Shown one piece after another: positions 1 through 64,000 of a stretch of 64,000 bases of DNA. Source of the stretch: an uncultured archaeon (lineage in GTDB: Archaea; Iainarchaeota; Iainarchaeia; Iainarchaeales; JAAZKV01). A program made the position numbers and the translations under genes. Under the pieces are notes generated by a model. The model was given only the letters and a program-made list of their open reading frames with translations. It ran no database searches and had not been told where the DNA came from. Every line of letters starts with the position of its first letter. The first letter of the stretch is position 1. Location of the stretch: assembly GCA_964534045.1 (NCBI GenBank), contig CAZHNO010000003.1, forward strand, positions 37,323 to 101,322, given 5' to 3'.

Positions 1-181
1 AAATAATATAATAAAGTCCATGAACTATCCAATTAAATTCAAAATAAAAAAGTTCATCTGCAAGTGCATAAGGAACCATCATTAAAACTGGTAGAGATAA
101 CCAAAAAAATAACAAAAACCACATTGCTTTTTCTAAAGAAATCCATTCATACGCTGCATTAATTACTTGGTCATAATTCAT
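1..181 (-). CDS. Membrane protein, partial (runs off the window start)
   Basis: Manual translation from ATG at 181: MNYDQVINAAYEWISLEKAMWFLLFFWLSLPVLMMVPYALADELFYFEFNWIVHGLYYII; hydrophobic, no stop before position 1. Confidence 0.55.
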   Translation of the reverse strand, partial: MNYDQVINAAYEWISLEKAMWFLLFFWLSLPVLMMVPYALADELFYFEFNWIVHGLYYII

Positions 182-217
182 GTTAAAGATAAACACTTTC
201 TCATTTTTAAGCTTTTT

Positions 218-847
218 CTAATGCAAAACTTTGTCAATTTCTTGTCTCACTTGCAAAAAAACTTCACCAATTGGTTTATTAGCATCAATAATTTTAATGT
301 TTTCATTTGACAATTTTTTTGGTAAATCATTAAATAAAGTGCGTAAATTTTTTATAAAACCAAGTTGTCTAAACTGATCTGAACTTTTTCTTTTTTCATC
401 ATTTGCTGAATTCATTCTTTTATACGCTTCATCAGGAGAAACATCAAAAATTAAAGCTAAATTAGGTGCCAAAAAATCTTTATGCTTTGAAAAAACTTTT
501 TCAAAATTTGTTCCTTGGACTGTTTGATACGCAATTGAAGAATACTTATATCTGTCACACAAAATAACAAAGTTTTTTTCCAACGCAGGTTTAATTATTT
601 CATTAATATGCCAATCTCTATCCTTTGCAAATAATTCAAACAATTCATCTTTGAAATCATCACTTGTTTTTTGTTTCTTAAAAAGCTCTCTTATTTGCAA
701 ACCAAAGGGCCCTTGCGTTGGTTCATCAGTAATTAAAATATTATCATATTTTTTGCTTTTTTCAAAAATATATTCAAAGGATTTTTTTATTTGAGTGCCT
801 TTACCTGAACCCGGCAAACCATCAAAAACAATAAAAGTACCAGACAT
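218..847 (-). CDS. tmk: Thymidylate kinase family protein (paralog 1)
   Basis: N-terminal P-loop FDGLPGSGKGTQ, TDEP, and LCDRYKYSSIAYQ (DRY..S..AYQ) motifs. Confidence 0.85.
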   Translation of the reverse strand: MSGTFIVFDGLPGSGKGTQIKKSFEYIFEKSKKYDNILITDEPTQGPFGLQIRELFKKQKTSDDFKDELFELFAKDRDWHINEIIKPALEKNFVILCDRYKYSSIAYQTVQGTNFEKVFSKHKDFLAPNLALIFDVSPDEAYKRMNSANDEKRKSSDQFRQLGFIKNLRTLFNDLPKKLSNENIKIIDANKPIGEVFLQVRQEIDKVLH

Positions 848-910
848 ATGAAAATGATAACTAAACTAGTTTAAAACAATTTTGCTCAAAAATTATTGTG
901 AGAAGATATT

Positions 911-1219
911 ATGAAATTACCACCAATATTAAGGGCACTAAGCTTTAGAACAAAAATCAGAAAAAGAAAAAATGAAAATCCCGAAGTTAAAATGTTTAGA
1001 GCATTAGAAAGAATTGGGGCAAATTCAACAGAAATACAAAAAATTAATGGATTATATGTTCAAGCCAGAATGCGAGCAAACCAAAGAACACTAATGCAAG
1101 CAAAAGGAAAATTATGGGAAGATAAAAAAATGATTGAACTAAGCAGAGAAGCCGAATCCATACTTGGAAAAAAAAGAGCAGATAAGTTTTTCGCAATGTG
1201 TAATAATCCAAGATTTTAG
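911..1219 (+). CDS. Small basic hypothetical protein
   Basis: 102-aa ORF filling the gap between tmk and tRNA-Gly; resembles the ORF at 48848-49288. Confidence 0.65.
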   Translation: MKLPPILRALSFRTKIRKRKNENPEVKMFRALERIGANSTEIQKINGLYVQARMRANQRTLMQAKGKLWEDKKMIELSREAESILGKKRADKFFAMCNNPRF

Positions 1220-1365
1220 TTAAAAAGACAAGCTTTAAAAAAGAAACTTAAGAGAAGTTTTGTAAAGCTGATTACAAAGTAGTCAACTGAAAATTAATGC
1301 CAACCGTCCAGAAAAGTTCATCGAGCAAAGCGAAGATGGACTGCGTGTCGACGGAGCAAGCCGTC

Positions 1366-1516
1366 GCGTCCGTGATGTAATGGTAGCATAAAAGCCTTCC
1401 AGAGCCTTGTTAAGGCTCGCGAAAGAATTTGCCTATTGACAAGCAATAGGTAGAAAGCGAGTTTAAACAATTGCTGATGTTAGCTTTTTGTCGGGGTTCA
1501 AATCCCCGCGGGCGCA
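1366..1516 (+). tRNA. tRNA-Gly(TCC) with 80-nt intron at 37/38 (intron 1402-1481)
   Basis: Acceptor GCGTCCG/CGGGCGC+A, D-arm ATGT-AATGGT-AGCAT, anticodon stem AAAGC/GCTTT with CT-TCC-A^A, T-arm CGGGG-TTCAAAT-CCCCG; junctions form a bulge-helix-bulge with one U-U mismatch. Confidence 0.93.
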
Positions 1517-1522
1517 CTTAAA

Positions 1523-1650
1523 CAATTTGGGAATGCAAAACCTTTTTCAAAGAGTTCGCAAGCGAAGCATTCAATTTAGGAATGCAAAACCTTTTTCAAA
1601 GAGTTCGCAAGCGAAGCATTCAATTTAGGAATGCAAAACCTTTTTCAAAG
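1523..1650 (+). repeat. 49-bp tandem repeat, about 2.6 copies
   Basis: Unit CAATTTAGGAATGCAAAACCTTTTTCAAAGAGTTCGCAAGCGAAGCATT starting at 1523, 1572, 1621 (one substitution in copy 1). Confidence 0.95.
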
Positions 1651-1712
1651 GGTTTGCGGGTTAAACTACCCGCGAGCGCATATTAAAAAAACATTCAATA
1701 AACTAATTCTTT

Positions 1713-2003
1713 ATGAAAAAAAACAATAAAATTACTCTAGAAAGAATAAATAGACTATTTGAGCTTGCGGAAGAAATGAACAAATCTAAACGAGAAGATA
1801 AAAATAAACTTGTTAAAAGATATTTATCTTTGGCAAAAAGAATTGGCGAAAAAAATACTACCCCCATTCCAAAAGAAATGAAAAAAAAGTTTTGTAAAAA
1901 ATGCTTTTCAATGAATGTCATTGGAAAAGGAGAAAAACCATTTTTTGTTGTTGAGTGTAAAGATTGTGAATTTGTAAAAAAATACTCTTTAGAAAACAAA
2001 TAA
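1713..2003 (+). CDS. rnp4: Ribonuclease P protein component 4 (Rpp21/Rpr2)
   Basis: ERINRLFELA...RY..LA.RI helix pair and FCKKC...CKDC zinc ribbon; usual position upstream of rps19e. Confidence 0.85.
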   Translation: MKKNNKITLERINRLFELAEEMNKSKREDKNKLVKRYLSLAKRIGEKNTTPIPKEMKKKFCKKCFSMNVIGKGEKPFFVVECKDCEFVKKYSLENK

Positions 2004-2031
2004 AAACAAGTAAAATTAATATTGATATGCT

Positions 2032-2958
2032 ATGAACAATAAAGGACAAGGCGCAATTGAATATTTACTAATTATTGGCGCAGCAATACTGGTTGTTGCA
2101 ATTGTTGTAGTAACAATGACAGGAATAGTTGGAACTGGTGGAGAAAACGTTGGAGATGAACAAGTAGCTGCAACATATAATCCTTTATTAGAAGCAAAAG
2201 CAAATGCAGAAAACAAATACTTCATACCAATAGGAACTAGTGAATATTATACATACACTGGAAGCGGAACAACACTTGGAAATCTTGCTACACTTGGAGA
2301 AAATATAATTGTTTGTATTGAAGATTATTGTAATAATAATTACCCAGACACTAGTATAAACTCACTAAATATTGTGAAAATAACGGCGAGTGGTGGACAT
2401 GGAACCCTACAAAAAAATAACTTAGAAGAAATAGACCCGCTAGAAAATAAAATGAGTCAAGCAGAAATTGATTTGCGAATAACAAGAGGAGAAATACCAA
2501 TTACTGAAAGCACAACCACTTTTATCAAAGGAGCAACATACTTTTTAACTCAAAATGAATCAAGAAATTTTAATTTGACACTTAGTAATTATGGCACAGC
2601 AACAACAACAATTGATTGTGCGGGACGAAAAATTCATTCATTTAATGGGGTTGCAGTAAATATTAACTCTTCATATATTACAATAAAAAATTGTGTAATC
2701 ACTGAAAACACATTGGGAATTGACATACAATATAATATTAACAACATAAATTTAGAAAATGTTCAAATTAGTTCAAATGAACAAGGCAATCGAATGAGTT
2801 ATACATCCAGTGCAAATTATAACAATGTAAGAATCTGCAATAATTTAAGTTATAACCTTTATTGCTCTGCCCCCGCAGTTCTTACTGGTTCAATCACAAC
2901 TTCTACCCCACAGTCCCCTTGTAATATTAGTGCTTTAACAATAACCCCCTGCCCTTAA
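2032..2958 (+). CDS. Class III signal peptide (type IV pilin-like) protein with beta-helix-like C-terminal region
   Basis: MNNKGQ/GAIEYLLIIGAAILVVAIVV prepilin cleavage motif; Asn/Ile-rich periodic C-terminus (ITIKNCVI, INLENVQI). Confidence 0.85.
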   Translation: MNNKGQGAIEYLLIIGAAILVVAIVVVTMTGIVGTGGENVGDEQVAATYNPLLEAKANAENKYFIPIGTSEYYTYTGSGTTLGNLATLGENIIVCIEDYCNNNYPDTSINSLNIVKITASGGHGTLQKNNLEEIDPLENKMSQAEIDLRITRGEIPITESTTTFIKGATYFLTQNESRNFNLTLSNYGTATTTIDCAGRKIHSFNGVAVNINSSYITIKNCVITENTLGIDIQYNINNINLENVQISSNEQGNRMSYTSSANYNNVRICNNLSYNLYCSAPAVLTGSITTSTPQSPCNISALTITPCP

Positions 2959-3060
2959 AACATTCATTTATAAAGGTTTTTTGAAGGGAAATTAGTATTG
3001 GTGAGCAAATTGTTCTCTGAACGGCAGTTCGGATTGAGCATTTAACACTGAAAAAAGGTG

Positions 3061-3639
3061 ATGATATTGGGAATATATGACGTGCCTTCAAAGCACTTGA
3101 TAGAGGAAGCTGCTGAACAACTAAAAGCAGAAATACAAGAACCAGATTTTACAAAATATGTAAAAAGTGGAGTACATAAAGAAAGAGCACCACAAAGAAC
3201 TGACTGGTTTTATGTGAGAATGGGAAGTATTCTTTACAGAGCATATAAATGGAATGTTATTGGAACAAACCATTTGAGAACTTATTATGGTGGAAGAAAA
3301 AGAAGAGGAGTAAAAACTGAACACCAAAGAAAAGCAAGTGGAAAAGTAATTAGAACAGCAGTACAAAAATTAGAACAAGCAGGATATTTAGAAAGAGCAA
3401 AACCAAAAGGAAGAAAATTATCAGGAAAAGGACAAAAATTTTTAAATGAAATTTCTAAAATTGTTGCAAAAAATATGCAAGAAGGAAAATACACTAAAAA
3501 AGCAAAAATTAGAAAAGATGATGCACAATCACAAAAAGTAAAAGAAGAATTAAGGAAACAAGAAAGTGAAAAAAAACAACATGACAAACCAAAAGACAAA
3601 CAAAAACCACACAAAGAAAAAAAAGGTGATGCTGAATGA
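3061..3639 (+). CDS. rps19e: 30S ribosomal protein S19e with Lys-rich C-terminal extension
   Basis: YVKSGVHKERAPQRTDWFYVRMGSILYR, LRTYYGGRKRRG, SGKVIRTAVQKLE motifs. Confidence 0.95.
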   Translation: MILGIYDVPSKHLIEEAAEQLKAEIQEPDFTKYVKSGVHKERAPQRTDWFYVRMGSILYRAYKWNVIGTNHLRTYYGGRKRRGVKTEHQRKASGKVIRTAVQKLEQAGYLERAKPKGRKLSGKGQKFLNEISKIVAKNMQEGKYTKKAKIRKDDAQSQKVKEELRKQESEKKQHDKPKDKQKPHKEKKGDAE

Positions 3640-3863
3640 GTAGAAATAAAGACAAAGAATTCAAAGATTTTCAAATAAGTGAAAGAAAAAAAATTGGTTC
3701 GGGTTTAACAAGCGCACCAGTTTGGTTAATGCAAAAAGCTGGAAAGAGATTATGGAATTCAAGACAAAAAAGAACCTGGAAAAATATTGGCATTGGAGAC
3801 AGATTCAAAAAACATGAAACAAAACAAGGAAAAATAAGAATAAAAAGTGGAGATCATAAGTAG
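3636..3863 (+). CDS. rpl39e: 50S ribosomal protein L39e (extended)
   Basis: MSRNK...APVW...KR.W pattern; ATGA overlap with rps19e and position before rpl31e. Confidence 0.75.
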   Translation: MSRNKDKEFKDFQISERKKIGSGLTSAPVWLMQKAGKRLWNSRQKRTWKNIGIGDRFKKHETKQGKIRIKSGDHK

Positions 3864-3873
3864 GTGAGGAAAA

Positions 3874-4299
3874 ATGGTTAAAGAATTTAAAGAAAAAATA
3901 ATTACAATAAGCATGAAAAAAAATTTTGGAAAACCAGCAACAAAAAAATCAAAAGCTGCGTTACATTTGATAAAAGAAGCAGTTAGAAAAGAAACAAGAG
4001 CAATTGAAGTTAAATTAAGTAATGGAATAAACGAAAAAATATGGGAGAGGGGAATGTTCAAAACAGTAAAAAAAATAACTGTAAAAGTTATCCCTGAAGG
4101 AAAGAATGTTCGCGTTTATTTACCTGAAGAAAAAATCATTGTTAAAAAAGAAGAAACAAAAAAGAAAGGATTAAAGGAAAAAGCAGAAGAAGCAAAAGCA
4201 CAATTGGAAGGAAAATCAAAAACTTCTGAAAAAAAAGAAAATTTAAAAACAGAAAATAAAAATGAAGAAAAAAATGTTGAAGAAAAGGCAAAACAATAA
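3874..4299 (+). CDS. rpl31e: 50S ribosomal protein L31e with K/E-rich tail
   Basis: VKLSNGINEKIWERG...KKITVKV motif; conserved operon position. Confidence 0.85.
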   Translation: MVKEFKEKIITISMKKNFGKPATKKSKAALHLIKEAVRKETRAIEVKLSNGINEKIWERGMFKTVKKITVKVIPEGKNVRVYLPEEKIIVKKEETKKKGLKEKAEEAKAQLEGKSKTSEKKENLKTENKNEEKNVEEKAKQ

Positions 4300-4318
4300 A
4301 GCCTTTTCTAGAATTTTT

Positions 4319-4981
4319 ATGAATATTAAAAAAACAAAAATACTTGGTTCTACTTACATTGGTTTGTTTGCAATAACAAACGATAACCTATGCTTTGCCC
4401 CAAAATCTATTGAAGAAAAAGCAAGCAAACTTATTGAAGATACATTAGATGTAAAATTAGTAAGAACAAATATTTATGATTCTTCATTGTTAGCAGTATT
4501 TGGAAAAATGAATAATAAAAAAATATTTTTGCCAAGTTTTGTTTCAAACCGAGAAATTGAAACAATTGAAAAAGAAATAAAGGTAGAAATATTGAGCACA
4601 GAACATGCACTTGGAAACTTGATTGAAATAAATGACACTCATGCAATATTGTCAAAAACCCTAAGTCCAAAAGAAATAAATGTATTTGAAAAAGAAAAAC
4701 TTAAGATAATTCAAACAAATATTGCAAAAACTGATGCTGTTGGTTCAGCAATAGTAATAACAAACAAAGGATTTGTAATTAATCCAAATGCAACAGAAGA
4801 AGAAGTTAAAAATATTCAGGAATTATTAAATATTAAAGGTGGAGCATCAACTGCAAACACAGGGGATAAATTAATAAGAAATTCAATTATAGCTAATTCA
4901 AAAGGAGCAATAGTTGGAGAACTAACAACTGGACACGAAATGAATAGAATTGATGAAGCATTAAGTGATGAGGGGAGATAA
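4319..4981 (+). CDS. eif6: Translation initiation factor 6 (aIF6)
   Basis: IGLFAITND, GNLIEIND, VGSAIVITNKG.V.NP, IANSKGAIVG..TTGHE..RI repeats; start reassigned to ATG 4319. Confidence 0.95.
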   Translation: MNIKKTKILGSTYIGLFAITNDNLCFAPKSIEEKASKLIEDTLDVKLVRTNIYDSSLLAVFGKMNNKKIFLPSFVSNREIETIEKEIKVEILSTEHALGNLIEINDTHAILSKTLSPKEINVFEKEKLKIIQTNIAKTDAVGSAIVITNKGFVINPNATEEEVKNIQELLNIKGGASTANTGDKLIRNSIIANSKGAIVGELTTGHEMNRIDEALSDEGR

Positions 4982-4984
4982 AAA

Positions 4985-5168
4985 ATGAAAAAATTTGAAA
5001 TAATTGGAATATTCAAAAAACATGGAATTGAACATAAATACACAAAAATAATAGAAGCAGAAAATGAAGAACAAGCAAAAGAAAAAAAATTATTCGCTTT
5101 TTGGTGGGAATCAAAAAATTCCAAGGAGAAACATAACAATTGAAACACTAAAGGAGGCTAAAAAATGA
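4985..5168 (+). pseudogene. rplX: 50S ribosomal protein LX (L18a/L20a) interrupted by one extra A in an A8 run (5082-5089); may be a sequencing error
   Basis: Frame 0 MKKFEIIGIFKKHGIEHKYTKIIEAENEEQAKEK then +1 frame YSLFGGNQKIPRRNITIETLKEAKK*, whose TGA (5166-5168) overlaps the pfdA ATG; conserved eif6-rplX-pfdA order. Confidence 0.85.
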
Positions 5169-5593
5169 AACAAACATTTTCAGAAAATCAAATAATTCAA
5201 ATGGCACAACAAGAAGAAGGCATGTTACAAAGCAGAGAAAGATTTTACTCTGATTTACAAAATGTTTTAAGAGAAACACATTTGAGTATTGAATCACTAA
5301 AAGAAATACAAAAAAAACCAGAGACAATAATGGTTAAAGTTGGCCCAGGGGTTATAGTTGAAGCTGAAATAAAAAATACTAAAAAATGCAAAAGAGCATT
5401 TGCAGAAAATGGTTATTTAGAAGAAGAAATTACAGAAACAATTAAATGGCTTGAAGGAAAAAAAACAAACCTAGAAGCACAAGCAAAAAATGTTGCACAA
5501 GACATTTTTAAATCAAAGCAAAGATTAAGCGAGTTAATTGGAATAATAAAACAAATAGAAGCAGAAAAACAAAAAAATATTAGTGTGAAATAA
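5165..5593 (+). CDS. pfdA: Prefoldin alpha subunit
   Basis: Coiled coil-beta hairpin (IMVKVGPGVIVEAE)-coiled coil; precedes ftsY. Confidence 0.85.
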   Translation: MKQTFSENQIIQMAQQEEGMLQSRERFYSDLQNVLRETHLSIESLKEIQKKPETIMVKVGPGVIVEAEIKNTKKCKRAFAENGYLEEEITETIKWLEGKKTNLEAQAKNVAQDIFKSKQRLSELIGIIKQIEAEKQKNISVK

Positions 5594-5594
5594 A

Positions 5595-6986
5595 ATGTTT
5601 GGATTACTTAAAAAAAAACTAAGCAATTTCGGAGAAAGACTAAAACATAATTTAGATAAGAAAGAAATTGAAAAAGAAACAAAAACTAAAGAAAATGAAA
5701 TCTCTTCTGAAGAAATTACCCCTAAAAAAGAAATTATTTTAGAAAAAGAACCAATACTTGAGAAAGAATTTATTTCAAAAGAAAAAGAGTTGCCAAAAAA
5801 AACTATTTCTAAAGAAGATCAAGTTTTTGAAGAAATAAAAAAAGAAATTGAAAAAGAAGATGCTTCTTTACTTGAAGAAACCCCTAGTGAAAAAGAGATT
5901 GAAGAAGAATTTCAAAAATATGCAACCGAAGAAAAAAATAAAGAAAAAGAAATTCCAATTGACGAAAATATCGATGATGAATTTGAAAAAGAAATTTCTA
6001 AAGAAGAAAGTGGGGAAGATTTAGAAAAAAATTTGGTTGAGCAAGTAATTGAAAGAGAAAAAATTGAAATAAAAAAAGTTGATGAAGATAAAAGGGAATT
6101 AAAAGCAAAAATAGGCGCCGGTGGAAAAATAAAAGGTTTCTTTTCTGGAAAAGTTGAAATAAAAGAAAATGATATTGAAACATTAATTTGGGAATTAGAA
6201 TTAAGTTTAATTGAAAGTGATGTTGAACAAGATACTGCAAGAGAAATAACTCAACAAATAAAAAAAAGGATGGTGGGACAAAAAATTGCTTTAAAAAATT
6301 TAAATGATTTTTTGAAACAACAAATAAAAGAAATATTAAGCGAAATGATGAAAACAGAAAAAATAAATGTTTTAGAAGAAATAAAGAAAAATGAAAAACC
6401 TTATACAATATTATTAATTGGGCCAAATGGCGCTGGAAAAACAACATCTATTGCAAAACTAACACAATACTTTAAAAAAAATAAATTGAGCTGTGTATGG
6501 GCGGCTGCTGATACTTTTAGAAGTGGAGCAATAGATCAATTACAAGAGCATGCTGATAAACTAGAAACTAAAATTATTAAACAACAATATGGAGCTGATC
6601 CTGCTGCTGTTGCTTTTGATGCAATAAAAAGTGCAAAAGCCAATGGAAATGATGTTGTGTTAATTGACTCTGCAGGAAGACAAGAAACAAACAAAAACTT
6701 AATGGAAGAATTAAAAAAAATTGAAAGAGTTGCAAAACCTAATTTAAAAATTTATGTTGGGGAAGCATACACTGGACAAGGATTATTAGATATGGCAAAA
6801 GAATTTGATGAAATGATTGGAATTGATGGTTTTATTCTAACAAAAATTGATACTGATGCGAAGGGTGGAACAACAATTTCTCTACTTTACAAATTGAAAA
6901 AGCCAATTATTTTCATTGGAACTGGACAGAATTATGAAGATTTTGAAGAATTTGATAGTGAATTTATCCTAAATAGGATAATTTAA
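5595..6986 (+). CDS. ftsY: SRP receptor FtsY with long acidic N-terminal region
   Basis: GPNGAGKTTSIAK, DTFRSGAIDQL, DSAGRQ, TKIDTDAKGG SRP-GTPase motifs. Confidence 0.97.
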   Translation: MFGLLKKKLSNFGERLKHNLDKKEIEKETKTKENEISSEEITPKKEIILEKEPILEKEFISKEKELPKKTISKEDQVFEEIKKEIEKEDASLLEETPSEKEIEEEFQKYATEEKNKEKEIPIDENIDDEFEKEISKEESGEDLEKNLVEQVIEREKIEIKKVDEDKRELKAKIGAGGKIKGFFSGKVEIKENDIETLIWELELSLIESDVEQDTAREITQQIKKRMVGQKIALKNLNDFLKQQIKEILSEMMKTEKINVLEEIKKNEKPYTILLIGPNGAGKTTSIAKLTQYFKKNKLSCVWAAADTFRSGAIDQLQEHADKLETKIIKQQYGADPAAVAFDAIKSAKANGNDVVLIDSAGRQETNKNLMEELKKIERVAKPNLKIYVGEAYTGQGLLDMAKEFDEMIGIDGFILTKIDTDAKGGTTISLLYKLKKPIIFIGTGQNYEDFEEFDSEFILNRII

Positions 6987-7005
6987 AATATTTAAAAAAA
7001 GAATA

Positions 7006-7467
7006 ATGTTTATGCAAGAATTAGAACAATCAATAAAAAATGAATTAGATTTACTAGAACGAGAATTTGATTTATTTGTAAAAGATAAAGGTTGGAAGTC
7101 AACTTCACAAGCAACAATTTTTTTAAGACAGCTTAGAATATTTTTTGAAGAAAAACAAGCAATCCGTGAAAAAATATTGTCAAAAACAATATTGCATGGT
7201 TCTGATTGTTTAACTCAATCTAATTTAGCAAAAATTCTTGGAAAGAGAAAAGGATTAAATTTTTGGGTTGCTGCCCCCAAAAGTATAAAAAAGCCTTTAC
7301 ATGCAATTGTAGCATACAAAGATTCTAATGGTGAAACAAAATTTTTTAACATAGCAGGAAAATCAAAATATTCTAAGGGCAAGATAATTTCTCAAAGAGA
7401 GAATTTAATTAGATTAAGACCAACCAAACCAATAATAAAACTTGCAAACAAAATGCGAAAAAGATAA
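7006..7467 (+). CDS. Basic hypothetical protein
   Basis: 153-aa ORF directly after ftsY, abutting the htpX stop; no recognised motif. Confidence 0.6.
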   Translation: MFMQELEQSIKNELDLLEREFDLFVKDKGWKSTSQATIFLRQLRIFFEEKQAIREKILSKTILHGSDCLTQSNLAKILGKRKGLNFWVAAPKSIKKPLHAIVAYKDSNGETKFFNIAGKSKYSKGKIISQRENLIRLRPTKPIIKLANKMRKR

Positions 7468-8388
7468 TCAAATTTGCGAACTTCCAACCAATGCTTTTAT
7501 TCGTTCATCTATTGGTGGGTGTGTACTAAATAAAGATTTCATTAGTAATTTTTGGCCTTTCAAAGGGTTAGCAATGTATAAATGAGCTGTTGCTTTGTTT
7601 GCTGCTTCTAAAGGTTCCGTGTCTTTTGCAATTGTTGCAAGAGCAGAAGCTAAACCTTGTGGATTACGAGTAATTTCTACAGCGCTCGCATCGGCAGAAA
7701 ATTCTCTTTTTCTAGAAATTGCAAAAGTAATCATTCGAGCAATAATTGGTGTTAAAATTGCTAACAAAATTGAAACAACAATTACAACAACTATCAAACC
7801 ACCTGAATCTTTTGAATTAGAGTTTCTAAAACCACCATAAATAAACATTCTAAACATAAAATCAGAAAGTAAAACAGCAATTCCAACTAGCACAGTTGCA
7901 ATTGTCATTGTTCTAACATCATAATTTTTTATATGAGATAATTCATGAGCAATTACTCCTTGTAATTGTTCTCTATTTAATCTTGTAAGACAACCAGTGG
8001 TTACACAAACAACTGCGTGCTGTGGATCTCGCCCAGTAGCAAAGGCATTTATTGCCGAATCATCAATGATAAACACTTTTGGTTTTGGCAAGCCTGCAGC
8101 TAAACATAATTCTTCTACAATATTGTGGAGTTGTTTATATTGTTCAATTGAAGCTTCTTTTGCTCCAGAAATTGCTGTAACAATTTTGTCAGATTCATAA
8201 TATGATGCAACTGCAAAAATTATTGAAAGAATACCAAAAATTGAGAAAATAAAAATAAAACCTATTCCAAAAGCAAATTCTAAAACAAATGAAATAATAT
8301 ATGCAAGAAAACCAATCAATAAAAAGAACATTAAGAAAAGCAAATAAGTCATCTTTTTGTTGTGAGAAATTTGTGAGTAAAAATCCAT
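7468..8388 (-). CDS. htpX: Membrane zinc metalloprotease HtpX (M48)
   Basis: NAFATG, HELSH, SRKREFSADA, STHPPIDERI motifs with TM helices. Confidence 0.95.
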   Translation of the reverse strand: MDFYSQISHNKKMTYLLFLMFFLLIGFLAYIISFVLEFAFGIGFIFIFSIFGILSIIFAVASYYESDKIVTAISGAKEASIEQYKQLHNIVEELCLAAGLPKPKVFIIDDSAINAFATGRDPQHAVVCVTTGCLTRLNREQLQGVIAHELSHIKNYDVRTMTIATVLVGIAVLLSDFMFRMFIYGGFRNSNSKDSGGLIVVVIVVSILLAILTPIIARMITFAISRKREFSADASAVEITRNPQGLASALATIAKDTEPLEAANKATAHLYIANPLKGQKLLMKSLFSTHPPIDERIKALVGSSQI

Positions 8389-8494
8389 TCAAAACACCTA
8401 ACAAAAATAAATACAAAACAATTAATAAATAAATTCAAACTACTTAAATTTTTAAAATACAAACAATAAAATTAAAATTTAAAAAAAATGGAAA

Positions 8495-8550
8495 AGACTT
8501 GTCTGCGAAGCCTCGCACCCGCCGGGCGATGACGGCGTTATGACAAGTCT
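8495..8550. other. GC-rich structured element bounded by 9-bp inverted repeats
   Basis: AGACTTGTC (8495-8503) / GACAAGTCT (8542-8550) enclosing TGCGA-AGCC-TCGCA hairpin; overlaps the lemA stop. Confidence 0.6.
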
Positions 8551-9113
8551 GAAAAATCCACTTTAACGCTTTTTCTTTCTGTTGGAGCTGCTTCAAATGA
8601 TTCTTTTTGTTTATTTTTTCCAAAAGCATTAGCTAAAATGTTTGTTGGAAATTGTAGAATCATTGTATTCCACTTCATTACCATATCATTGTAAAATTGT
8701 CTGGCAAAAGCTACTTTGTTTTCTGTGCTTGATAATTCCTCTTGCAAAGCTTTGAAATTTTCATTAGCTTTTAAAGCAGGATAAGCTTCAGCAACAGCAA
8801 AAATACTTTTTAGTGCTCCAGAAAGCATATTTTCACCTTTAGCTGATTCAGCAGGTGTTTTTGCAGAAAGAATAGCCGTTCTTGCCTTTGTTACTTCAGT
8901 AAGAACACTCTTCTCAAATTTTGCATACCCCTTAACAGTGTCAACCAAATTAGGAATTAAATCCGCTCTTCTTTTTAGTTGAACATCTATTTGAGCCCAC
9001 GAGTTATCAACTTGCTTTTCAGTTCTAATTAGTGAATTATAAGTCAAAACTATCCAGCCAAGAATTACAACAACTAACAATACTATTATTCCAATTATAA
9101 TCAATTCAATCAT
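8538..9113 (-). CDS. lemA: LemA family protein
   Basis: N-terminal TM then YNSL, WAQIDVQLKRRADLIPNLV, AYPALKANENF, ENKVAFARQFYND; GGGGGT RBS before ATG 9113. Confidence 0.95.
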   Translation of the reverse strand: MIELIIIGIIVLLVVVILGWIVLTYNSLIRTEKQVDNSWAQIDVQLKRRADLIPNLVDTVKGYAKFEKSVLTEVTKARTAILSAKTPAESAKGENMLSGALKSIFAVAEAYPALKANENFKALQEELSSTENKVAFARQFYNDMVMKWNTMILQFPTNILANAFGKNKQKESFEAAPTERKSVKVDFSDLS

Positions 9114-9185
9114 TGTTAAACCCCCAGAATTGTTATAATAATTACAATTTAAATGCTTAAAATACTTTTGCAACGAGACATTATT

Positions 9186-10532
9186 ATGCTTGGAGAAAAA
9201 TTACGAAAGGCAATGGACAAAATATCTGGGGCTGGAGCAGTAGATGAAAATGTTGTAAAAGAAGCAATAAAAGAAATACAACGTGCACTAATCAGTTCAA
9301 ATGTAGAAATTAATACAGTGCTAGCTATTTCTAAAAGAATTGAAGAAAAAGCATTCAAAAAAGCCGAAGGGAAAATGAGTCAAAGAGAACATGTTACAAA
9401 AGTAATTTATGACGAACTTGTAAATATGATGGGTGGAAAAGAAGCACCTAAAGAACCAAAAAGAATTTTATTATGCGGTCTGTTTGGTGTTGGAAAAACA
9501 ACTGCGGCTGGGAAACTCGGAACTTGGTATAAAAAAAGAGGAAAAAAAGTTGGAATAATTGCTGCTGACACTTTTAGGCCAGCGGCTTATGAACAATTAG
9601 AAACAAATGCAAAACAAGCGGGTGTTGATTTTTTTGGAATAAAAAAAGAAAAAAATGCTGCAAAAATTGTGAAAGAAGGAATAAAAAAATTTGAAAAATA
9701 TGATTTGATAATTTGTGATAGTGCCGGAAGATCAGGGCTAGATAATGAACTTGTTAAAGAAATAAAAGAAATTGATGATGCTTTCAAAGGAGAAGAAAAA
9801 TGGTTAGTACTTGGGGCCGATATTGGAAATCTAGCAAAAAAACAAGCACAAGCATTTCACAAAGCCGTTGGAATTAATGGAGTAATAATAACAAAAATGG
9901 ACGGTTCAAGCAAAGGTGGAGGCGCATTAGTTGCATGTAATGAAACAAATTCAAGCGTTTATTTTATTTCAACTGGAGAAAAAATTGGTGACTTTGAAGA
10001 GTTTGATGCAAATAGATATTTAGGAAGAATAATGGGCTATGGTGATTTAGAAACATTATTAGAAAAGGCAAAAGAAATTGAAATGGAAAACATTTCACCA
10101 GAAGAATTAATGAAAGGAAATATTAATTTTAAAATATTTTATGAACAATTAAAAGCCACAAAAAAATTAGGACCACTAAATAAAGTTGTTGATATGCTCG
10201 GGCTTGGAATGAAAATGCCAAAAGAAGCAATGGAAATGGGACAAGAAAAAATGGATTCTTTCAAAATAATAATTGATTCTATGACAGAAAAAGAAAGGTT
10301 GGAGCCAGATTTATTGAACAGGGGAAGGATAGAAAGAATTGCAAAAGGTTCAGGAAAAAGTGTTGAAGATGTTAGGGAATTAATAAAACAATTTAAGAAA
10401 ATGAAAAAAATGTTTAAAAGATTTAAAGGCATGGGCGAAAAAGGAATGCAAAAAATGGGTGAAAAGGATTTAGGAAAAATGATGCAACAAATGCAAGGAC
10501 AAAAGGCAAAGAAAAAATTTAGGTTGAAATAA
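9186..10532 (+). CDS. srp54: Signal recognition particle protein SRP54
   Basis: GLFGVGKTT, DTFRPAAYEQL, DSAGR, TKMDGSSKGGGAL, Met-rich M domain with RIAKGSG. Confidence 0.97.
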   Translation: MLGEKLRKAMDKISGAGAVDENVVKEAIKEIQRALISSNVEINTVLAISKRIEEKAFKKAEGKMSQREHVTKVIYDELVNMMGGKEAPKEPKRILLCGLFGVGKTTAAGKLGTWYKKRGKKVGIIAADTFRPAAYEQLETNAKQAGVDFFGIKKEKNAAKIVKEGIKKFEKYDLIICDSAGRSGLDNELVKEIKEIDDAFKGEEKWLVLGADIGNLAKKQAQAFHKAVGINGVIITKMDGSSKGGGALVACNETNSSVYFISTGEKIGDFEEFDANRYLGRIMGYGDLETLLEKAKEIEMENISPEELMKGNINFKIFYEQLKATKKLGPLNKVVDMLGLGMKMPKEAMEMGQEKMDSFKIIIDSMTEKERLEPDLLNRGRIERIAKGSGKSVEDVRELIKQFKKMKKMFKRFKGMGEKGMQKMGEKDLGKMMQQMQGQKAKKKFRLK

Positions 10533-11063
10533 ATGATAAAAAAAATTTTAAGAAGAAAACTAAAAGTAAAAAAAGCTGGACTAAGAGAACATATTGAACA
10601 TAGAAAAAAAACTACCAACCCATATCTTTGTGAAAGAGGAGATAGAGTTAGAATTTACAAAAACAAAGCTGGTGAAAGATTCTCTGTAAAAAGAATTATG
10701 CTTCTTTCACTAAATGAAAAACCCTACTATCAAATAAAGGTTGAGGGAATAAATGGAACCAATTTAAGTGCTGACGCAAACATTAGCATTGATTCAAAAT
10801 CAAAAACCATTTGTTTAGAAAGAATTGATGTAATTGGGCAATTTGGTGGAAACGAAGAAAAAAAAGGCAGATGTATGGCACAGGTTTTTGTGGATGAAGC
10901 CAAACAATTTGGAATAAAATATTTCAAAGGAGAAAGGTACTCAATAAATATTACCCCCATAAACAGAAAATTAGAAAAATATTATTTAAGTTTGGGTTTT
11001 AAAAAATTAATTGGCTGGAATAAGCTTGGCACCTTAACAATGATTGTTGGTGAAAACAAATGA
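10533..11063 (+). CDS. Hypothetical protein, possibly GNAT-like fold, basic N-terminus
   Basis: KGRCMAQVFVDEAK...INITPINRKLEKYYLSLGFK resembles GNAT motif A and the ..YY..LGF motif; judged by eye. Confidence 0.55.
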   Translation: MIKKILRRKLKVKKAGLREHIEHRKKTTNPYLCERGDRVRIYKNKAGERFSVKRIMLLSLNEKPYYQIKVEGINGTNLSADANISIDSKSKTICLERIDVIGQFGGNEEKKGRCMAQVFVDEAKQFGIKYFKGERYSINITPINRKLEKYYLSLGFKKLIGWNKLGTLTMIVGENK

Positions 11064-11854
11064 TTCAAATAATACAACAAGGAATTTTACTTTTAGGAAC
11101 TCTTGTTAGTGGGGTGGTAGATGCAAAAACCGGGTATATTTATGATTGGATAACTTATCCAATGATTTTGCTGGGGGTGATTTTGGCTTTGTTGAGTTTT
11201 AGCTGGTTTAATTTATTAAGCGGAGCAGTAATCTTTGCATTGTTGTTTTTGAGTTATTATTTTGGAAAAATTGGTGGGGGGGATGTAAAATTGTTCACCG
11301 CAATTGCACTACTTAATCCATTTAATGATTTTAATTTTCTTATAAGCTTGTTTTTTATTGCTGCAATGAGTGGCATGTTATTCTACTCAATATATTACAC
11401 AATAAAATATTATAGAAAAGGAATCAAAATTGAAAGAGAAAAAAAAGGAATATTTAATGCGTTTTTTATTGGAATTGTGTTAATTGCTTACTTTTTTATA
11501 ATGGCTCAAAGTGGAATAATTAGCATTTGGTTTGTTTATGTTATTGGCTTGCCATTAATAGCTGGTTTATTATTTGTTGCATTACAAAAAGGAATTAAAG
11601 AAGAATTTTTTGAACAAAAAATTGCGCTTAGCAAATTAGAAGAGGATGAAGTTTTGGGAGAAAAAAATTCTGAAAAAATAAAAAAAATAATTGGAAAAAC
11701 TTTGGTTGGGAAAAAAGAAATTAATAAATTAAAAAAGGCAAAAATAAAAGAAATTTATGTTCTTAGAAATTTACCAAAATTTGGTCCATTTATTTTTGTT
11801 GGAACACTTGTTGCAACTTTTTCTCCAGAATTTTTGTTAATGTTATTCTTATAA
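11060..11854 (+). CDS. Prepilin peptidase (A24 family, PibD/FlaK-like)
   Basis: Multi-TM; VDAKTG.IYDW and GKIGGGDVKL aspartate motifs; C-terminal PKFGPFI. Confidence 0.9.
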   Translation: MIQIIQQGILLLGTLVSGVVDAKTGYIYDWITYPMILLGVILALLSFSWFNLLSGAVIFALLFLSYYFGKIGGGDVKLFTAIALLNPFNDFNFLISLFFIAAMSGMLFYSIYYTIKYYRKGIKIEREKKGIFNAFFIGIVLIAYFFIMAQSGIISIWFVYVIGLPLIAGLLFVALQKGIKEEFFEQKIALSKLEEDEVLGEKNSEKIKKIIGKTLVGKKEINKLKKAKIKEIYVLRNLPKFGPFIFVGTLVATFSPEFLLMLFL

Positions 11855-11890
11855 TGCAGTTTTAAAAATCTTTAACACCTAAATCTTACT

Positions 11891-12763
11891 ATGAAAATTT
11901 TGGTTACTGGCTCAGATGGTTTTGTTGGAAAAGAACTTACCAATGAATTGAAAAATAAAAAACACAAAATAATTGAATATAATTTAAGTAAAGGAAAAAA
12001 TATTTTAAACAAAAAACAACTAAAAAAAGAATTGAAAGGGGTGGAAGTTGTAATACATTTAGCAGGAATAATAGAAAATTCCAATATTAATTTGTGGAAA
12101 GTTAACGTAGAAGGAACAAAAAACGTTATAGAAGAAAGTGTAAATGCAAAAGTGAAAAAATTTATTTTTTTATCAAGCACTGGTGTTTATGGAAGTAATA
12201 CAAATTTAGTTAATGAAAATAGTGAAACCAAACCTGAAAATATTTATGAAAAAAGTAAATCTGGGGCAGAACAAATTATTTTAAATCACCAAGAAGAAAT
12301 TCATGTAAACATTATCAGAAGTGCAATGATTCTTGGAGCAAATGATTATTGGAAAAAAATGTTTAAAGTTTTAAAAAAAGGTTTTCCTTTACCTTGTTCA
12401 GGGAAAAACATTTTTCAAATTATTTATGTAAAAGAACTAATTCAAGCAATGCATATTGTTATTGAAAAAGGCGAACCTGGAGAAATTTACCTAGTTTCTG
12501 GAAAAGAAAAATGGACTCTTAAAGAGTTTTGCCAAAAATCTAAAAAATTAATGAATTTGAATGAAAAGGTTTCCACAATTCCGAGCTGGTTTGCTGTTTT
12601 AGTTGGAAAAATAGTTAAAAATGATTTAATGACTTTTGAAAATATAAGACATTTAAAAAAGAGCAGAAATTATGATTTGAAAAAAATTTATTCTATTGGA
12701 TACAAACAAAAAATTCCTTTAGAAGAAGCAATAAGTAAAACTATTAAAGAATTGAATAATTAA
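11891..12763 (+). CDS. NAD-dependent epimerase/dehydratase (extended SDR)
   Basis: KILVTGSDGFVG, HLAG, SSTGVYG, YEKSK motifs. Confidence 0.9.
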   Translation: MKILVTGSDGFVGKELTNELKNKKHKIIEYNLSKGKNILNKKQLKKELKGVEVVIHLAGIIENSNINLWKVNVEGTKNVIEESVNAKVKKFIFLSSTGVYGSNTNLVNENSETKPENIYEKSKSGAEQIILNHQEEIHVNIIRSAMILGANDYWKKMFKVLKKGFPLPCSGKNIFQIIYVKELIQAMHIVIEKGEPGEIYLVSGKEKWTLKEFCQKSKKLMNLNEKVSTIPSWFAVLVGKIVKNDLMTFENIRHLKKSRNYDLKKIYSIGYKQKIPLEEAISKTIKELNN

Positions 12764-12769
12764 AAAAAA

Positions 12770-13546
12770 TTATTTTTTTGCTTTGGCACCTTTTTTTACA
12801 GCATCGCACATTTTTTTTAATTTGTTTGATGCGACATCAGAAGAATGAGAATTTTCTACTGCTGAACCAACATGAACAATGTCTGCACCAGAAGAAATAC
12901 AATCAAATGCATAAGCTGGTTTGTTCACTCCCCCAGCAATTAATAAAGGAATATCAATAATTGATTTTGTTGCCTTAATCATTTCTTTTGTTACTGGTTG
13001 TGAAGCCCCCCCACCAGATTCAAGAATTGCTAATTTAGAGCCCATGTATTGTCCCGCAAGAGCAGTTGCTCCTGCCAAATATGGTAAATTTCTAGGAATT
13101 AATTGTGCTCTTCCAACCCAACCAACTGCCCTGCCTGGTTCAACTAAAATATATGAAGTTGGAATAACTTCCAAACCCATTTTTTTTACAGGCATTGATG
13201 ATGCTACTTGTGCACCAGAAATATAGTAAGGATCACTGCTGTTCAGCATTGACATAAAATAAATTGCATCTGCTAGATTTGACAATGTTGCAATGTTACC
13301 TGGAAAAAGAATTGTTGGAATTTTGCATTTATCTTTTATTTTTGTTAAAGTATCATCAAGTAACTTTCCTTGTGCACCAAGAGAACCACCAATAGCAATC
13401 GCTTTTGCACCAGCATCTTCAGCTATTTTTGCTATCTTTCCGGCTTGTTCTGGAGTTTGATTAGGGGGATCTATTACCAAGAATAATGCTCCAGCCTCTT
13501 CTTGTAATTGTTTCATCAAATTGTTGTATACCTTTGCTTCTTTCAT
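12770..13546 (-). CDS. Geranylgeranylglyceryl phosphate synthase
   Basis: VIDP, IGGS, LFPGN, ADAIYFMSMLNS, YILVEPG, LESGGGA, GGG..GADIVHVGS motifs of the PcrB/GGGPS barrel. Confidence 0.92.
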   Translation of the reverse strand: MKEAKVYNNLMKQLQEEAGALFLVIDPPNQTPEQAGKIAKIAEDAGAKAIAIGGSLGAQGKLLDDTLTKIKDKCKIPTILFPGNIATLSNLADAIYFMSMLNSSDPYYISGAQVASSMPVKKMGLEVIPTSYILVEPGRAVGWVGRAQLIPRNLPYLAGATALAGQYMGSKLAILESGGGASQPVTKEMIKATKSIIDIPLLIAGGVNKPAYAFDCISSGADIVHVGSAVENSHSSDVASNKLKKMCDAVKKGAKAKK

Positions 13547-13644
13547 GATAATCATTAGAAAAAACAAGTATAAAAACATAGTGTAAAGAAAGAAAAATTA
13601 TAAAACAAGGTAAGAATAAAAAGGCTTTGAAAGAGCTTTTTATT

Positions 13645-14895
13645 ATGGATGAGCTAGAAAAAACTATTTCTGAGATAGCTAAAAAAAGTGGAAAAAGTGA
13701 AAAAGAAATAATGAAACTTGTTGATGCAAAAGTAAAAAAATTTGAAGGGTTGCTTACAGAACAGGGCGCTATTTTTATGGTGCAAAAAGAACTTGGTTTG
13801 AAATCAGAAGAAAAAGAGGAAATAAAAATAAGTGAATTAAATGATGGAATGAAGGACGTTGAAATAAAAGGGATTGTGAAAACAATTTACCCAATAAAAG
13901 AATTTGAAAAAAATGGGAAAAACGGAAAGGTTGGTTCTTTCTTAGTTGAAGATGATACGGGAATTGTGAGAATTACTTTGTGGAATGATCAAATAGAAAA
14001 ATATGATTTAACAATTGGAAGCGAAGTAAGGATTGTTGATGGTTTTGTTTCAAGTTATAATGAAAAAAAACAATTATCACTTGGATATAATGGAAAAATT
14101 GAAGTACTAAATAAAAAAGAAGAATTGTTTGAAAAAATTTCTGAACTAAAAGCAGGAATGCAAAATGTTAATTTAGTTGGAAGAATGATTAGAAAATTTC
14201 CGTGCAAAGAATTTGAAAGTGGAGAAAGAAAAGGAAAATTATGCAGTTTTCAATTTGGAGATGAAACTGCATTATTGCGGGCAACAGCTTGGAATGAAAA
14301 AGCAGACGAAATACAAAAATATAACGAGGGGGATGTTGTTGAAATAAAAAATGCATATACAAAAAATGGCTTGGCTGGAATTGAAGTTAACTTGGGCTAT
14401 AGTGCACAAATAAAAGAATCTGATAAAAAGATGCCTTCAATAATTGAAATTTTAAAAGAAAGTGTTAATGAGAAAAAAATAAATGAGTTAATGGAAAATG
14501 AAAATGTAATAATTAATGGAAAGGTGGAAGAAATACAAAAAGGAAATGTTTATTTTTTAGCTTGTGAAAAATGTGGAAAAAAAGTTTCTAACGAAGGAAA
14601 AGCCATTTGTGAGAATTGCGGAGAAGTTAAAGGAGAAAAAAGAGCTGTGCTGAGTGCAATAATAGAAGATGATACTGGAAAAATAAGAACTAACTTTTTT
14701 GGAAAAAATGCACTTAATTTAATTAATTGGAAGCAAAGTGATTTAGAAAAAAATAGTGAAGGAAAAAGCTCAGAAAAAATAATTGAAGAAATAAACGAAA
14801 AAATAAAAGGCAAAAAAATAAAGTTATTTGGTTATGAAAGAGTTAATTCTTATAGTGGAGATAATGAATTTAGTGTGAAAGAAATAGTAAATTAA
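13645..14895 (+). CDS. rpa: Replication protein A (multi-OB fold with Zn finger)
   Basis: Repeated OB motifs (DDTGIVRITLWN, DETALLRATAWN, DDTGKIRTNFFG) plus CEKC...CENC. Confidence 0.9.
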   Translation: MDELEKTISEIAKKSGKSEKEIMKLVDAKVKKFEGLLTEQGAIFMVQKELGLKSEEKEEIKISELNDGMKDVEIKGIVKTIYPIKEFEKNGKNGKVGSFLVEDDTGIVRITLWNDQIEKYDLTIGSEVRIVDGFVSSYNEKKQLSLGYNGKIEVLNKKEELFEKISELKAGMQNVNLVGRMIRKFPCKEFESGERKGKLCSFQFGDETALLRATAWNEKADEIQKYNEGDVVEIKNAYTKNGLAGIEVNLGYSAQIKESDKKMPSIIEILKESVNEKKINELMENENVIINGKVEEIQKGNVYFLACEKCGKKVSNEGKAICENCGEVKGEKRAVLSAIIEDDTGKIRTNFFGKNALNLINWKQSDLEKNSEGKSSEKIIEEINEKIKGKKIKLFGYERVNSYSGDNEFSVKEIVN

Positions 14896-15461
14896 ATTTT
14901 TGCAAGGATTTTTTCTAGTTGTAAATAAACATTTTCAATTTTTGAATCATTTATTATTGTAAAATCTGCCATTGCAATTGGGCCACCTTTCTCAATATTT
15001 TCAATTTCTGCATAATCTCTAGCAATTGCATTTTCTCTTGTGGCTGGACGATTTCTTAAATTGACATCATTACTTTGCAATAATCTTTTTTCTAATCTTT
15101 GATATCTTAATTCAGGAGGGGAATAAACTGCAATAACAATTAACTTTTCACCATACTTTTTTTTTAATATTTTATATTCAGACCAACTATACAAGCCATC
15201 CCCCACAACATTTCCTTTTTTTAACAAACCATCAAATTTTGGAATGTTTAGTGTTGCAAAAGCACCCATCCCATGCTCTTTCCTGATTCCCTCTCTTATT
15301 TTCTTTTCGTTTTCTTCATTTGGCTCTAAACCCTTTTCTTTTACAATGTCAAGAGTTATTTGTCCAAATCTCAAAAATCCAAAACCTTTCTCAACCAACT
15401 TATCAGAAACAATTGACTTTCCAGCACCAGTCATCCCAACAATACAAACTAATTTATTCAT
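14892..15461 (-). CDS. P-loop nucleotide kinase (dephospho-CoA kinase-like / archaeal UPF0200-like)
   Basis: VGMTGAGKS P-loop, R..RL..R lid, GGPIAMADFTIIND. Confidence 0.8.
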   Translation of the reverse strand: MNKLVCIVGMTGAGKSIVSDKLVEKGFGFLRFGQITLDIVKEKGLEPNEENEKKIREGIRKEHGMGAFATLNIPKFDGLLKKGNVVGDGLYSWSEYKILKKKYGEKLIVIAVYSPPELRYQRLEKRLLQSNDVNLRNRPATRENAIARDYAEIENIEKGGPIAMADFTIINDSKIENVYLQLEKILAKI

Positions 15462-15498
15462 AAAATAATTCACTCAAATAATAATAAAAAACAAACTT

Positions 15499-16194
15499 TC
15501 ACTCTCTTAAACTAATATTCACTTCATTTTTTAAAGAATTAATAATTTCTTTTATTTTTTGTTTTTTCATTGATTTCATTTTTCTTACACTTGCTTCGTA
15601 AGCATTTTTTGGATTCATCTCTTGCAAAAACCATTTTTCTTTTGGAATCAACAAAGACATTTCTTTAAAATCATCAAGAGAAAGTTTTGGATATAATGTT
15701 GTTCTAAACTCATGAGGAATTTTTGAATTTATTATTAATGAAAGAGATTCTGAAATGTTTTTTTGGCTTACTTGAGAACGAGTAATCTCTTTGTATTTTT
15801 TTAATGGTGCTTTCAAATCCATTGCAATATAATCAACCAAATTTTGATTAATTATTTTTTTTAGAATTTCTGGATTTGAACCATTAGAGTCAAATTTTAT
15901 TGCAAATCCAAATGAACGAATTTTTTTAATAAAAGGAATTAAACCAGGGGAACAAGTTGGTTCTCCACCAGTAATTACAACCCCATCTAACATTTTTTTA
16001 TTTTTTTCTAAAAAAGAAAAAAATTCTTCTTCAGGAATTAATTTTCTTTTTGATTTTTTAAAAAATTTGTAAGCAGTTAATTCTTTATTATAACAATACG
16101 GGCATTTGAAATTACAATTCACTAAAAAAACTATGCACGCTACTTTGTTAGGGAAGTCAGTGAGGGTTGTTTTTTCTAATCCCCCAATGAACAT
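15499..16194 (-). CDS. nrdG: Anaerobic ribonucleotide reductase activating protein (radical SAM)
   Basis: CNFKCPYCYN, GVVITGGEP, VDYIAMDLKAP, HEFRTT. Confidence 0.93.
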   Translation of the reverse strand: MFIGGLEKTTLTDFPNKVACIVFLVNCNFKCPYCYNKELTAYKFFKKSKRKLIPEEEFFSFLEKNKKMLDGVVITGGEPTCSPGLIPFIKKIRSFGFAIKFDSNGSNPEILKKIINQNLVDYIAMDLKAPLKKYKEITRSQVSQKNISESLSLIINSKIPHEFRTTLYPKLSLDDFKEMSLLIPKEKWFLQEMNPKNAYEASVRKMKSMKKQKIKEIINSLKNEVNISLRE

Positions 16195-16203
16195 TCAATT
16201 CAC

Positions 16204-16341
16204 CTAACAAACTTTTGCTTGCTCATCGGCAGCGAACAATTTTCTATCTTTAAATTCTGCTTGTTTTCCGTCATTCCATTGTTCTACTGGTCTGATGTAA
16301 CCTACTACTCTACTATATACTTCACATTTTGTTTTTACCAT
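16204..16341 (-). CDS. Stand-alone NrdD C-terminal glycyl-radical peptide (45 aa)
   Basis: Manual translation MVKTKCEVYSRVVGYIRPVEQWNDGKQAEFKDRKLFAADEQAKVC; YSRVVGY.RP motif; GGGGGTG RBS; missed by ORF track. Confidence 0.9.
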   Translation of the reverse strand: MVKTKCEVYSRVVGYIRPVEQWNDGKQAEFKDRKLFAADEQAKVC

Positions 16342-16399
16342 TTAAAAAACACCCCCGTTTTTTAAAGTTAAAAAATCTCTGATTTTTTTTACCATTATC

Positions 16400-18460
16400 T
16401 CAACTCCTCAATTTACCGTTATTCTCAACTTTCTCAACTGTGCTAATTTCACTAACTTTACTTGTATCTTCTTTTTCACAAATTGGGCAATATTCGTGTT
16501 CTCCAGATAAATAACCATGTATTGGACAAATACTAAATGTTGGTGTAAGAGAAACATAAGGCATTTGATAATTTTCTGTAACTTTTCTTACAAGCATTTT
16601 TGCTGCTTGCCCTGAGGGAAGTTTTTCTCCAAGGAAAATATGGAATACTGTTCCGCCAGTATAAAGTGTTTGTAAAGGATCTTGTTTTTCTAAAGCCGCA
16701 AACAAATCATTAGTATAATTAACTGGTAATTGTGTTGAATTAGTGTAATACGCAGGGGCACCATTTTTTGTTTGTGAATTATTAGCAACAATAATTTCTG
16801 GATATTGCTTTTTATCTAATCTTGCAAGTCTATGAGAAGTTCCTTCACCAGGGGTAGCTTCTAAATTAAATAAGTCTCCAGTTTCCTCTTGGTATTGTAC
16901 AAGTCGTTCTCTCATGAAAAGCATTATTTTTTTTGCAAATTCTGTTCCTTCTTCTTGTGTTAAATTTTTTCCTAAAAAGTTTATCAAAGCTTCATTCATA
17001 CCAATCAAACCAATTGTTGAAAAATGATTTTTCCAATATTGTCCTGTTGTTTCTTTCATCCCTCGCAAATAATAAGCTGAGTAAGGATACAAACCATTTG
17101 TTGAATAATTTTCCAAAGTTTTTCTTTTTATTATTAAAGATTCTTTTGCTAAGTCCATTGCTCTTGCAAGTTTTTGAAAAAAATGAACTTCGTCTTCTGC
17201 TAAATAACCGATTCTTGGAAGATTAATTGTTACTACTCCAATGCTTCCAGTCATTGGACTACTTCCAAATAAGCCACCCCCTCTTTTTGATAATTCTCTG
17301 TTGTCCAAACGCAGTCTGCAACACATACTTCTAGCATCTTCTGCACTCATATCAGAGTTAACATAATTTGCGAAATAAGGAATACCATACTTTGCCGTCA
17401 TTTCCCAAATTTTATCATAATTTTTTGTATCCCAATCAAAATCTTTTGTAATGTTATATGTTGGGATTGGGAAAGTAAAAATTCTTCCTTCAGCATCTCC
17501 TTCAGTCATTACTTCTGCAAAAATTTCGTTAAACAAATAAATTTCTTCTTGGAATTCACTATAAGTTGCTTCCATTGGTTTTCCACCAATAATTACTGGC
17601 GTATTGGCAAGATTTTTTGGAACAACCAAATCCATTGTAACATTTGTAAAAGGTGTTTGAAATCCTACTCTTGTTGGAACATTTGTGTTGAATATAAATT
17701 CTTGTAACGCTTGTTTTACTTCTTTTCGTGTTAAATTATCATATCTTATAAATGGGGCTAATAAAGTGTCAAAATTTGAAAAAGCTTGTGCTCCTGCGGC
17801 TTCGCCTTGTAAAGTATAAAAGAAATTTACTATTTGTCCAAGGGCTGTTCTAAAATGTTTTGCTGGTTTACAAGCAATTTTTCCTCTAACCCCTTTGAAA
17901 CCCTCAATTAATAATTGCTTTAAATCCCAACCAACACAATAAACACTTAGCTCGCTTAAATCATGGATGTGAAAGTCTCCCTTTTTGTGAGCATCCCCAA
18001 TCTCATCAGGATAAATTTTCATCAACCAATAATTAGAAACAAGCGAAGAAGAAATGTGATTTCTTAAACCTTGCAAAGAATAAGCCATGTTAGAATTTTC
18101 CCTAACCTTCCAATCTTCTTGTGTTACATAATCATCAATAACATCAAAATCTGAAAGCATTGATTCTTTCATTCTAATTAATTCGTGTTGATGTCTGTAC
18201 AGAATATAGGATTTTGCTACTTTGTCATGCCCAGCTTTGATTAAAACTTCTTCAACAACGTCTTGTATTTGTTCAACTGTTGGAATCCCTTCATCCCCAA
18301 AACGCGCATTAATCCTTTCTACAGCAATTTTTGACAAAGAAAGTGCTTTCTCTTTATCTTTTCCTCCAACACTTTGAGCAGCCTTCCAAATAGCTTCAGC
18401 TATTTTATGTTCATCAAAAGAAACTTTTGAACCATCTCTTTTTTTTACAAATTTAGGCAT
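16400..18460 (-). CDS. nrdD: Class III (anaerobic) ribonucleoside-triphosphate reductase, large part, with ATP cone
   Basis: VKKRDGS ATP cone, FHIHDL, SVYCVGW, RSMCCRL, EATPGEG, CPIHG...CPIC; lacks the RV.GY motif. Confidence 0.95.
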   Translation of the reverse strand: MPKFVKKRDGSKVSFDEHKIAEAIWKAAQSVGGKDKEKALSLSKIAVERINARFGDEGIPTVEQIQDVVEEVLIKAGHDKVAKSYILYRHQHELIRMKESMLSDFDVIDDYVTQEDWKVRENSNMAYSLQGLRNHISSSLVSNYWLMKIYPDEIGDAHKKGDFHIHDLSELSVYCVGWDLKQLLIEGFKGVRGKIACKPAKHFRTALGQIVNFFYTLQGEAAGAQAFSNFDTLLAPFIRYDNLTRKEVKQALQEFIFNTNVPTRVGFQTPFTNVTMDLVVPKNLANTPVIIGGKPMEATYSEFQEEIYLFNEIFAEVMTEGDAEGRIFTFPIPTYNITKDFDWDTKNYDKIWEMTAKYGIPYFANYVNSDMSAEDARSMCCRLRLDNRELSKRGGGLFGSSPMTGSIGVVTINLPRIGYLAEDEVHFFQKLARAMDLAKESLIIKRKTLENYSTNGLYPYSAYYLRGMKETTGQYWKNHFSTIGLIGMNEALINFLGKNLTQEEGTEFAKKIMLFMRERLVQYQEETGDLFNLEATPGEGTSHRLARLDKKQYPEIIVANNSQTKNGAPAYYTNSTQLPVNYTNDLFAALEKQDPLQTLYTGGTVFHIFLGEKLPSGQAAKMLVRKVTENYQMPYVSLTPTFSICPIHGYLSGEHEYCPICEKEDTSKVSEISTVEKVENNGKLRS

Positions 18461-18715
18461 CAGGCATCACAATTTTTTCAACGTGAGATAAATAAGTTTA
18501 GGGAGTTTATAAAGCTTACTTACTTTTTACGTAGAAAACAAAAAGCAAACCAAAAATTATTGAAACTAAGAAAAAAAATAAAAAAAATCACACAAAAACT
18601 CGGACTTGATTCAGAAAACAAAAAAAAATATTGTAAAAAGTTTGGAATTACTTTTAGTTATTGTAAAAAAAATATTTTTCTAAAAAGTTTTAAATTTAAT
18701 TTGTAATTTTCCAAA

Positions 18716-20074
18716 TTATTCAAGTTTTAAATTTGGATATAATGGAAAATTCTTACACAATTTTTTAACTTCTTCTCTTATTTCTTTCACTCGCACATTT
18801 GATTTAAGCTCTTGTTTGAATTTTTTGATTGCTTCTTTTCTCTGTTCAGGATTAGATGGCATTTCAAGCGGAGCGAACAATTTTATTATTTCTGAAATCC
18901 AATTTCCTATTTGAAGCATTTCTTTTTCTTTCATTCCCCTTGTTGTGAGAGATGGCGTACCTAAACGAATGCCTGAAGGATAGAACGGAGAGAAGGGTTC
19001 TTTTGGAATAGTATTTTTATTCACAGTTATTCCTGCTTCATCTAATGCTTCTTGAACAAACAAGCCTTTTCCATTACCAAAAGAAGTTAGGTCAATTAGA
19101 CAAAGGTGATTATCTGTTCCATTTGAAACTAATTTTATTCCATTTTCTATTAAAGAAGAGGCAAGTGCCTTTGAATTAAGAACAATTTGCTTTGCATAAT
19201 CTTTGAACTCTGGCTCAAGGGCTTCTTTGAAAGCAACTGCTTTACCTGCGTTAATGTGATCATGTGGGCCACCTTGCAAGCCGGGAAAAACAGCCGAATC
19301 AATTTTCTTAGCCAAATCTACATCTTTATCCAAACCTTTTTGTGTAACCATTATCATTCCACCACGAGGGCCTCGTAAAGTTTTGTGAGTTGTGCTTGTT
19401 ACAATGTGAGCAAATGGAACTGGAGAAGAATGAACTTCGCCAACTATTAAACCGGCGATGTGAGCAATATCACAAGCAAAATATGCTCCGACTTCGTCAG
19501 CAATCTTTGACATCTCTTCAAAAGGAAATTCTCTTGGATATGCTGTTGCTCCACACCAAATTAGTTTTGGTTTGTGCTTTCTAGCAAGAAAAGCAACCTC
19601 TTCCAAGTCAATATAACCATCATCTTTCACATGATATGGGATTGAGTTATAGAACTGGCCTGTAGAACTAACTTTGAAGCCGTGAGTTAAATGCCCACCA
19701 TCACTTAAATTCAAACCCATTATTGTGTCGCCTGGTTTGCAACAAGCCAAGTAAACAGCTAAATTTGCTGGAGAGCCTGAATAAGGTTGAATGTTTGCGT
19801 GTGGAACAGAGAAAAGTTTTTTTGCTCTTTCAACTGCAATGTCTTCCATTTGGTCAACAAATTTTTGCCCACCATAATATCTTTTGTGAGAATAACCTTC
19901 AGAATATTTATTATTAAAAATCGAACCCATTGCCTGTTGAACAGCAAAAGAAATATTGTTTTCAGAAGGAATCATTTCCAAGCCCTCTTCTTCTCTCTGT
20001 AATTCATTTTTTATTGTATCAAAAATCTCTTTGTCTTTTTCACTTAACTTTTGCATAAAATCTTTTTCACTCAT
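18716..20074 (-). CDS. glyA: Serine hydroxymethyltransferase, bacterial type
   Basis: MIPSEN, YSEGY..KRYYGG, GGHLTHG, TTHKTLRGPRGG (PLP Lys), GIRLGTP. Confidence 0.97.
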   Translation of the reverse strand: MSEKDFMQKLSEKDKEIFDTIKNELQREEEGLEMIPSENNISFAVQQAMGSIFNNKYSEGYSHKRYYGGQKFVDQMEDIAVERAKKLFSVPHANIQPYSGSPANLAVYLACCKPGDTIMGLNLSDGGHLTHGFKVSSTGQFYNSIPYHVKDDGYIDLEEVAFLARKHKPKLIWCGATAYPREFPFEEMSKIADEVGAYFACDIAHIAGLIVGEVHSSPVPFAHIVTSTTHKTLRGPRGGMIMVTQKGLDKDVDLAKKIDSAVFPGLQGGPHDHINAGKAVAFKEALEPEFKDYAKQIVLNSKALASSLIENGIKLVSNGTDNHLCLIDLTSFGNGKGLFVQEALDEAGITVNKNTIPKEPFSPFYPSGIRLGTPSLTTRGMKEKEMLQIGNWISEIIKLFAPLEMPSNPEQRKEAIKKFKQELKSNVRVKEIREEVKKLCKNFPLYPNLKLE

Positions 20075-20079
20075 AAAAA

Positions 20080-20748
20080 TCAACTTTCTAAAACTTCTTT
20101 TACTTTTTCATAAATCATTTCGTGAATTTTTTCAATTGAGAGCAATGAATTATTTTCAACACAATCTAATTTTGTCCAGTTTAATTTTGGAATTGTTTTA
20201 TCAAATTCTTTTGTATAATTTTTTTGAAATTCAATATCTGCTTCATGCTGATCGCGTTTTTGTCCTTTCTTATATGCCTCAGCATTTTCATTATTATCAA
20301 GTAATTTCATTGAATACTCAACAGGAACATATAATACAAGAGTTAAATCTGGTTGGGGCAAACGAGAAGAAACATTATTTATCCAATTCCAAATCTCTTC
20401 TTTTTTTTCTTCAGGAGTTAAGGCAACTTGATAAGTAAGTGTTGAAGAAAAGTAACGAGAAAGAAGAATTATCTTTCCCCCATCTAAAGCTTTTTCCATT
20501 TGCCATTTTGACTCATAAAAATCTGTCATATAAAGCATCGCAATAAATTCTGGTGGAATATCTTCTTTTTTTCCATATTCTCCCATTAAATAAGCATCAA
20601 CAACTTTTCCAAACGAAATATCGTGTTTTGGAAAATGCATGTGCAAAACTTCTTCGCCTTCTTTTTCTAATCTTTCTTTTAACAATTTTAACTGAGTGCT
20701 CTTTCCTGAGCTATCTCCGCCTTCTAAAACTATTAGCTTTCCTTTCAT
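20080..20748 (-). CDS. tmk: Thymidylate kinase (paralog 2)
   Basis: IVLEGGDSSGKSTQ P-loop, SRYFSSTLTYQ, PDL, DQHEAD. Confidence 0.85.
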   Translation of the reverse strand: MKGKLIVLEGGDSSGKSTQLKLLKERLEKEGEEVLHMHFPKHDISFGKVVDAYLMGEYGKKEDIPPEFIAMLYMTDFYESKWQMEKALDGGKIILLSRYFSSTLTYQVALTPEEKKEEIWNWINNVSSRLPQPDLTLVLYVPVEYSMKLLDNNENAEAYKKGQKRDQHEADIEFQKNYTKEFDKTIPKLNWTKLDCVENNSLLSIEKIHEMIYEKVKEVLES

Positions 20749-20797
20749 AAAAATAAATTTTTTAATTAATTATTTTTTAATTCTTTTAAATTATTTT

Positions 20798-21361
20798 TCA
20801 CTTTACTTTTGCTAAATTACCTTCGTTATTTTTTGATTCATATTTTACTTGATATTGAACTTTATCATCCAACATATCTTTTTCTCGCCAATCATTTACC
20901 CATTCATCAACGCTATGTGCAACAACCTCTCCATTTTCATTATTTCCAACAAATCTTTTAATTCCAGAATTAATAATCATTTTTTTGCACATAAAACAAG
21001 GATAAGCTAAAACAAATTTGTCTCCTTCTTCTGAGCGTTTTACAAAATAAAGGTAAATTGTTCCATCTAAAAGAGAAACTCCTGCACGAGCAGCATTAAT
21101 AATTGCATTTTGCTCAGCATGAACCGAACGACAAATTTCATATCTCTGTCCTGATGGAATGCCCAATTCTCTCCTTAAACAATTTCCTCTTTCAAAACAA
21201 TCTTTTGTGTGGCGTGGAGCACCTATGTAACCAGTGGCAATTATCTGATCGTCACGAACAATTATTGCTCCGCCTTTAACAGACATACAAGTGCTTCTTT
21301 CAGCAACTTCTTTTGCAATATTCCAATAATAAACATCCTTGCCAGGACGATAATTTGACAT
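20798..21361 (-). CDS. dCMP deaminase (ComEB family)
   Basis: RSTC, ATGY.G.P, HAEQNAII, PCFMCKKMIINSGI; GGGTG RBS before ATG 21361. Confidence 0.9.
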   Translation of the reverse strand: MSNYRPGKDVYYWNIAKEVAERSTCMSVKGGAIIVRDDQIIATGYIGAPRHTKDCFERGNCLRRELGIPSGQRYEICRSVHAEQNAIINAARAGVSLLDGTIYLYFVKRSEEGDKFVLAYPCFMCKKMIINSGIKRFVGNNENGEVVAHSVDEWVNDWREKDMLDDKVQYQVKYESKNNEGNLAKVK

Positions 21362-21462
21362 TTCAACACCCAAAAAAATATAGTGCAAGTTGTTATAAAT
21401 ATAATTCACAAAAAACAATTTTAAGCAAATTTGTTTAAATACTTTTAAAATTATAAATAACT

Positions 21463-22083
21463 ATGCAAATTGACTCTATTTACTTAGTAGTTCATCCACT
21501 TTTTAGACAAGCACAAATGAAAGACTCAAAAGAAAGACGTGCTGTAACTCAAAATGAAATGGATAACTATGGTCGAATGATTCTTGAAGCAAAGAAAAAT
21601 GCAAATTCGCTAATAATTTTTGTCCCAACAACAACTAAAAATCCAGAAACTAGAAAAAAACAAGCCAGATTAATAAAATTTGCTAGAAAGACACTTGGAA
21701 AAAGAGTAATTAGTCTGTCAACTGAATTTGGTTTTCGAGAACACCGCCGTTTAAAAGACATGGTTGACAGTCGACCAGAAGACACACAACGAATACAAGC
21801 CGCAATAAAAGAAGCCACAAAAAAGTTATCCCAATTTGAATTCACAAAAAAACCAACAATTATTTCATCTGGACAATTTCTTGGCCAGTGTGTTATGAAT
21901 GGCTCTTTTAACCTAGAATATATTCTAAAATTAAGAGGCTCAAAACCAAATATCTCTTTTCAAAAAGAGTCAAAAACGCTATCTGATACAGTTGTTTTAC
22001 TCGGAAAGAATCGCTCAATGATTGCATTTAGGAAATGGCGACAAAAAACTTTTGGAAAAAAAGCTAAAAAGCACTTATCATAG
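21463..22083 (+). CDS. Basic hypothetical protein, possibly isochorismatase-like fold
   Basis: IYLVVHPLF and SGQFLGQCV segments; K/R-rich C-terminus; fold guess by eye. Confidence 0.6.
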   Translation: MQIDSIYLVVHPLFRQAQMKDSKERRAVTQNEMDNYGRMILEAKKNANSLIIFVPTTTKNPETRKKQARLIKFARKTLGKRVISLSTEFGFREHRRLKDMVDSRPEDTQRIQAAIKEATKKLSQFEFTKKPTIISSGQFLGQCVMNGSFNLEYILKLRGSKPNISFQKESKTLSDTVVLLGKNRSMIAFRKWRQKTFGKKAKKHLS

Positions 22084-22146
22084 GACACTTTTTTGCTTTG
22101 AGCTGTGAATTAATAAGAATTTTGCAAATTAATTTTAATGATATAA

Positions 22147-23475
22147 ATGGAAATTACACTTACTGAAATTAACAAAAATGAGCTACAAAAATTAAATGAT
22201 TTCTTAGAAAATAATGAATTAAATGTTCAAGAGTTTAATGAACTGACAAAAACAATTAACTTTTCTTTTTCTGTAGAAAATTGTTCACGACTTTTAAGTC
22301 ACCACATCTGTGAATCTTTGGATTCATACACTCAACAAAGTCAAAGATATGTAAAAATGGGCAATGAAGCATTTGTAATTCCAAAAGAAATTGAAAAAAG
22401 TGATTTGAAAGAGGAGTATGAAAAATTAAATTTGGATTTATTTAAATTCTATAATAAAATAACTCAAATAAAAGAGGGATTTGCTGGAAGGAAAGCAAGT
22501 GAACAAGATTATGTTTATGGAATAAAAATAGAAGATGGAAGGTATGTTCTTCCATTAGCAACAAAAACCAACATAATAGTAACAATGAACCTATCAAAAA
22601 CAATTAACTTTTTCAATACAATAAAAAAAGCAAAAATAAATGAAGGCGAAGAGTTACTTGAAAAAATAAAAGAACTTCTTGGGAAAAATATTAGCAAATT
22701 TATTGAAAAAAATTTAAGTGAATTTGATTCTGGCAAAGTGAATGATTTTGTTCAAGAATATTTTAACAAAATTGATTCGAAAAACAATTGCGCTTTGTTA
22801 AACAAATTTGAAGAGCCATTAATTAGAAGTGGTTTGGGAGCATTAACGTCAACAAATGAAATTGGGGCGTCAAAAATAAAAGAAAAATGGGATGAAAAAA
22901 ATGAAGCCATTGAAAAAGCAAAGGCTGTTACTGAAAGAGTAATTGGCTATGGACACACATCCATAATTGAGCACGCGAGGACTAATTTTGGAATGCAAAT
23001 GTCATTAACTTGTTATCACCAATTTGAAAGACATAGACTACCAAACAATATTAGAGAAGAGTTTTCAAACTTACCTTTAGACAGAGAAGTAATTATGCCC
23101 CCCAGTGTTGAAAAAAATCAAGAAATTAACAAAGAATTCATGGAAAAAGTCCAAATGGTAAAAGAATTTAGAAAAAAAATGAATGAAAAGAATTTGCCTC
23201 AAGAATATTTGCTACTGAATTGTGATATTTTGAAATTGATTAGTTCAACAAATGCTAGAATTGATAACGAAATTTTGGCAGAAAGAACATGTAATAATGC
23301 TCAATGGGAAATAAGAGATTTATACACAAAAAAATTAGAACAATTACAAAAAACAGCCAAAGTATTATATGATAAAGCTGGGCCACCATGCACAAAAGGC
23401 ACTTGCCCTGAAGGCGCACTAAGTTGTGGAAAAATAATTGAAGTTAGAAAAAAATTTGGTTACTTTGGAAAATAA
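22147..23475 (+). CDS. thyX: FAD-dependent thymidylate synthase, tandem two-domain form
   Basis: N-domain SRLLSHH...SYTQQSQRYV and EDGRYVLPLATKT; C-domain GHTSIIEH, HQFERHR, RTCNNAQWEIR, GPPC..G.CPEG..SCG. Confidence 0.85.
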   Translation: MEITLTEINKNELQKLNDFLENNELNVQEFNELTKTINFSFSVENCSRLLSHHICESLDSYTQQSQRYVKMGNEAFVIPKEIEKSDLKEEYEKLNLDLFKFYNKITQIKEGFAGRKASEQDYVYGIKIEDGRYVLPLATKTNIIVTMNLSKTINFFNTIKKAKINEGEELLEKIKELLGKNISKFIEKNLSEFDSGKVNDFVQEYFNKIDSKNNCALLNKFEEPLIRSGLGALTSTNEIGASKIKEKWDEKNEAIEKAKAVTERVIGYGHTSIIEHARTNFGMQMSLTCYHQFERHRLPNNIREEFSNLPLDREVIMPPSVEKNQEINKEFMEKVQMVKEFRKKMNEKNLPQEYLLLNCDILKLISSTNARIDNEILAERTCNNAQWEIRDLYTKKLEQLQKTAKVLYDKAGPPCTKGTCPEGALSCGKIIEVRKKFGYFGK

Positions 23476-23501
23476 AAAAAGCAAAATAAGAAACCTTTTT
23501 A

Positions 23502-23657
23502 TTAATTTAAAACTTCAAGCAAAATTAAATATGCATCAATTTTTCCAGAAACACGATTGTGTAATTTAGAATTTGGTAAGAGTTCCTTTTCCAACCCTTG
23601 CAAAAAAACAATTTCTTTATGTAACCATTCTTTTAATTCAATACACTTACAATTCAC
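23502..23657 (-). CDS. Small hypothetical protein (51 aa, GTG start)
   Basis: AAAGGTG RBS then MNCKCIELKEWLHKEIVFLQGLEKELLPNSKLHNRVSGKIDAYLILLEVLN; directly downstream of 23668-23925. Confidence 0.35.
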   Translation of the reverse strand: MNCKCIELKEWLHKEIVFLQGLEKELLPNSKLHNRVSGKIDAYLILLEVLN

Positions 23658-23667
23658 AAAAACACCT

Positions 23668-23925
23668 TTAGAAATTAATCCACTTTTTAAAAATAAAAAA
23701 TGACAAAAATAAAGATAGTAACAAAGGAAATAAACTAAAAATAAAAAGTAATTTTACTAAAACTAAAAAAGCTAATAAAAAAAATAAAGAAATTCCAATT
23801 AAATACACATTTTTTAAAACAAAATCATTAATTTTATAGAAATTCTTTTCCAAAATAGAACAATTCTCTTTCGAATTACAACTTTCACAATATACATACT
23901 CACGTTTCATCAAATCAACTCTCAA
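23668..23925 (-). CDS. Small hypothetical membrane protein
   Basis: CESC...C N-terminus then two hydrophobic segments. Confidence 0.45.
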   Translation of the reverse strand: MRVDLMKREYVYCESCNSKENCSILEKNFYKINDFVLKNVYLIGISLFFLLAFLVLVKLLFIFSLFPLLLSLFLSFFIFKKWINF

Positions 23926-24187
23926 AATTATTAAAATGCACGAACAATTAGTCGTGTTGGGTTAAAAAAAAAACAATTTTCTCACCAAAAATTGTCTTAC
24001 TTTATAACATAAATTAGAAAGATTAAAAAAGCTAACTCAACTTTTTTGAAAAAAAACAAAAAAAAACAACACCGGCATGGAACTCAAAACTAATTTAAAA
24101 ACAAGCCAACAATAATTATACTATTGTGTCAGAGAATTAATTCTCGCCAAGAATAATTCTAAACGGCACAAAAAGAAGGTGATAAAA

Positions 24188-25138
24188 ATGGCGAAAAAAA
24201 TAGAAACAATAACTGATTTGCCCGGGGTGGGTGAAACTGCAGCAAAAAAATTATTTGATGCAGGATATAAAACACTAGAACAAATGGCTGTAGCAAGCCC
24301 AATGGAATTAAAAGAAATTGCTGGTTTAGGGGACGGCACAGCTGACAAAGCAATAAAAGCAGCAAGAGATGCTCTTGAAATGGGCTTTGAGAGTGCTGAT
24401 GTATTAGCTGAAAAAAGAAAACTCGTTGGAAGAATAACAACCGGCTCAACAGAACTAGATACTTTAATTGGGGGCGGAATAGAAACACAATCAATTACTG
24501 AAGTTTATGGAAAAATGGCTTCGGGAAAAAGTCAATGGTGCTTTCAAACCGCAGTAACCGTTCAACTCCCAAAAGAATTGGGTGGCTTAGAAGGAGCTTG
24601 CTTGTATATTGATTCTGAAAATTCATTCAGACCAGAAAGAGTAATACAAATCGCAAAAAAATTAGAATTGGATGTTGATTCAGTTTTGAAAAACATACTT
24701 GTTGCAAGAGCATACAATGCGGATCATCAAATGTTATTAGCAGAAAAAGCATCAGACATGATAAAAGAAAAAAATATTAAATTATTAATTGTTGATTCAC
24801 TAATGGCACAATTCAGAGCAGAATATGTTGGAAGAGGAACACTTTCAGAGAGACAACAAAAAATAAACAAACACTTGAGAACGCTACAAAAACTTGCAGA
24901 AATGTATAATATTGCAGTGCTTGTAACTAACCAAGTAATGTCAAGACCAGATATTTTGTTTGGGGACCCCACAGAACCTGTTGGGGGAAATATTGTTGGG
25001 CACGCAACAAAAACTCGTCTATACTTGAGAAAAAGCAAGGATGATAAAAGAGTTGCAAAACTAGTTGACTCACCATCACTGCCTGATGGAGAAGCACTGT
25101 ATAGAATAACAGAACACGGAATATTAGACGTTGAATAA
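24188..25138 (+). CDS. radA: DNA repair and recombination protein RadA
   Basis: HhH N-domain DLPGVG, GKMASGKSQ Walker A, LLIVDS Walker B, FRAEYVGRGTLSERQQK, GGNIVGH; AAGGTGA RBS. Confidence 0.98.
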   Translation: MAKKIETITDLPGVGETAAKKLFDAGYKTLEQMAVASPMELKEIAGLGDGTADKAIKAARDALEMGFESADVLAEKRKLVGRITTGSTELDTLIGGGIETQSITEVYGKMASGKSQWCFQTAVTVQLPKELGGLEGACLYIDSENSFRPERVIQIAKKLELDVDSVLKNILVARAYNADHQMLLAEKASDMIKEKNIKLLIVDSLMAQFRAEYVGRGTLSERQQKINKHLRTLQKLAEMYNIAVLVTNQVMSRPDILFGDPTEPVGGNIVGHATKTRLYLRKSKDDKRVAKLVDSPSLPDGEALYRITEHGILDVE

Positions 25139-25147
25139 AAATTAAAT

Positions 25148-25173
25148 AATTGCTCCGCACACACGGAGCAATT
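25148..25173 (+). terminator. Perfect 10-bp hairpin downstream of radA
   Basis: AATTGCTCCG-CACACA-CGGAGCAATT, 10 nt after the radA stop, T-rich tract shortly downstream. Confidence 0.55.
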
Positions 25174-25211
25174 CACATTATTTTTTAAGCAGAAACAACA
25201 AATACCTAATT

Positions 25212-25847
25212 ATGAATGGCTTCAAATTAACAAAAAAAATTGGTGAAGTTGAATTATGGAAGCATCCGGCTGGACACAAATTTATTCGATTTAGTGATTC
25301 CTCTCTTAGTGGAAAAGAAATTCCTCATCCAAAAAAAATACCACAAATTGATTATCCTGGAGTAAATTTTGTTACAACACTTGAAACAGAAGTCAGTGGT
25401 AAAAAGCAACAAATTTGGGCAAAAGAAGTTGGCGGAAAAGCAGATGATATATTAAAAATATTTTTTACAAACCCAAAAAATCGTTATAGAAAAAATACAC
25501 ACCATGCAAGAACATTGCGACAAATTAGGGCAGCTGGTTTTCAAGCACCAGAACCACTAGGAATATTATATCCGGCTAGCGGAAAACCACTAATGCTAAC
25601 AACACACATAAATGGAAGTCCTTGTGAAGATAGAATAGAAAGAAGGCTACTTGTTGCCCAATTAAAATTAGCAGGATTACACCCATCAGATTTCCACAAA
25701 AAAAATATTTTCAAAACAGAAAAAGGTTTAGCAATAATTGATGCATCAAGGTTTGGGCCAGTAAACAAAGAAAAATTACTTGCGACAATAAAAAGACAAA
25801 AGCAAATACAACAACAAAAACTAGCAAAAAAAAGAAAATTACTTTAA
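25212..25847 (+). CDS. Protein kinase-like (RIO/Kdo/APH-like) hypothetical protein
   Basis: IWAKE, HPSDFHKKNIF (catalytic loop), AIIDAS (Mg-binding) motifs; basic C-terminus. Confidence 0.65.
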   Translation: MNGFKLTKKIGEVELWKHPAGHKFIRFSDSSLSGKEIPHPKKIPQIDYPGVNFVTTLETEVSGKKQQIWAKEVGGKADDILKIFFTNPKNRYRKNTHHARTLRQIRAAGFQAPEPLGILYPASGKPLMLTTHINGSPCEDRIERRLLVAQLKLAGLHPSDFHKKNIFKTEKGLAIIDASRFGPVNKEKLLATIKRQKQIQQQKLAKKRKLL

Positions 25848-26966
25848 CAAATAATCTTTTTCAAACTCTTTTTTGAATTTTATGAAATTGTTTTCTTGAA
25901 TTGCTTTTCTAGAATTTTTTATTAAATTTTGAATAAAATAAATATTGTGATAAGAAAGCAAAATGTGTGCATTCTGTTCATAAGTTTTGAACAAATGGTG
26001 TAAATATGCGCGAGAATGATTTTTGCAAACAAAACAATCACATTCTTTATCAAGTGAAGAAAAATCTTCTTTGTTTTTTGCATTAGCAATTTCTATTGCT
26101 CCGCTAGAAGTAAAAACTTTTCCATGGCGAGCCATTCTGGTTGGATATGCTGAATCAAAACAATCAGCCCCTTGTTCAATTGCTGAAAGGATTTCTAATG
26201 GCGAACCAATACCCATTACATACGTTGGATTATTTTCTGGCAAAACTTCCTTTACAGCTTTAATTATTCTAATCATATCTTCTTGCGCTTCGCCAATACC
26301 AAAACCACCCAATGCAACACCATCAAAACCAATTTTTGTTAAAGCAAGAGCACAATTCTGCCTAATGTCAGCATGATTTCCACCTTGTGCAATACCAAAA
26401 ATTAATTGCTTTGAATTGGTTTTATTTTTACTAGAATCATGTGTGTTTTTACATCTTTGAGCCCATTCAATAGTGCGAATTGCTGAATCTAAATAATCAT
26501 TTCTGTTTTTTCCAAATAAAGGTTGGTGGTCAAGACACATTGCAACATCTGAACCCAAAACATTTTGTATTTCAATAGCTTTTTCGGGAGTAATTAATTC
26601 TTGTGATTTATCAAATGGATTTTTCAAATAAACTCCTTTATCTGTTACTCTTGGAGAAAAATGATCAAGTATTAATTGAAAACCACCCGAGTCAGTAAAA
26701 AGCGCTTTATCCCAAGACATAAAACTATGTAAGCCACCTGCTTTTTCTATTACTTGTAAACCTGGCTTTAAATAATTAATAAAAGCATTAGAAATCAAAC
26801 AATCAAAACCCATTTCTTTCAATTCTGAATTAAGAATATTTTTTACTGCACCCTTGGTTGCAACTGGCATAAAAAAAGGAGTTTTTATTTCCCCATGTGC
26901 TGTTTTTAAAATTCCTGTGCGTGCGGAGCAACTAGAATCTTTATGTTTAATTTCAAAACAAGACAT
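25839..26966 (-). CDS. tgt: tRNA-guanine transglycosylase, bacterial (queuine-pathway) type
   Basis: TPFFMPVAT, TDSGGFQ, GIAQGG, GG.G.GE, YVMGIG, FDS..PTR.AR, CDCFVC..HSRAYLHHL Zn site. Confidence 0.95.
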   Translation of the reverse strand: MSCFEIKHKDSSCSARTGILKTAHGEIKTPFFMPVATKGAVKNILNSELKEMGFDCLISNAFINYLKPGLQVIEKAGGLHSFMSWDKALFTDSGGFQLILDHFSPRVTDKGVYLKNPFDKSQELITPEKAIEIQNVLGSDVAMCLDHQPLFGKNRNDYLDSAIRTIEWAQRCKNTHDSSKNKTNSKQLIFGIAQGGNHADIRQNCALALTKIGFDGVALGGFGIGEAQEDMIRIIKAVKEVLPENNPTYVMGIGSPLEILSAIEQGADCFDSAYPTRMARHGKVFTSSGAIEIANAKNKEDFSSLDKECDCFVCKNHSRAYLHHLFKTYEQNAHILLSYHNIYFIQNLIKNSRKAIQENNFIKFKKEFEKDYLLK

Positions 26967-27091
26967 ATAATAAATTATCAAAAAAAGAATTTAAAAAAGC
27001 AAGTTAGCTTTCTGGTTATTGAAAATAGCCAAATTCTTCGTATCAGCCAAGTGAAATTGGCTTTTTAAAAGGTTTTGACTAGAAATTATTT

Positions 27092-27359
27092 TGGACTAGA
27101 CTGGGCCGCCAGCGGTGGCTTGTTACCAGAAATCCGCTTTATGCTGGAGTCGAAGCTGAAGAAGAGGTTTTAATGCTAATGCATTTCGCCAAAGGCAAAT
27201 GTCGAAGCTCTGTCCTTACAGGCCCTTTTATGAAACGAACCCCGCCAGACTCGGAAGAGAGCAACGGTAATTTTATTAGAGAGCGCTGAAGGGTAACGGA
27301 GTGGAGTTTGTGTTTGGAAAGAGTGCACTAACTAGAAATCCATTCTTCAGCACGTCCAC
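27092..27359 (+). ncRNA. ffs: Signal recognition particle RNA (7S), about 268 nt
   Basis: Helix 1 TGGAC/GTCCA; Alu domain GACT/AGTC with UGU motif and AGCGG/CCGCT loop-loop complement; helix 5 CTGAAGAA/TTCTTCAG; helix 8 CCCGCCAG-ACTC-GGAA-GAG-AGCAACGG. Confidence 0.93.
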
Positions 27360-27447
27360 TTGATGTGGTGCTATTACAAATAGCACTTAACCACGTTTCG
27401 GAACCGCCCTACGAAATGGGCGAATCCATTCTTCAGTGTGTCCACTT
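27337..27447 (+). repeat. Direct repeat of the SRP RNA 3' end (25 nt, 22/25 identical)
   Basis: AATCCATTCTTCAGCACGTCCACTT (27337-27361) vs AATCCATTCTTCAGTGTGTCCACTT (27423-27447). Confidence 0.9.
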
Positions 27448-27680
27448 ATTGTAGTTGAACTATTTTCTGGTACATTAGCACAAGATAACAAATACGCACG
27501 CTTAGGGATTATCAATTGGAAAACTTCTCATTGGGCTACCAACGGTGCCCTCCGGCGCCGCCTCACGGAAGGGGCGAGAGAAAGGTTTTTATATCATTAA
27601 AACGTTGATTCTTGCAAGTAATCTTAAAATAAGCAAGTGGCTTATTTTATTAAAAAAATGGATTTAATGGAGGATTATCA

Positions 27681-27863
27681 ATGGTTTTCGAAAAGAAAAT
27701 GTCTGTAAAAGATCTTATTGAACAAATGCGACAAGAATTACAGAGAGATAGGTCAACACCAGCAAAAAAAGGTGCAAAAGCAAAATCTGTAAAAAAGGCT
27801 ACAAAAAAGAAGCCTGCTAAAAAAAAGGCAAAAAAAGCTGTGAAGAAAAAAAAGAAAATTTAA
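27681..27863 (+). CDS. Small protein with histone H1-like Lys/Ala/Pro tail
   Basis: GGAGG RBS; helical N-half then TPAKKGAKAKSVKKATKKKPAKKKAKKAVKKKKKI. Confidence 0.75.
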   Translation: MVFEKKMSVKDLIEQMRQELQRDRSTPAKKGAKAKSVKKATKKKPAKKKAKKAVKKKKKI

Positions 27864-27867
27864 AAAA

Positions 27868-28173
27868 TTATTTAGAAGTGCTCTTTTGCACTTCTTTTTC
27901 CAATTTCTTCAACACATCCTGAACAGTTTCAATTAACTGCCAATTGGTTTCGGACGCAACAAACACTTTGTTATTCAATAATAACTTCGCTTTGACTTCA
28001 TGCTGCTTTCTAAGCCCACCTTTAGCATATTCTTTAACTGATAAAGTAAGCTTGTCTGCCCCTAACAAAGGCACTTTTGAAAAAAATCTCTCAAAATTCT
28101 TTACAAAAATTGCATTATCTATCTCATCTACTTTCGGAAACTTGATTAACTCTAAATTAGAAAAACGCTCCAA
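27868..28173 (-). CDS. HPF/RaiA-like ribosome hibernation factor (putative)
   Basis: TTG start with GGGGGAG RBS; beta-alpha-beta-beta-beta-alpha pattern ending FVASETNWQLIETVQDVLKKLEKEV, as in HPF-like modules; judged by eye. Confidence 0.65.
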   Translation of the reverse strand: MERFSNLELIKFPKVDEIDNAIFVKNFERFFSKVPLLGADKLTLSVKEYAKGGLRKQHEVKAKLLLNNKVFVASETNWQLIETVQDVLKKLEKEVQKSTSK

Positions 28174-28206
28174 ATTGACTCCCCCCTAACTTAAATAAAA
28201 ATACTA

Positions 28207-28228
28207 AGAAGTTATTAAAATAACTTCT
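28207..28228. promoter_or_regulatory. Perfect palindrome, candidate bidirectional BRE-TATA or operator
   Basis: AGAAGTTATT-AA-AATAACTTCT in the 69-bp gap between the divergent hpf-like and rsh genes. Confidence 0.7.
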
Positions 28229-28242
28229 ACTAAAAGTAAATT

Positions 28243-30033
28243 ATGTCTAACCTAGTTTTAAATGATGAAACTCTTGAGAGTGAAAAAAAAATTAAAAAAG
28301 CATTTGAAATAATTCAAAAAAGTGGTGAAAAAGAAATACTTTTACGGGCAAAGAGAATTTTGCTTGTTTTAAACAAAAAAAATATGGGTGCAACAACCAC
28401 TATTTCTGCAATACTTTACCCCCTAGTTGAAAAACAAAAAATTAGTCTTGAAGAAATAAATAATACATTTGGACAAGAAGTAATGTTAATCGCAAAAGAA
28501 TGTGTTAGAATAGAAGAAATTCTAAATGCAAATTACAAAAAAATACCCCCTGAAACTTTAAGTGCATTAATACTCTCAATTTCAACCGATTTAAGAACAA
28601 TAATTATTAAGATTGCTGATATTACAGATCAATTAAAAAATAATTCTAGTATTGATAAAAATAAATTTATTTTTTTTGCAAAAAATATATATTCCCCACT
28701 AACTGCAAAGCTAGGAATTTCTGATCTTGGCTGGCAAATTGCGGATTATTGTTTCAAACTAGAAAACCCACAAGGATATGAAAAAATAAAAAAATTGGTA
28801 AATAAAACTCGAGAAGAAAGAGAAAAACTAATTGAAGATATAAGAATTGAAATAGAAAAATTTTTGAGTGGAAAAATAAAAGTACATGTTTTTGGGCGCC
28901 CAAAAAACTTTTACTCAATTCATGAAAAATTAAAAAAAGTATCTTTCAAAGAAATGCATGACATTTATGGAATAAGAATAATTTGCAACAAAGAAAGAGA
29001 ATGCTATGAAATTTTAGGAAATATACATTCAAAATATAATTTCATTCCAAGCGCATTTGATGATTATATTGCCAAAGAAGGAAAGGGGCTTGGGAAAAAA
29101 GGCTATCAAAGCATACACACTGCAATAATAAGAAATAATGACGTTATTGAAATACAAATAAGAACTTGGCAACAACACCTAAAAACAGAATCTAGTATTT
29201 ACTGGGAATATAAAAGATTACGAAAAGATACTACTCTTGACAAATCACTAAGTTGGGAAAGGCAATTGGTGGAGTGGCAAAAAAGTATTGGGGAAGAAAA
29301 TAAAAACAAAAAAATAATTAGTGGAAAATTATTTGTTTTCACTCCAAAAAATGAAGTCATTACTCTTCCAAATAATTCAAGCGCGCTCGATTTTGCGTTT
29401 GCTGTTCATTCAGATATTGGAAAAAGAGTAAAACAAGCAAAAATTAATGGTGAACTAGTTCCAATAGAAACTAAATTAAAAAACTTGGACAAAGTTGAAA
29501 TAATTACTGATCAAAAAACAAAAATCAGGCCAGATTGGTTGAATATGGTGGTTAGTGAAAGAGCAAAAACAAAAATCAAAAGACACTTTGGATTAAAAAG
29601 TGCAATTGTAAAAAAGCAACATGCATCAGAACAAATTACAAAAAAAATAAAACTTGCTGAATGCTGTCATCCTCTGCCAGGGGAAGATGTAATTGGAATA
29701 AAAACCACTAAAAGAAAAATAATAATTCATAAACGAGATTGTAAAAACATAGCAAACATTTCTAAAAATAAAAAAATAGAAATATATTTTGAAAAGGAAA
29801 GAGGAAAAACAAAAATTAAAGTTTTGGCAATTGATAGAATTGGTTTACTGGCTGAAATTCTTGAAGAAATAAAAAGAAATAAAGCAACATTAAGTTCAAC
29901 AAACTTTAATATAAAAAAATCTGGGTATGTTGAAGCAATATTTGAACTTGAAATAAAAAATATAAATGCGCTTGAGAGATTAATTAATAACTTAGAACAA
30001 ATTCCATCAATACAAAGCGTTGATAGGGAGTAA
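28243..30033 (+). CDS. rsh: Long RelA/SpoT homolog (degenerate HD, synthetase, TGS, ZFD, ACT)
   Basis: GRPKNFYSIHEK, DIYGIR, DYIAK...GYQSIHT, EIQIRT, FVFTPKNEVITLP...DFAFAVHSDIG, AECCHPLPGEDVIG, C-terminal ACT (AIDRIGLLAEI). Confidence 0.95.
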   Translation: MSNLVLNDETLESEKKIKKAFEIIQKSGEKEILLRAKRILLVLNKKNMGATTTISAILYPLVEKQKISLEEINNTFGQEVMLIAKECVRIEEILNANYKKIPPETLSALILSISTDLRTIIIKIADITDQLKNNSSIDKNKFIFFAKNIYSPLTAKLGISDLGWQIADYCFKLENPQGYEKIKKLVNKTREEREKLIEDIRIEIEKFLSGKIKVHVFGRPKNFYSIHEKLKKVSFKEMHDIYGIRIICNKERECYEILGNIHSKYNFIPSAFDDYIAKEGKGLGKKGYQSIHTAIIRNNDVIEIQIRTWQQHLKTESSIYWEYKRLRKDTTLDKSLSWERQLVEWQKSIGEENKNKKIISGKLFVFTPKNEVITLPNNSSALDFAFAVHSDIGKRVKQAKINGELVPIETKLKNLDKVEIITDQKTKIRPDWLNMVVSERAKTKIKRHFGLKSAIVKKQHASEQITKKIKLAECCHPLPGEDVIGIKTTKRKIIIHKRDCKNIANISKNKKIEIYFEKERGKTKIKVLAIDRIGLLAEILEEIKRNKATLSSTNFNIKKSGYVEAIFELEIKNINALERLINNLEQIPSIQSVDRE

Positions 30034-30087
30034 TCAAAAAACTTTAATAACCTATACTTGATATATCCTTAGTAGGGGGAGTAAATT

Positions 30088-31296
30088 ATGAATTTTAAAA
30101 TATCAATCACAATTACAGTTTTATTAATCTTATTATCGTTTGTTTCTGCAGCAGCACCACAAACAACACAATTTAATTATTATCCAAGCCCTGCTGTGCC
30201 TGGAGATATCATAACAATATTAATACAAGTCGAAAATTTAGAAAACTCCTCACAAAGTGATGTAAAAGTAAAAATTGATAATATATATCCATTTAGTGTA
30301 GAAGAAGAAAGTGAAAAAGAAATTGGGAATATGGGGCCATATGCAAAGGCATTGGTTCAATTTAAAATATATGTTTCTCCAAGTGCAGAAAACAACACAT
30401 ATACAATTCCAATAACAATAACCTCAAAACAAGAGCCAATTGGTAAAACAACAAACCAATCAATATTGATAAGTGGCAAAGAACCAATTGTAAAAGTCAT
30501 AAATATATCAGATAGCCGATTAGTGCCTGGACAAGAAAAAGAAATTATTTTTGAATTACAAAATATTGGAACAAGCACCGCATATGATATAATATTTGAA
30601 TTAGAGGAAGATAGAACTGTTGTGGCAACAGGGGCTGTTGTTGAAAGAGAAATAACTCCCTTAGGATCAGCATTAGGATATATTGAAAAATTAGAGCCAA
30701 AAGAAAAAAGTAGTGCGCAAGTAAAACTAAGTGTGAACAGAGAAGCTAGTCTAAAAAATTACACTTTACCAATTACAGTTTCATACAGAAATAGTTCAGG
30801 AACAAGAACTAGCGAAACATCATACATTGGTTTCAAAATTGCTGGAGAAGTAAATTTAGATTTTGCACTAAAAGAAAATGTATATTTAATTGCTGGACAA
30901 ACCGAAACAATAACTTTGGAAATGTTCAACAAAGGTGCTGGAAAAGCAGAATTTACAATAGTAAATCTTGATGTCTGGTTTGGTTCAATTGATAAAGAAA
31001 AACAATTCATTGGTTCGCTAGAACCAAACGATGTAGATTCATTCAAAACTACTATTACTGTTTTTGATGACATTGAGACAACTGATACAAACATTAAAGC
31101 TTTTGTTGAATACCAAGACACCGATGCAAAAATAAAAACAATTGTGGTTGATATTCCCATAAAAGTTTATTCAGCTGCAGATGGTGCAGTGACAATGGGA
31201 ATAAATCCATTCGCAGGAATAATTAACATAATAATATTAGCAATAATTGTGTTCGTTGGATGGAAAGTTTACAAAAAGTTCAAAAACAAAAATTAA
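30088..31296 (+). CDS. COG1361-like S-layer domain protein
   Basis: Signal peptide, repeated Ig-like segments (PGQEKEIIFELQNIG, IGSLEPND), C-terminal TM with basic tail. Confidence 0.8.
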   Translation: MNFKISITITVLLILLSFVSAAAPQTTQFNYYPSPAVPGDIITILIQVENLENSSQSDVKVKIDNIYPFSVEEESEKEIGNMGPYAKALVQFKIYVSPSAENNTYTIPITITSKQEPIGKTTNQSILISGKEPIVKVINISDSRLVPGQEKEIIFELQNIGTSTAYDIIFELEEDRTVVATGAVVEREITPLGSALGYIEKLEPKEKSSAQVKLSVNREASLKNYTLPITVSYRNSSGTRTSETSYIGFKIAGEVNLDFALKENVYLIAGQTETITLEMFNKGAGKAEFTIVNLDVWFGSIDKEKQFIGSLEPNDVDSFKTTITVFDDIETTDTNIKAFVEYQDTDAKIKTIVVDIPIKVYSAADGAVTMGINPFAGIINIIILAIIVFVGWKVYKKFKNKN

Positions 31297-31322
31297 TAAA
31301 CAAGCAAACAATATTTATAATC

Positions 31323-32057
31323 ATGAATAGATTAAAAACGGGAATCGGCGGTTTTGATCAATTAATAGAAGGTGGCTTCCCAGAAGGAAGAAGCTTCTTG
31401 ATTAGTGGAGGAACCGGAACAGGAAAAACTATTTTCTCAATGCAATACCTTATCAAGGGTGTTGAAGATGATGAACCAGGAATATATTTAACTCTTGATG
31501 AAAGACCAGACTTGATTAGAGAAGATATGTTAAGATTTGGGTGGAATTTAAGGCAATATGAAGATGCAAAAAAACTAATGATTATAGATGGAACAATTGC
31601 AAAAATTGGAATTCCAAGTGACGAAGAATTTTCATTACCAGCAACAGGATTTGATTTAGATAAATTATTATTAGAATTAATGAAGGCTATAAAAAAAATT
31701 GGTGCAAAAAGAGTTGTTATTGATTCGATTCCTGCACTTGGAATGAATTTTGAAAGTGAACACGATATAAGAAAAGCAGTGTTGAAAATGGTTTATTTAC
31801 TTTCAAGAGCAGGAGTAACAACAGTACTCACAACAGAAATAGACCCAGAATCTAAAAAAGTTGGAAAATATGGTGTTGAAGAATTTGTTAGTGACGGAGT
31901 AATAGTTTTACACTACATGGGAATTGGAACACAAAGCAATAGAACTTTACACATAAGAAAAATGAGAGCAACAAAACATTCAGAAGATTTACACCCCTTA
32001 GAAATAACTGAGTTTGGAATAAAAGTTCATAATGTTGAAGATGATTATGAAGTATAA
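31323..32057 (+). CDS. KaiC/RAD55-like single-domain RecA-superfamily ATPase
   Basis: RLKTGIGGFD.LIEGG.P, GGTGTGKT, RVVIDSI, EEFVSDGVI.L, IRKMRATKHS. Confidence 0.9.
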   Translation: MNRLKTGIGGFDQLIEGGFPEGRSFLISGGTGTGKTIFSMQYLIKGVEDDEPGIYLTLDERPDLIREDMLRFGWNLRQYEDAKKLMIIDGTIAKIGIPSDEEFSLPATGFDLDKLLLELMKAIKKIGAKRVVIDSIPALGMNFESEHDIRKAVLKMVYLLSRAGVTTVLTTEIDPESKKVGKYGVEEFVSDGVIVLHYMGIGTQSNRTLHIRKMRATKHSEDLHPLEITEFGIKVHNVEDDYEV

Positions 32058-32210
32058 ATAAAAAAAAACTTTTTCTGCAAATAGAAAAATATTTCAAAAA
32101 AAATATTTTTTAAAACAAAAAAATAATTTTCAAACAAAATTACAAAATAAAAAAGTTTAAATACAAGTAAACATTAACTATTTCAATTAAAATTTATGGA
32201 GGTAATTGAA

Positions 32211-32288
32211 ATGGCTAAAAAGAAAGCAGTTAGAAAAGCAAAAAAGAAAACTGTAAAAAGAAAAGTTAAGAGAAAAAAAAGATTGTAA
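32211..32288 (+). CDS. 25-aa Lys/Arg-rich peptide
   Basis: GGAGGT RBS at 32198-32203 then MAKKKAVRKAKKKTVKRKVKRKKRL*; below the ORF-track cutoff. Confidence 0.6.
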   Translation: MAKKKAVRKAKKKTVKRKVKRKKRL

Positions 32289-32395
32289 GTGAGTATTTTT
32301 TGTGAAAAAAATTTGGGGAAACTTTTTGTTTCCCTTTTCTATTTTTTAAAAAAAGTCAAGTAAAAAAAATTGAATTATTTTTAGAAAAAATTATA

Positions 32396-32469
32396 TGGGG
32401 TTGGCGAGATTTGAACCCGCGACACCACGGTCTTCAGCCGTGTGCTCTCCCAGGCTGAGCTACAACCCC
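32396..32469 (-). tRNA. tRNA-Phe(GAA)
   Basis: GGGGTTG...GCTCAGCCTGGGAGAGC-A-CACGG-CTGAAGA-CCGTG...GCGGG-TTCAAAT-CTCGC-CAACCCC-A. Confidence 0.97.
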
Positions 32470-32520
32470 ATTAAATAAAATTAACTGACAAACCTTTTTA
32501 AAGTTCTATACTGCCTTTAG

Positions 32521-32593
32521 CGATCCCGCAGGGATTTGAACCCTGGACACCCAGATTAAGAGTCTGGTGCTCTACCAACTGAGCTACGGGACC
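32521..32593 (-). tRNA. tRNA-Lys(CTT)
   Basis: GGTCCCG...CCAGA-CTCTTAA-TCTGG...CAGGG-TTCAAAT-CCCTG-CGGGATC-G. Confidence 0.97.
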
Positions 32594-32643
32594 ACGCTTT
32601 CATTGTTAAATAAAATTATTTTAAGAGAATTTATAATTGTTTG

Positions 32644-33000
32644 TTAAATCATCTTAACTACTTTTTCAATACAAAATAAAATCACACCTTTGCATGGACA
32701 ACCTTTATTTTCAGGAATGCTTTTAGCCAATTCTAAATATTTTCCATTTTGAAAATATTTTGCCTTTCCGATTAATTCATATCCTGTATTTCCATCAAAA
32801 ATTGACAAACAAACATTTGGATTCATTAAAACATTTTCTTTTGTTTTTCTCATATAATTGTCAGTAATTAAGACTTTATTTTTAGAAACAACTTTTACAC
32901 ATGACACAAATATTGAGTGTGGGCAGAAACTAGAATTACATGTGGATAAAGAAAGCCTATTTTTTTCAACTAATAATTTAAGTTCATTTGAAATTTCCAT
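32644..33000 (-). CDS. Pyridoxamine 5'-phosphate oxidase-like FMN-binding split-barrel protein
   Basis: LSTC...PH, ITDNYM.KT.EN...NPNVCL, GYELIGKA.Y...G, CKG; start reassigned to ATG 33000 because the longer ORF overlaps tRNA-Lys. Confidence 0.8.
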   Translation of the reverse strand: MEISNELKLLVEKNRLSLSTCNSSFCPHSIFVSCVKVVSKNKVLITDNYMRKTKENVLMNPNVCLSIFDGNTGYELIGKAKYFQNGKYLELAKSIPENKGCPCKGVILFCIEKVVKMI

Positions 33001-33017
33001 ATTAATAAATCCTAAAA

Positions 33018-33090
33018 CGACCCCGCAGGGATTTGAACCCTGGACACCTGGATTAAAAGTCCAGTGCTCTACCAACTGAGCTACGGGGCC
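33018..33090 (-). tRNA. tRNA-Lys(TTT)
   Basis: GGCCCCG...CTGGA-CTTTTAA-TCCAG...CAGGG-TTCAAAT-CCCTG-CGGGGTC-G. Confidence 0.97.
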
Positions 33091-33160
33091 ATTAAATTTT
33101 TAATTTTGGCTCACCAATCAAAGAATTTGCTCTGGAAACATTTAAAAATAATTGGAAATG

Positions 33161-33862
33161 CTAAATAATGCCTAGTGCTTCTTTAACTCTGCGCTTCTCT
33201 AAGCTTAAAACATATGTAAAATCAATGTTTGTTGTTGGGGTTTTTTTGAAAAATCTATCTATTATTGGGCGCAAATTTCTTTCTTGCTTGTGCAAATGTG
33301 TATTCTTCCCTGAAAAACTTCTTTTAGAACTTAAAACAGAAACTTGAACATTTAACTTACCAGCTAATATTTCTTCTCTAAATTGTGCTAAAAGCTCCAT
33401 CATTAAATATTCAGACGGGTGCATTCCAATTTCTTTTGCTAATTGTTTAGACATTTGTCTTTCTTTAAATCTTGACCACCACTCAGTTCCTCCTTTAGAA
33501 TCATGCGGTAAATATTCATTTCTTATTCTTTGAATTGATTCAATTTTTAATATATTATAAATGGGCATTGTATAACCCATAACAAAACGAGGAACTTGCT
33601 TTGAGTCTTTCAAAACCAAATGTGGATAATATGCCGCATAGGGATGAATAAAATTACTAACCCCCAATCTTGCATCATCATAAACCCACATGTTTGATTT
33701 AAACAAATGTTTTTTACTGAATGAAAAAAGTGAATTCTTTATTGGCTTTAATTTGGCTTGCTCTCTTGTTGAAAACGGAATTACATTTAAAGAACGTTGG
33801 TGAATTGGTTTAGCACGCATTGAACCTTCTCTCCAACGTGGACTTTTTGTATGTTTAGACAT
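33161..33862 (-). CDS. Basic hypothetical protein
   Basis: Long ORF divergent from trm56; start chosen at MSKHTKSPRW to avoid overlap; no firm family. Confidence 0.6.
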   Translation of the reverse strand: MSKHTKSPRWREGSMRAKPIHQRSLNVIPFSTREQAKLKPIKNSLFSFSKKHLFKSNMWVYDDARLGVSNFIHPYAAYYPHLVLKDSKQVPRFVMGYTMPIYNILKIESIQRIRNEYLPHDSKGGTEWWSRFKERQMSKQLAKEIGMHPSEYLMMELLAQFREEILAGKLNVQVSVLSSKRSFSGKNTHLHKQERNLRPIIDRFFKKTPTTNIDFTYVLSLEKRRVKEALGII

Positions 33863-33913
33863 AAATAAGTTGATTAAAAAATTCTTATTAAATGATTCCT
33901 TCCAAAAATAAGT

Positions 33914-34444
33914 ATGCAAGAGATAATTATTTTTAGATATGGGCATAGGGCAGTGCGAGATTATCGTGTGTCAAGCCATTGTTCATTAGTTGCTAGAGCA
34001 TTAGGCGCAAAAAAAATAATTATTTGTGGAGATAAGGATTTGTCTATGAAAGAAAGTGTGGATGATATTAACAAACGTTGGGGGGGCAAATTTGAAGTTG
34101 ATTTTGTTGAAGATTGGAAAAAAGAAATAAAAAAAATAAAAAAACAAGGTTATTGCTTAATTCACTTAACGATGTATGGCGAAAGTATTGTTAAAAAAGA
34201 AAAAGAAATAAAAAAGCAAGGAAAAATTTGTATAATCATTGGTTCGCAAAAAGTAGAAAAAGAAGTTTATTATCTTTCAGACTATAATATTTCAATAACT
34301 AATCAACCACATAGCGAAATCGCAGCATTGGCAATAACCATTGATAGGTTATTGGGCGGGAAAGAACTAACAAAAAATTTTTCCAATGCAAAAAAACAAA
34401 TTATTCCACAAAAGCAGGGAAAGCAAGTTATTGATTTAAAATAG
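33914..34444 (+). CDS. trm56: tRNA (cytidine(56)-2'-O)-methyltransferase (SPOUT)
   Basis: RYGHRAVRDYRVSSH..LVARALGA, HLTMYG, IGSQKV, NQPHSEIAALAI. Confidence 0.93.
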   Translation: MQEIIIFRYGHRAVRDYRVSSHCSLVARALGAKKIIICGDKDLSMKESVDDINKRWGGKFEVDFVEDWKKEIKKIKKQGYCLIHLTMYGESIVKKEKEIKKQGKICIIIGSQKVEKEVYYLSDYNISITNQPHSEIAALAITIDRLLGGKELTKNFSNAKKQIIPQKQGKQVIDLK

Positions 34445-34465
34445 TTTTCCATAGGATAATATTAT

Positions 34466-35002
34466 ATGCCTCAAAAATCTATAACTGAGCTTAGCCTTGT
34501 GCGCGACTTTTTAGAAACGCTTGGAGGCAAGGAAGTTGTAGATCTGGTAAAAATTTGTGAAAGAAAGAGAAAGGCATTCACTGATGAAGACATTTCTAAG
34601 AAAATGGATATGAAAGTTACTGAAATAAGGGCTTTATTGAATAAACTACATTTTAGGGGTATTACAAGCTATCAAAAGAGTAGAAACCAAAAAACAGGAT
34701 GGTATAATTACACTTGGGACTTAAATAAAGAACGATTAGCAGAAATTATAATCAGTCAACAAAGGGACCAATTAGATAAATTAAGCGAAAAAAAGGTAAT
34801 AGAAGAGGATTATAATCTTTTTGATTGTAATGGTTGTAATGAAAGGCTTCCGTTTGAAATAGCGGCAGAATATAATTTTATATGCCCCAGTTGTGGAAAT
34901 ACAATGGATTCTACAAATAACCCTCAAAAACAAAAGGAGATAGTTAAAAAAATCAAAGAAATAGAGAAACAAATAATGATTTTGAACGAAATGAAGATAT
35001 AA
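34466..35002 (+). CDS. tfe: Transcription factor E alpha subunit
   Basis: wHTH (TDEDIS...IRALLNKL, TGWYNYTW) plus C..C...FEIAAEYNFICPSCG. Confidence 0.93.
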   Translation: MPQKSITELSLVRDFLETLGGKEVVDLVKICERKRKAFTDEDISKKMDMKVTEIRALLNKLHFRGITSYQKSRNQKTGWYNYTWDLNKERLAEIIISQQRDQLDKLSEKKVIEEDYNLFDCNGCNERLPFEIAAEYNFICPSCGNTMDSTNNPQKQKEIVKKIKEIEKQIMILNEMKI

Positions 35003-35176
35003 AAAACACATAAAGTTGGACAAATATAAAAAATAAGAATTAAAATAATTAAAGAACAAATATAGCTTTAAATTTACTAAAAGCCAATAAAATTGGTTTT
35101 TAAAGCTTTTAAGAATATTTTTAGGTTTTTTAAGAAAAAAAAAGTCCAAAAAGAGCTTAAAAGCGAGCAAAAACAT

Positions 35177-35251
35177 AGTGGGGTAGGGCAGCCTGGAGTG
35201 CCCGTCGGGCTCATAACCCGAAGGTCGGAGGTTCAAATCCTTTCCCCACTA
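35177..35251 (+). tRNA. Initiator tRNA-Met(CAT)
   Basis: A1-U72 acceptor AGTGGGG/CCCCACT, three G-C pairs in anticodon stem TCGGG-CTCATAA-CCCGA. Confidence 0.96.
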
Positions 35252-35664
35252 CTATTCTAATCAAAAAACAACCAAATAATAAGAAAAATCAAATACTCAA
35301 AAAAAGTCATTTTTGAAACTAATTATAATTTAAGCAAAAACAAGCAATTTAACAAGTATCACACTAACAAACAAACAGATAGTTTGTGCAAATCTATAAA
35401 TACCCCAATAGTTCCACTAATCACTTTATACAGAAAATCACTCATTTCAAGAATTTTTAAAAAAATTAAAAATCTATTCAATAATTTACATATCACTTTT
35501 AAATAAAATTTGCTAATTAAGACAAACTAGTAATTACTACTAAAAAGATATTAAAAAAATAAGCGCACTTTAACAAAAAGTAGCTTATTTTGGTAATTAC
35601 CTTTCATTACTATAATTAAGCTTCATTACCGTAAGTCTTTTAAGTAATTACGCTCAATATAATA

Positions 35665-36108
35665 ATGATGAGCATATTAAATTTTTTAAAAAAAATATTT
35701 ACCAAAAATAACATACATGCAACCGAAAGTGAAAATGCAGTAGATAAAGCAATTTACTCTGAAAAGCAATCAAATATAGCAAATGACACCCAAATACTAT
35801 CCATTTGGGACATTATAAAATGCACTGAACATACTCAAGCATATCACCTAGTGAGTGTTATTCCTTATGATGAATGGATTGATATGAGTGAAATAATGCG
35901 TAGAATATGGGACTTATTTCAAATAGAATACAAAAATGATCGTAGTTTATACCCTTATTTGAAAACAATGGTTGATTTGGGGCTTATTGAAACTAGCAAC
36001 ATTGGTGGAAAGAGAAAATGGAGAAAAAAGGACTTATTGGTAAAGATAAGTGAAAATAAAACTGAAAAAGAAACAATTAGCTTAGATAATTTAATAAAAG
36101 CCCAGTAA
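35665..36108 (+). CDS. Winged-helix DNA-binding protein (putative)
   Basis: MSEIMRRI...LYPYLKTMVDLGLIETSNIGGKRKWRK fits the wHTH recognition helix and wing. Confidence 0.7.
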   Translation: MMSILNFLKKIFTKNNIHATESENAVDKAIYSEKQSNIANDTQILSIWDIIKCTEHTQAYHLVSVIPYDEWIDMSEIMRRIWDLFQIEYKNDRSLYPYLKTMVDLGLIETSNIGGKRKWRKKDLLVKISENKTEKETISLDNLIKAQ

Positions 36109-36238
36109 AACAAGCAAGATAATAAGTAATCATGAGCTAAAAACACAGTTTCTAGGACATATTTTTGAAACAACATTAAAATTAAAAGAATTGAATTAAA
36201 TGTGTTTAAATTAGAAAATAAGCTTATTTAAGAAGTTT

Positions 36239-36832
36239 TTACTCTTTCAATGTCTTATAATTATTATAAAATTCAGTTAATTCCTTAGATTGTGAATAAA
36301 TATCTTTATTGAACCAATCTAAATCAACAATTGATTGTGCTTCGCTGATTAACTGCGCCTTATACACTGGTTCAACTTCTTTTTCAACCGCTCTTTTTAA
36401 TTCAGAGCCTAATTTAACTAACCCTTCACTTCCATCAATATATTTCCTTGAAACTAGTCCTTCAACTGCTTTTACAATATCAAGCTCAGGAATATCTTTT
36501 TCATTCAAAAAGTAAGTACACTTCCAATCACCCTTAACTGCCCAAGCATGAGTTGGATTGTGCCCTGTTTTAAAAAAATCTTGCAATGATTGAAATGCTG
36601 AAGGTGGGATAATAACACAATTTTTCCCTGGCCTTAAATAAGGATAATTTGAAAGGATTCCTTTTCTATGATAATGATACATTTTGCCATTTGATTTGTA
36701 AACCGCTTGAGTATAACCATAAATGGCTCTAAAAAGCTTTTGATAAGTATATGATGAATGTTTTATGTTTTCAGGTAAGATAAAACGATATTGAACAAAA
36801 TAACCCCTTACTGACACACCCAACACTTCCAT
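36239..36832 (-). CDS. Conserved-looking hypothetical protein (Tyr-rich N-domain, possibly ferredoxin-like fold)
   Basis: 197-aa ORF; YQKLFRAIYGY...YHYHRKGIL...CVIIP segment; fold is inference. Confidence 0.7.
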   Translation of the reverse strand: MEVLGVSVRGYFVQYRFILPENIKHSSYTYQKLFRAIYGYTQAVYKSNGKMYHYHRKGILSNYPYLRPGKNCVIIPPSAFQSLQDFFKTGHNPTHAWAVKGDWKCTYFLNEKDIPELDIVKAVEGLVSRKYIDGSEGLVKLGSELKRAVEKEVEPVYKAQLISEAQSIVDLDWFNKDIYSQSKELTEFYNNYKTLKE

Positions 36833-36930
36833 TAATATATATAAATAAAAAAATTTTTTATTTTCTTATGTATATATGTTATATATAACTTATATTAATA
36901 TTTAACTTTTTTTAAGAAATTTTTTCAAGA
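36831..36930. other. 92% AT tract, candidate DNA-unwinding element
   Basis: Counted 8 G/C in 100 nt, with alternating TA runs, next to the 16-bp repeats. Confidence 0.4.
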
Positions 36931-37049
36931 ATGTCCTAGAATTTGTGCTTTTTGGAAAGATAAGAGCAAAGTATAAATTGTCCTAAATTTTGTGTTTTTT
37001 AAATAAAAATAAGTATCTTAAGAGGTAATAAAAAAATTAAAGGAGATAA

Positions 37050-37373
37050 TTATCTCCTATATTTATATCTTGTATTTGTTGTATATCTAGTTTTTCTTTC
37101 TGGTTCAGCTTCTTCTTCATCTTCAACAACTGCTGGCCCTTTATTAGAGATTATTAAAATATCTTTTGCTGATTGAACATTTCTATAAGGGATACTTTTT
37201 TCAGAAAGAATTTTTTTAGCATCAGATTTTGTTTTAACTTTTAAAGGTTCAGTAGTAATAGTTTCTAATTTTCCTTTTTCAAGGTTAATTATAATATCAT
37301 ATACTTTTCCTTTGTAGCCTGCCTGTGCATCATAAATATCCATTCCGAATAATTTCGATAACTTTACACTCAT
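37050..37373 (-). CDS. PRC-barrel domain protein (CdpB-like)
   Basis: LSKLFGMDIY...GKVYDIIINLEKG...IPY..V....DILII; GGAGGT RBS. Confidence 0.88.
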   Translation of the reverse strand: MSVKLSKLFGMDIYDAQAGYKGKVYDIIINLEKGKLETITTEPLKVKTKSDAKKILSEKSIPYRNVQSAKDILIISNKGPAVVEDEEEAEPERKTRYTTNTRYKYRR

Positions 37374-37580
37374 ATTTACTACCTCCTTTGTTATATACAA
37401 AACAACAATGGAATATTTAAAGTTATTGTTAATTCACCAAAATACCTTGCTTATACATAATCAATTTTTATTTTAAATTAAGTTAAATTAGTGAGGTGAA
37501 AAAATAACATAGTTATACATAATAATTTTTAATTTAGGGTTATAAAAAAGAAGTTAGTATTGGAACTGTGGGGCTAGGGG

Positions 37581-38444
37581 TTATAAATTGTCTAATGGGC
37601 TTTCAACTTTTTTTAATTGTTCACTTGCTACATTTGTGTAAATTTGTGTGGTGTTAAGGCTTGAGTGTCCAAGTAAACTTTGTATATATCTAATATTTGT
37701 TCCTGATTCTAATAAGTGAGTAGCATATGAGTGTCTTAATGAGTGTGGAGTAACATGTTTTGTAATACCTGCTTGTTTAGCCGCCTTTCTAACAATTCTT
37801 TGTATTGTGTCTGTAGATAATTGTTTTCCGTTTTTTTTAGAAAACACATAATCACTTTTAACTTTTTTTTTGTTTAAATATTTTTTCAAACCTTTTATCC
37901 ATTCTTTTGAAAGAATTATTAATCTGTCTTTGTTTCCCTTTCCAGAACGTATCATTGCGGTTCTTTCTTTCAAATTTATATCATCAACTTTTAATTTAAC
38001 AACTTCACTTACTCTACAACCAGAACCATACATAAATTGTAACATTAATCTATTTCTTCCAAACCTTGTGGCATGAAATAATTCACGTATTTCATCTTTG
38101 TTTAAAACTTTTGGTAATGACTTTGCTTTTTTTGGAGTTTTTATTTCATCAACAATATTTTTTTTCAAATATTCTTTAAAAAAGTATTTCATTGCGGCAT
38201 GTATTAAACCTAAAGTAGCATTTGAACATCCATTTTCTTTTTTTTGAGCTAAAAATCCTATCAAATCTCGGCTTGTTATTTCATTTGGATTTTTATCAAT
38301 AAATTTTAGTAGTTCTTTAATGTACATAAGGTACATTTTGAGTGTTTTACTTGAATAACCCGCAATTATTAACTCTTGTTTGAATTCTTTAATCTCTCTT
38401 GCAAATTTTTCTTCATTTGCTTTTGCAGTATAATCATTATCCAT
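37581..38444 (-). CDS. xerA: Tyrosine recombinase XerA
   Basis: SAM-like N-domain; GCRVSE, GKGNKDR, TPHSLRHSYATHLLE, LLGHSSLNTTQIYT. Confidence 0.9.
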   Translation of the reverse strand: MDNDYTAKANEEKFAREIKEFKQELIIAGYSSKTLKMYLMYIKELLKFIDKNPNEITSRDLIGFLAQKKENGCSNATLGLIHAAMKYFFKEYLKKNIVDEIKTPKKAKSLPKVLNKDEIRELFHATRFGRNRLMLQFMYGSGCRVSEVVKLKVDDINLKERTAMIRSGKGNKDRLIILSKEWIKGLKKYLNKKKVKSDYVFSKKNGKQLSTDTIQRIVRKAAKQAGITKHVTPHSLRHSYATHLLESGTNIRYIQSLLGHSSLNTTQIYTNVASEQLKKVESPLDNL

Positions 38445-38534
38445 TATAGTAGTAAGTGTTTGTAATATTAAAATTTATTTGAATTTTCAAAAAGTATAAG
38501 ATAGCTTTTTAAACGGAATAATCACTATTTTTTT

Positions 38535-38792
38535 ATGCCTACAAGAAAATTAAGAAAGCCTCCGGAGGGTGCAAGATTGCCAGACTCAGCAGATATGAAA
38601 GCTTGGCGAGAAGAATTTGACGAGATGAAAACCGATGATCATTTAGCAAAATTGAAAGCACTTGGTTTAGATGAGGAAGATTTAGAAGAATTCAAAGAAA
38701 TGGAAGAAAAAGGAGTTCCATTAGAGCAAGAGATATTGCAAGAAGACCCAGCGGTTGGGGAAAAGAATGAAAAAAAATCAAAGAAAAAGTAG
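38535..38792 (+). CDS. Small acidic hypothetical protein
   Basis: 85-aa ORF divergent from xerA. Confidence 0.6.
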   Translation: MPTRKLRKPPEGARLPDSADMKAWREEFDEMKTDDHLAKLKALGLDEEDLEEFKEMEEKGVPLEQEILQEDPAVGEKNEKKSKKK

Positions 38793-38837
38793 TTGGTTTG
38801 AAATAATCAAATATTATTTTAGTTATTAAAATTAAAT

Positions 38838-39899
38838 TTATTTTTCTAAATGAATTGTTTGAGTAGGGAATGCAAAATCTATCTTTTCTTTTTCAAATCC
38901 TTTTTTGATTGCTAAACCAACTTCATCTTTTGCTTGAACCATATCTGCCCAGGCTCCACTTTTTGTAAAGAAGACTACTAAAATATTTAATGATGAGTCA
39001 CCAAATTCATCAAAAGCAATTGTTGGTTTTTCATCACACAATTCACAATCAGTTATTGCTTTTTCAATAATTTTTTTAGCAATATCAATTTTTTTCAAAC
39101 TTGTACTATATGTAACCCCAATTTTCCACACAGTTTTTCTTTTTGGGGCTGAAGAAATATTTGTTGTCATTGATTCTGCAATTTCACTATTTGGAACCGT
39201 CACAAGTCTTTTGTCTAAATTTCTTAATCTTGTATGCATTAAACTAATTTCTTCAACAGTCCCAACATTTCCTTTATAATCAATTGTATCTCCTAAAACA
39301 AATGGTCTGCTTACTAGAATTGTTAAACCACCAAAAGCATTTGAAATAGTTTTTTGTGCAGCAAATGCAAATGCTAAGCCCCCAATTCCTAAACCAGCAA
39401 GTAATGTAAATACATCAAAACCAAAATTGTCTAATCCAATAATTATTGCAATTATTATTGCTGTTGCTTTTAATAATTTTCCAAGTAAATGAACTATTTG
39501 GTCGTCATATTTTGATTTTGTTTTTCCTGTTAGGGGTGCAAGTAATAATTTTAACACTAAATCAATAACTCTTATTGTTATCCAAGTTCCAGCTAGAATT
39601 CCCATTAATTTCAAAACGTTAATAAAATAAAAATCAACTATTGAATCAAAAACTAAAAATTGATAACCTAAATAAGCGCCAATTATAATCATTACAAATG
39701 CAAGTGGTTCTTCTAGCAAATCTAATAATTTGTCATCTAAGTCCCCCTTTATTTTTGAAGTGATTCTTCTTCCAAAACCTTTAGTAAAATAGATAATTGT
39801 TTTTGCCACTAATGCAAATATAATTATTGTTGCGAAGAAATAAATCCAACTTAATAATGGATTTCCAAAATAAATGTTTGCTAAAAATTCAAAAGCCAT
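38838..39899 (-). CDS. mscS: Small-conductance mechanosensitive channel
   Basis: AGLGIGGLAFAFAAQKT.SN..GG, RPFVLGD.I, GTVEEI, VPNS, FAFPTQTI. Confidence 0.93.
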   Translation of the reverse strand: MAFEFLANIYFGNPLLSWIYFFATIIIFALVAKTIIYFTKGFGRRITSKIKGDLDDKLLDLLEEPLAFVMIIIGAYLGYQFLVFDSIVDFYFINVLKLMGILAGTWITIRVIDLVLKLLLAPLTGKTKSKYDDQIVHLLGKLLKATAIIIAIIIGLDNFGFDVFTLLAGLGIGGLAFAFAAQKTISNAFGGLTILVSRPFVLGDTIDYKGNVGTVEEISLMHTRLRNLDKRLVTVPNSEIAESMTTNISSAPKRKTVWKIGVTYSTSLKKIDIAKKIIEKAITDCELCDEKPTIAFDEFGDSSLNILVVFFTKSGAWADMVQAKDEVGLAIKKGFEKEKIDFAFPTQTIHLEK

Positions 39900-39950
39900 A
39901 TGCTCATTAAAGTAAAAATGTTTTTAAAGGTATTAAACATACTAAATGTG

Positions 39951-40175
39951 ATGAATGAATTTTTCAAAGATTGGAAGAAAAATTATGTTTTAATATTTTC
40001 AATTGGTTTGATAGTGTTGATTATTGCTTGGCCAATTTACTTTTTTAGCTTGTCAAATTTGGGTTTGATTTTGTCAGATTTAGAACAATTAATCTTTTTT
40101 TCAATTGTTGAAATTGGTTTGATTATTTTACTTGTTGTATTTTGGAAAATATACTCAAAATTAGTAAAAAGCTAA
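39951..40175 (+). CDS. Small two-TM membrane protein
   Basis: MNEFFKDW... two hydrophobic segments; start chosen at ATG 39951. Confidence 0.5.
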   Translation: MNEFFKDWKKNYVLIFSIGLIVLIIAWPIYFFSLSNLGLILSDLEQLIFFSIVEIGLIILLVVFWKIYSKLVKS

Positions 40176-40314
40176 GTAATTCTTATGTATATTTAATGTT
40201 TTCTTGCACTTTAAGTAAGTTTTAAGTGTAAAGCAAGGTTTATATATAACCTCCAAAGCAATACTTATGGAACTGTTTTTTTAGTTTCAAATTAAGGAAT
40301 AATGAGGTGAGCTT

Positions 40315-40488
40315 ATGAGCAATGTGCTTTTGAATCTAGAAGTAGATGAGGATTTAAGGACTAAACTTTTGGCAGAAGAATTGAAATTAAGGGGTAAACA
40401 GCCAGAAGCATGGACTAAAACAAAATTCAGAAAATATGCTAATTTTGGTAGAAACAGAGTAAAAGAAGAAACTGCAACTAAACAATAA
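40315..40488 (+). CDS. Small hypothetical protein (57 aa)
   Basis: GAGGTGA RBS then MSNVLLNLEVDEDLRTKLLAEELKLRGKQPEAWTKTKFRKYANFGRNRVKEETATKQ; missed by ORF track. Confidence 0.55.
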   Translation: MSNVLLNLEVDEDLRTKLLAEELKLRGKQPEAWTKTKFRKYANFGRNRVKEETATKQ

Positions 40489-40539
40489 ATTTTTTTAAAT
40501 TGATGATTGAAAAAGAGGCTTTTATGCCTCTGTCAATAA

Positions 40540-40830
40540 TCAATCCAATATTTCAAGTTTTCCCATTTTACCAGTACTTACTTGTAGTTGTCCCTGATAT
40601 TCAGAAGTCCAGCCGTTGGTTATTTTTATTTTTGCTCCTTCTTCAACATCTTTACATTGTTCATTCCACAATGTTACAGAAACTTCTTTTCCATCAGAGT
40701 CTTTTGCAGCACAGCTACAAACCTTTCCTGAACCATTTGCATTTGCAAATTCTCTCATTTCTCCCTTGGAAATAATTTCCAGTTCAATTTCTTCTACGCC
40801 CATTCTTGGTTTCAAATCTTTTATAAGCAT
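40540..40830 (-). CDS. ssb: Single-OB single-stranded DNA-binding protein
   Basis: IKDLKP, VSVTLWN, IKITNGW..EYQG.LQ...GK.G.LE. Confidence 0.88.
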   Translation of the reverse strand: MLIKDLKPRMGVEEIELEIISKGEMREFANANGSGKVCSCAAKDSDGKEVSVTLWNEQCKDVEEGAKIKITNGWTSEYQGQLQVSTGKMGKLEILD

Positions 40831-40878
40831 GTTATCTACTCCTTTTTTTGATTAATTTTAGATTGAAAACAATTATAA

Positions 40879-41835
40879 TTAGCTCTCTTTTTTAATTACA
40901 CTTTCAATGCCACGTGGAGTAAGTCCAGACTTTGTTTTCTTAGTTAAAAAAATTATTGTATTAGTTTTCTTTATGTTTGGGCATTTTCTAGATAAATTTT
41001 TGTAAAATTGGGCCAAATCATCACTATCCCTAGCCCTTATTAATAATATAATTTCATTTTCAATACTTGTAAATAAATCCTGAATTTGTTCATGGTCAAT
41101 AATTTTTTCAATGATTTTGTCTTGCATTCCTGGCAAGGGTTTTACAATAATAAATGATTTTAGTCCCCTATCAATGAAGTTATATCCTTTTGGAGTAAGT
41201 TCAATAGTTTTTTTCAAAATTGCATTGTTTTCCCACATTTTGTTCCATTTGTTAGATACTGTATTTCTGTGAATTTTGTATTTTTTAGCAATCGCGGATA
41301 ATTTCATTGAAGGATTTTGATCCTTTTCAGAGACAATCCAAAGTTCATCTTCATTTAAACGATATTTTTGGTCAGAATAATGTTTCACAAATTGAGTTTT
41401 GAATTCTCTATTAGCAAAGTGTACCTCAGTATCAATTATTTCTGGAAAAAATTTTTCAATAGTCAAAATTATTGAATTCAAGTTTTGTATACTGTTGCCA
41501 ATTAGTTTAATTGCGTAATCATAATTTCCAGTAATTTCAGCAATTGTATGAACATTTATTATTTTCATTAACTTTGTCATGAATAATTCTTCATCAAATT
41601 TTTCCCAATTCACTGAAATAAACAACCATGCAAATTTTCCAAGATTTAGTGTATTTAAGTCTATAATGTAACGCTCTTTTACAAAATATTTTTCTGTTTT
41701 TAGCTTTTCTAAGACATAGTCAACAGTACTTTTGCTTAATTTTAATCTTTTGTCAATACTCTGCCCATTAGAATAAATTCCATTTATGTATGCAGTTTTC
41801 AAAATCTTTTTCCAAACATCCTTTGTTTCAACCAT
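40879..41835 (-). CDS. Tandem-duplicated Lrp/AsnC family transcriptional regulator
   Basis: Two HTH+RAM units (KRLKLSKSTV...; LSAIAKKYKIHRNTVSNK...), EITGNYDYAIK. Confidence 0.8.
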   Translation of the reverse strand: MVETKDVWKKILKTAYINGIYSNGQSIDKRLKLSKSTVDYVLEKLKTEKYFVKERYIIDLNTLNLGKFAWLFISVNWEKFDEELFMTKLMKIINVHTIAEITGNYDYAIKLIGNSIQNLNSIILTIEKFFPEIIDTEVHFANREFKTQFVKHYSDQKYRLNEDELWIVSEKDQNPSMKLSAIAKKYKIHRNTVSNKWNKMWENNAILKKTIELTPKGYNFIDRGLKSFIIVKPLPGMQDKIIEKIIDHEQIQDLFTSIENEIILLIRARDSDDLAQFYKNLSRKCPNIKKTNTIIFLTKKTKSGLTPRGIESVIKKES

Positions 41836-42008
41836 TTAAACATATTCTGTTTTTGTCATATAAATAACCCACACATAAAATTAATTATTAAAAGTGAATA
41901 GTTAGACATTAGTTAGAATGTTTTTCTAATTTGCACAATTTTTTTAGTAAATTTTGTGATTTTTAAAGTGATTATTAATTAATTTCAGCTGAACAATATT
42001 ATCAGTGA

Positions 42009-42266
42009 TTGATGTGGGAGATGATGTGGTTGGAGGAGACTGTTCTGATAAAGGGCATTGCGCTATTTTCAGCACTCATTGCTATTCAGCAATGGATTTT
42101 TCAATTAGTAAACCTTTTCGACATAATATTTATAGTGTTGATTGTCGCATTCCTAATTTCATTAGAGCATGATTACTTCAAGCATAAAAAAAAGCAAACG
42201 GGTGGGGACTTAAATAATGCCTCTCAAAGTTCTCACCTGTATTTTTCTAACCCCTTAACAGCATGA
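42009..42266 (+). CDS. Small hypothetical membrane protein
   Basis: TTG/ATG start, two hydrophobic segments, basic tail. Confidence 0.4.
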   Translation: MMWEMMWLEETVLIKGIALFSALIAIQQWIFQLVNLFDIIFIVLIVAFLISLEHDYFKHKKKQTGGDLNNASQSSHLYFSNPLTA

Positions 42267-42294
42267 TTTTATTTGTTTCCATTTCATATCTTTT

Positions 42295-42912
42295 ATGGGT
42301 TTCTTGTTTCTTGATATTGAATCATTTGTTGATCCGAAGAATGAACGCTCTGGGCTGAATCCTCATTTTGAAAAGAGTGAAGTTTTAGTTATTGCGTATA
42401 ATTATTATGCGTTTGCGAAGGCCCCGTCTTTAGCCCAAGTAAAAGAGCCAACTTTTTTGTTTGAATGGGTTGAAGGCTCAGAAAAGAAGTTGTTAAAAAA
42501 ATTCTATGAGGTTTTAAAGGAAATTTACAAAGAAGACAAATTTTTGAAAATTGTTGGATTTAATCACATTGCTTATGATTTACCATATATGTTCTCACGA
42601 ATGATAGAAAATAAAGTTGCCGAAAAACAAGAGCTTTTTGATATGCTTTTTACTAATGCGAGACACATTGACCTGTCCCAATTAGGGATGGCTGTTTCTG
42701 AAAAAACAAAGAAAGATGAAGATTTTAGATGTATTTCTCAAAAAGTAATTAATGCGTATTTTGATATTCCAGTAAAAGTTGCTTCAGGGAAGGATGTTTC
42801 TGAATTCTATTTAAAGAAAAGGTATGATTTGATTGAAAAATATTGCAAAGAAGAATTTACCTTTGAAATGCTTTACCAATCCCTCTTAGAGTATTTTATT
42901 TATGTAAAATAA
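42295..42912 (+). CDS. DnaQ-like 3'-5' exonuclease domain protein (PolB exonuclease-like)
   Basis: FLDIES (Exo I), VGFNH..YDLPY (Exo II), HIDL, YCKEE (Exo III variant). Confidence 0.75.
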   Translation: MGFLFLDIESFVDPKNERSGLNPHFEKSEVLVIAYNYYAFAKAPSLAQVKEPTFLFEWVEGSEKKLLKKFYEVLKEIYKEDKFLKIVGFNHIAYDLPYMFSRMIENKVAEKQELFDMLFTNARHIDLSQLGMAVSEKTKKDEDFRCISQKVINAYFDIPVKVASGKDVSEFYLKKRYDLIEKYCKEEFTFEMLYQSLLEYFIYVK

Positions 42913-43110
42913 GAACAAAAAAATTGAATTTTATTTTTTTATTAAGAAATTTATTTTTTATTTTTTTTGATTAAAAAACTTTGTCCTAGAATTTAAGTTT
43001 TTTTAAATTCGTTTTTTGTATAAGTATACATAAGAAAATGGCTTCTTCACTAATTCACTTTTCAAATTAATCAAAATTTTTGGATAAGGTTTTTATATGA
43101 GAAAATTTAT

Positions 43111-43272
43111 ATGTTGTTCAACATGGACCCAACACAGAAAATTTCTGGTGAAAAAATGGAATCACAAAGAGAAGATTTCTTGTGCAAGTTGCTTGATATT
43201 GGTGGTAAATGTTTGGAGAATGATTCTCCTGCCTTCCAAAAAAAATTCTTCTGCCTAGATTTGAATGAATGA
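43111..43272 (+). CDS. Possible small protein (53 aa)
   Basis: ORF MLFNMDPTQKISGEKMESQREDFLCKLLDIGGKCLENDSPAFQKKFFCLDLNE following a TTTTTATA box; weak support. Confidence 0.3.
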   Translation: MLFNMDPTQKISGEKMESQREDFLCKLLDIGGKCLENDSPAFQKKFFCLDLNE

Positions 43273-43318
43273 TTACCCCATTAATCTATTTTTTAACGTT
43301 TTGTTTAGCCATTAGTAT

Positions 43319-43792
43319 ATGCGACTACTTATTACTGGAACACCAGGCACAGGAAAAACAACTTTGGCAAAAGGTTTAGCTAAAAAGTTGAAAATGGTTG
43401 TAATTAATGAAAAAGACTTTGCTTTGAAGCATTCAATTGGCGCATTTAATGATGAAAATGAATTAGAAATTCCAATTAAAGAGTTTGAAAAGCAAGCAAA
43501 CAAATTTTTGTCAAAAAAAGATAATGTTATTTTTGAAGGACACACAATTTGTGAAATGAAGCTTAAAGTAGATAAGGTTTTGCTTATTAGGATTGAGCCA
43601 GAAGTGTTAGAAGCTAGGTTAGAAGCTAGAAATTATTCAATGGAAAAAATAATGGATAACACTTTTTGTGAAGGTATTGATTATTGCAGAAAACATTTAC
43701 TTCGTACTTATCCAGCTTCAAAAATAATTGAAATACACTCAAAAAATAGGTTAGAGGATACTTTGGATGAAGCACTTTTAAAAATCAAATAA
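43319..43792 (+). CDS. Adenylate kinase 6 (Fap7/AK6 family)
   Basis: LITGTPGTGKTT, IFEGH, L..RLEARNYS..KI.DN. Confidence 0.9.
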   Translation: MRLLITGTPGTGKTTLAKGLAKKLKMVVINEKDFALKHSIGAFNDENELEIPIKEFEKQANKFLSKKDNVIFEGHTICEMKLKVDKVLLIRIEPEVLEARLEARNYSMEKIMDNTFCEGIDYCRKHLLRTYPASKIIEIHSKNRLEDTLDEALLKIK

Positions 43793-43828
43793 ATCCATTT
43801 TAAAAACTATTTTTAGAATAATTTAGTA

Positions 43829-45004
43829 ATGATTATGAGAAAATTTGTGAGTTTGCTGTTGGTTTTACTTTTTTTAACCGCAGGAGCGTATGCTTTTGAG
43901 AAAGAGTTGACTAATTTTGGCTTTGAAGCAGTTTCTTTAACAAGCCCTAACGAAACACACTGTCAAACAATACAAATTTCAATACCAAGTGAAGAATTGA
44001 TTAACAATTATGAGCCAATATTATCAATTTATGCAAATTTTGTTGGTGAAAAGAGCGATAACTCTTATGTGAGTGTAAAAATCAATGACATGGATACAAA
44101 AATATTATGGCCCGAAAGCTTTGTTTGTAATTCAGATTGTGTTGCCCGAGTGTTTGTTCCTGAATTAAGGAATAATAATTCGGTTTCAGGAAAGATTTGT
44201 GTTGTTTCTGGTGGAAAAAGCACAGCATCCCTTTCTACAAAATCAAAAATTGGTTTGTATACATCCCCAATTTTAGAAATAGAAAATATATCTCCTGAAA
44301 AAATGGTTTTGGGTGAAAGAGCAAAAATGATTATTAGAGTAAAAAATATTGGTTCAATTTCTTCAGATGTTTTTGTTCAATTTATTGCTCAAGATTTAAG
44401 AGCTTTTATCGAAATCACAAGTTTTGACATAGTTGAAGGAGATGCAAGTGCTAGCACAACAATAAAAAAAGGGGAAACAAAGGAATTTGTTTACTATATT
44501 AAACCAACAAAGGTTAGCTCATATAACTTACCATCAGCAGTTTTATTTTTTGAAAATATTTTTGGCGAAAGACAAAAAATATTGAGTTCTCACCCCCAAT
44601 TAGAAGTTTATAAACCCGAGCAAATAAGTTTGGTTTTGATTTCATCAAAAAAAGAAAATATTGAAAAAAATAAATTCACATTTGAGGTAGCAATTAAAAA
44701 TAATTATGACGAAGAATTTGCTGGAAAATTACTTGTTTACCCAACAGACATTGTAAATAATCCTGAATTAGAAATAAAAATTCCAGCATTTGCTGAGAAA
44801 AAAGTTTTTTTCTCAACTGAAGAGTTAATGCCTGGGAATTATTCAGTAATTGTCCAAGTTGATAACAATGGTATTCTTTACACATCTGAAAGTATTTCTT
44901 TTTCAGTAGTTGATAATGACTTTGTTTTTGAAATAGTGTTTTCAATTTTAGCAATACTAATTGCATGTATAATATTTTTGGTAATATATTTTGAAAAGTA
45001 TTAA
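43829..45004 (+). CDS. Secreted, C-terminally anchored protein with Ig-like (BatD/CARDB-like) domains
   Basis: Signal peptide, LG.RAKMIIRVKNIG, YNLPSA.L.F, C-terminal TM. Confidence 0.7.
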   Translation: MIMRKFVSLLLVLLFLTAGAYAFEKELTNFGFEAVSLTSPNETHCQTIQISIPSEELINNYEPILSIYANFVGEKSDNSYVSVKINDMDTKILWPESFVCNSDCVARVFVPELRNNNSVSGKICVVSGGKSTASLSTKSKIGLYTSPILEIENISPEKMVLGERAKMIIRVKNIGSISSDVFVQFIAQDLRAFIEITSFDIVEGDASASTTIKKGETKEFVYYIKPTKVSSYNLPSAVLFFENIFGERQKILSSHPQLEVYKPEQISLVLISSKKENIEKNKFTFEVAIKNNYDEEFAGKLLVYPTDIVNNPELEIKIPAFAEKKVFFSTEELMPGNYSVIVQVDNNGILYTSESISFSVVDNDFVFEIVFSILAILIACIIFLVIYFEKY

Positions 45005-48000
45005 TCTTCCCATTGTTTAATGAATTCTTGCTTTTCTTTTTGGTTTTCTTTCCTTTTTTTAGAGAATTTTATTTTTATTATTCCAAACACTATTACAATT
45101 ATTCCTATTGGAATAAAGCTAATCCAAGAAATCGAATTTTCAGTTTTTAAAATTAATAATGCGCCAATATAATGATTTGAATCAATAGAACTTTTAGCCT
45201 TGCCCAAAATTTCGCTGCTTAATCCAGCATCAATTGCAAAATTATATTTTCTTATTACTTGTTTTTTTATATCATTGTGTGCTAAATCAAGTTCAAAATA
45301 AATTTCTTTTATTTTTGTTAAGTTTTCCACAGTTTTATTATTTTCAATTTTTTCTAGATTTACTTTGATTTGTTCCAGTCTTTTTATAGTTATTGGTAAA
45401 ATAAAACCAATCTCTAATAACTTTTTAGTATCAATATTTAGTTCATTTTCTAATAGCTTTATTTTTGATTTGCATTCCTCTAACCAATAATTAATTTCAT
45501 CTTCAACGTTTTTGTTAATTTCGCTTTCTAAATTATTCAATCTTTCTTCTTCTTCAAAATACTGCTTCTCTAGAAATAATAATTCACTAAATAGCTTTTT
45601 TGCTTCAAAGGGATCAAAGCTAATTGTTTTTTCAATTAAATTTTGTTTTTCAACCAATTCCCCAAATAAAATTAGCAATTCTTGATTTTCGCTTTTTTTA
45701 TTATTTATAACTTCTCTTGATTTTTTTAAAATTTCATCATCAATACTAAAATTCATTTTTTCACTTTCCGCGAATGCTTTATCTAAGTTATTTTTGTCAA
45801 TGAGTGTTTGAATGTTTTCTAATTTGGTTTTGATTTCTTCATTAAGTTCATTTAATTCGAGTTTTTCTGACTCAGATAAGTATTTTTCTAATTGTATAAT
45901 TTTTTCATCTAATGTTTTTTTTAAAAGCTCAATTCGCAATTCTTCATTTATTTTTAAGTTGTGTTCTAAAATCTTTTTCTCGGCTTCTTTTAACACAGTT
46001 TCTATTTCCTTGATATTAGTTTCAGTTAGTTCAATCCCAATTAATGCATTTATTTTTTCAATTAGCTTTATTTCATTAAATTTTTCTAGTTCTTCCTTTT
46101 TTTGATTTAATGTTAATTGGTAATAACCATATATGTTACTAATTTCAATTATTAATTCATATTTTTTTATTTCATGTTCAGTCAATTCTTGATTTTTTAG
46201 TATTAATTCATTCCCAATTATTTGTTTTTGTTTATTGGTTTTTATTTCATCAAAAACATTTATTTTTTTAATTAGTTCTTGTGAGCCAATATCAATTATT
46301 AAAGTTGTATTTACCTTTTCATTAAAATTGTTTTTAACAATTAATTCATATTTAAGTTCAGTATTTTCTAATGAAGTGTTTTTTGTTGAAATTATTTTTT
46401 TTTCAATGGTTATTTTGTTTTTTAAGTAATAATTAACTTTTATTAAGGATTTATTGTTTACATTTTCAACTTTAAAGCTTATTTCTTGCTCTTCTTCTGA
46501 ATAACTTGTTTCATTTCCATTAACTGTGATTATACATGCAATAAGATTTTGCGGCTTTTCAATTTTTATTATTCCATTATTTATGGTTTCTTCATTTGAA
46601 AGAAATATTTTTTTTTGTAATAAACTATCTTTATTTGTTGCATAAATTATTTCATTTTTTTCAGAAACATCTATTTTTTTTCTTATTTTAAAATCAATAT
46701 TTGTTGTTCCAACATTTAATGGTGAGATAACAATTTTTCCATTTTTTCCAAATAGTATTTCCTTCAAATTGTTATTTGTTGATATAATTTCTGCATTTTC
46801 TAAGTCAGTATCAATTAAAAATTCATCAACTATTTCAAATGGATTTTTGACAATTAGTCTTAATAAATAGTTATTTTCTTTTCCAATAATAATTGTTTCT
46901 TGATTTATTAGTTCTTTTGTTATCATTAAAGTTATTGTTTTTTTTAATTTATTTTTGTAAAAATCAACTGTTTCAATTTCATATTCTTTAATAATTTCAA
47001 GAAAGTCATTTTTTATTGGTAGAATAGTTTCAATATGTAACTTGGTAGAGTAATATTTTTGCCAATCCATAATCTTTTTTGAAATATCATCATTTTTCTT
47101 GATTATTTCTTTATTAGAGTTGTATAATGTTAGTTCAATTAACTTTTCTTTGACTTTTAAAATGCTTTCAAAATATTTTTCTATTTCTTTTATGGTTGGC
47201 TCTTCAAGAATTTGTTTTTCTAATTGGCTTCTTATTTTTTCACAAGCATCTTCAAAGTAAAATATATTATCTTTAGTAACTGGCTCTTTTTTTAATCTTT
47301 CAAAAAAGTATTTTAGCTCCTCGGAGTTATAATACAAAAATATTTTTTCTACTGCTTCAAAGCAATTTTTAGTTAGTGTTATTTTTTGGGCTTTGAGTTT
47401 TTCAATATCACTTAAGCCAAGCCGGTAATCAACCTCTTTTTCCAGCATTTGATTGCAGTATTCTAATGTATAATTTTTTTCAAGGGTTTTTTTAGATAAA
47501 AACATTAGTTCGTCATAAATTTTTTTTATTTCTTCATTTTTGTTTTTTTCATTTTCTATTTCTCTAGCTTTTGCAGTGCATTTTTCTTTCATTATATTTA
47601 TTTCTAAATTTTCTTTTTGAATCAGCATTTTTTTTAACTCGGTAAAGCCATTTTCAATTTGCTTTAGCTTAAATAATTCTTCACCGAGTGGAGTTTTGTT
47701 TATTTTTGTACTGTGCTTTTTTTCCACAAGTGCATTGAGCATTTTTTCAGTTTCGTTGCTTTTTATTATTTCTCCGCTCATTAGCTTTTCTTCTATCAGA
47801 GGATATTTTTTTCCATTTTTTATATTAATGCTTAATTCAACACACTCTTTTTCTAGTTGTTCTACTCGTTTCCAATATTGTTGTATTTCGTTTTCAATGA
47901 TTATTTGATTTTTGCTTATTTTGTTTATTAATTCTGCATATTTTTTTAAAACTGAATTTTCTATTCCACTTATTTCAGAGTAAAGTCTCATGAATTTTTC

Positions 48001-48786
48001 AGTTGGTATTTTTTTTAATTCGTTTAAACTTTGGTATGTGTAAAAAATACTTTCTAACGCAGGTATGCTTTTGATTAAGTAATTACTCATTGCGGGCAGT
48101 TCTGCTTCATTTGAACTCTGTATAAAAGATTCTTTGTAAAAAGTATAAGTTCTCATTAATGCTGAATCTTTTTCTATTAACCAATTGCCTTTTCCTGCTT
48201 CAGATGCATTATATGTTTCAATTTTATTAAAATAATAACTTAAATAATTGTTATTTTTTGTATTTCCTGTTTCTAAATCTGCTAAAATTTGTCTTAGCTC
48301 AATTAAATTAGCAAATAATTCTTCTTCTTTTAATAAATCTATTTTATCTTTGGCTAAACTTTCTTCCAAAATTGCAATTGATTCTAGAGAGTTTTTTATT
48401 CCTTCTTCCATTTCTTTGAGTGATTTTTCTAAATAAAAACTAGTTTGATTTATTTGTCCAGGTAGTGCGCTTGCTTGTCCATTTTGGCAAGACTTTGAAA
48501 TGTTGTTTATTTCTTTTATAGATTTGTTGTAAAAAAACCAGCTCCGCGCAAAATCATTTTTTATTTCGTATAATTTGCTCTCTTGACTTTGATTGGGGCT
48601 TTTATTGAATAATAAGTCTATTTTTTGATAACAGCTAGATTCTGTTTCACAATTAGGTATGTATGCAAAGCTTTTGCTTGTTAAATAGTAGCAAGTGTTT
48701 TTTTCCTCACGAGTCATTTCTGTGCACCCAAGTGTGAAAAACAAAACTATTGTTATTACTAGTATTACAAAAATTATTTTTTTCAT
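45001..48786 (-). CDS. Large (1261 aa) coiled-coil-rich surface protein with lipobox-like N-terminus and C-terminal TM
   Basis: MKK..hydrophobic..TLGC; long K/E helical regions flanking a beta-rich middle; TM plus basic tail. Confidence 0.75.
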   Translation of the reverse strand: MKKIIFVILVITIVLFFTLGCTEMTREEKNTCYYLTSKSFAYIPNCETESSCYQKIDLLFNKSPNQSQESKLYEIKNDFARSWFFYNKSIKEINNISKSCQNGQASALPGQINQTSFYLEKSLKEMEEGIKNSLESIAILEESLAKDKIDLLKEEELFANLIELRQILADLETGNTKNNNYLSYYFNKIETYNASEAGKGNWLIEKDSALMRTYTFYKESFIQSSNEAELPAMSNYLIKSIPALESIFYTYQSLNELKKIPTEKFMRLYSEISGIENSVLKKYAELINKISKNQIIIENEIQQYWKRVEQLEKECVELSINIKNGKKYPLIEEKLMSGEIIKSNETEKMLNALVEKKHSTKINKTPLGEELFKLKQIENGFTELKKMLIQKENLEINIMKEKCTAKAREIENEKNKNEEIKKIYDELMFLSKKTLEKNYTLEYCNQMLEKEVDYRLGLSDIEKLKAQKITLTKNCFEAVEKIFLYYNSEELKYFFERLKKEPVTKDNIFYFEDACEKIRSQLEKQILEEPTIKEIEKYFESILKVKEKLIELTLYNSNKEIIKKNDDISKKIMDWQKYYSTKLHIETILPIKNDFLEIIKEYEIETVDFYKNKLKKTITLMITKELINQETIIIGKENNYLLRLIVKNPFEIVDEFLIDTDLENAEIISTNNNLKEILFGKNGKIVISPLNVGTTNIDFKIRKKIDVSEKNEIIYATNKDSLLQKKIFLSNEETINNGIIKIEKPQNLIACIITVNGNETSYSEEEQEISFKVENVNNKSLIKVNYYLKNKITIEKKIISTKNTSLENTELKYELIVKNNFNEKVNTTLIIDIGSQELIKKINVFDEIKTNKQKQIIGNELILKNQELTEHEIKKYELIIEISNIYGYYQLTLNQKKEELEKFNEIKLIEKINALIGIELTETNIKEIETVLKEAEKKILEHNLKINEELRIELLKKTLDEKIIQLEKYLSESEKLELNELNEEIKTKLENIQTLIDKNNLDKAFAESEKMNFSIDDEILKKSREVINNKKSENQELLILFGELVEKQNLIEKTISFDPFEAKKLFSELLFLEKQYFEEEERLNNLESEINKNVEDEINYWLEECKSKIKLLENELNIDTKKLLEIGFILPITIKRLEQIKVNLEKIENNKTVENLTKIKEIYFELDLAHNDIKKQVIRKYNFAIDAGLSSEILGKAKSSIDSNHYIGALLILKTENSISWISFIPIGIIVIVFGIIKIKFSKKRKENQKEKQEFIKQWED

Positions 48787-48847
48787 ATGAATGCTCTTTT
48801 TTGAGCATTTAAAAAACTAAGTAGAATTTCGTTATTTGTCTTATGCC

Positions 48848-49288
48848 TTAGAAACCATGTTTTTTTTCAAAATTATTTAGTTTTTTTAGTTCTTGCATAA
48901 AAATTTGCATAAATCTTACGGTTTTGACTGTGCTTCCAATTAGGTTTCCAAGTTCAATTGCTAAATCGCCACGATATTGATCTCCTTTTATTGGCTGCTT
49001 GATGTGTTCTCTCTGATCAGTTCTTACATGCATTTGCCACATTAATGTTTGGATTTTTTGACGTGTTTTTTGATCAGTAACTCCTAATCTGTCTAATGTT
49101 GCTTTAGTTAGCATTCTAACTTTTATTCGGTAGAATCTTTTATTGCTTTGTATTGATTTTCGTTCAAAAATGGCTGAGAATAACTTTTCTTCAGCAGTCT
49201 TTTTTTTTGATGAATTTCGTTTTATTTGATTTAAATAAACCCTTGAAAGCACTTCATTAGTAAGCCCTTTTCGAATTGGTCTACCCAT
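48848..49288 (-). CDS. Basic hypothetical protein, probable paralog of 911-1219
   Basis: GGTGA RBS before MGRPIRK; LDRLG...QKI..L..Q and ...L..LIG.....RF pattern shared with 911-1219. Confidence 0.6.
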   Translation of the reverse strand: MGRPIRKGLTNEVLSRVYLNQIKRNSSKKKTAEEKLFSAIFERKSIQSNKRFYRIKVRMLTKATLDRLGVTDQKTRQKIQTLMWQMHVRTDQREHIKQPIKGDQYRGDLAIELGNLIGSTVKTVRFMQIFMQELKKLNNFEKKHGF

Positions 49289-49298
49289 TTTTTCACCA

Positions 49299-49610
49299 TT
49301 AGCTACTATCATTGCATTGTGCTAAAGCAGTTTGTGGATTATCAATTAGTTCATATAAGCAAGAATTTTCTTTGTTTAATAGTTCTTTTGCCTCTAGGCA
49401 AGTTTCACATATTCCTGATTCATTAGTGAGTAGTGGTTCTATGTAATAATGTCCCAGCATTATTCCAATTAATATTCCAATTATTAGTAAGATTATGCCG
49501 AATTTTGTTTTTTTGAAAAGGTTTCCAAACTTTCCTTTTAATTTGCTTTTTTTTTTGTGTTTTGAATCAACTAAATCTTCATACTCTTCATCAGGATTTG
49601 CTAGCGACAT
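49299..49610 (-). CDS. Single-TM hypothetical protein
   Basis: Charged N-terminus, TM GIILLIIGILIGIMLG, Cys-containing C-domain. Confidence 0.6.
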   Translation of the reverse strand: MSLANPDEEYEDLVDSKHKKKSKLKGKFGNLFKKTKFGIILLIIGILIGIMLGHYYIEPLLTNESGICETCLEAKELLNKENSCLYELIDNPQTALAQCNDSS

Positions 49611-49839
49611 GCTATGTTATTGTTTTTCTAATTAAAAAGTCTTTTGTTTTTAATTTAACTTTTCTCAAACTACAAAAAACCATTCTTATACATAATGATT
49701 TTTTTGTTTGATTTTAGCAGTTTTTAAATTTTATTATATATACATAATTAGTTTTTGTTTTATTTTTGTTTTTATTTTTTGGAGAAATATTTATAAAGAA
49801 GTTATACTTTCTTATTATAACAATTAAAGGTGTTTATCA

Positions 49840-50112
49840 ATGTACAAATATACAATCGCAAGACAATTGGCATCAAAGAGAGTTATTACTAATAGAGGAG
49901 ACGAAGTTGGTAAACTTTCAGATATGATTGTTTCAGAAGTTGGCGGGGATATAGAATCATTAGTAATTGAAGTTGATAGAAATTCAAAGATTCTTTCTAA
50001 ATCTGGAAAGATTGGAAAGACAATAGAAATACCTTATTCAGCAGTTACTGCTGTTAGTGATGTTTTTATTGTTGATGAAAGAGAATTGATTGAAGAAGTT
50101 TCTAAAGACTAA
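49840..50112 (+). CDS. PRC-barrel domain protein (CdpB-like)
   Basis: ARQL.SKRVITNRGDEVGKLSD, IPYSAVTAVSDVFIV; AAGGTG RBS. Confidence 0.88.
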   Translation: MYKYTIARQLASKRVITNRGDEVGKLSDMIVSEVGGDIESLVIEVDRNSKILSKSGKIGKTIEIPYSAVTAVSDVFIVDERELIEEVSKD

Positions 50113-51167
50113 ATTTCTAGTATAACTTTGCCCTTAGTTAAGTCAATGCTTTTGACAACAATTTTGCTAGAGTTAATCTTTTTCATTATTTCTTTTGCAT
50201 TCAAACCTTTTTTTTCATTTTCATTTATTTCTTTCAGAATTTCAGTTAGATCTGTGTACTTCAAATAAATATCGCTACCAATTTTTTTATATTTTTCAGA
50301 TTTCATTTCAGAATTTTTTATTTCTTTTTCATAATCAATTTTATATTCTTTCTTTTTTTCTTCAACAATTTTTGGTTTTTCGCTTCTTTCTAACGTATTT
50401 AGTGCTTCATTTAAAGAATCAAATTCTTTCTCATTTCCAACATCAATTGAATAAAGTACATTATCAAGCAAGCCAACTTTTTCTTCTTTTTTTGAATATT
50501 TTTCAAATGTTGAAGTGAATATTTTTTTTATTTCTTGAATGCTTAGTTTATTGGCATTTTTTTTCTTATCAATTTTTGTTTCTTCAAAAACAACTTCAAT
50601 TATTCGTGGTGCAACATTTAGTATGTCAAGTGTTGCTCCAAAAGCAGTTTTTTCATTTGTTTTCATTGCTTTTTCAAATTCCTTTTCAGTAATTTTTAAT
50701 ATATTTGCTCCTCTTGAACTTGGAAATTTATATTTTTCATTTTGTGCAAGAGTTCTATCTTTCCATTGTTCTTTTCGCATTGCTTTCAAGATGTTTAATT
50801 CATTATCACAAAGAATTATGTTTCCTTTTGCAAATAATTCAAGAATTAATATTTTTTCTGGAAAATAAAATAAAATGATTCTATCTAATCCTTTTTGTTC
50901 TATTTTTTTTATTAGTTGATTAAATAAATGTTTTTTTAGAAATGCGGAAAAGCCCCCGGGGTTTTGTTTTGCACCAATACTTTCTTCTGAAATATAAAAT
51001 GCTTTATCGTTTACAAGTATTGTTTTGTCTCCTTTTTTTGTGTGTATTTTTAATTTTAATAAACCTTCTGGAGTCGTTTGTATTTTATTAATAAATCCAT
51101 TTACAAGACATTGGTTTTCTTCAACTAAATGTTTTAGTGCAAGGTTACTTATTTGATAATTTTTCAT
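50109..51167 (-). CDS. rqcH: NFACT (Rqc2/RqcH/FbpA) family protein, C-terminally truncated
   Basis: FSAFLKKHL, IEQKGLDRII.F, ILELFAKGNIILCD, RT....E.Y.FP; ends at 352 aa. Confidence 0.88.
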   Translation of the reverse strand: MKNYQISNLALKHLVEENQCLVNGFINKIQTTPEGLLKLKIHTKKGDKTILVNDKAFYISEESIGAKQNPGGFSAFLKKHLFNQLIKKIEQKGLDRIILFYFPEKILILELFAKGNIILCDNELNILKAMRKEQWKDRTLAQNEKYKFPSSRGANILKITEKEFEKAMKTNEKTAFGATLDILNVAPRIIEVVFEETKIDKKKNANKLSIQEIKKIFTSTFEKYSKKEEKVGLLDNVLYSIDVGNEKEFDSLNEALNTLERSEKPKIVEEKKKEYKIDYEKEIKNSEMKSEKYKKIGSDIYLKYTDLTEILKEINENEKKGLNAKEIMKKINSSKIVVKSIDLTKGKVILEI

Positions 51168-51221
51168 AATAGAATTAGGGATAATGATAATAAAAATGTT
51201 AATAATCTCTCTTTAGTTTAT

Positions 51222-52469
51222 TTATGCTGAGATTTCCAAGTCATCTTCGCCACTTTCTGTTTTTATGGAATCTTTTCCATATTTTATCATTAATTTTATT
51301 AGTCCTGGGCGAGTGATTAGTTTTTTAGTAAATAATAATGCTTTATCAGTTTTAGATAAAGTTCCATTTCCAATTTTTAATGCTTCATCCATTGTTATGC
51401 TGTCAGCTAAATAATTAAAATCGTCATCTGTTAGTTGTTCAAGAAGATGTCTTCCTTTTAATCTTCTCATTAATTCTGTTCCTCTTGTATTATACCAATC
51501 TTTTGTATATCCTTCAAGTGATTTTTCATCAAACTTATTTTCTTTCAATGCTTTGATTGCGTGTTTTGCTGCAATCCTTCCACCTTCCATTGCGATTCCA
51601 ATTCCACCACCATGTATTGGATCAACCATGTGTCCAGCATCTCCAGCAACAATTAAATTATCTGCTTGCATTTTTTCTAAAAATCCACCAACCGGAATTG
51701 CTCCAGCATTTACTTCAATAATACTTCCATTTTTCATTCCTTCTTGACTTGCTATCCACTTATCTAAATAATATTTTGCTGTTTTCTTTTCGTAAGCTCC
51801 TATTCCTATACCGACATTTGCTGTTCCATCTCTTTTTGGAAATATCCAAATATATCCTCTTGGTGCAACATCTACTCCGAAAAATAAGTGTAGTAAGTTT
51901 TCATCATACCCACTTATGCCAGTCATTTCGTATTGGTAACCTGAATCAGTTTCTCTTAGTTGAAGTTTTGTATTTAATCCAAGCATTTTTGCTGTTAATG
52001 AATCAACACCATCACAAGCAATAACCAATTTACAAGTGAATTTTTTTTGTTCATCATTTTCTTCAACAATCAATTCAACTTCTTCTTTTCCTAATCTCTT
52101 TGCCCCAACAACTTGATTTCTCAATAATATTTTTGCGCCTTTTTTTACTGCTTCAATTGCTAATTCTTTTTCAAATACTTTTCTTTCTAAAACGTAACCC
52201 ATTACTTTTTGCTTTTTCATTTTTACACTCTTTCCATTTGGCGCATAAAGTTCAGCACCATGTATTGGTTGAACGGCCCATTCTTTTTTTGGTTTTAACT
52301 TTAATCTATTAAACCAGCCCAGCCCTAACCCTTCAGCGCATCTTTTTGGACAACCAATTTCTTGTTTTCTATCTAAAACAAGGACACTTATTTTTGCTTT
52401 TGCTAAATCTATTGCTGTACACAATCCTGCTGGACCAGCACCCACTACAATAACATCATAATCAACCAT
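51222..52469 (-). CDS. Geranylgeranyl reductase (digeranylgeranylglycerophospholipid reductase)
   Basis: DVIVVGAGPAG, PKRCAEG, IACDG, APRGYIWIFPK, GDAGH.V.PIHGGGI. Confidence 0.93.
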   Translation of the reverse strand: MVDYDVIVVGAGPAGLCTAIDLAKAKISVLVLDRKQEIGCPKRCAEGLGLGWFNRLKLKPKKEWAVQPIHGAELYAPNGKSVKMKKQKVMGYVLERKVFEKELAIEAVKKGAKILLRNQVVGAKRLGKEEVELIVEENDEQKKFTCKLVIACDGVDSLTAKMLGLNTKLQLRETDSGYQYEMTGISGYDENLLHLFFGVDVAPRGYIWIFPKRDGTANVGIGIGAYEKKTAKYYLDKWIASQEGMKNGSIIEVNAGAIPVGGFLEKMQADNLIVAGDAGHMVDPIHGGGIGIAMEGGRIAAKHAIKALKENKFDEKSLEGYTKDWYNTRGTELMRRLKGRHLLEQLTDDDFNYLADSITMDEALKIGNGTLSKTDKALLFTKKLITRPGLIKLMIKYGKDSIKTESGEDDLEISA

Positions 52470-52473
52470 AATT

Positions 52474-52650
52474 TCACTTCTTTATTTCCATTGCCCCAAC
52501 TGGACAAATGCTTACGCATGCTCCACAATTAATACATTTTGCTTTATCAACAACTATTCTAGTGTCCTTTAAAACTAGGGCTTGTACTGGACAAACACCA
52601 ACACATGCTCCACAATAAACACATTTGTTTGGATTATTTGTTACTGCCAT
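52474..52650 (-). CDS. 2[4Fe-4S] ferredoxin
   Basis: CVYCGACVGVCP and CINCGACVSICP; directly upstream of GGR. Confidence 0.92.
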   Translation of the reverse strand: MAVTNNPNKCVYCGACVGVCPVQALVLKDTRIVVDKAKCINCGACVSICPVGAMEIKK

Positions 52651-52730
52651 AATCTCACCAACTCGCAAAGATTTAGAATGGTTTTGTTTAAAAACTTACT
52701 GAAGAAGCGCAATAAATCATGTTTAAATAA

Positions 52731-53324
52731 TTATTCTTCTTCTAAAAATTGTTCATATTTATTGTAATTAAACCTATACAAAAATCGCTTTATTTTGAAT
52801 TCTTTGAATTTATAGTCTCTAATAATACTAACTTTGTCTCCTAAATATTTACTAAAGTCATGTTTTTGAGCAGCATCAAGTAATAAAAATTTTCCATTTA
52901 TTTCGGTGGTTACAAATGCGTGTGTTTTTAAATTTTCTAATTCTGCGATTATTACTTCTGCTTTTTCATCCCCCAAAGCTTTCATACATGAACAAGTAAA
53001 AGCAGCCATATCTTCATCATCCACAACTTTTATTTCCATTATTTCTTTAGGGCTTAACCAGTAATTTATTCCAAAATTGGTTTCAACAAATTCAAGCTCA
53101 TCTTTAATAAACTTAAATAATTTCTCCAAAACATTTGAATAATCTTTTTCAAATTCATAATTTGCTTCAGTAAATTCTCTAATTATGCTTTGAATTGTTA
53201 AATCAGAACCATTAACAAGAGTTTTTATTTCTCCAATGGTTCTTTGCTCTCGCTCATTAATTATATCAGAATATTTTTGCAACAAAAATTTACTGAGTTT
53301 TAACTCTTTTTCTTTGGAATCCAT
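52731..53324 (-). CDS. Transglutaminase-like protein lacking the catalytic Cys
   Basis: YW.SP.E...KVVDDEDMA (GDCED equivalent), THAFV, LLDA. Confidence 0.6.
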   Translation of the reverse strand: MDSKEKELKLSKFLLQKYSDIINEREQRTIGEIKTLVNGSDLTIQSIIREFTEANYEFEKDYSNVLEKLFKFIKDELEFVETNFGINYWLSPKEIMEIKVVDDEDMAAFTCSCMKALGDEKAEVIIAELENLKTHAFVTTEINGKFLLLDAAQKHDFSKYLGDKVSIIRDYKFKEFKIKRFLYRFNYNKYEQFLEEE

Positions 53325-53411
53325 ACTCTATACATAACTTCGTTGGAAAAGTTTATAAAATCAGATTTTTTTACTATATTTAATTGAATTAGACTTTTTA
53401 ACCAGTTTTTT

Positions 53412-54707
53412 CTATTTTAATACTATTTTTGCATTAGTTACCTTTTCAGCAAAAATAACTATTTTTTCTTTTTCTTGTTCAATTATTTTTTTAATATTTT
53501 CAATTTCTTTTTCAGTAGTTCTTTTTTCTTCATTTATTTTTTCAATATCCCTTTCTATTTCGTTTCTTTGGTGTTCTATTTCATTGATGCCTAAAGAAGC
53601 GCTATTATCCTTTAATTTTTTTTCAATTTCAGCTTGTCTTTTTTGAATTTCGTTTAATCTCCAAAATACTTTTTCAAAAAAATCAAAATTAATTAGTTCT
53701 TGTAATGCATCAACCCGCTTTTCTTTTTCCTTATCTTTTAATTCAATCTTTCCATCATTAATTGCATCTAAAATTTCTTTCAATATTTCCTTGAATTTTT
53801 TTCCATTCACATCTTTTTTCAAAGCAAATAGTGGATTTGTAATAAAAAGACTGAGTAGTTCTTCTTGTTCTTTGTTAATTTTCCATCTTCCACTTTTAAC
53901 CAAACCCTCAAAACGCTGTAATGGTCTATCAATAGTTGAAATCATTGAGGAAACTTCAGTTTTTAGCTCTTGTTTTTCGTGACTTATTTTACTTAACTCC
54001 TCACCCAAATTTTTTACTTCAAGCATATCAGCACTCTCACTAATTTTATTTTTTTCATCATCACATTCTTTTATTTTTTTCTTTTTCTCAAGAATTAGTT
54101 TATCAAATTCTGTTTGCTTTTTGTTTAAATCATTAATTGACTTTTGGTTTTCAATAAGATTATTTATTTTTGTTTTTATTTTTTCAAATTCAAATAATTC
54201 TTTTTCCTTTTCTAATTCGTTTCTTATTTTGTTTAATTTATTTAATAATTCTTGAAGTGTTTCTCCAAATGCTTTCATTTCATCCTTCAAGTAAACACTA
54301 GTATAAACAAGTCCTTTTCTAAATGAATTTATTTCATTTATTAGGGAAAGGTAACTTTCGTTTGAGTAAGCTCTAATTTCTTGTAGTTCACTTCCAATAT
54401 TATTAGGGTTTGTTTTATCAAGGGCTTTTTCCATTTGCAACTCAATTTGTTTTTTTGCGGTTATTGCAGCTTTGTTGAATCGCTCATTTTCTTTTTTATC
54501 CAATTCTTTTTGTTTTATATCTTTTAATAAAGTTTTACATTTTTCGTGCAAGTATTTTACTTCAGACATTTCTTTTGCCATTTCTAATTCAAGGGTTTCA
54601 ATTTTCGCCTTAAAATTGTGTTGAATTAATGTCGGCAATAAATCAAGAGTGGTTTCTTGAGTGTTCTTTGTTTTTTTGCCAAAAACTTTGCTGAATAATC
54701 CAACCAT
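53412..54707 (-). CDS. Coiled-coil hypothetical protein
   Basis: 431 aa K/E-rich heptads around a small globular insert (IDRPLQRF). Confidence 0.7.
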   Translation of the reverse strand: MVGLFSKVFGKKTKNTQETTLDLLPTLIQHNFKAKIETLELEMAKEMSEVKYLHEKCKTLLKDIKQKELDKKENERFNKAAITAKKQIELQMEKALDKTNPNNIGSELQEIRAYSNESYLSLINEINSFRKGLVYTSVYLKDEMKAFGETLQELLNKLNKIRNELEKEKELFEFEKIKTKINNLIENQKSINDLNKKQTEFDKLILEKKKKIKECDDEKNKISESADMLEVKNLGEELSKISHEKQELKTEVSSMISTIDRPLQRFEGLVKSGRWKINKEQEELLSLFITNPLFALKKDVNGKKFKEILKEILDAINDGKIELKDKEKEKRVDALQELINFDFFEKVFWRLNEIQKRQAEIEKKLKDNSASLGINEIEHQRNEIERDIEKINEEKRTTEKEIENIKKIIEQEKEKIVIFAEKVTNAKIVLK

Positions 54708-54850
54708 AATAATATTAAGTTAGCGAGAAATTAAAATAGGTTCTTTTTTTATAAAATGTGTATTTTTCGCTTTAATAAGCATTTTATTGATTTTGCTGGT
54801 GGCATTGAACTTGCCCTTTATTTATATTATAATTTGTACAACTTTTATTT

Positions 54851-56281
54851 ATGGAAAAAGAAAATAATGGTGAAAAACAATTTTTTTCAGATTTGTTAAC
54901 ATTGGCAAAAGAAATAAAAAAAAGAGAAAAAATTGTTGTCATTCATCATTATGATGCTGATGGTTTGACAAGCGGAGCAATAGCAATCAAAGCTCTTGAA
55001 AGAGAAAAGAAAAAAGTTGAACACATTTGTTTGAAACAATTATATAAAGAAAATATTGAAGAAATTAAATCTCTTGGAAAAAATTATTTGTTTGTTGACT
55101 TTGGTTCTGGACAATTAGATTATTTGCACGAACTTGGAAAAGACAATGTTTTCATTCTTGACCACCACATTCCAATAAAAGTTAATGATGAAATTCCAGA
55201 ATTTAAATTTCATATAAATCCATTGCTTTATGGTATTGATGGTGGAAAAGAAATTTCTGGTTCTGGCGTGGTTTTCTTTTTTGCGCTTGCATTAAATAAA
55301 AAAAATTCTGATTTGTCTGCACTAGCAATAGTTGGTGCTGTTGGAGATATGCAAGATTTTTCAGGAGCACTAATTGGTTTGAATAGAAAGATTTTAGAAG
55401 TTGCAGAAAAAGAAAAAGTTTTGTCAGTAAAAAAAGATTTGCGCTTGTATGGAAGAATTTCTCGCCCATTAATTTCATATTTATGTTTTTCTTCCTCGCC
55501 AATTCTACCAGAACTAACAGCACAATCAGAAAATTGTAAAAACTTTTTACTACATCTGGGAATTCCATTAAAGGATTCTTTTTCAGAAGAATGGCTTTCC
55601 TATGAAGATTTATCATTTGAGCAAAAGCAAACACTTTCCACAGCACTAATAATGCATTTAACAAAACACAATGTTCCAGAATGGAAAATAAAAGAATTAA
55701 TTGGAGAAGTTTATACTCTTGAAAAGGAACAACCAAAATCTCCTTTGCGAGATGCAAAAGAATTTGCCACTTTATTAAATTCCACTGCTAGGCACGGGGA
55801 AGCACAAATAGGTTTAGATGTTTGTCTTGGTGACAGAAATAGTTCAAGTTCTTATGGAAAAGCACTTGCTTTATTAGAAGAGCATAGAAGAGAGTTAAAA
55901 CTGGGGATAGAATTTATTGAAAGAAATGGTATTGAGGAAAGGGAATCATTTTATTTTTTTGATGCAAAAGAAGCTATTCGTGATTCACTTGTTGGTATAA
56001 TTGCAGGCATGCTTTATGGTTCAGTAATTCAAGAAAACAAACCAATTATTGCCCTTGCTCGAAATGAAGATGGAACAATAAAAGCTTCAGGAAGAGCAAC
56101 AAAAGAATTATTACGAAGAGGATTAAATTTAGGTTTAGCATTCAAAGAAATTGGTTTAGAAATTTCTGGGGTTGAAGGGGGCGGGCATAAAATTGCTGCA
56201 GGATGTAAAATTCCTTCTGAAAAATTAGATGAATTTTTGGAAAAATTGAATTTGAAAATTAAGTTACAATTGAGAATTTAG
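54851..56281 (+). CDS. RecJ-like DHH phosphoesterase (GAN/Cdc45-like)
   Basis: HHYDADG, FVDFG, DHH, GAVGDMQ, DHHA1 GGGHKIAAG. Confidence 0.92.
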   Translation: MEKENNGEKQFFSDLLTLAKEIKKREKIVVIHHYDADGLTSGAIAIKALEREKKKVEHICLKQLYKENIEEIKSLGKNYLFVDFGSGQLDYLHELGKDNVFILDHHIPIKVNDEIPEFKFHINPLLYGIDGGKEISGSGVVFFFALALNKKNSDLSALAIVGAVGDMQDFSGALIGLNRKILEVAEKEKVLSVKKDLRLYGRISRPLISYLCFSSSPILPELTAQSENCKNFLLHLGIPLKDSFSEEWLSYEDLSFEQKQTLSTALIMHLTKHNVPEWKIKELIGEVYTLEKEQPKSPLRDAKEFATLLNSTARHGEAQIGLDVCLGDRNSSSSYGKALALLEEHRRELKLGIEFIERNGIEERESFYFFDAKEAIRDSLVGIIAGMLYGSVIQENKPIIALARNEDGTIKASGRATKELLRRGLNLGLAFKEIGLEISGVEGGGHKIAAGCKIPSEKLDEFLEKLNLKIKLQLRI

Positions 56282-56370
56282 TTTTGCCCTTTTTGTATTG
56301 TTTTTCTTTAAAGAAGTTACAATTATAAAGAAAGATTAAGTATTATTAGCAGGTTAGTTGGGTGTGAATT

Positions 56371-59300
56371 TTGCATAAGATAATTTTAGCTTTAGCTGTA
56401 CTTTTAGTATTGTTTCCTTTAGTATTTTCTGGTGATTGTTCTTCTCCTTATTTCAAATCAGTTGCTTGTTTTGATTTGAATCATTATTTTGATTTTAATG
56501 GTTTTGTTTCAAATCCTTTAAACACAACTTTTATTACTGCGAGTGGGGAATTAGATTGGAATAATTTAGATGGGGGGAGTGAACTTTCTTCAAGCAACGC
56601 TCTTTTTGATTCTAATTTAGTTGGTTTGTGGCATTTTAATGGAAATGCGCTTGATAGTAGTGGGAATGGAATTGATGGAACTACAAATAATTTTGATGGT
56701 GATGAAACAACTAGGGGGTTGTTTGGAAGTAATGCTTATGATTTTGACGGAACAAACGACCACATTACTTTTGGGACTTCAACATTAACAAGCGGGGCAA
56801 CAACAATTAGTTTTTGGTATAATTATGATACTGGTGATGGTTATATTGCCGATTTAAAAGTTGGTGGTGCTTCAGGAGCATTTTTTGCAGCAACAAATAG
56901 TAGTATCTGTTGGGCATTCAGAGGGGTTAGTGGAACAATTTGTGGAGCCATAAATGTTTCTGGTTGGACTCATGCATTAATTACTTATAATGGTGGAACG
57001 ACAAGTGATGTTGGAAATTATGCTATTTATATAAATGGCAGAAGCATTCCTCTTACAAATTATGGTTCTCAGGGGGGTTCTACTTCAATAAATTATTTGG
57101 GTTATGTTGTTGGGGGCACTTATTTTAATGGAAAAATAGAAGAACTTGCTATTTGGAATAAAGCATTAACTTCTGATGAAGCGCAAGTGGTTTATGATTC
57201 ACAAAAAAAAAATTGGTTAGATGAAAATTTAATTGCTTATTACAAATTTAATGAAGCTAGCGGAACAACTATTTATGATTCTGCAAGAGGGCATAATGGA
57301 ACCCTTACAAACGGAGCAAGCGTGAATGCAAAAGGAATGTGGGATACAAATGCTTTGATTCTTGATGCGAGTAATGATTTTGTGAATGTTACTGGGGGAA
57401 TAGATAATAATTTTTTTAATGGTTCAATTTCTGTTTGGTTTAAAACTACAAACAAATCAAATAATCGGTATATTTTTGAGGCTACAAACACCACTCCAAG
57501 TGAAGGAATATATGTATACATTAACATTACTACTGGAAAGTTAGGTTTTTATGGTGCAAATGATGGTTCTGCAATATTTGATATATTATCCAATAAAGAT
57601 ATGACAGATGGGCAGTGGCACCATGCAATTGGTGTGTGGGATAACACTCAAGCAAGCTTATACATTGATGGATTATTACAAACTGACTCCGAAAGCGGGG
57701 ATAATACTTTAGATATGCAAGCGCCATTCACTAGAACTCTTATTGGAAGTTATAACGGGGGTTATAATTTTGGCGGTTCAATAGATGAATTAAAAATTTA
57801 TGATAGGGCTTTGACAGAAGAAGAAATTCTTTATGATTATAACAATTTTTTAAATAACAAATTTGTTGCTGATGAAAATGCAATTATTCATGCAGTAGAT
57901 AATTCTCTTCGTGATTGGAATTATTTTAAAATTAATGAAAGTTTGTATTATGATTTTGGAAAAGAAATGCAATCACACTTTGATGGAACAAGCAAAACGA
58001 ATGAGCTTACTTCAGCAAGTTCTTTGTTTGATTCTAATTTAGTTGGCTTGTGGCATTTGAATGGTAATGCACTGGATAGTTCTGGAAGTGGGAATAATGG
58101 TTCTTGGGGCGGAAGCGAAGAATATACAACTGGGTTGTGGGATACAAACTGTGGAGATTTTGATGGAGTGAGTAACTATATAACAGTTTCAAATGATTCA
58201 AGTATTGATTTTGCTGATGAGGATTTTTCCGTATCGGCATGGATTAATGTAAATAGCTTTCCAAATGTTGGTCAGTTTATTGTTGGAAAAAATTATGGAA
58301 GCACTGGTGTTAAATGGTATGCTCTATCTGTCACTAATGTTGGGGAATTATATTTCTCAATTGATGATGGCACAAATATTGTAACCGCGCAGTCTAAAAC
58401 AGGAACGATTGAAATTGGAAAATGGTATCATATTCTTGGACAAAGAGACACTTCAGCAAGCAAAGTTAGACTATATATTAATGGAATAGACATTAACTCC
58501 TTAAGCGAATCAGCTGTTGGTTCAATAAGTAATAATGGTCCCTTTGTAATTGGTGCAAGAGCAGATTTGTCTTCTTCAAGATTTTACGATGGAAAGATAG
58601 AAGAAGTCACAATTTGGAACAAGGCGTTGTCTACAACAGAAATTCAATCTCTTTATAATTCTCAAGCATCACAATTTCATGAACCAGATATTAATGTTCT
58701 TTATCATTTCAATGGAAATGCTTTGGATTCTAGTGGAAGTGGTTATCATGGAACTCTAGTAAACTTTGGCGGTGATGAAAATGTTTCTTGTTTATGGGAC
58801 ACTAATTGTTTTAGTTATGGTGGGACAAATGAATATATCCAAACTACTTTTCAACCACAATATGTAAAGAGTGATTCAACAGGATTTTCACATAGTCTTT
58901 GGTTTAGAAAACCTTACTCAGGAAATTGGGAATATATGTTGGGGGTTGCTGCGCAGGCTCCCTCGTTGTATTATCTTTTTTCTAATGTTGGAATATTACA
59001 AGTTGGTTTTAGCACTAATGAAACATCAACAGTTTGTAATATGTATACTCCATATCGTGTTGATGATAATTTGTGGCACAATATAATATTTACTCGTGGG
59101 GGCGCACAAGGGGCAACAGCACACAATTTGTATTTGGATGGGGTTTGGGTTGATTCAGAATGGTATCAAGGAAATTGTGATGAAAACATGTACTTCCAAG
59201 AGCCTTTTTATTTTGGAAATAGAAATCCTTCGGGTGGTGAACCAACAAATAATTGGTTTGTTGGAGAAATAGAAGATTTTGTTGTGTGGAATAGAAAATT

Positions 59301-62300
59301 AACCGAACAAGATGTGGTAGAAATTTACAGAAAAGGAATTTCAAAATTAGATTTGAATGTTTATTCTTGTAGTGATGCAAGTTGTTCAACAAAAACAGAT
59401 TCAGAATATTTCTCGGATGTAAATAATAATTCTAATTTAAATTTAGCCAATTTAAATCCTTCAGCGTATCTTGGTTATGAAACTTATTTCAAACCAATAT
59501 CAACTTTCCAAGATTATAATGCTGGGAGATTTTTTGTTTTGAGTTATTTGAGTGATGTTTCAGTTGATTCAACAACTGGGAATACTGTTCCAGTTGCAAC
59601 AATTGATTTTATTGAGGGTTCAAGTGCGTCTGGTGCACTGCCTTACTATTCTTTTATTCAAGATGGAACAATTGATGTTAACTTTTCTGTTACAGATGAT
59701 GATAACAACCCATTAACAGCAAATTTTTATTTTACAGATAGTTTGGTTGAGAACACAAGTGGAACTTTAATGACAACAATTGATTTGAACACAGATTATT
59801 GTGATTCAGCAGACCTGACTTTAGATGTAAATTGTTATTATGATATTAATTCTTTGATAGCAAGTGATGGAAATTATTATTTGAAAATAATTGTTAATGA
59901 TGGTTATTCTAATGATTATGCTTTTTCTTCGGAATTTGGTTTAGATAATTCTGCACCAACAATAACAACAACAAATACCCACAATGATTGGAATAGAGAA
60001 AAAGCCAGAGTAACTTTTACTTGCTCAGATGCTGGTTCTGGTTGTGATTTAACAACTTATAGAATTAATGGTGGTTTATGGAATACTTATTCTTCAGCAA
60101 TTAGTATTAGTGGAGATGGGAATTATCAAATTGATTTTAATGCAGTAGATGCAAAAGGAAACGTTTCTGATTTAAATTCTTTAAATGTTTTAGTTGGTTT
60201 TAATGGTTTGTTAAAAACTTTTAATGATGAAAATAAGCCAAGAAGCTTTTTTGGTGCAGGAGAAAGAGTTGAATTAATTTTTGATGTTAATTTGAATGTT
60301 GCACCAACAATTTCTATTATTGATTCTAACAATGCTGAGGTAATTTCTGGAACAATGACAAACATTTCACAAGACACTAATTTAGGCAGAAATGATTTGA
60401 ACACTTATTATTATGAATTTGATGTTAATGGTGCACAAGGTTGGTACGACGCCCAAGTACAAAATCAATTATTCGAAGACGCATTTTACCAATCAAATAT
60501 TTGGGTGGATGCTTACACTTCAAATGATGGAAATGTATTTCCGTTCAGTTTAGATTTGAATGTTTATGAACCAAATATCCAACAAAGATGGTTCTATCCA
60601 ATTGATACAAATATCCCGTTTACTTTTGGAACAAAACTAAAATCAATAAGGGTTTTAGATTTTAATGGCACACATTACAAAGAAATCCCGGCAGAAATTT
60701 ATTCACCAGTTTATTCTGGACAAAATATTTCTCAAGCAAATATTGTTTTCTTATCTTCTCTCGATCAAAATGAAATAAGAAATTATTTTGTTAGTTATTC
60801 AATTGTTGATATTAATAAAGAATATTTAACCGATTTAAATGCAAATTGGAACTCTTATGAATTGGACATTAATTCAAGCAATTATTTTGTTCAATTTGAT
60901 GTGAACAAGGGGGCAGCAATTGAACTCTTAAGAAGTAGAAAAGGAACAAATAGTGGTTTGAATTTTGGAAATGAGTTTGACAGAGCGCCAATGATTGATT
61001 CTGATTTATCATCAAATACTTATATTACAAGCATCACTGCGCCTTCTTACACAATTACTGCAGGAAATTTAATTTACAAATTAAATACTTCTTCATTAAT
61101 TAGTTTTGCTGATTATAATTTGAATTATACAATATATGCAAAAAGCCCTTATTTTTTACAAGATATAAATATTGTTTCGCGTGGAGCAGTTTATTGGGAT
61201 GATTACATTGACACAAACCCAAGAATTATTCCAAATAAATTTGAAAAATATTCTTACTTACAAAACAATTCTCTTTTAACACAAGATATTAATGCATTAG
61301 GGAATGCAAAATCACTTTCTGACATAAATTATTTAGTAGTTTACAACAAGCAATTAGATTCATTTGGGCAAATTTTCTTAGAAACAGATTCATCAAAAGC
61401 AGAGTCACAAAATATTGCATTTAGGGATTTGTCAAATTCGTTATATTGGGAAAATACGCTATTAACTGTCCAAAATATGGCTACTGGAGATTATGTTCAC
61501 ACAAAGAAAGCAATTGTTTTATCAAATCCATTAAATGGGGCAGAAGATATTAACAAAATTTTTACAAGCTTAGCAAACCCTTTAACAATTATTGTTGGAA
61601 ACACAACAACAAATGATTCTGGTTCTCCCCCAACAAATATTTCAATTGCTTATTCTCCAACAGATATTAATTCAAACACGGATGTAAATTGTTATTCAAG
61701 TTGGCAGGATGACACAATAATTAACACAATTATATTGAATGTTTCTGGCCCAAACACTGATGTTAATTATTCTTTCTCTGTGCTTGATGCGAATGCGTTT
61801 GTTTCACAATTAATTAGTTCAACTTATATTAATGCAGGGGATTATAATTGTAATTTTATTGCTACTGATGCTGCCGGAAATACAGATTCGAATTATGTTT
61901 CATTTTCTGCAATGGATATTTCTGCACCTGATATTTATTCAGTGATTAATACTCCTGATGGAAACGCTGACATTGATATTGATTCAAATATTGTTGTTGA
62001 TGCTAATATTGCAGAATACACTGGATTAAATTCAGTAACCTTATATTATAGGGATTTAAATGCTGACGCAGTTTCTGGCTGGAATGAATGGCAAACTACT
62101 GCAATGAATAATGATGAAAATTATTCTGACACAAATTATGGTTATTCAGCAAATTTTATTGCTACTGAAAATATTTGGCAGTATTTTATTAATGCAATCG
62201 ATTCTAATGAATTAGATTCTAATTCTAATGTTGTTACATTATATGCTTATGATGATTATACTTGGGAATTTACTCCAAGCTCTTTCGGAACAAAATCAGG

Positions 62301-64000
62301 GCCATTATTACAAAATATTACTGTTGGAAATCTCACAATTAATAATAGTGGAGATTATGCATTATCATTTAAACTTTCAAGCAATTGGGATGACAAGTAT
62401 GCTATTTGGTATGATGATATTGAGGAAACAACTTCAGGGTATGCTTTTTCAATTGCTTCTGGAGCATCAGAAATTATTGCAGTAAAAGTTAAAGCAAAGC
62501 CAACAGGAAAAACTGATGCTTTAACAATTAATGTTGATGCCACAACTGCTTTAGCAAGCCCGTCAATTGATTATTCAACAGCAACAATTGTTTCTTTATC
62601 AGAAGAACCAGCATTATATTTAGAATTAGTGTCAACAAATAATTCAGCAACGCAAGGAGACACAAATGTTTACTATTCTGCAAGGATAACTAATGTTGGA
62701 CAGCAAAATGCAACAAATGTTTTCTTTGATTGGAACTATCCAAGTGACTGGGTAATTAATTCAGGGGTTGAATCATTAAGTGGTTTTAGTTTGTCTTCAT
62801 CGTCATCTTATTTAAGTACAATTTCGTTTAATGTTTCTTCCTCAGCAACAACTGGAAATCAAACAATTACTTTTGGTGCAGGTTGTTGTTCTGATTTAAA
62901 TAAAAATCAATCAACTTCAACAACAACTTCGGTGGTAGCATATAGCTCAGGCACTGGTGACACAGGTGATATTGGAAATACTGGGGGTACAAGTGGTGGC
63001 CCTGATGGTTCAGGAGCTTCAGGTTCAAGCGGGGGAAGTATTTTTGTTGGGACTCAAGCAGATTTGTTTTTCCAAACAAACGAATTTTTTGAACTTGTGC
63101 GAGGTGAAGATAATTCTTTCCCAATAAAATTTACTAACCCTTTAAAGAATAAATTAATTGATATTGAATTAAGTGTTGAGGGAATAATTTCGAAATATTT
63201 AAGGTTGAAAAATTCTTCAATAAATTCACTTGATTCAAATGAAGAGTTTTCTACAAGCATTGAAATTATTTCTCCAAAATATTTTACTCCAGGGATTTAT
63301 TCTTTGAATTTTATTATTAAGGGTATTTTATTAGATGATTATAATAGAGAAACTAATTTTATTGAAGAAAGAGAAATTTCTTTATTGATTCATGACACTA
63401 ACAAAGAAACTGCTGAACTATATATAGTTGAAATGGAAAAATTTTTACTTGATTTAAATGAATTTAATTTGAGCTTGAATGATTTACCAAAGTTAATTGA
63501 AAAATCAAAGAATTCTTTGGAAAATAATCAGTTTGATGAAGTTGCAAAAATATTTGATGAAGTAAAAAAGACGTATGATTCTGCTATTGAAGCCAGAGTG
63601 AAGAGTGGACAAATTACTGGTTTGGTTGGTTTTGCGAATTCAAAAGGAATTGAGACGCCTAATACGGATAGGTTGTTGATGCTTGCACAATTAGCATTAC
63701 AGCGAGGTGATTACGCTCTTGCTCTTTCTAGATTAAAAGAAGCAGAACTAATGTATTCTTTAGAAACAAAGGGAGAATTTAATTTTGTAATTTGGGCTCT
63801 GGCAAATTTTGATAAGTTATTACTTATGGCTGGCTTGTTTTTAGTTGCGATGTATATGTTTGCTTTGGGAATAAAAATTATTATTATAAAAAGAAAGTTA
63901 AAGTTGTTAGCGTCTGAAAATAACTTATTGTTGTCTTTGATAAAAAATTTGCAAAATCAATGTTTTGTTGAAAACAAGATTAGTATTGGAGAATATTACG
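56371..64000 (+). CDS. Giant surface protein (>2,540 aa, partial) with four LamG domains, Ig-like domains, G/S linker and C-terminal TM
   Basis: TTG start after GGTGTGA, signal peptide; lines read in this frame show no stop; LamG signatures (LVGLWHFNGNA, WYHI, LYING, FNGKIEEL.IWNKAL) four times; absent from ORF track, consistent with no stop before the window end. Confidence 0.9.
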   Translation, partial: MHKIILALAVLLVLFPLVFSGDCSSPYFKSVACFDLNHYFDFNGFVSNPLNTTFITASGELDWNNLDGGSELSSSNALFDSNLVGLWHFNGNALDSSGNGIDGTTNNFDGDETTRGLFGSNAYDFDGTNDHITFGTSTLTSGATTISFWYNYDTGDGYIADLKVGGASGAFFAATNSSICWAFRGVSGTICGAINVSGWTHALITYNGGTTSDVGNYAIYINGRSIPLTNYGSQGGSTSINYLGYVVGGTYFNGKIEELAIWNKALTSDEAQVVYDSQKKNWLDENLIAYYKFNEASGTTIYDSARGHNGTLTNGASVNAKGMWDTNALILDASNDFVNVTGGIDNNFFNGSISVWFKTTNKSNNRYIFEATNTTPSEGIYVYINITTGKLGFYGANDGSAIFDILSNKDMTDGQWHHAIGVWDNTQASLYIDGLLQTDSESGDNTLDMQAPFTRTLIGSYNGGYNFGGSIDELKIYDRALTEEEILYDYNNFLNNKFVADENAIIHAVDNSLRDWNYFKINESLYYDFGKEMQSHFDGTSKTNELTSASSLFDSNLVGLWHLNGNALDSSGSGNNGSWGGSEEYTTGLWDTNCGDFDGVSNYITVSNDSSIDFADEDFSVSAWINVNSFPNVGQFIVGKNYGSTGVKWYALSVTNVGELYFSIDDGTNIVTAQSKTGTIEIGKWYHILGQRDTSASKVRLYINGIDINSLSESAVGSISNNGPFVIGARADLSSSRFYDGKIEEVTIWNKALSTTEIQSLYNSQASQFHEPDINVLYHFNGNALDSSGSGYHGTLVNFGGDENVSCLWDTNCFSYGGTNEYIQTTFQPQYVKSDSTGFSHSLWFRKPYSGNWEYMLGVAAQAPSLYYLFSNVGILQVGFSTNETSTVCNMYTPYRVDDNLWHNIIFTRGGAQGATAHNLYLDGVWVDSEWYQGNCDENMYFQEPFYFGNRNPSGGEPTNNWFVGEIEDFVVWNRKLTEQDVVEIYRKGISKLDLNVYSCSDASCSTKTDSEYFSDVNNNSNLNLANLNPSAYLGYETYFKPISTFQDYNAGRFFVLSYLSDVSVDSTTGNTVPVATIDFIEGSSASGALPYYSFIQDGTIDVNFSVTDDDNNPLTANFYFTDSLVENTSGTLMTTIDLNTDYCDSADLTLDVNCYYDINSLIASDGNYYLKIIVNDGYSNDYAFSSEFGLDNSAPTITTTNTHNDWNREKARVTFTCSDAGSGCDLTTYRINGGLWNTYSSAISISGDGNYQIDFNAVDAKGNVSDLNSLNVLVGFNGLLKTFNDENKPRSFFGAGERVELIFDVNLNVAPTISIIDSNNAEVISGTMTNISQDTNLGRNDLNTYYYEFDVNGAQGWYDAQVQNQLFEDAFYQSNIWVDAYTSNDGNVFPFSLDLNVYEPNIQQRWFYPIDTNIPFTFGTKLKSIRVLDFNGTHYKEIPAEIYSPVYSGQNISQANIVFLSSLDQNEIRNYFVSYSIVDINKEYLTDLNANWNSYELDINSSNYFVQFDVNKGAAIELLRSRKGTNSGLNFGNEFDRAPMIDSDLSSNTYITSITAPSYTITAGNLIYKLNTSSLISFADYNLNYTIYAKSPYFLQDINIVSRGAVYWDDYIDTNPRIIPNKFEKYSYLQNNSLLTQDINALGNAKSLSDINYLVVYNKQLDSFGQIFLETDSSKAESQNIAFRDLSNSLYWENTLLTVQNMATGDYVHTKKAIVLSNPLNGAEDINKIFTSLANPLTIIVGNTTTNDSGSPPTNISIAYSPTDINSNTDVNCYSSWQDDTIINTIILNVSGPNTDVNYSFSVLDANAFVSQLISSTYINAGDYNCNFIATDAAGNTDSNYVSFSAMDISAPDIYSVINTPDGNADIDIDSNIVVDANIAEYTGLNSVTLYYRDLNADAVSGWNEWQTTAMNNDENYSDTNYGYSANFIATENIWQYFINAIDSNELDSNSNVVTLYAYDDYTWEFTPSSFGTKSGPLLQNITVGNLTINNSGDYALSFKLSSNWDDKYAIWYDDIEETTSGYAFSIASGASEIIAVKVKAKPTGKTDALTINVDATTALASPSIDYSTATIVSLSEEPALYLELVSTNNSATQGDTNVYYSARITNVGQQNATNVFFDWNYPSDWVINSGVESLSGFSLSSSSSYLSTISFNVSSSATTGNQTITFGAGCCSDLNKNQSTSTTTSVVAYSSGTGDTGDIGNTGGTSGGPDGSGASGSSGGSIFVGTQADLFFQTNEFFELVRGEDNSFPIKFTNPLKNKLIDIELSVEGIISKYLRLKNSSINSLDSNEEFSTSIEIISPKYFTPGIYSLNFIIKGILLDDYNRETNFIEEREISLLIHDTNKETAELYIVEMEKFLLDLNEFNLSLNDLPKLIEKSKNSLENNQFDEVAKIFDEVKKTYDSAIEARVKSGQITGLVGFANSKGIETPNTDRLLMLAQLALQRGDYALALSRLKEAELMYSLETKGEFNFVIWALANFDKLLLMAGLFLVAMYMFALGIKIIIIKRKLKLLASENNLLLSLIKNLQNQCFVENKISIGEYY

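Follow-up and report, generated by a model that had tools for sequence, protein, structure and literature searches.

The spacer between the divergently transcribed rsh and hpf-like genes of this archaeon contains an inverted repeat (Table 1) that we interpret, with a likelihood slightly better than even, as a symmetric archaeal core promoter that is read in both directions. Such a promoter would consist of a single TATA box, TTATTAAAATAA, with a mirror-oriented, purine-rich, BRE-like AGAAG motif at either side, and TBP on this box would be able to recruit TFB facing either gene. RNA polymerase heading for rsh would initiate at the ATG or right beside it, yielding a leaderless mRNA; heading for hpf, it would initiate near position 28192 and give this gene a leader of ~19 nt that carries the ribosome-binding site GGGGGGAG. 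Through this common platform for initiation, expression of an alarmone synthetase would be coupled to that of a ribosome-hibernation factor. We infer both start sites, the TBP/TFB binding, and the co-regulation of the two genes as parts of this reading. The main interest of the case is the apparent tie between a RelA-like alarmone synthetase and a hibernation factor of the HPF fold in DPANN archaea. All positions refer to the window, i.e., the whole stretch of 64,000 nucleotides that was analysed.

Table 1. Features of the hpf-rsh spacer and its flanking genes (window positions)
Feature	Position	Strand	Remarks
hpf-like gene, 101 aa, TTG start	27868..28173	-	Pfam S30AE; AF2 fold
Shine-Dalgarno (SD) sequence GGGGGGAG of hpf	28179..28186	-	5 nt before the TTG
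Predicted hpf transcription start	28190..28194	-	Inferred as TATA centre 28217.5 minus 24-27 bp
Purine-rich AAGAAG, BRE-like, rsh direction	28206..28211	+	Directly 5' of the AT box
Inverted repeat AGAAGTTATT-AA-AATAACTTCT	28207..28228		Perfect 10-bp arms around 2 bp; core conserved within the hpf-rsh spacer
AT box TTATTAAAATAA, proposed shared TATA box	28212..28223		Centre 28217.5
TAGAAG, BRE-like, hpf direction (plus strand CTTCTA)	28224..28229	-	Mirrors the left arm
rsh, 596-aa long RelA/SpoT homologue (RSH)	28243..30033	+	ATG at 28243; predicted start site ~28243

The divergent hpf-rsh gene pair

The window has a GC content of ~30% and contains an archaeal SRP RNA (Archaea_SRP) at 27089-27361, which identifies the host as an archaeon. 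As the host is an archaeon, a bacterial sigma-70 promoter was ruled out as the nature of the repeat. A scan of species-representative genomes yielded 79 RSH loci, and the hpf-like gene is present in 37 archaeal loci among them. In 31 of the 37 Iainarchaeota loci that hold both genes, rsh and hpf are immediate divergent neighbours with spacers of 61 to 212 bp, so that the two form a fixed divergent pair in most of the RSH-bearing Iainarchaeota loci examined. The gene order TGT, SRP RNA, small ORF, hpf, rsh, CARDB protein, and KaiC-like ATPase is kept in nine further loci, and in all of the extra loci, which encode the closest RSH proteins, the divergent hpf and rsh genes are separated by 46 to 73 bp, compared with 69 bp in the window.

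The rsh product displays the Pfam domains HD_4, RelA_SpoT, TGS, and ACT_4 in the order that is typical of long RSH proteins. Its nearest relatives (62-67% identity) come from Iainarchaeota (Diapherotrites) genomes assembled from metagenomes, and its first methionine is invariant in 38 homologues. The best relative of solved structure is Escherichia coli RelA (E = 8e-82). The hydrolase HD motif is replaced at residues ~55-61: the SAILYPL found there corresponds to AALLFPL in E. coli RelA, which is hydrolase-dead, and an intact HD catalytic dyad is not present in this alignment. Because of this replacement, the archaeal long RSH is probably RelA-like and synthetase-only, which would raise the question of what degrades the alarmone. 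A published survey found RelA/SpoT in 69% of Diapherotrites genomes and assigned it a bacterial origin (PMC8407392).

Assignment of the minus-strand gene relies on its predicted structure. Its product matches the Pfam S30AE family with E = 0.005 and 18.0 bits, below the cut-off of 23.7, and TIGR00741 with a score of 17.9, below the cut-off of 40.9; 16 of 41 orthologues match at E < 0.01, and RaiA is the JGI name for close homologues. An AF2 (AlphaFold) model, built on 24 database homologues, has a pLDDT of 89.4 and the secondary structure E-H-E-E-E-H, and the top 35 Foldseek matches in the PDB are all HPF/RaiA/pY proteins (TM 0.51-0.74, best E 9e-6). The modelled beta-alpha-beta-beta-beta-alpha arrangement and these matches support the HPF/RaiA fold, so that, as far as the fold is concerned, the name "hpf-like" of the original prediction is correct. 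A recent catalogue covers standalone archaeal HPF homologues (PMC12934967).

The inverted repeat and the chance level

Positions 28207-28228 of the window read AGAAGTTATTAAAATAACTTCT, and the reverse complement of this segment differs from it only at the central two bases (AA versus TT). The segment had initially been described as a perfect 22-bp palindrome. The 10-bp arms are indeed perfect, but the central AA is not self-complementary, which makes it a 10-2-10 inverted repeat, as correctly rendered by the accompanying arm-AA-arm notation; the flanks, with the rsh ATG at 28243 and the hpf-like gene behind GGGGGGAG, are likewise as described there.

Taken by its sequence alone, the repeat is not beyond chance, since such repeats are common in a window of ~30% GC: perfect repeats with 10-bp arms and a spacer of up to 6 bp occur 9 times in the window and 4.0 +/- 2.5 times in dinucleotide shuffles, of which 77% contain at least one such repeat with a spacer of up to 2 bp. 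About 4 such repeats are thus expected per 64 kb, which would allow a chance inverted repeat in AT-rich spacer DNA. This explanation is refuted, and now appears extremely improbable, because all 22 positions are identical in four species at the same position relative to both genes, against 33-55% identity in the flanks.

As RNA, the repeat could also form a stem of 9 bp capped by a loop of 4 nt (-8.1 kcal/mol, z = -3.3 versus shuffles), and the stability of this stem would agree with an RNA or DNA hairpin that serves as a 5'-UTR structure or a terminator-like element. We consider such a role highly improbable. Both genes point away from the repeat, leaving nothing to terminate, and the repeat lies outside both predicted mRNAs, given a leaderless rsh and an hpf start at ~28192. 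The stem is AU-rich, unlike the G+C-rich stem of a terminator, and is not followed by a T-run; moreover, the variants found in three relatives (L090, L088, and L093) break base pairs with no compensating changes.

Conservation in relatives

Three other species of Iainarchaeota (represented by L003, L004, and L091/L092) carry the repeat at the same position with 22/22 identity to that of the window, and in L004 its arms are extended to 11 bp. There is one substitution in L090, two in L002/L088, and three in L093. Among the exact carriers, pairwise identity of the spacer outside the repeat is 33-55%, as compared with 35% expected at random from base composition, and the RSH of the window is 61-62% identical to those of L003, L004, and L091. 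With all 22 positions conserved and the flanks close to random, the repeat is lifted above the chance level, and the sequences compared indicate that it is held unchanged in at least four lineages.

In the RSH tree, the window clusters with L083, L087, L080, L085, and L001, and the sister clade of this group comprises L003, L004, L091, L090, L088, and L093. Since carriers fall in both of these sister sub-clades, the repeat is ancestral to both. The five close relatives that cluster with the window have lost the left arm and have kept the AT core and most of the right arm. The right arm is generally the better conserved of the two, with AACTTCT, AACTTTT, or AAGTTC found in 11 of the 12 close relatives. 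The original prediction had staked itself on conservation of the element in relatives, and the repeat turned out to be letter-perfect or nearly so in 7 of the 12 close spacers, distributed over two sister sub-clades. The end of a mobile element or a recombination site was ruled out, as the repeat is single copy and keeps its place between hpf and rsh in every species.

In more distant Iainarchaeota (these include L010, L012, L013, L018, L021, L026, L029, L030, and L034), the place of the repeat is taken by a strongly conserved but non-palindromic sequence, RGTTTAAAAAAAGAATTG, at -31 to -14 relative to the rsh ATG. Symmetry is therefore not required for the hpf/rsh pair as such. In these loci, a GAATTG downstream of the TATA box is conserved.

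Eight sequencing runs were found for the locus, all of them metagenomes of wastewater, landfill, or sludge DNA; a search for the window locus and for the L003 orthologue brought up no RNA run. In the four runs whose DNA contigs were compared with the locus, the strain of the window shows no differences. One wastewater run (X1) additionally contains a second species, an Iainarchaeota archaeon of the L003 type, which carries the same 22-mer and co-occurs with the window's organism in a single sample; in this part of the locus, the contig of this species aligns only at the conserved end of hpf and at 28206-28228, which independently gives the same picture of conservation.

The rsh direction

The centre of the repeat, at 28217.5, lies 25.5 bp before the rsh ATG. 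Anchoring the orthologous spacers on the rsh start codon reveals, in 33 of 39 loci, a TTWAAAA box whose centre lies at -24.5 to -27.5; its distance to hpf and the rest of the spacer vary across loci. No SD sequence was found in the 16 nt upstream of the rsh ATG, and a TTTWAAA box ~26 bp before the ATG is also seen at many other genes of the window. The fixed position of the box near -26 argues for a leaderless rsh, and the centre of the repeat would be the TATA box of the leaderless mRNA, since it coincides with the conserved box and an SD is absent. Assuming a leaderless rsh, a single candidate TATA box is thus found at about -26 from the rsh start, in agreement with the original prediction of a start site near the ATG.

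The purine run 5' of the box has the look expected of a BRE. Its AAGAAG resembles the AGAAAGG located 5' of the TATA box in those promoters of the phylum that are best conserved, and AGAAAGG-TATAAAG precedes rsh in L020, L023, and L024. As the repeat is symmetric, the minus strand has the same BRE-TATA arrangement, with putative BRE-like elements inverted around the candidate TATA box. The purine-rich, BRE-like stretch plus AT box that had been proposed on both strands is borne out in this respect, both arms matching the AGAAAGG BRE of the phylum.

For scoring, we used a position-restricted promoter matrix derived from 35 other genes of the window, as an unconstrained Gibbs motif search on the upstream regions of the window suffered from the noise of AT-rich DNA. 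The best match of the spacer to this matrix falls at the repeat on both strands, with 6.1 bits at 28202-28221 on the plus strand, a score within the top 0.4% of window positions, and 6.5 bits at 28233-28214 on the minus strand. AT-rich boxes are common in a genome of 30% GC, which counts against the shared-promoter reading. Next to hpf, the small ORF has a one-way promoter with 81-97% conservation over ~40 nt; as one-way promoters can be equally conserved in the phylum, conservation alone is no proof of two-way use.

The hpf direction

Wherever a species carries the repeat, a strong SD precedes hpf, whose start codon is TTG, GTG, or ATG; of the 39 orthologous loci, 35 have an SD-like motif between -8 and -17 of hpf. 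Counting from the centre of the repeat, the predicted hpf leader is 11 to 19 nt long and has the SD inside in every repeat carrier. The minus-strand start, which had been predicted just upstream of the hpf SD, would by this geometry lie ~19 nt before the TTG of the window, and the predicted starts of hpf (~28192) and rsh would be ~51 bp apart (49-53 bp, from geometry only).

The same geometry does not extend to all relatives. In L083 and L087, with spacers of 46-47 bp and an SD-like motif present, a shared box would have hpf transcribed from a point ~4 nt into the gene, and where the spacer exceeds 90 bp, it would give implausibly long hpf leaders. An alternative is a one-way rsh promoter, in which the right arm would be simply the TATA-to-start segment and hpf would use a separate AT box, for which the minus-strand TTTACTTTTAG at 28227-28242 and TATTTTTATTTAAG at 28191-28204 are the candidates. 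In its favour, a leader with an SD is impossible from the shared box in L083 and L087, strong comparative support belongs to the rsh geometry, and the one-way promoter next door is likewise conserved through its TATA-to-start segment. We regard this explanation as quite improbable in view of the candidate boxes themselves, which are not conserved among the carriers and score lower with the window's promoter matrix. The AT-rich stretch at 28190-28204 is not conserved among relatives either, and a box there would start transcription at the TTG, bypassing the conserved SD. In addition, with a one-way promoter the complementarity of the five outer arm positions would be left to chance, estimated from base composition at ~0.3^5 or less.

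Conservation and geometry thus speak for the shared two-way promoter put forward by the original prediction, and the loss of the left arm in five relatives and the misfit of L083 and L087 speak against it.

A possible operator

The symmetry could instead reflect a protein dimer: the repeat would then be an operator overlapping the rsh core promoter, bound by a homodimeric transcription factor that acts as repressor or activator. We see this as a possible but unlikely explanation. Its 10-2-10 architecture is typical of the sites of dimeric regulators, both half-sites of the inverted repeat are conserved in four species, and the outer arms include G/C positions that are dispensable for a TATA box. 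Also, all 22 bp are letter-perfect at 61-62% protein identity, which is tighter than TBP and TFB usually need. Palindromic operators of dimeric archaeal regulators (TrmB-family, SurR, and Phr sites) overlap the BRE/TATA region, and the repeat resembles them in being an inverted repeat of ~20 bp that is located over a core promoter between divergent genes. It differs from them in its sequence, in the coincidence of its centre with the TATA box, and in that neither a cognate regulator gene nor a second site was found.

Several observations argue against an operator. The 22-mer pattern is found just once in the window when up to 3 mismatches are tolerated (0.04 expected), and a second copy with up to 3 substitutions is absent, outside the spacer, from both the 64-kb window and 374 kb of related loci, a search limited by the fact that the window makes up ~6% of a genome of roughly 1 Mb, the size assumed for DPANN archaea. 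In a half-site search, the only exact copies were the two arms, and the excess of half-sites over shuffles reflects the composition of coding sequence. A metagenome-wide scan for the 20-bp core, GAAGTTATTAAAAWAACTTC, returned 48 exact matches, just one of them in an hpf-rsh spacer, and gave no evidence for a regulon; the other matches represent coding sequence, hairpins, and a recurrent element of high-GC bacteria. No recognizable regulator gene is found in the neighbourhood, which consists of TGT, SRP RNA, the small ORF, hpf, rsh, CARDB, and KaiC, and the two arms decay independently in relatives.

An operator would be compatible with co-regulation of hpf and rsh and could coexist with a two-way promoter. 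In a more specific form, which we consider rather unlikely, the repeat would bind a dimeric stress regulator that switches on the RelA-like synthetase and the HPF factor together; if an operator of a dimeric regulator is what it is, the repeat would offer the first cis-regulatory handle on a stringent-response-like circuit in Archaea.

The recurrent element just mentioned, GCCCAGCTCCCCGCAGAAGTTATTAAAATAACTTCATTACG, encloses the 20-bp core of the repeat in metagenome contigs of 52-57% GC (L094, L095, L101, L103, L104, L118, L121, L136, and L138) and is unrelated to the archaeal locus.

Comparison with known systems

Shared-TATA promoters are already known in archaea, and the present case is a tidy one, not a new one. 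Our preferred reading, a symmetric core promoter used in both directions, corresponds to the BRE-TATA-BRE promoters of Pyrococcus furiosus (PMC6640164) and of Thermococcus kodakarensis and Haloferax volcanii (bioRxiv 10.1101/2020.01.31.928960), with which it has in common a quasi-symmetric TATA box, opposed BRE-like elements, and an AT-rich genome. In P. furiosus, dRNA-seq revealed antisense starts ~50 bp upstream of primary starts, and an in vitro system produced both transcripts, with starts 49 bp apart (PMC6640164); in T. kodakarensis, divergent starts are mostly 52 bp apart around one TTATAAA box (bioRxiv 10.1101/2020.01.31.928960). The ~51 bp predicted here from geometry compares with the 49-52 bp reported for these promoters. 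There are also two differences. The second transcript of P. furiosus is mostly a non-functional antisense RNA at head-to-tail genes, whereas here the two directions would serve two conserved protein genes, and, unlike in the known cases, the whole 22-bp element is letter-perfect across species. Two-way promoters on one TATA box have generally been described in archaea mostly as origins of antisense RNA with no function. Staying unchanged at ~62% protein identity, the two-way architecture appears to be kept by selection for two functional genes.

At the level of gene content, the pair of a long RSH, with E. coli RelA as its best match, and a protein with the HPF/RaiA fold recalls the stringent response and ribosome hibernation of bacteria. 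Expression of hpf in bacteria rises with (p)ppGpp. The system described here differs from the bacterial RelA/SpoT-HPF one in its DPANN archaeal host, its archaeal-type promoter, the fixed divergent arrangement of the two genes, and the degenerate HD motif of its RSH. Archaeal ribosome hibernation is only now being worked out, and (p)ppGpp has not been detected in archaea (PMC12934967). A shared promoter, if that is what the repeat is, would provide a compact, testable unit of ~70 bp with which to probe the existence and the timing of a stringent-like response in DPANN archaea.

Additional features of the window

The small Lys-rich ORF (MVFEKKMSVKDLIEQMR...; 27681-27863, plus strand) encodes 60 aa in the window and 72 to 112 aa in relatives and has no match in Pfam or NCBIfam; nearly all related loci have it located between hpf and the SRP RNA. 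Its promoter, gAGAAAGGTTTTTATAtcAtTAAAACgTTGATTCTTGCAA (27577-27616), whose 81-97% conservation extends across the phylum, provides an example of the BRE-TATA layout of the phylum, with AGAAAGG-TTTTTATA preceding the ORF. Between this promoter and the SD of the small ORF there is a second perfect repeat with 10-bp arms, TAAAATAAGC-AAGTG-GCTTATTTTA, at 27625-27649, which is absent from the relatives' spacers that were compared. Directly after the SRP RNA lies a non-coding stretch of ~220 nt (27362-27580), with a GC content of 44% over 27362-27620, as against 30% for the genome; it has no Rfam match at E <= 1, is not conserved in related loci, and may be a novel structured RNA or an insertion.

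A divergent spacer of 47 bp at 13580-13626, between genes at 12770-13579 (minus strand) and 13627-14895 (plus strand), contains a single central TTTTATAATTT box located ~22-26 bp from both start codons, which makes it a possible second shared-TATA promoter in the window. Rfam detects a tRNA spanning 151 nt at 1366-1516 (plus strand), which was not reported by ARAGORN and is probably an intron-containing archaeal tRNA. Finally, an open frame of more than 2544 codons (56368-63999, plus strand) begins with a signal-peptide-like hydrophobic segment, runs off the end of the window, and probably encodes a giant surface protein.

Follow-up and report, generated by a model that had tools for sequence, protein, structure and literature searches.

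A dispersed, gene-end-anchored element of Iainarchaeota that is probably the docking site of a lineage-specific factor

Protein-dependent polar terminators and fork barriers include Reb1 and TTF-I in rDNA, mTERF in mitochondria, and RTP and Tus-Ter in bacteria, and the RTP of B. subtilis is a winged-helix protein. In systems of the Reb1/TTF-I/mTERF type a T-rich release element is found upstream of the sequence that the protein binds, and we know of no terminator of this type described in archaea, where the oligo-T tract is the known intrinsic terminator. A dispersed archaeal site has been described in Sulfolobus: the 11-bp ucm motif, found through replication origins, occurs at hundreds of mostly intergenic places, and its partner UBP is a small, essential, lineage-restricted, sequence-specific nucleoid-associated protein that reads duplex DNA and whose peaks are unlinked to gene ends or to orientation (Dhanaraju et al. 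2025, PMC12141716).

The repeat described here lies in a genome of the Iainarchaeota (Diapherotrites, DPANN), within a 64-kb stretch of DNA that was analysed as a whole and is referred to below as the window. The organism occurs in wastewater and landfill communities, and a search of RNA sequencing runs found none that contains this sequence. It resembles ucm in being dispersed and intergenic, and in having a small lineage-specific DNA-binding protein as the candidate reader; unlike ucm, it is 16-21 bp long, asymmetric, anchored at stop codons and polar relative to transcription. The consensus across 80 related loci is TGTCCAAGATTTTGTGTTTTT. Its core comprises two fixed blocks, TGTCC and GNG, which stand 8 bp apart with an AT-rich spacer between them and show no dyad symmetry; read on the strand of the upstream gene, the element runs from an A-run through C(A/T)C, eight AT-rich positions and GGACA to what is often a T-run. 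A position weight matrix for the motif gave 161 hits of at least 14 bits in 1.17 Mb of the 80 Iainarchaeota loci against 6 in shuffled sequences, a count above background, and no hits of at least 16 bits in 781 kb of unrelated loci. Copies were dispersed over all sampled loci at a density of about one per 10-20 kb, and 106 of the 125 strong hits fell outside called ORFs, which is the dispersal that marks UBP/ucm-like sites. We found no earlier description of the motif in the literature. The 16-base repeat is one local group of copies of a dispersed cis element specific to Iainarchaeota, and this element is probably the docking site of a lineage-specific factor.

The window contains six good copies of TGTCC-N8-G(T/A)G, often with A/T runs at their flanks (Table 1). 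Matches with three mismatches or fewer numbered 7 where 1.75 were expected, a total reached in none of 100 shuffles, and TGTCCTARA occurred 4 times against an expectation of 0.93. The earlier note had reported four copies, one of them partial, as intergenic repeats bracketing a gene for a 197-aa protein. All four (copies A to D) were found again, intergenic and at the positions and strands listed in the table; the partial one is copy D, and the outer copies round the 197-aa gene are inverted, with their TGTCC ends toward it. Copies E and F are two further good copies beyond these four, and the unit exceeds 16 bp, with T runs after the GTG side and often after the GGACA side too. Copy E is the copy conserved phylum-wide. 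Copy A lies 35 nt past the stop of the winged-helix gene and 79 nt past that of the 197-aa gene, whereas the GGACA end of copy B points toward the 197-aa gene. Copy C lies about 53 nt past the stop of the PRC-barrel gene; relatives hold this spacing at 53-66 nt, with 94-183 nt between the copy and the 197-aa gene start. Copy D stands 70 nt behind a PolB-exonuclease-like gene (42295-42912) and has orthologous copies in loci L002 and L018. Copy F includes the stop codon of the ORF at 21463-22083, has thyX 60 nt downstream, and is kept in L082 and L083. All 12 matrix hits in the window were on the minus strand to the left of 36.5 kb and on the plus strand to the right of it. A Ter- or KOPS-like polarity switch at the locus was considered and rejected, because this strand pattern tracks AT skew and gene orientation and is thus no independent evidence for such a switch.

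Table 1. Copies of the element and neighbouring genes in the window
Feature	Position	Strand	Sequence and context
Weak candidate copy	18591..18606	-	AGTCCGAGTTTTTGTG; in the gap separating the end of the SHMT gene from the nrdD start; membership uncertain
Copy F	22072..22087	-	TGTCCTATGATAAGTG; plus strand AAAAAG-CACTTATCATAGGACA-C-T6
tfe (TFE alpha)	34466..35002	+	Stop codon abutted by copy E
Copy E	35007..35022	-	TGTCCAACTTTATGTG, then T6 (minus strand); starts 4 nt past the tfe stop codon
Copy E, plus-strand reading		+	TAA-AAAA-CACATAAAGTTGGACA straight behind the tfe stop; tRNA-iMet 155 nt downstream
tRNA-Met(CAT)	35177..35252	+	Initiator type: A1:U72 pair, GGG/CCC anticodon stem
Winged-helix gene, 147 aa	35665..36108	+	Nearly invariant core RSLYPYLKTMVD...GGKRKWRKK
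Copy A	36144..36159	-	TGTCCTAGAAACTGTG+T5; convergent gap; flanked by T5 runs on both strands
197-aa gene	36239..36832	-	Bracketed by copies; single-copy, highly conserved phylum-wide core gene
Copy B	36932..36947	+	TGTCCTAGAATTTGTG; 100 nt upstream of the 197-aa gene start
Copy C	36979..36994	+	TGTCCTAAATTTTGTG+T6; 47 nt from copy B
PRC-barrel gene	37050..37373	-	Copies C and B behind its 3' end
xerA-type tyrosine recombinase gene	37581..38444	-	Member of the conserved cluster
Copy D	42982..42997	+	TGTCCTAGAATTTAAG+T7; last triplet degenerate

The element is anchored to gene ends and has a strong strand bias. Its GTG side was turned toward a gene end in 98 of the 105 intergenic hits, over half of these lying within 7 nt of the stop codon, although these statistics are inflated by orthology and come to about 13 against 5 toward the gene end when independent site classes are counted. 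The tfe copy starts 0-8 nt past the stop codon in 56 of 72 loci and overlaps the stop in a few. Behind tRNA-Phe, the distance from the tRNA end to the copy is 22-25 nt in three of four loci, with the next promoter at a variable 29-74 nt. Copies are also held by promoter-free convergent gaps (the class of copy A, 21 loci), while just 3 of the 105 intergenic hits lie in divergent, promoter-rich gaps. Tandem intergenic hits numbered 78 in the sense orientation against 4 in the opposite one, and within coding sequences 16 copies were sense and 3 antisense; the latter three overlie spurious ORFs, so that the credible ones are sense in 16 of 16 cases. At the locus itself most genomes carry a single copy. 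Distant relatives have the tfe copy only (upstream copies in 0 of 49), and copies bracketing the 197-aa gene are restricted to closer relatives, where both are present in 13 loci.

The GNG block varies in concert within genomes. The GAG variant was found in 5 of 5 copies in L007, 4 of 4 in L008 and 3 of 3 in L025, and the GTG variant in 5 of 5 copies in L038 and in four copies of the window; such concerted change implies a common trans-acting reader. Runs of at least five T residues follow the GTG side in 42% of the copies (42-52%) and the GGACA side in 23% of the non-tfe copies, compared with 7.9% in control intergenic DNA. These tracts are enriched near the core on both strands, yet they are missing from about half of the copies, and strong copies without any T run are common in the GC-richer genomes (L060, L071, L076, L077).

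Two proteins encoded beside the element are candidates for the factor, neither of which belongs to a Pfam or NCBIfam family. The 147-aa protein had been called a winged-helix protein in the earlier note, and its structural model agrees with that assignment. The family is confined to Iainarchaeota, with an invariant recognition helix and wing, and the gene keeps its synteny in 79 of 82 loci. The fold matches of this protein are all winged-helix DNA binders; they are weak, include B. subtilis RTP at rank 14, and amount to a generic resemblance only. We regard the 147-aa protein as the best candidate for the binder of the motif. No residue in it cleanly follows the GTG/GAG variant, an observation that may count against it as the binder; the variant loosely follows clades, and the recognition helix does not change. 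The 197-aa protein is the alternative candidate factor. Its model is confident and predicts a ferredoxin/RRM-like N-terminal half of beta-alpha-beta-beta-alpha-beta topology. Searches of Pfam, NCBIfam, PDB sequences and Foldseek assigned it to no family and returned no PDB match, and its sole structural neighbours, among them RRM and RAMP-like proteins, were very weak. The earlier note had proposed a protein-binding site, possibly for the adjacent winged-helix protein. That general idea is favoured by a conserved, dispersed and co-varying motif and by the synteny of the winged-helix gene, whereas the specific roles suggested for it, those of initiator box, operator or inversion site, did not hold, as discussed below.

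The explanation that we put first, tentatively and at somewhat less than an even chance, is that a lineage-specific protein recognises the element as duplex DNA and that the element acts as a polar boundary or terminator. A sequence-specific DNA-binding protein peculiar to the lineage, for which the winged-helix protein from the same conserved cluster is the candidate, would read the element as duplex DNA, and transcription units would have their 3' boundary marked by the resulting complex, which would stop or insulate transcription leaving the upstream gene. Together with the flanking T tracts, the complex would also stop transcription arriving from the opposite side. The three copies round the 197-aa gene would then be the boundary sites of the converging and adjacent PRC-barrel, 197-aa and winged-helix units, and would not be a private device of the 197-aa gene. 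Like the sites of Reb1, TTF-I, mTERF and RTP, the element is an asymmetric sequence of about 20 bp behind a transcription unit, a likeness in which function is inferred here from position alone; unlike the Reb1/TTF-I/mTERF-type sites, it has T tracts beyond the core in both directions. In standing at gene ends and within convergent gaps, and in its layout of A-run, core and T-run, the element resembles a bidirectional terminator, and it may be compared with the oligo-T intrinsic terminators of archaea and the bidirectional terminators of bacteria, but its core forms no hairpin and is conserved in sequence phylum-wide, and many copies are without T tracts.

Several observations speak against a polar boundary. 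A signal in RNA would explain the strict sense orientation as well or better. Copies in the xerA 5' region (L009, L012, L016) and conserved copies at codons 17-22 of another gene, which are also inside 5' regions, do not fit a 3'-boundary role, nor does the antisense copy D. At the tfe copy, a T tract follows GGACA in just 1 of 56 cases. A terminator made of a hairpin and a T-run (37042-37057) is already present at the stop of the PRC-barrel gene, and a further one there would be redundant. A broader proposal, that the 16-21-bp site and either the winged-helix protein or, acting on the transcript, the 197-aa protein constitute a sequence-specific, protein-dependent and orientation-dependent system for transcription-unit boundaries or termination, seems to us rather doubtful.

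The main rival of the duplex-DNA model, possible though not the reading that we prefer, is that the element is read in sense RNA, as an A-run followed by CACAAAAUCUUGGACA (…A-run CACAAAAUCUUGGACA…), within 5' regions, the spacers between cistrons or 3' UTRs. An RNA-binding protein with sequence specificity, or such a nuclease, would then use it for 3'-end formation, polycistron processing or mRNA stability, and the bracketed 197-aa protein, with its predicted RRM-like half and its very weak RRM and RAMP-like neighbours, would be the candidate reader. Such a signal would account for the near-uniform orientation, both within genes and between tandem genes, although coding-strand compositional bias could alone favour the A-rich orientation within genes. 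It would also accommodate the copies in coding 5' regions and in the last tfe codons, which are awkward for a promoter or boundary acting at the DNA level. At a quarter of the non-tfe sites a T5-6 tract begins 1-6 nt past GGACA, so that transcripts would end just behind the motif. However, the motif has no conserved secondary structure: RNAalifold on the tfe-tRNA spacer of 15 relatives gave no consensus structure, the only shared feature being one small local hairpin. Rfam produced no match at the copies, either over the whole window at the gathering threshold or over 34.5-43.5 kb at E<=5, and matched only tRNAs and the SRP RNA in the window. Copies behind tRNA-Phe would sit in the discarded tRNA trailer, and copy D, as well as the copies at L031:17023 and L060:5790, are antisense to both neighbours. 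In addition, a core in two blocks with a degenerate AT-rich spacer, and T tracts whose enrichment is greater still on the opposite strand (42%), suit duplex DNA better, as does the combination of an asymmetric core with symmetric T flanks. We infer from these features that recognition would take place at the DNA level, as in the boundary model.

The element could also be an operator or upstream activating site, through which the winged-helix protein or another factor would switch the gene on the GGACA side on or off. The regulon would comprise tRNA-iMet, the 197-aa gene, thyX, xerA, the gene for a KaiC-like ATPase and possibly nrdD, and would have the flavour of DNA replication and the cell cycle. 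In 82 of the 105 intergenic hits the GGACA side is turned toward a gene start; the genes downstream include thyX (conserved in L082 and L083), xerA (in the three loci named above), the KaiC-like ATPase gene (L007, L008, L017, L025) and the 197-aa gene, and upstream of the latter a tandem pair 44-47 bp apart is present in four loci. The distances argue otherwise. The interval to the start codon or TATA is unfixed, from 9 to more than 300 nt, and ranges over 29-74 nt even for the same KaiC-like TATA promoter, while the spacing from the upstream gene end varies little; the classical operators of the earlier note are not supported by this pattern. In nearly all loci copy E is followed, 100-236 nt downstream, by the initiator tRNA gene, which has a canonical TATA-type promoter of its own 100-200 nt past the copy. 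Moreover, conserved copies occupy convergent gaps that hold no promoter (the class of copy A) and positions behind genes (the class of copy D), and the divergent gaps, which are rich in promoters, are nearly empty of them. We therefore consider an operator unlikely. A core promoter was rejected as a candidate: the N8 spacer keeps a C or G mid-way, and the GC-richer relatives have no TATA beside the motif.

An oligo-T tract can terminate transcription in archaea by itself, and the element might accordingly be a factor-independent terminator in which the T tract is functional and the 16-mer is a favourable upstream context spread by descent. The location of the copies at gene ends and the enrichment of T runs on both sides of the core over control DNA are in agreement with this idea, but many strong copies in the GC-richer loci have no T run, and the T-richness at the tfe copy is largely the reverse complement of TAA and Lys codons. 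Context alone would neither keep TGTCC and GNG fixed phylum-wide nor give rise to the genome-wide switching between GTG and GAG, and an intrinsic terminator is in our judgement distinctly improbable.

The earlier note had also suggested initiator boxes. In that case the inverted copies would be iterons or origin recognition boxes on either side of a replication origin, with Orc1/Cdc6, or the winged-helix protein as initiator, binding to them. The element resembles ORB and mini-ORB sites in being asymmetric and of similar length (16-21 bp, as for sites of monomeric Orc1), in its TCCA core and in the presence of inverted copies near an AT-rich stretch, here the very AT-rich 36833-36931, and the wider neighbourhood contains the replication and repair genes for RPA, RadA, NrdD, ThyX and a GAN-like DHH protein. 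It differs from them in having no G-string, no TCCAnnnGGA-type dyad and no adjacent orc1/cdc6, and in being dispersed and anchored to gene ends. When the motif matrix was compared with the euryarchaeal ORB consensus GTTCCAGTGGAAAC-AAA----GGGGG (PMC1868953), TCCA was common to the two and nothing else was. A Pfam search of the window ORFs to about 56 kb, excluding the ORF that runs off the window end, found no Orc1/Cdc6. The inverted pair encloses a conserved protein gene and not a non-coding DUE, and distant relatives hold only the tfe copy at this locus. An origin is thus very unlikely.

Least credible of all, to the point of being negligible, is that the inverted 16-bp repeats, about 770 bp apart and with a tyrosine recombinase gene 600 bp away, are XerA-type substrates that invert the 197-aa segment, or the terminal inverted repeats of a small mobile element, because gene order is identical in all 79 loci spanning the phylum and the 197-aa gene points the same way with respect to its neighbours in each, most genomes have one copy here, and the motif has neither a dyad nor a 6-8 bp dif-type crossover spacer. 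The inversion proposed earlier also found no support in the contigs of four metagenomes, which over 34900-37600 showed no strand-switch joints and were colinear across every copy, a weak test since it covers contigs only; two 'skip' joints in these contigs had sides of 21-24 nt in AT-rich sequence and involved no strand switch. The Xer/dif site, about 28 bp with two inverted 11-bp arms and a 6-bp spacer, occurs once per chromosome, and was rejected as a candidate for a motif that has no dyad symmetry and occurs many times per genome. A mobile element or MITE with terminal inverted repeats was likewise rejected: the gene between the copies is a single-copy member of the highly conserved core, its synteny is fixed, and it is not a transposase gene.

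To our knowledge, the cis-acting signals of DPANN archaea, an uncultured group with tiny and compact genomes, are almost wholly undescribed. The present results add a phylum-wide signal with a precise consensus, an anchor point in the first bases past the tfe stop codon, and two conserved, uncharacterised candidate partner proteins encoded beside the element; the signal, the anchor point and the proteins are all open to production and assay in vitro, with no need to grow the organism. Should the element turn out to be a boundary or terminator that depends on a factor, it would represent a new mechanism in archaeal transcription, for which we know of no means of termination other than oligo-T tracts and FttA/aCPSF1, and a polar system of this kind would be an archaeal counterpart of the Reb1/TTF-I/mTERF-type terminators. 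If it is instead a global binding site, its copies would provide the first regulon or nucleoid map for Iainarchaeota. As a marker, the motif is also useful for gene-end annotation and for identifying contigs as those of Iainarchaeota.

The four copies of a 16-bp repeat described in an earlier note (copies A to D) were found in the window at the coordinates and on the strands reported there, and the ORF map bore out that all four are intergenic. The repeat also exceeds chance expectation in this AT-rich DNA (about 29% G+C): seven matches with three or fewer mismatches were counted against 1.75 expected, no shuffled sequence reached seven, and TGTCCTARA occurred four times against 0.93 expected. 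The data rule out a chance origin of the motif. Scans with the pattern TGTCC-N8-GTG and with a weight matrix yielded two further good copies, E and F, and a weak candidate at 18591-18606 on the minus strand. Copy E starts four bases past the tfe stop codon, and copy F (22072-22087, minus strand) includes the stop codon of the ORF at 21463-22083, with thyX lying 60 nt downstream. Copy A occupies a convergent gap. Both B and C are located downstream of the PRC-barrel gene and upstream of an uncharacterised 197-aa gene, toward which A and B turn their TGTCC ends, in keeping with that gene's description as bracketed.

Features of the conserved cluster and the motif copies within it
Feature	Coordinates	Strand
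trm56	33914-34444	+
tfe	34466-35002	+
copy E	35007-35022	-
tRNA-Met, initiator type	35177-35252	+
147-aa winged-helix gene	35665-36108	+
copy A	36144-36159	-
197-aa gene	36239-36832	-
copy B	36932-36947	+
copy C	36979-36994	+
PRC-barrel gene	37050-37373	-
xerA-type recombinase gene	37581-38444	-

The cluster at 33914-38444 is kept phylum-wide (the window and the relatives' loci L002-L081) as two converging gene sets, with trm56, tfe, tRNA-iMet and the winged-helix gene on one strand and the xerA, PRC-barrel and 197-aa genes on the other. Given that PRC-barrel proteins have been associated with cell division in archaea, the cluster may be connected with the cell cycle. The only relatives of the proteins around the repeat came from metagenome-assembled genomes under the labels Candidatus Iainarchaeum, Diapherotrites or 'archaeon', which places the window in an Iainarchaeota (DPANN) genome; for the 197-aa protein there were 467 (50-78% identity). 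With a profile of these relatives we gathered 80 loci from species-representative genomes, in which the strict pattern occurred 115 times (1.17 Mb) and the weight matrix matched 161 times, compared with 6 in shuffled sequence; 781 kb of unrelated DNA, fetched via distant ThyX homologues, gave no match at 16 bits or more. The consensus is TGTCC-A-A-S-W-W-T-T-T-GTG-TTTTT.

Three places for the motif are syntenic. Behind tfe, it started 0-8 nt past the stop codon in 56 of the 72 loci with tfe, 9-26 nt past it in 7 and overlapping the stop or last codons in 2, and in further loci it lay within the last codons; tRNA-iMet, which has a TATA-type promoter of its own, follows 100-236 nt beyond. The 197-aa gene had one or two copies 94-183 nt ahead of its start in 17 of 28 closer loci (at least 60% identity) and in none of 49 distant loci, and one copy 53-270 nt past its stop in 19 of 28 closer and 2 of 50 distant loci; 13 loci have copies on both sides. 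Since the flanking copies are concentrated in the closer loci, the bracketing is, from this comparison, a derived trait of one subclade, and the tfe copy is to be regarded as ancestral to the phylum. Away from the tfe cluster the density was roughly one motif per 10-20 kb. Copy D has orthologues behind an exonuclease-like gene (L002, L018) and copy F ahead of thyX (L082, L083); other sites lie between tRNA-Phe (22-73 nt past it) and a KaiC-like ATPase gene (L007, L008, L017, L025), in the xerA 5' region (L009, L012, L016) and within another gene, at its codons 17-22 (L013, L014, L022, L029). Four strong copies fall within 1.8 kb in L038 (4053-6868), among small unknown genes. This group adjoins a second, unrelated winged-helix-like 156-aa gene, and one copy occupies the 30-nt gap of a co-directional gene pair, 3 nt past a stop codon and 9 nt before the next ATG.

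The placement of the motif is polar. Of 105 intergenic matches, 98 had the GTG side toward a gene or tRNA end, and more than half of these lay within 7 nt of it. Convergent gaps, which are promoter-less, hold conserved copies, and divergent gaps account for only 3 of the 105; in tandem gaps C(A/T)C-N8-GGACA was on the sense strand in 78 cases versus 4. Copies within coding sequences were sense in 16 of 19, the other three lying over spurious ORFs at the tfe site, and a count by independent site classes gave about 16-17 versus 3. An AT-rich 8-mer with a conserved C/G lies between the two fixed blocks of the motif. The copies show no sign of an RNA element: neither an Rfam match nor a consensus RNA structure was found. 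In GNG, the middle base was A in every copy of L007 (5/5), L008 (4/4) and L025 (3/3) and T in L038 (5/5) and in four copies of the window, some genomes being mixed; this implies that the copies of a genome follow a common reader.

What remains is a polar signal at gene ends that would be read in trans. We tentatively favour recognition as duplex DNA, because two blocks make up the core, with a degenerate AT-rich spacer between them, because A and T tracts flank it symmetrically though the core is asymmetric, and because the sole cluster that always bears the motif encodes an invariant winged-helix protein specific to the lineage. Such an element would likely act as a boundary or terminator between closely packed transcription units. 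The main rival, that the sequence is read in the transcript, we consider unlikely; near-uniform sense orientation and copies inside coding regions speak for it, but T-tract enrichment is stronger on the opposite strand and the D-class copies are antisense. An operator, as the earlier note had suggested, is less likely and quite doubtful, because geometry is fixed to the upstream gene end and variable to promoters: in most loci 53-66 nt separate the distal upstream copy from the PRC-barrel stop, against a twofold range in its spacing to the 197-aa start, and the tRNA-Phe site lies 22-25 nt from the tRNA in 3 of 4 loci and 29, 42 or 74 nt from the next gene's conserved TATA box. It is improbable that the motif merely marks a factor-independent terminator context. 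Tracts of at least five T directly followed GTG at 42% of copies and GGACA at 23% (non-tfe sites), compared with 7.9% in control intergenic DNA; they are missing at many copies in GC-richer genomes. The suggested origin boxes are very unlikely: a scan of the window ORFs to about 56 kb gave no Orc1/Cdc6 gene, the motif shares only TCCA with the ORB consensus and lacks the G-string, and the sites are dispersed, with a single copy at the locus in distant relatives. Inversion by XerA fares worst, synteny and orientation being constant across relatives and metagenome contigs colinear (a weak test, on contigs only); transposition was likewise rejected, the enclosed 197-aa gene being a core gene in fixed synteny.

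The two uncharacterised genes of the cluster are candidate sources of the reader. In 79 of 82 loci the winged-helix gene converges on the 197-aa gene; its family is restricted to the phylum and without a match in Pfam or NCBIfam. The protein hardly varies over residues 46-127, which include RSLYPYLKTMVD and GGKRKWRKK, and the AlphaFold model has a confident core (pLDDT about 90, residues 60-110). Its PDB neighbours, with weak E-values of 0.07 and above, are mostly winged-helix DNA binders, including all top-ranked ones; among the DNA-binding neighbours are Fur, PadR/LmrR, STIV F93, RTP and histone H1. In a search for winged-helix residues that go with the GTG/GAG variant, the variant tracked clades only loosely and the recognition helix was constant. 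The 197-aa protein, phylum-wide and with 57 invariant positions in an alignment of 23 sequences, was modelled confidently (pLDDT 87.6, pTM 0.82), its N-terminal half being beta-alpha-beta-beta-alpha-beta. Because it matched no Pfam or NCBIfam family and no PDB fold at E<=0.001, it may be a new fold or family that serves an essential function.

Other features were noted in the cluster. A small hairpin in the spacer between tfe and tRNA-iMet (35083-35101, plus strand; GCCAAT-AAA-ATTGG, then T5), with compensatory variants in relatives (GCAAT/ATTGC, GCAGT/ACTGC, GTGAT/ATTAC), is probably either the terminator hairpin of tfe or a palindromic site for a protein. At 37042-37057, overlapping the PRC-barrel stop codon, lies a perfect 16-bp palindrome, GGAGATAATTATCTCC, with a T-rich run after it on the minus strand; it looks like a hairpin-type terminator, a kind unusual for archaea. 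The region upstream of the 197-aa gene (36833-36931) is extremely AT-rich, with TATATA repeats and a perfect 12-bp palindrome at 36878-36889, GTTATATATAAC. Between tRNA-iMet and the winged-helix gene, a 412-bp ORF-less gap (35253-35664), long for so compact a genome, holds imperfect inverted repeats (35535-35564 / 35583-35612).

Elsewhere in the window, genes for dNTP supply cluster at 16400-23475: nrdD, an SHMT gene, tmk, a dCMP deaminase gene, an unknown 206-aa gene and thyX, whose 442-aa product matches Thy1 twice (a fused double domain) and has few full-length relatives. The motif precedes thyX and, as a weak copy, nrdD. A 596-aa RelA/SpoT-type protein (28243-30033, plus strand) has HD, RelA_SpoT, TGS and ACT domains, a full (p)ppGpp synthetase/hydrolase architecture that is noteworthy for a DPANN archaeon. 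A 151-nt Rfam tRNA match at 1366-1516 (plus strand), not reported by ARAGORN, is probably an intron-containing tRNA gene, and a single plus-strand frame open for 7.6 kb from about 56365 to the window end at 64000 probably encodes a giant protein of more than 2500 aa.

The nearest kind of system described is that of a sequence-specific nucleoid-associated protein whose intergenic sites number in the hundreds, as in UBP/ucm of Sulfolobus (PMC12141716). The present motif differs from it in length, asymmetry, stop-codon anchoring and polarity, and we found no earlier description of the motif in the literature. In logic it would resemble the protein-dependent polar terminators or barriers of eukaryotes, mitochondria and bacteria (Reb1/TTF-I, mTERF, RTP/Tus), no example of which is known from archaea. 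The motif is well defined, phylum-wide and amenable to in vitro tests.
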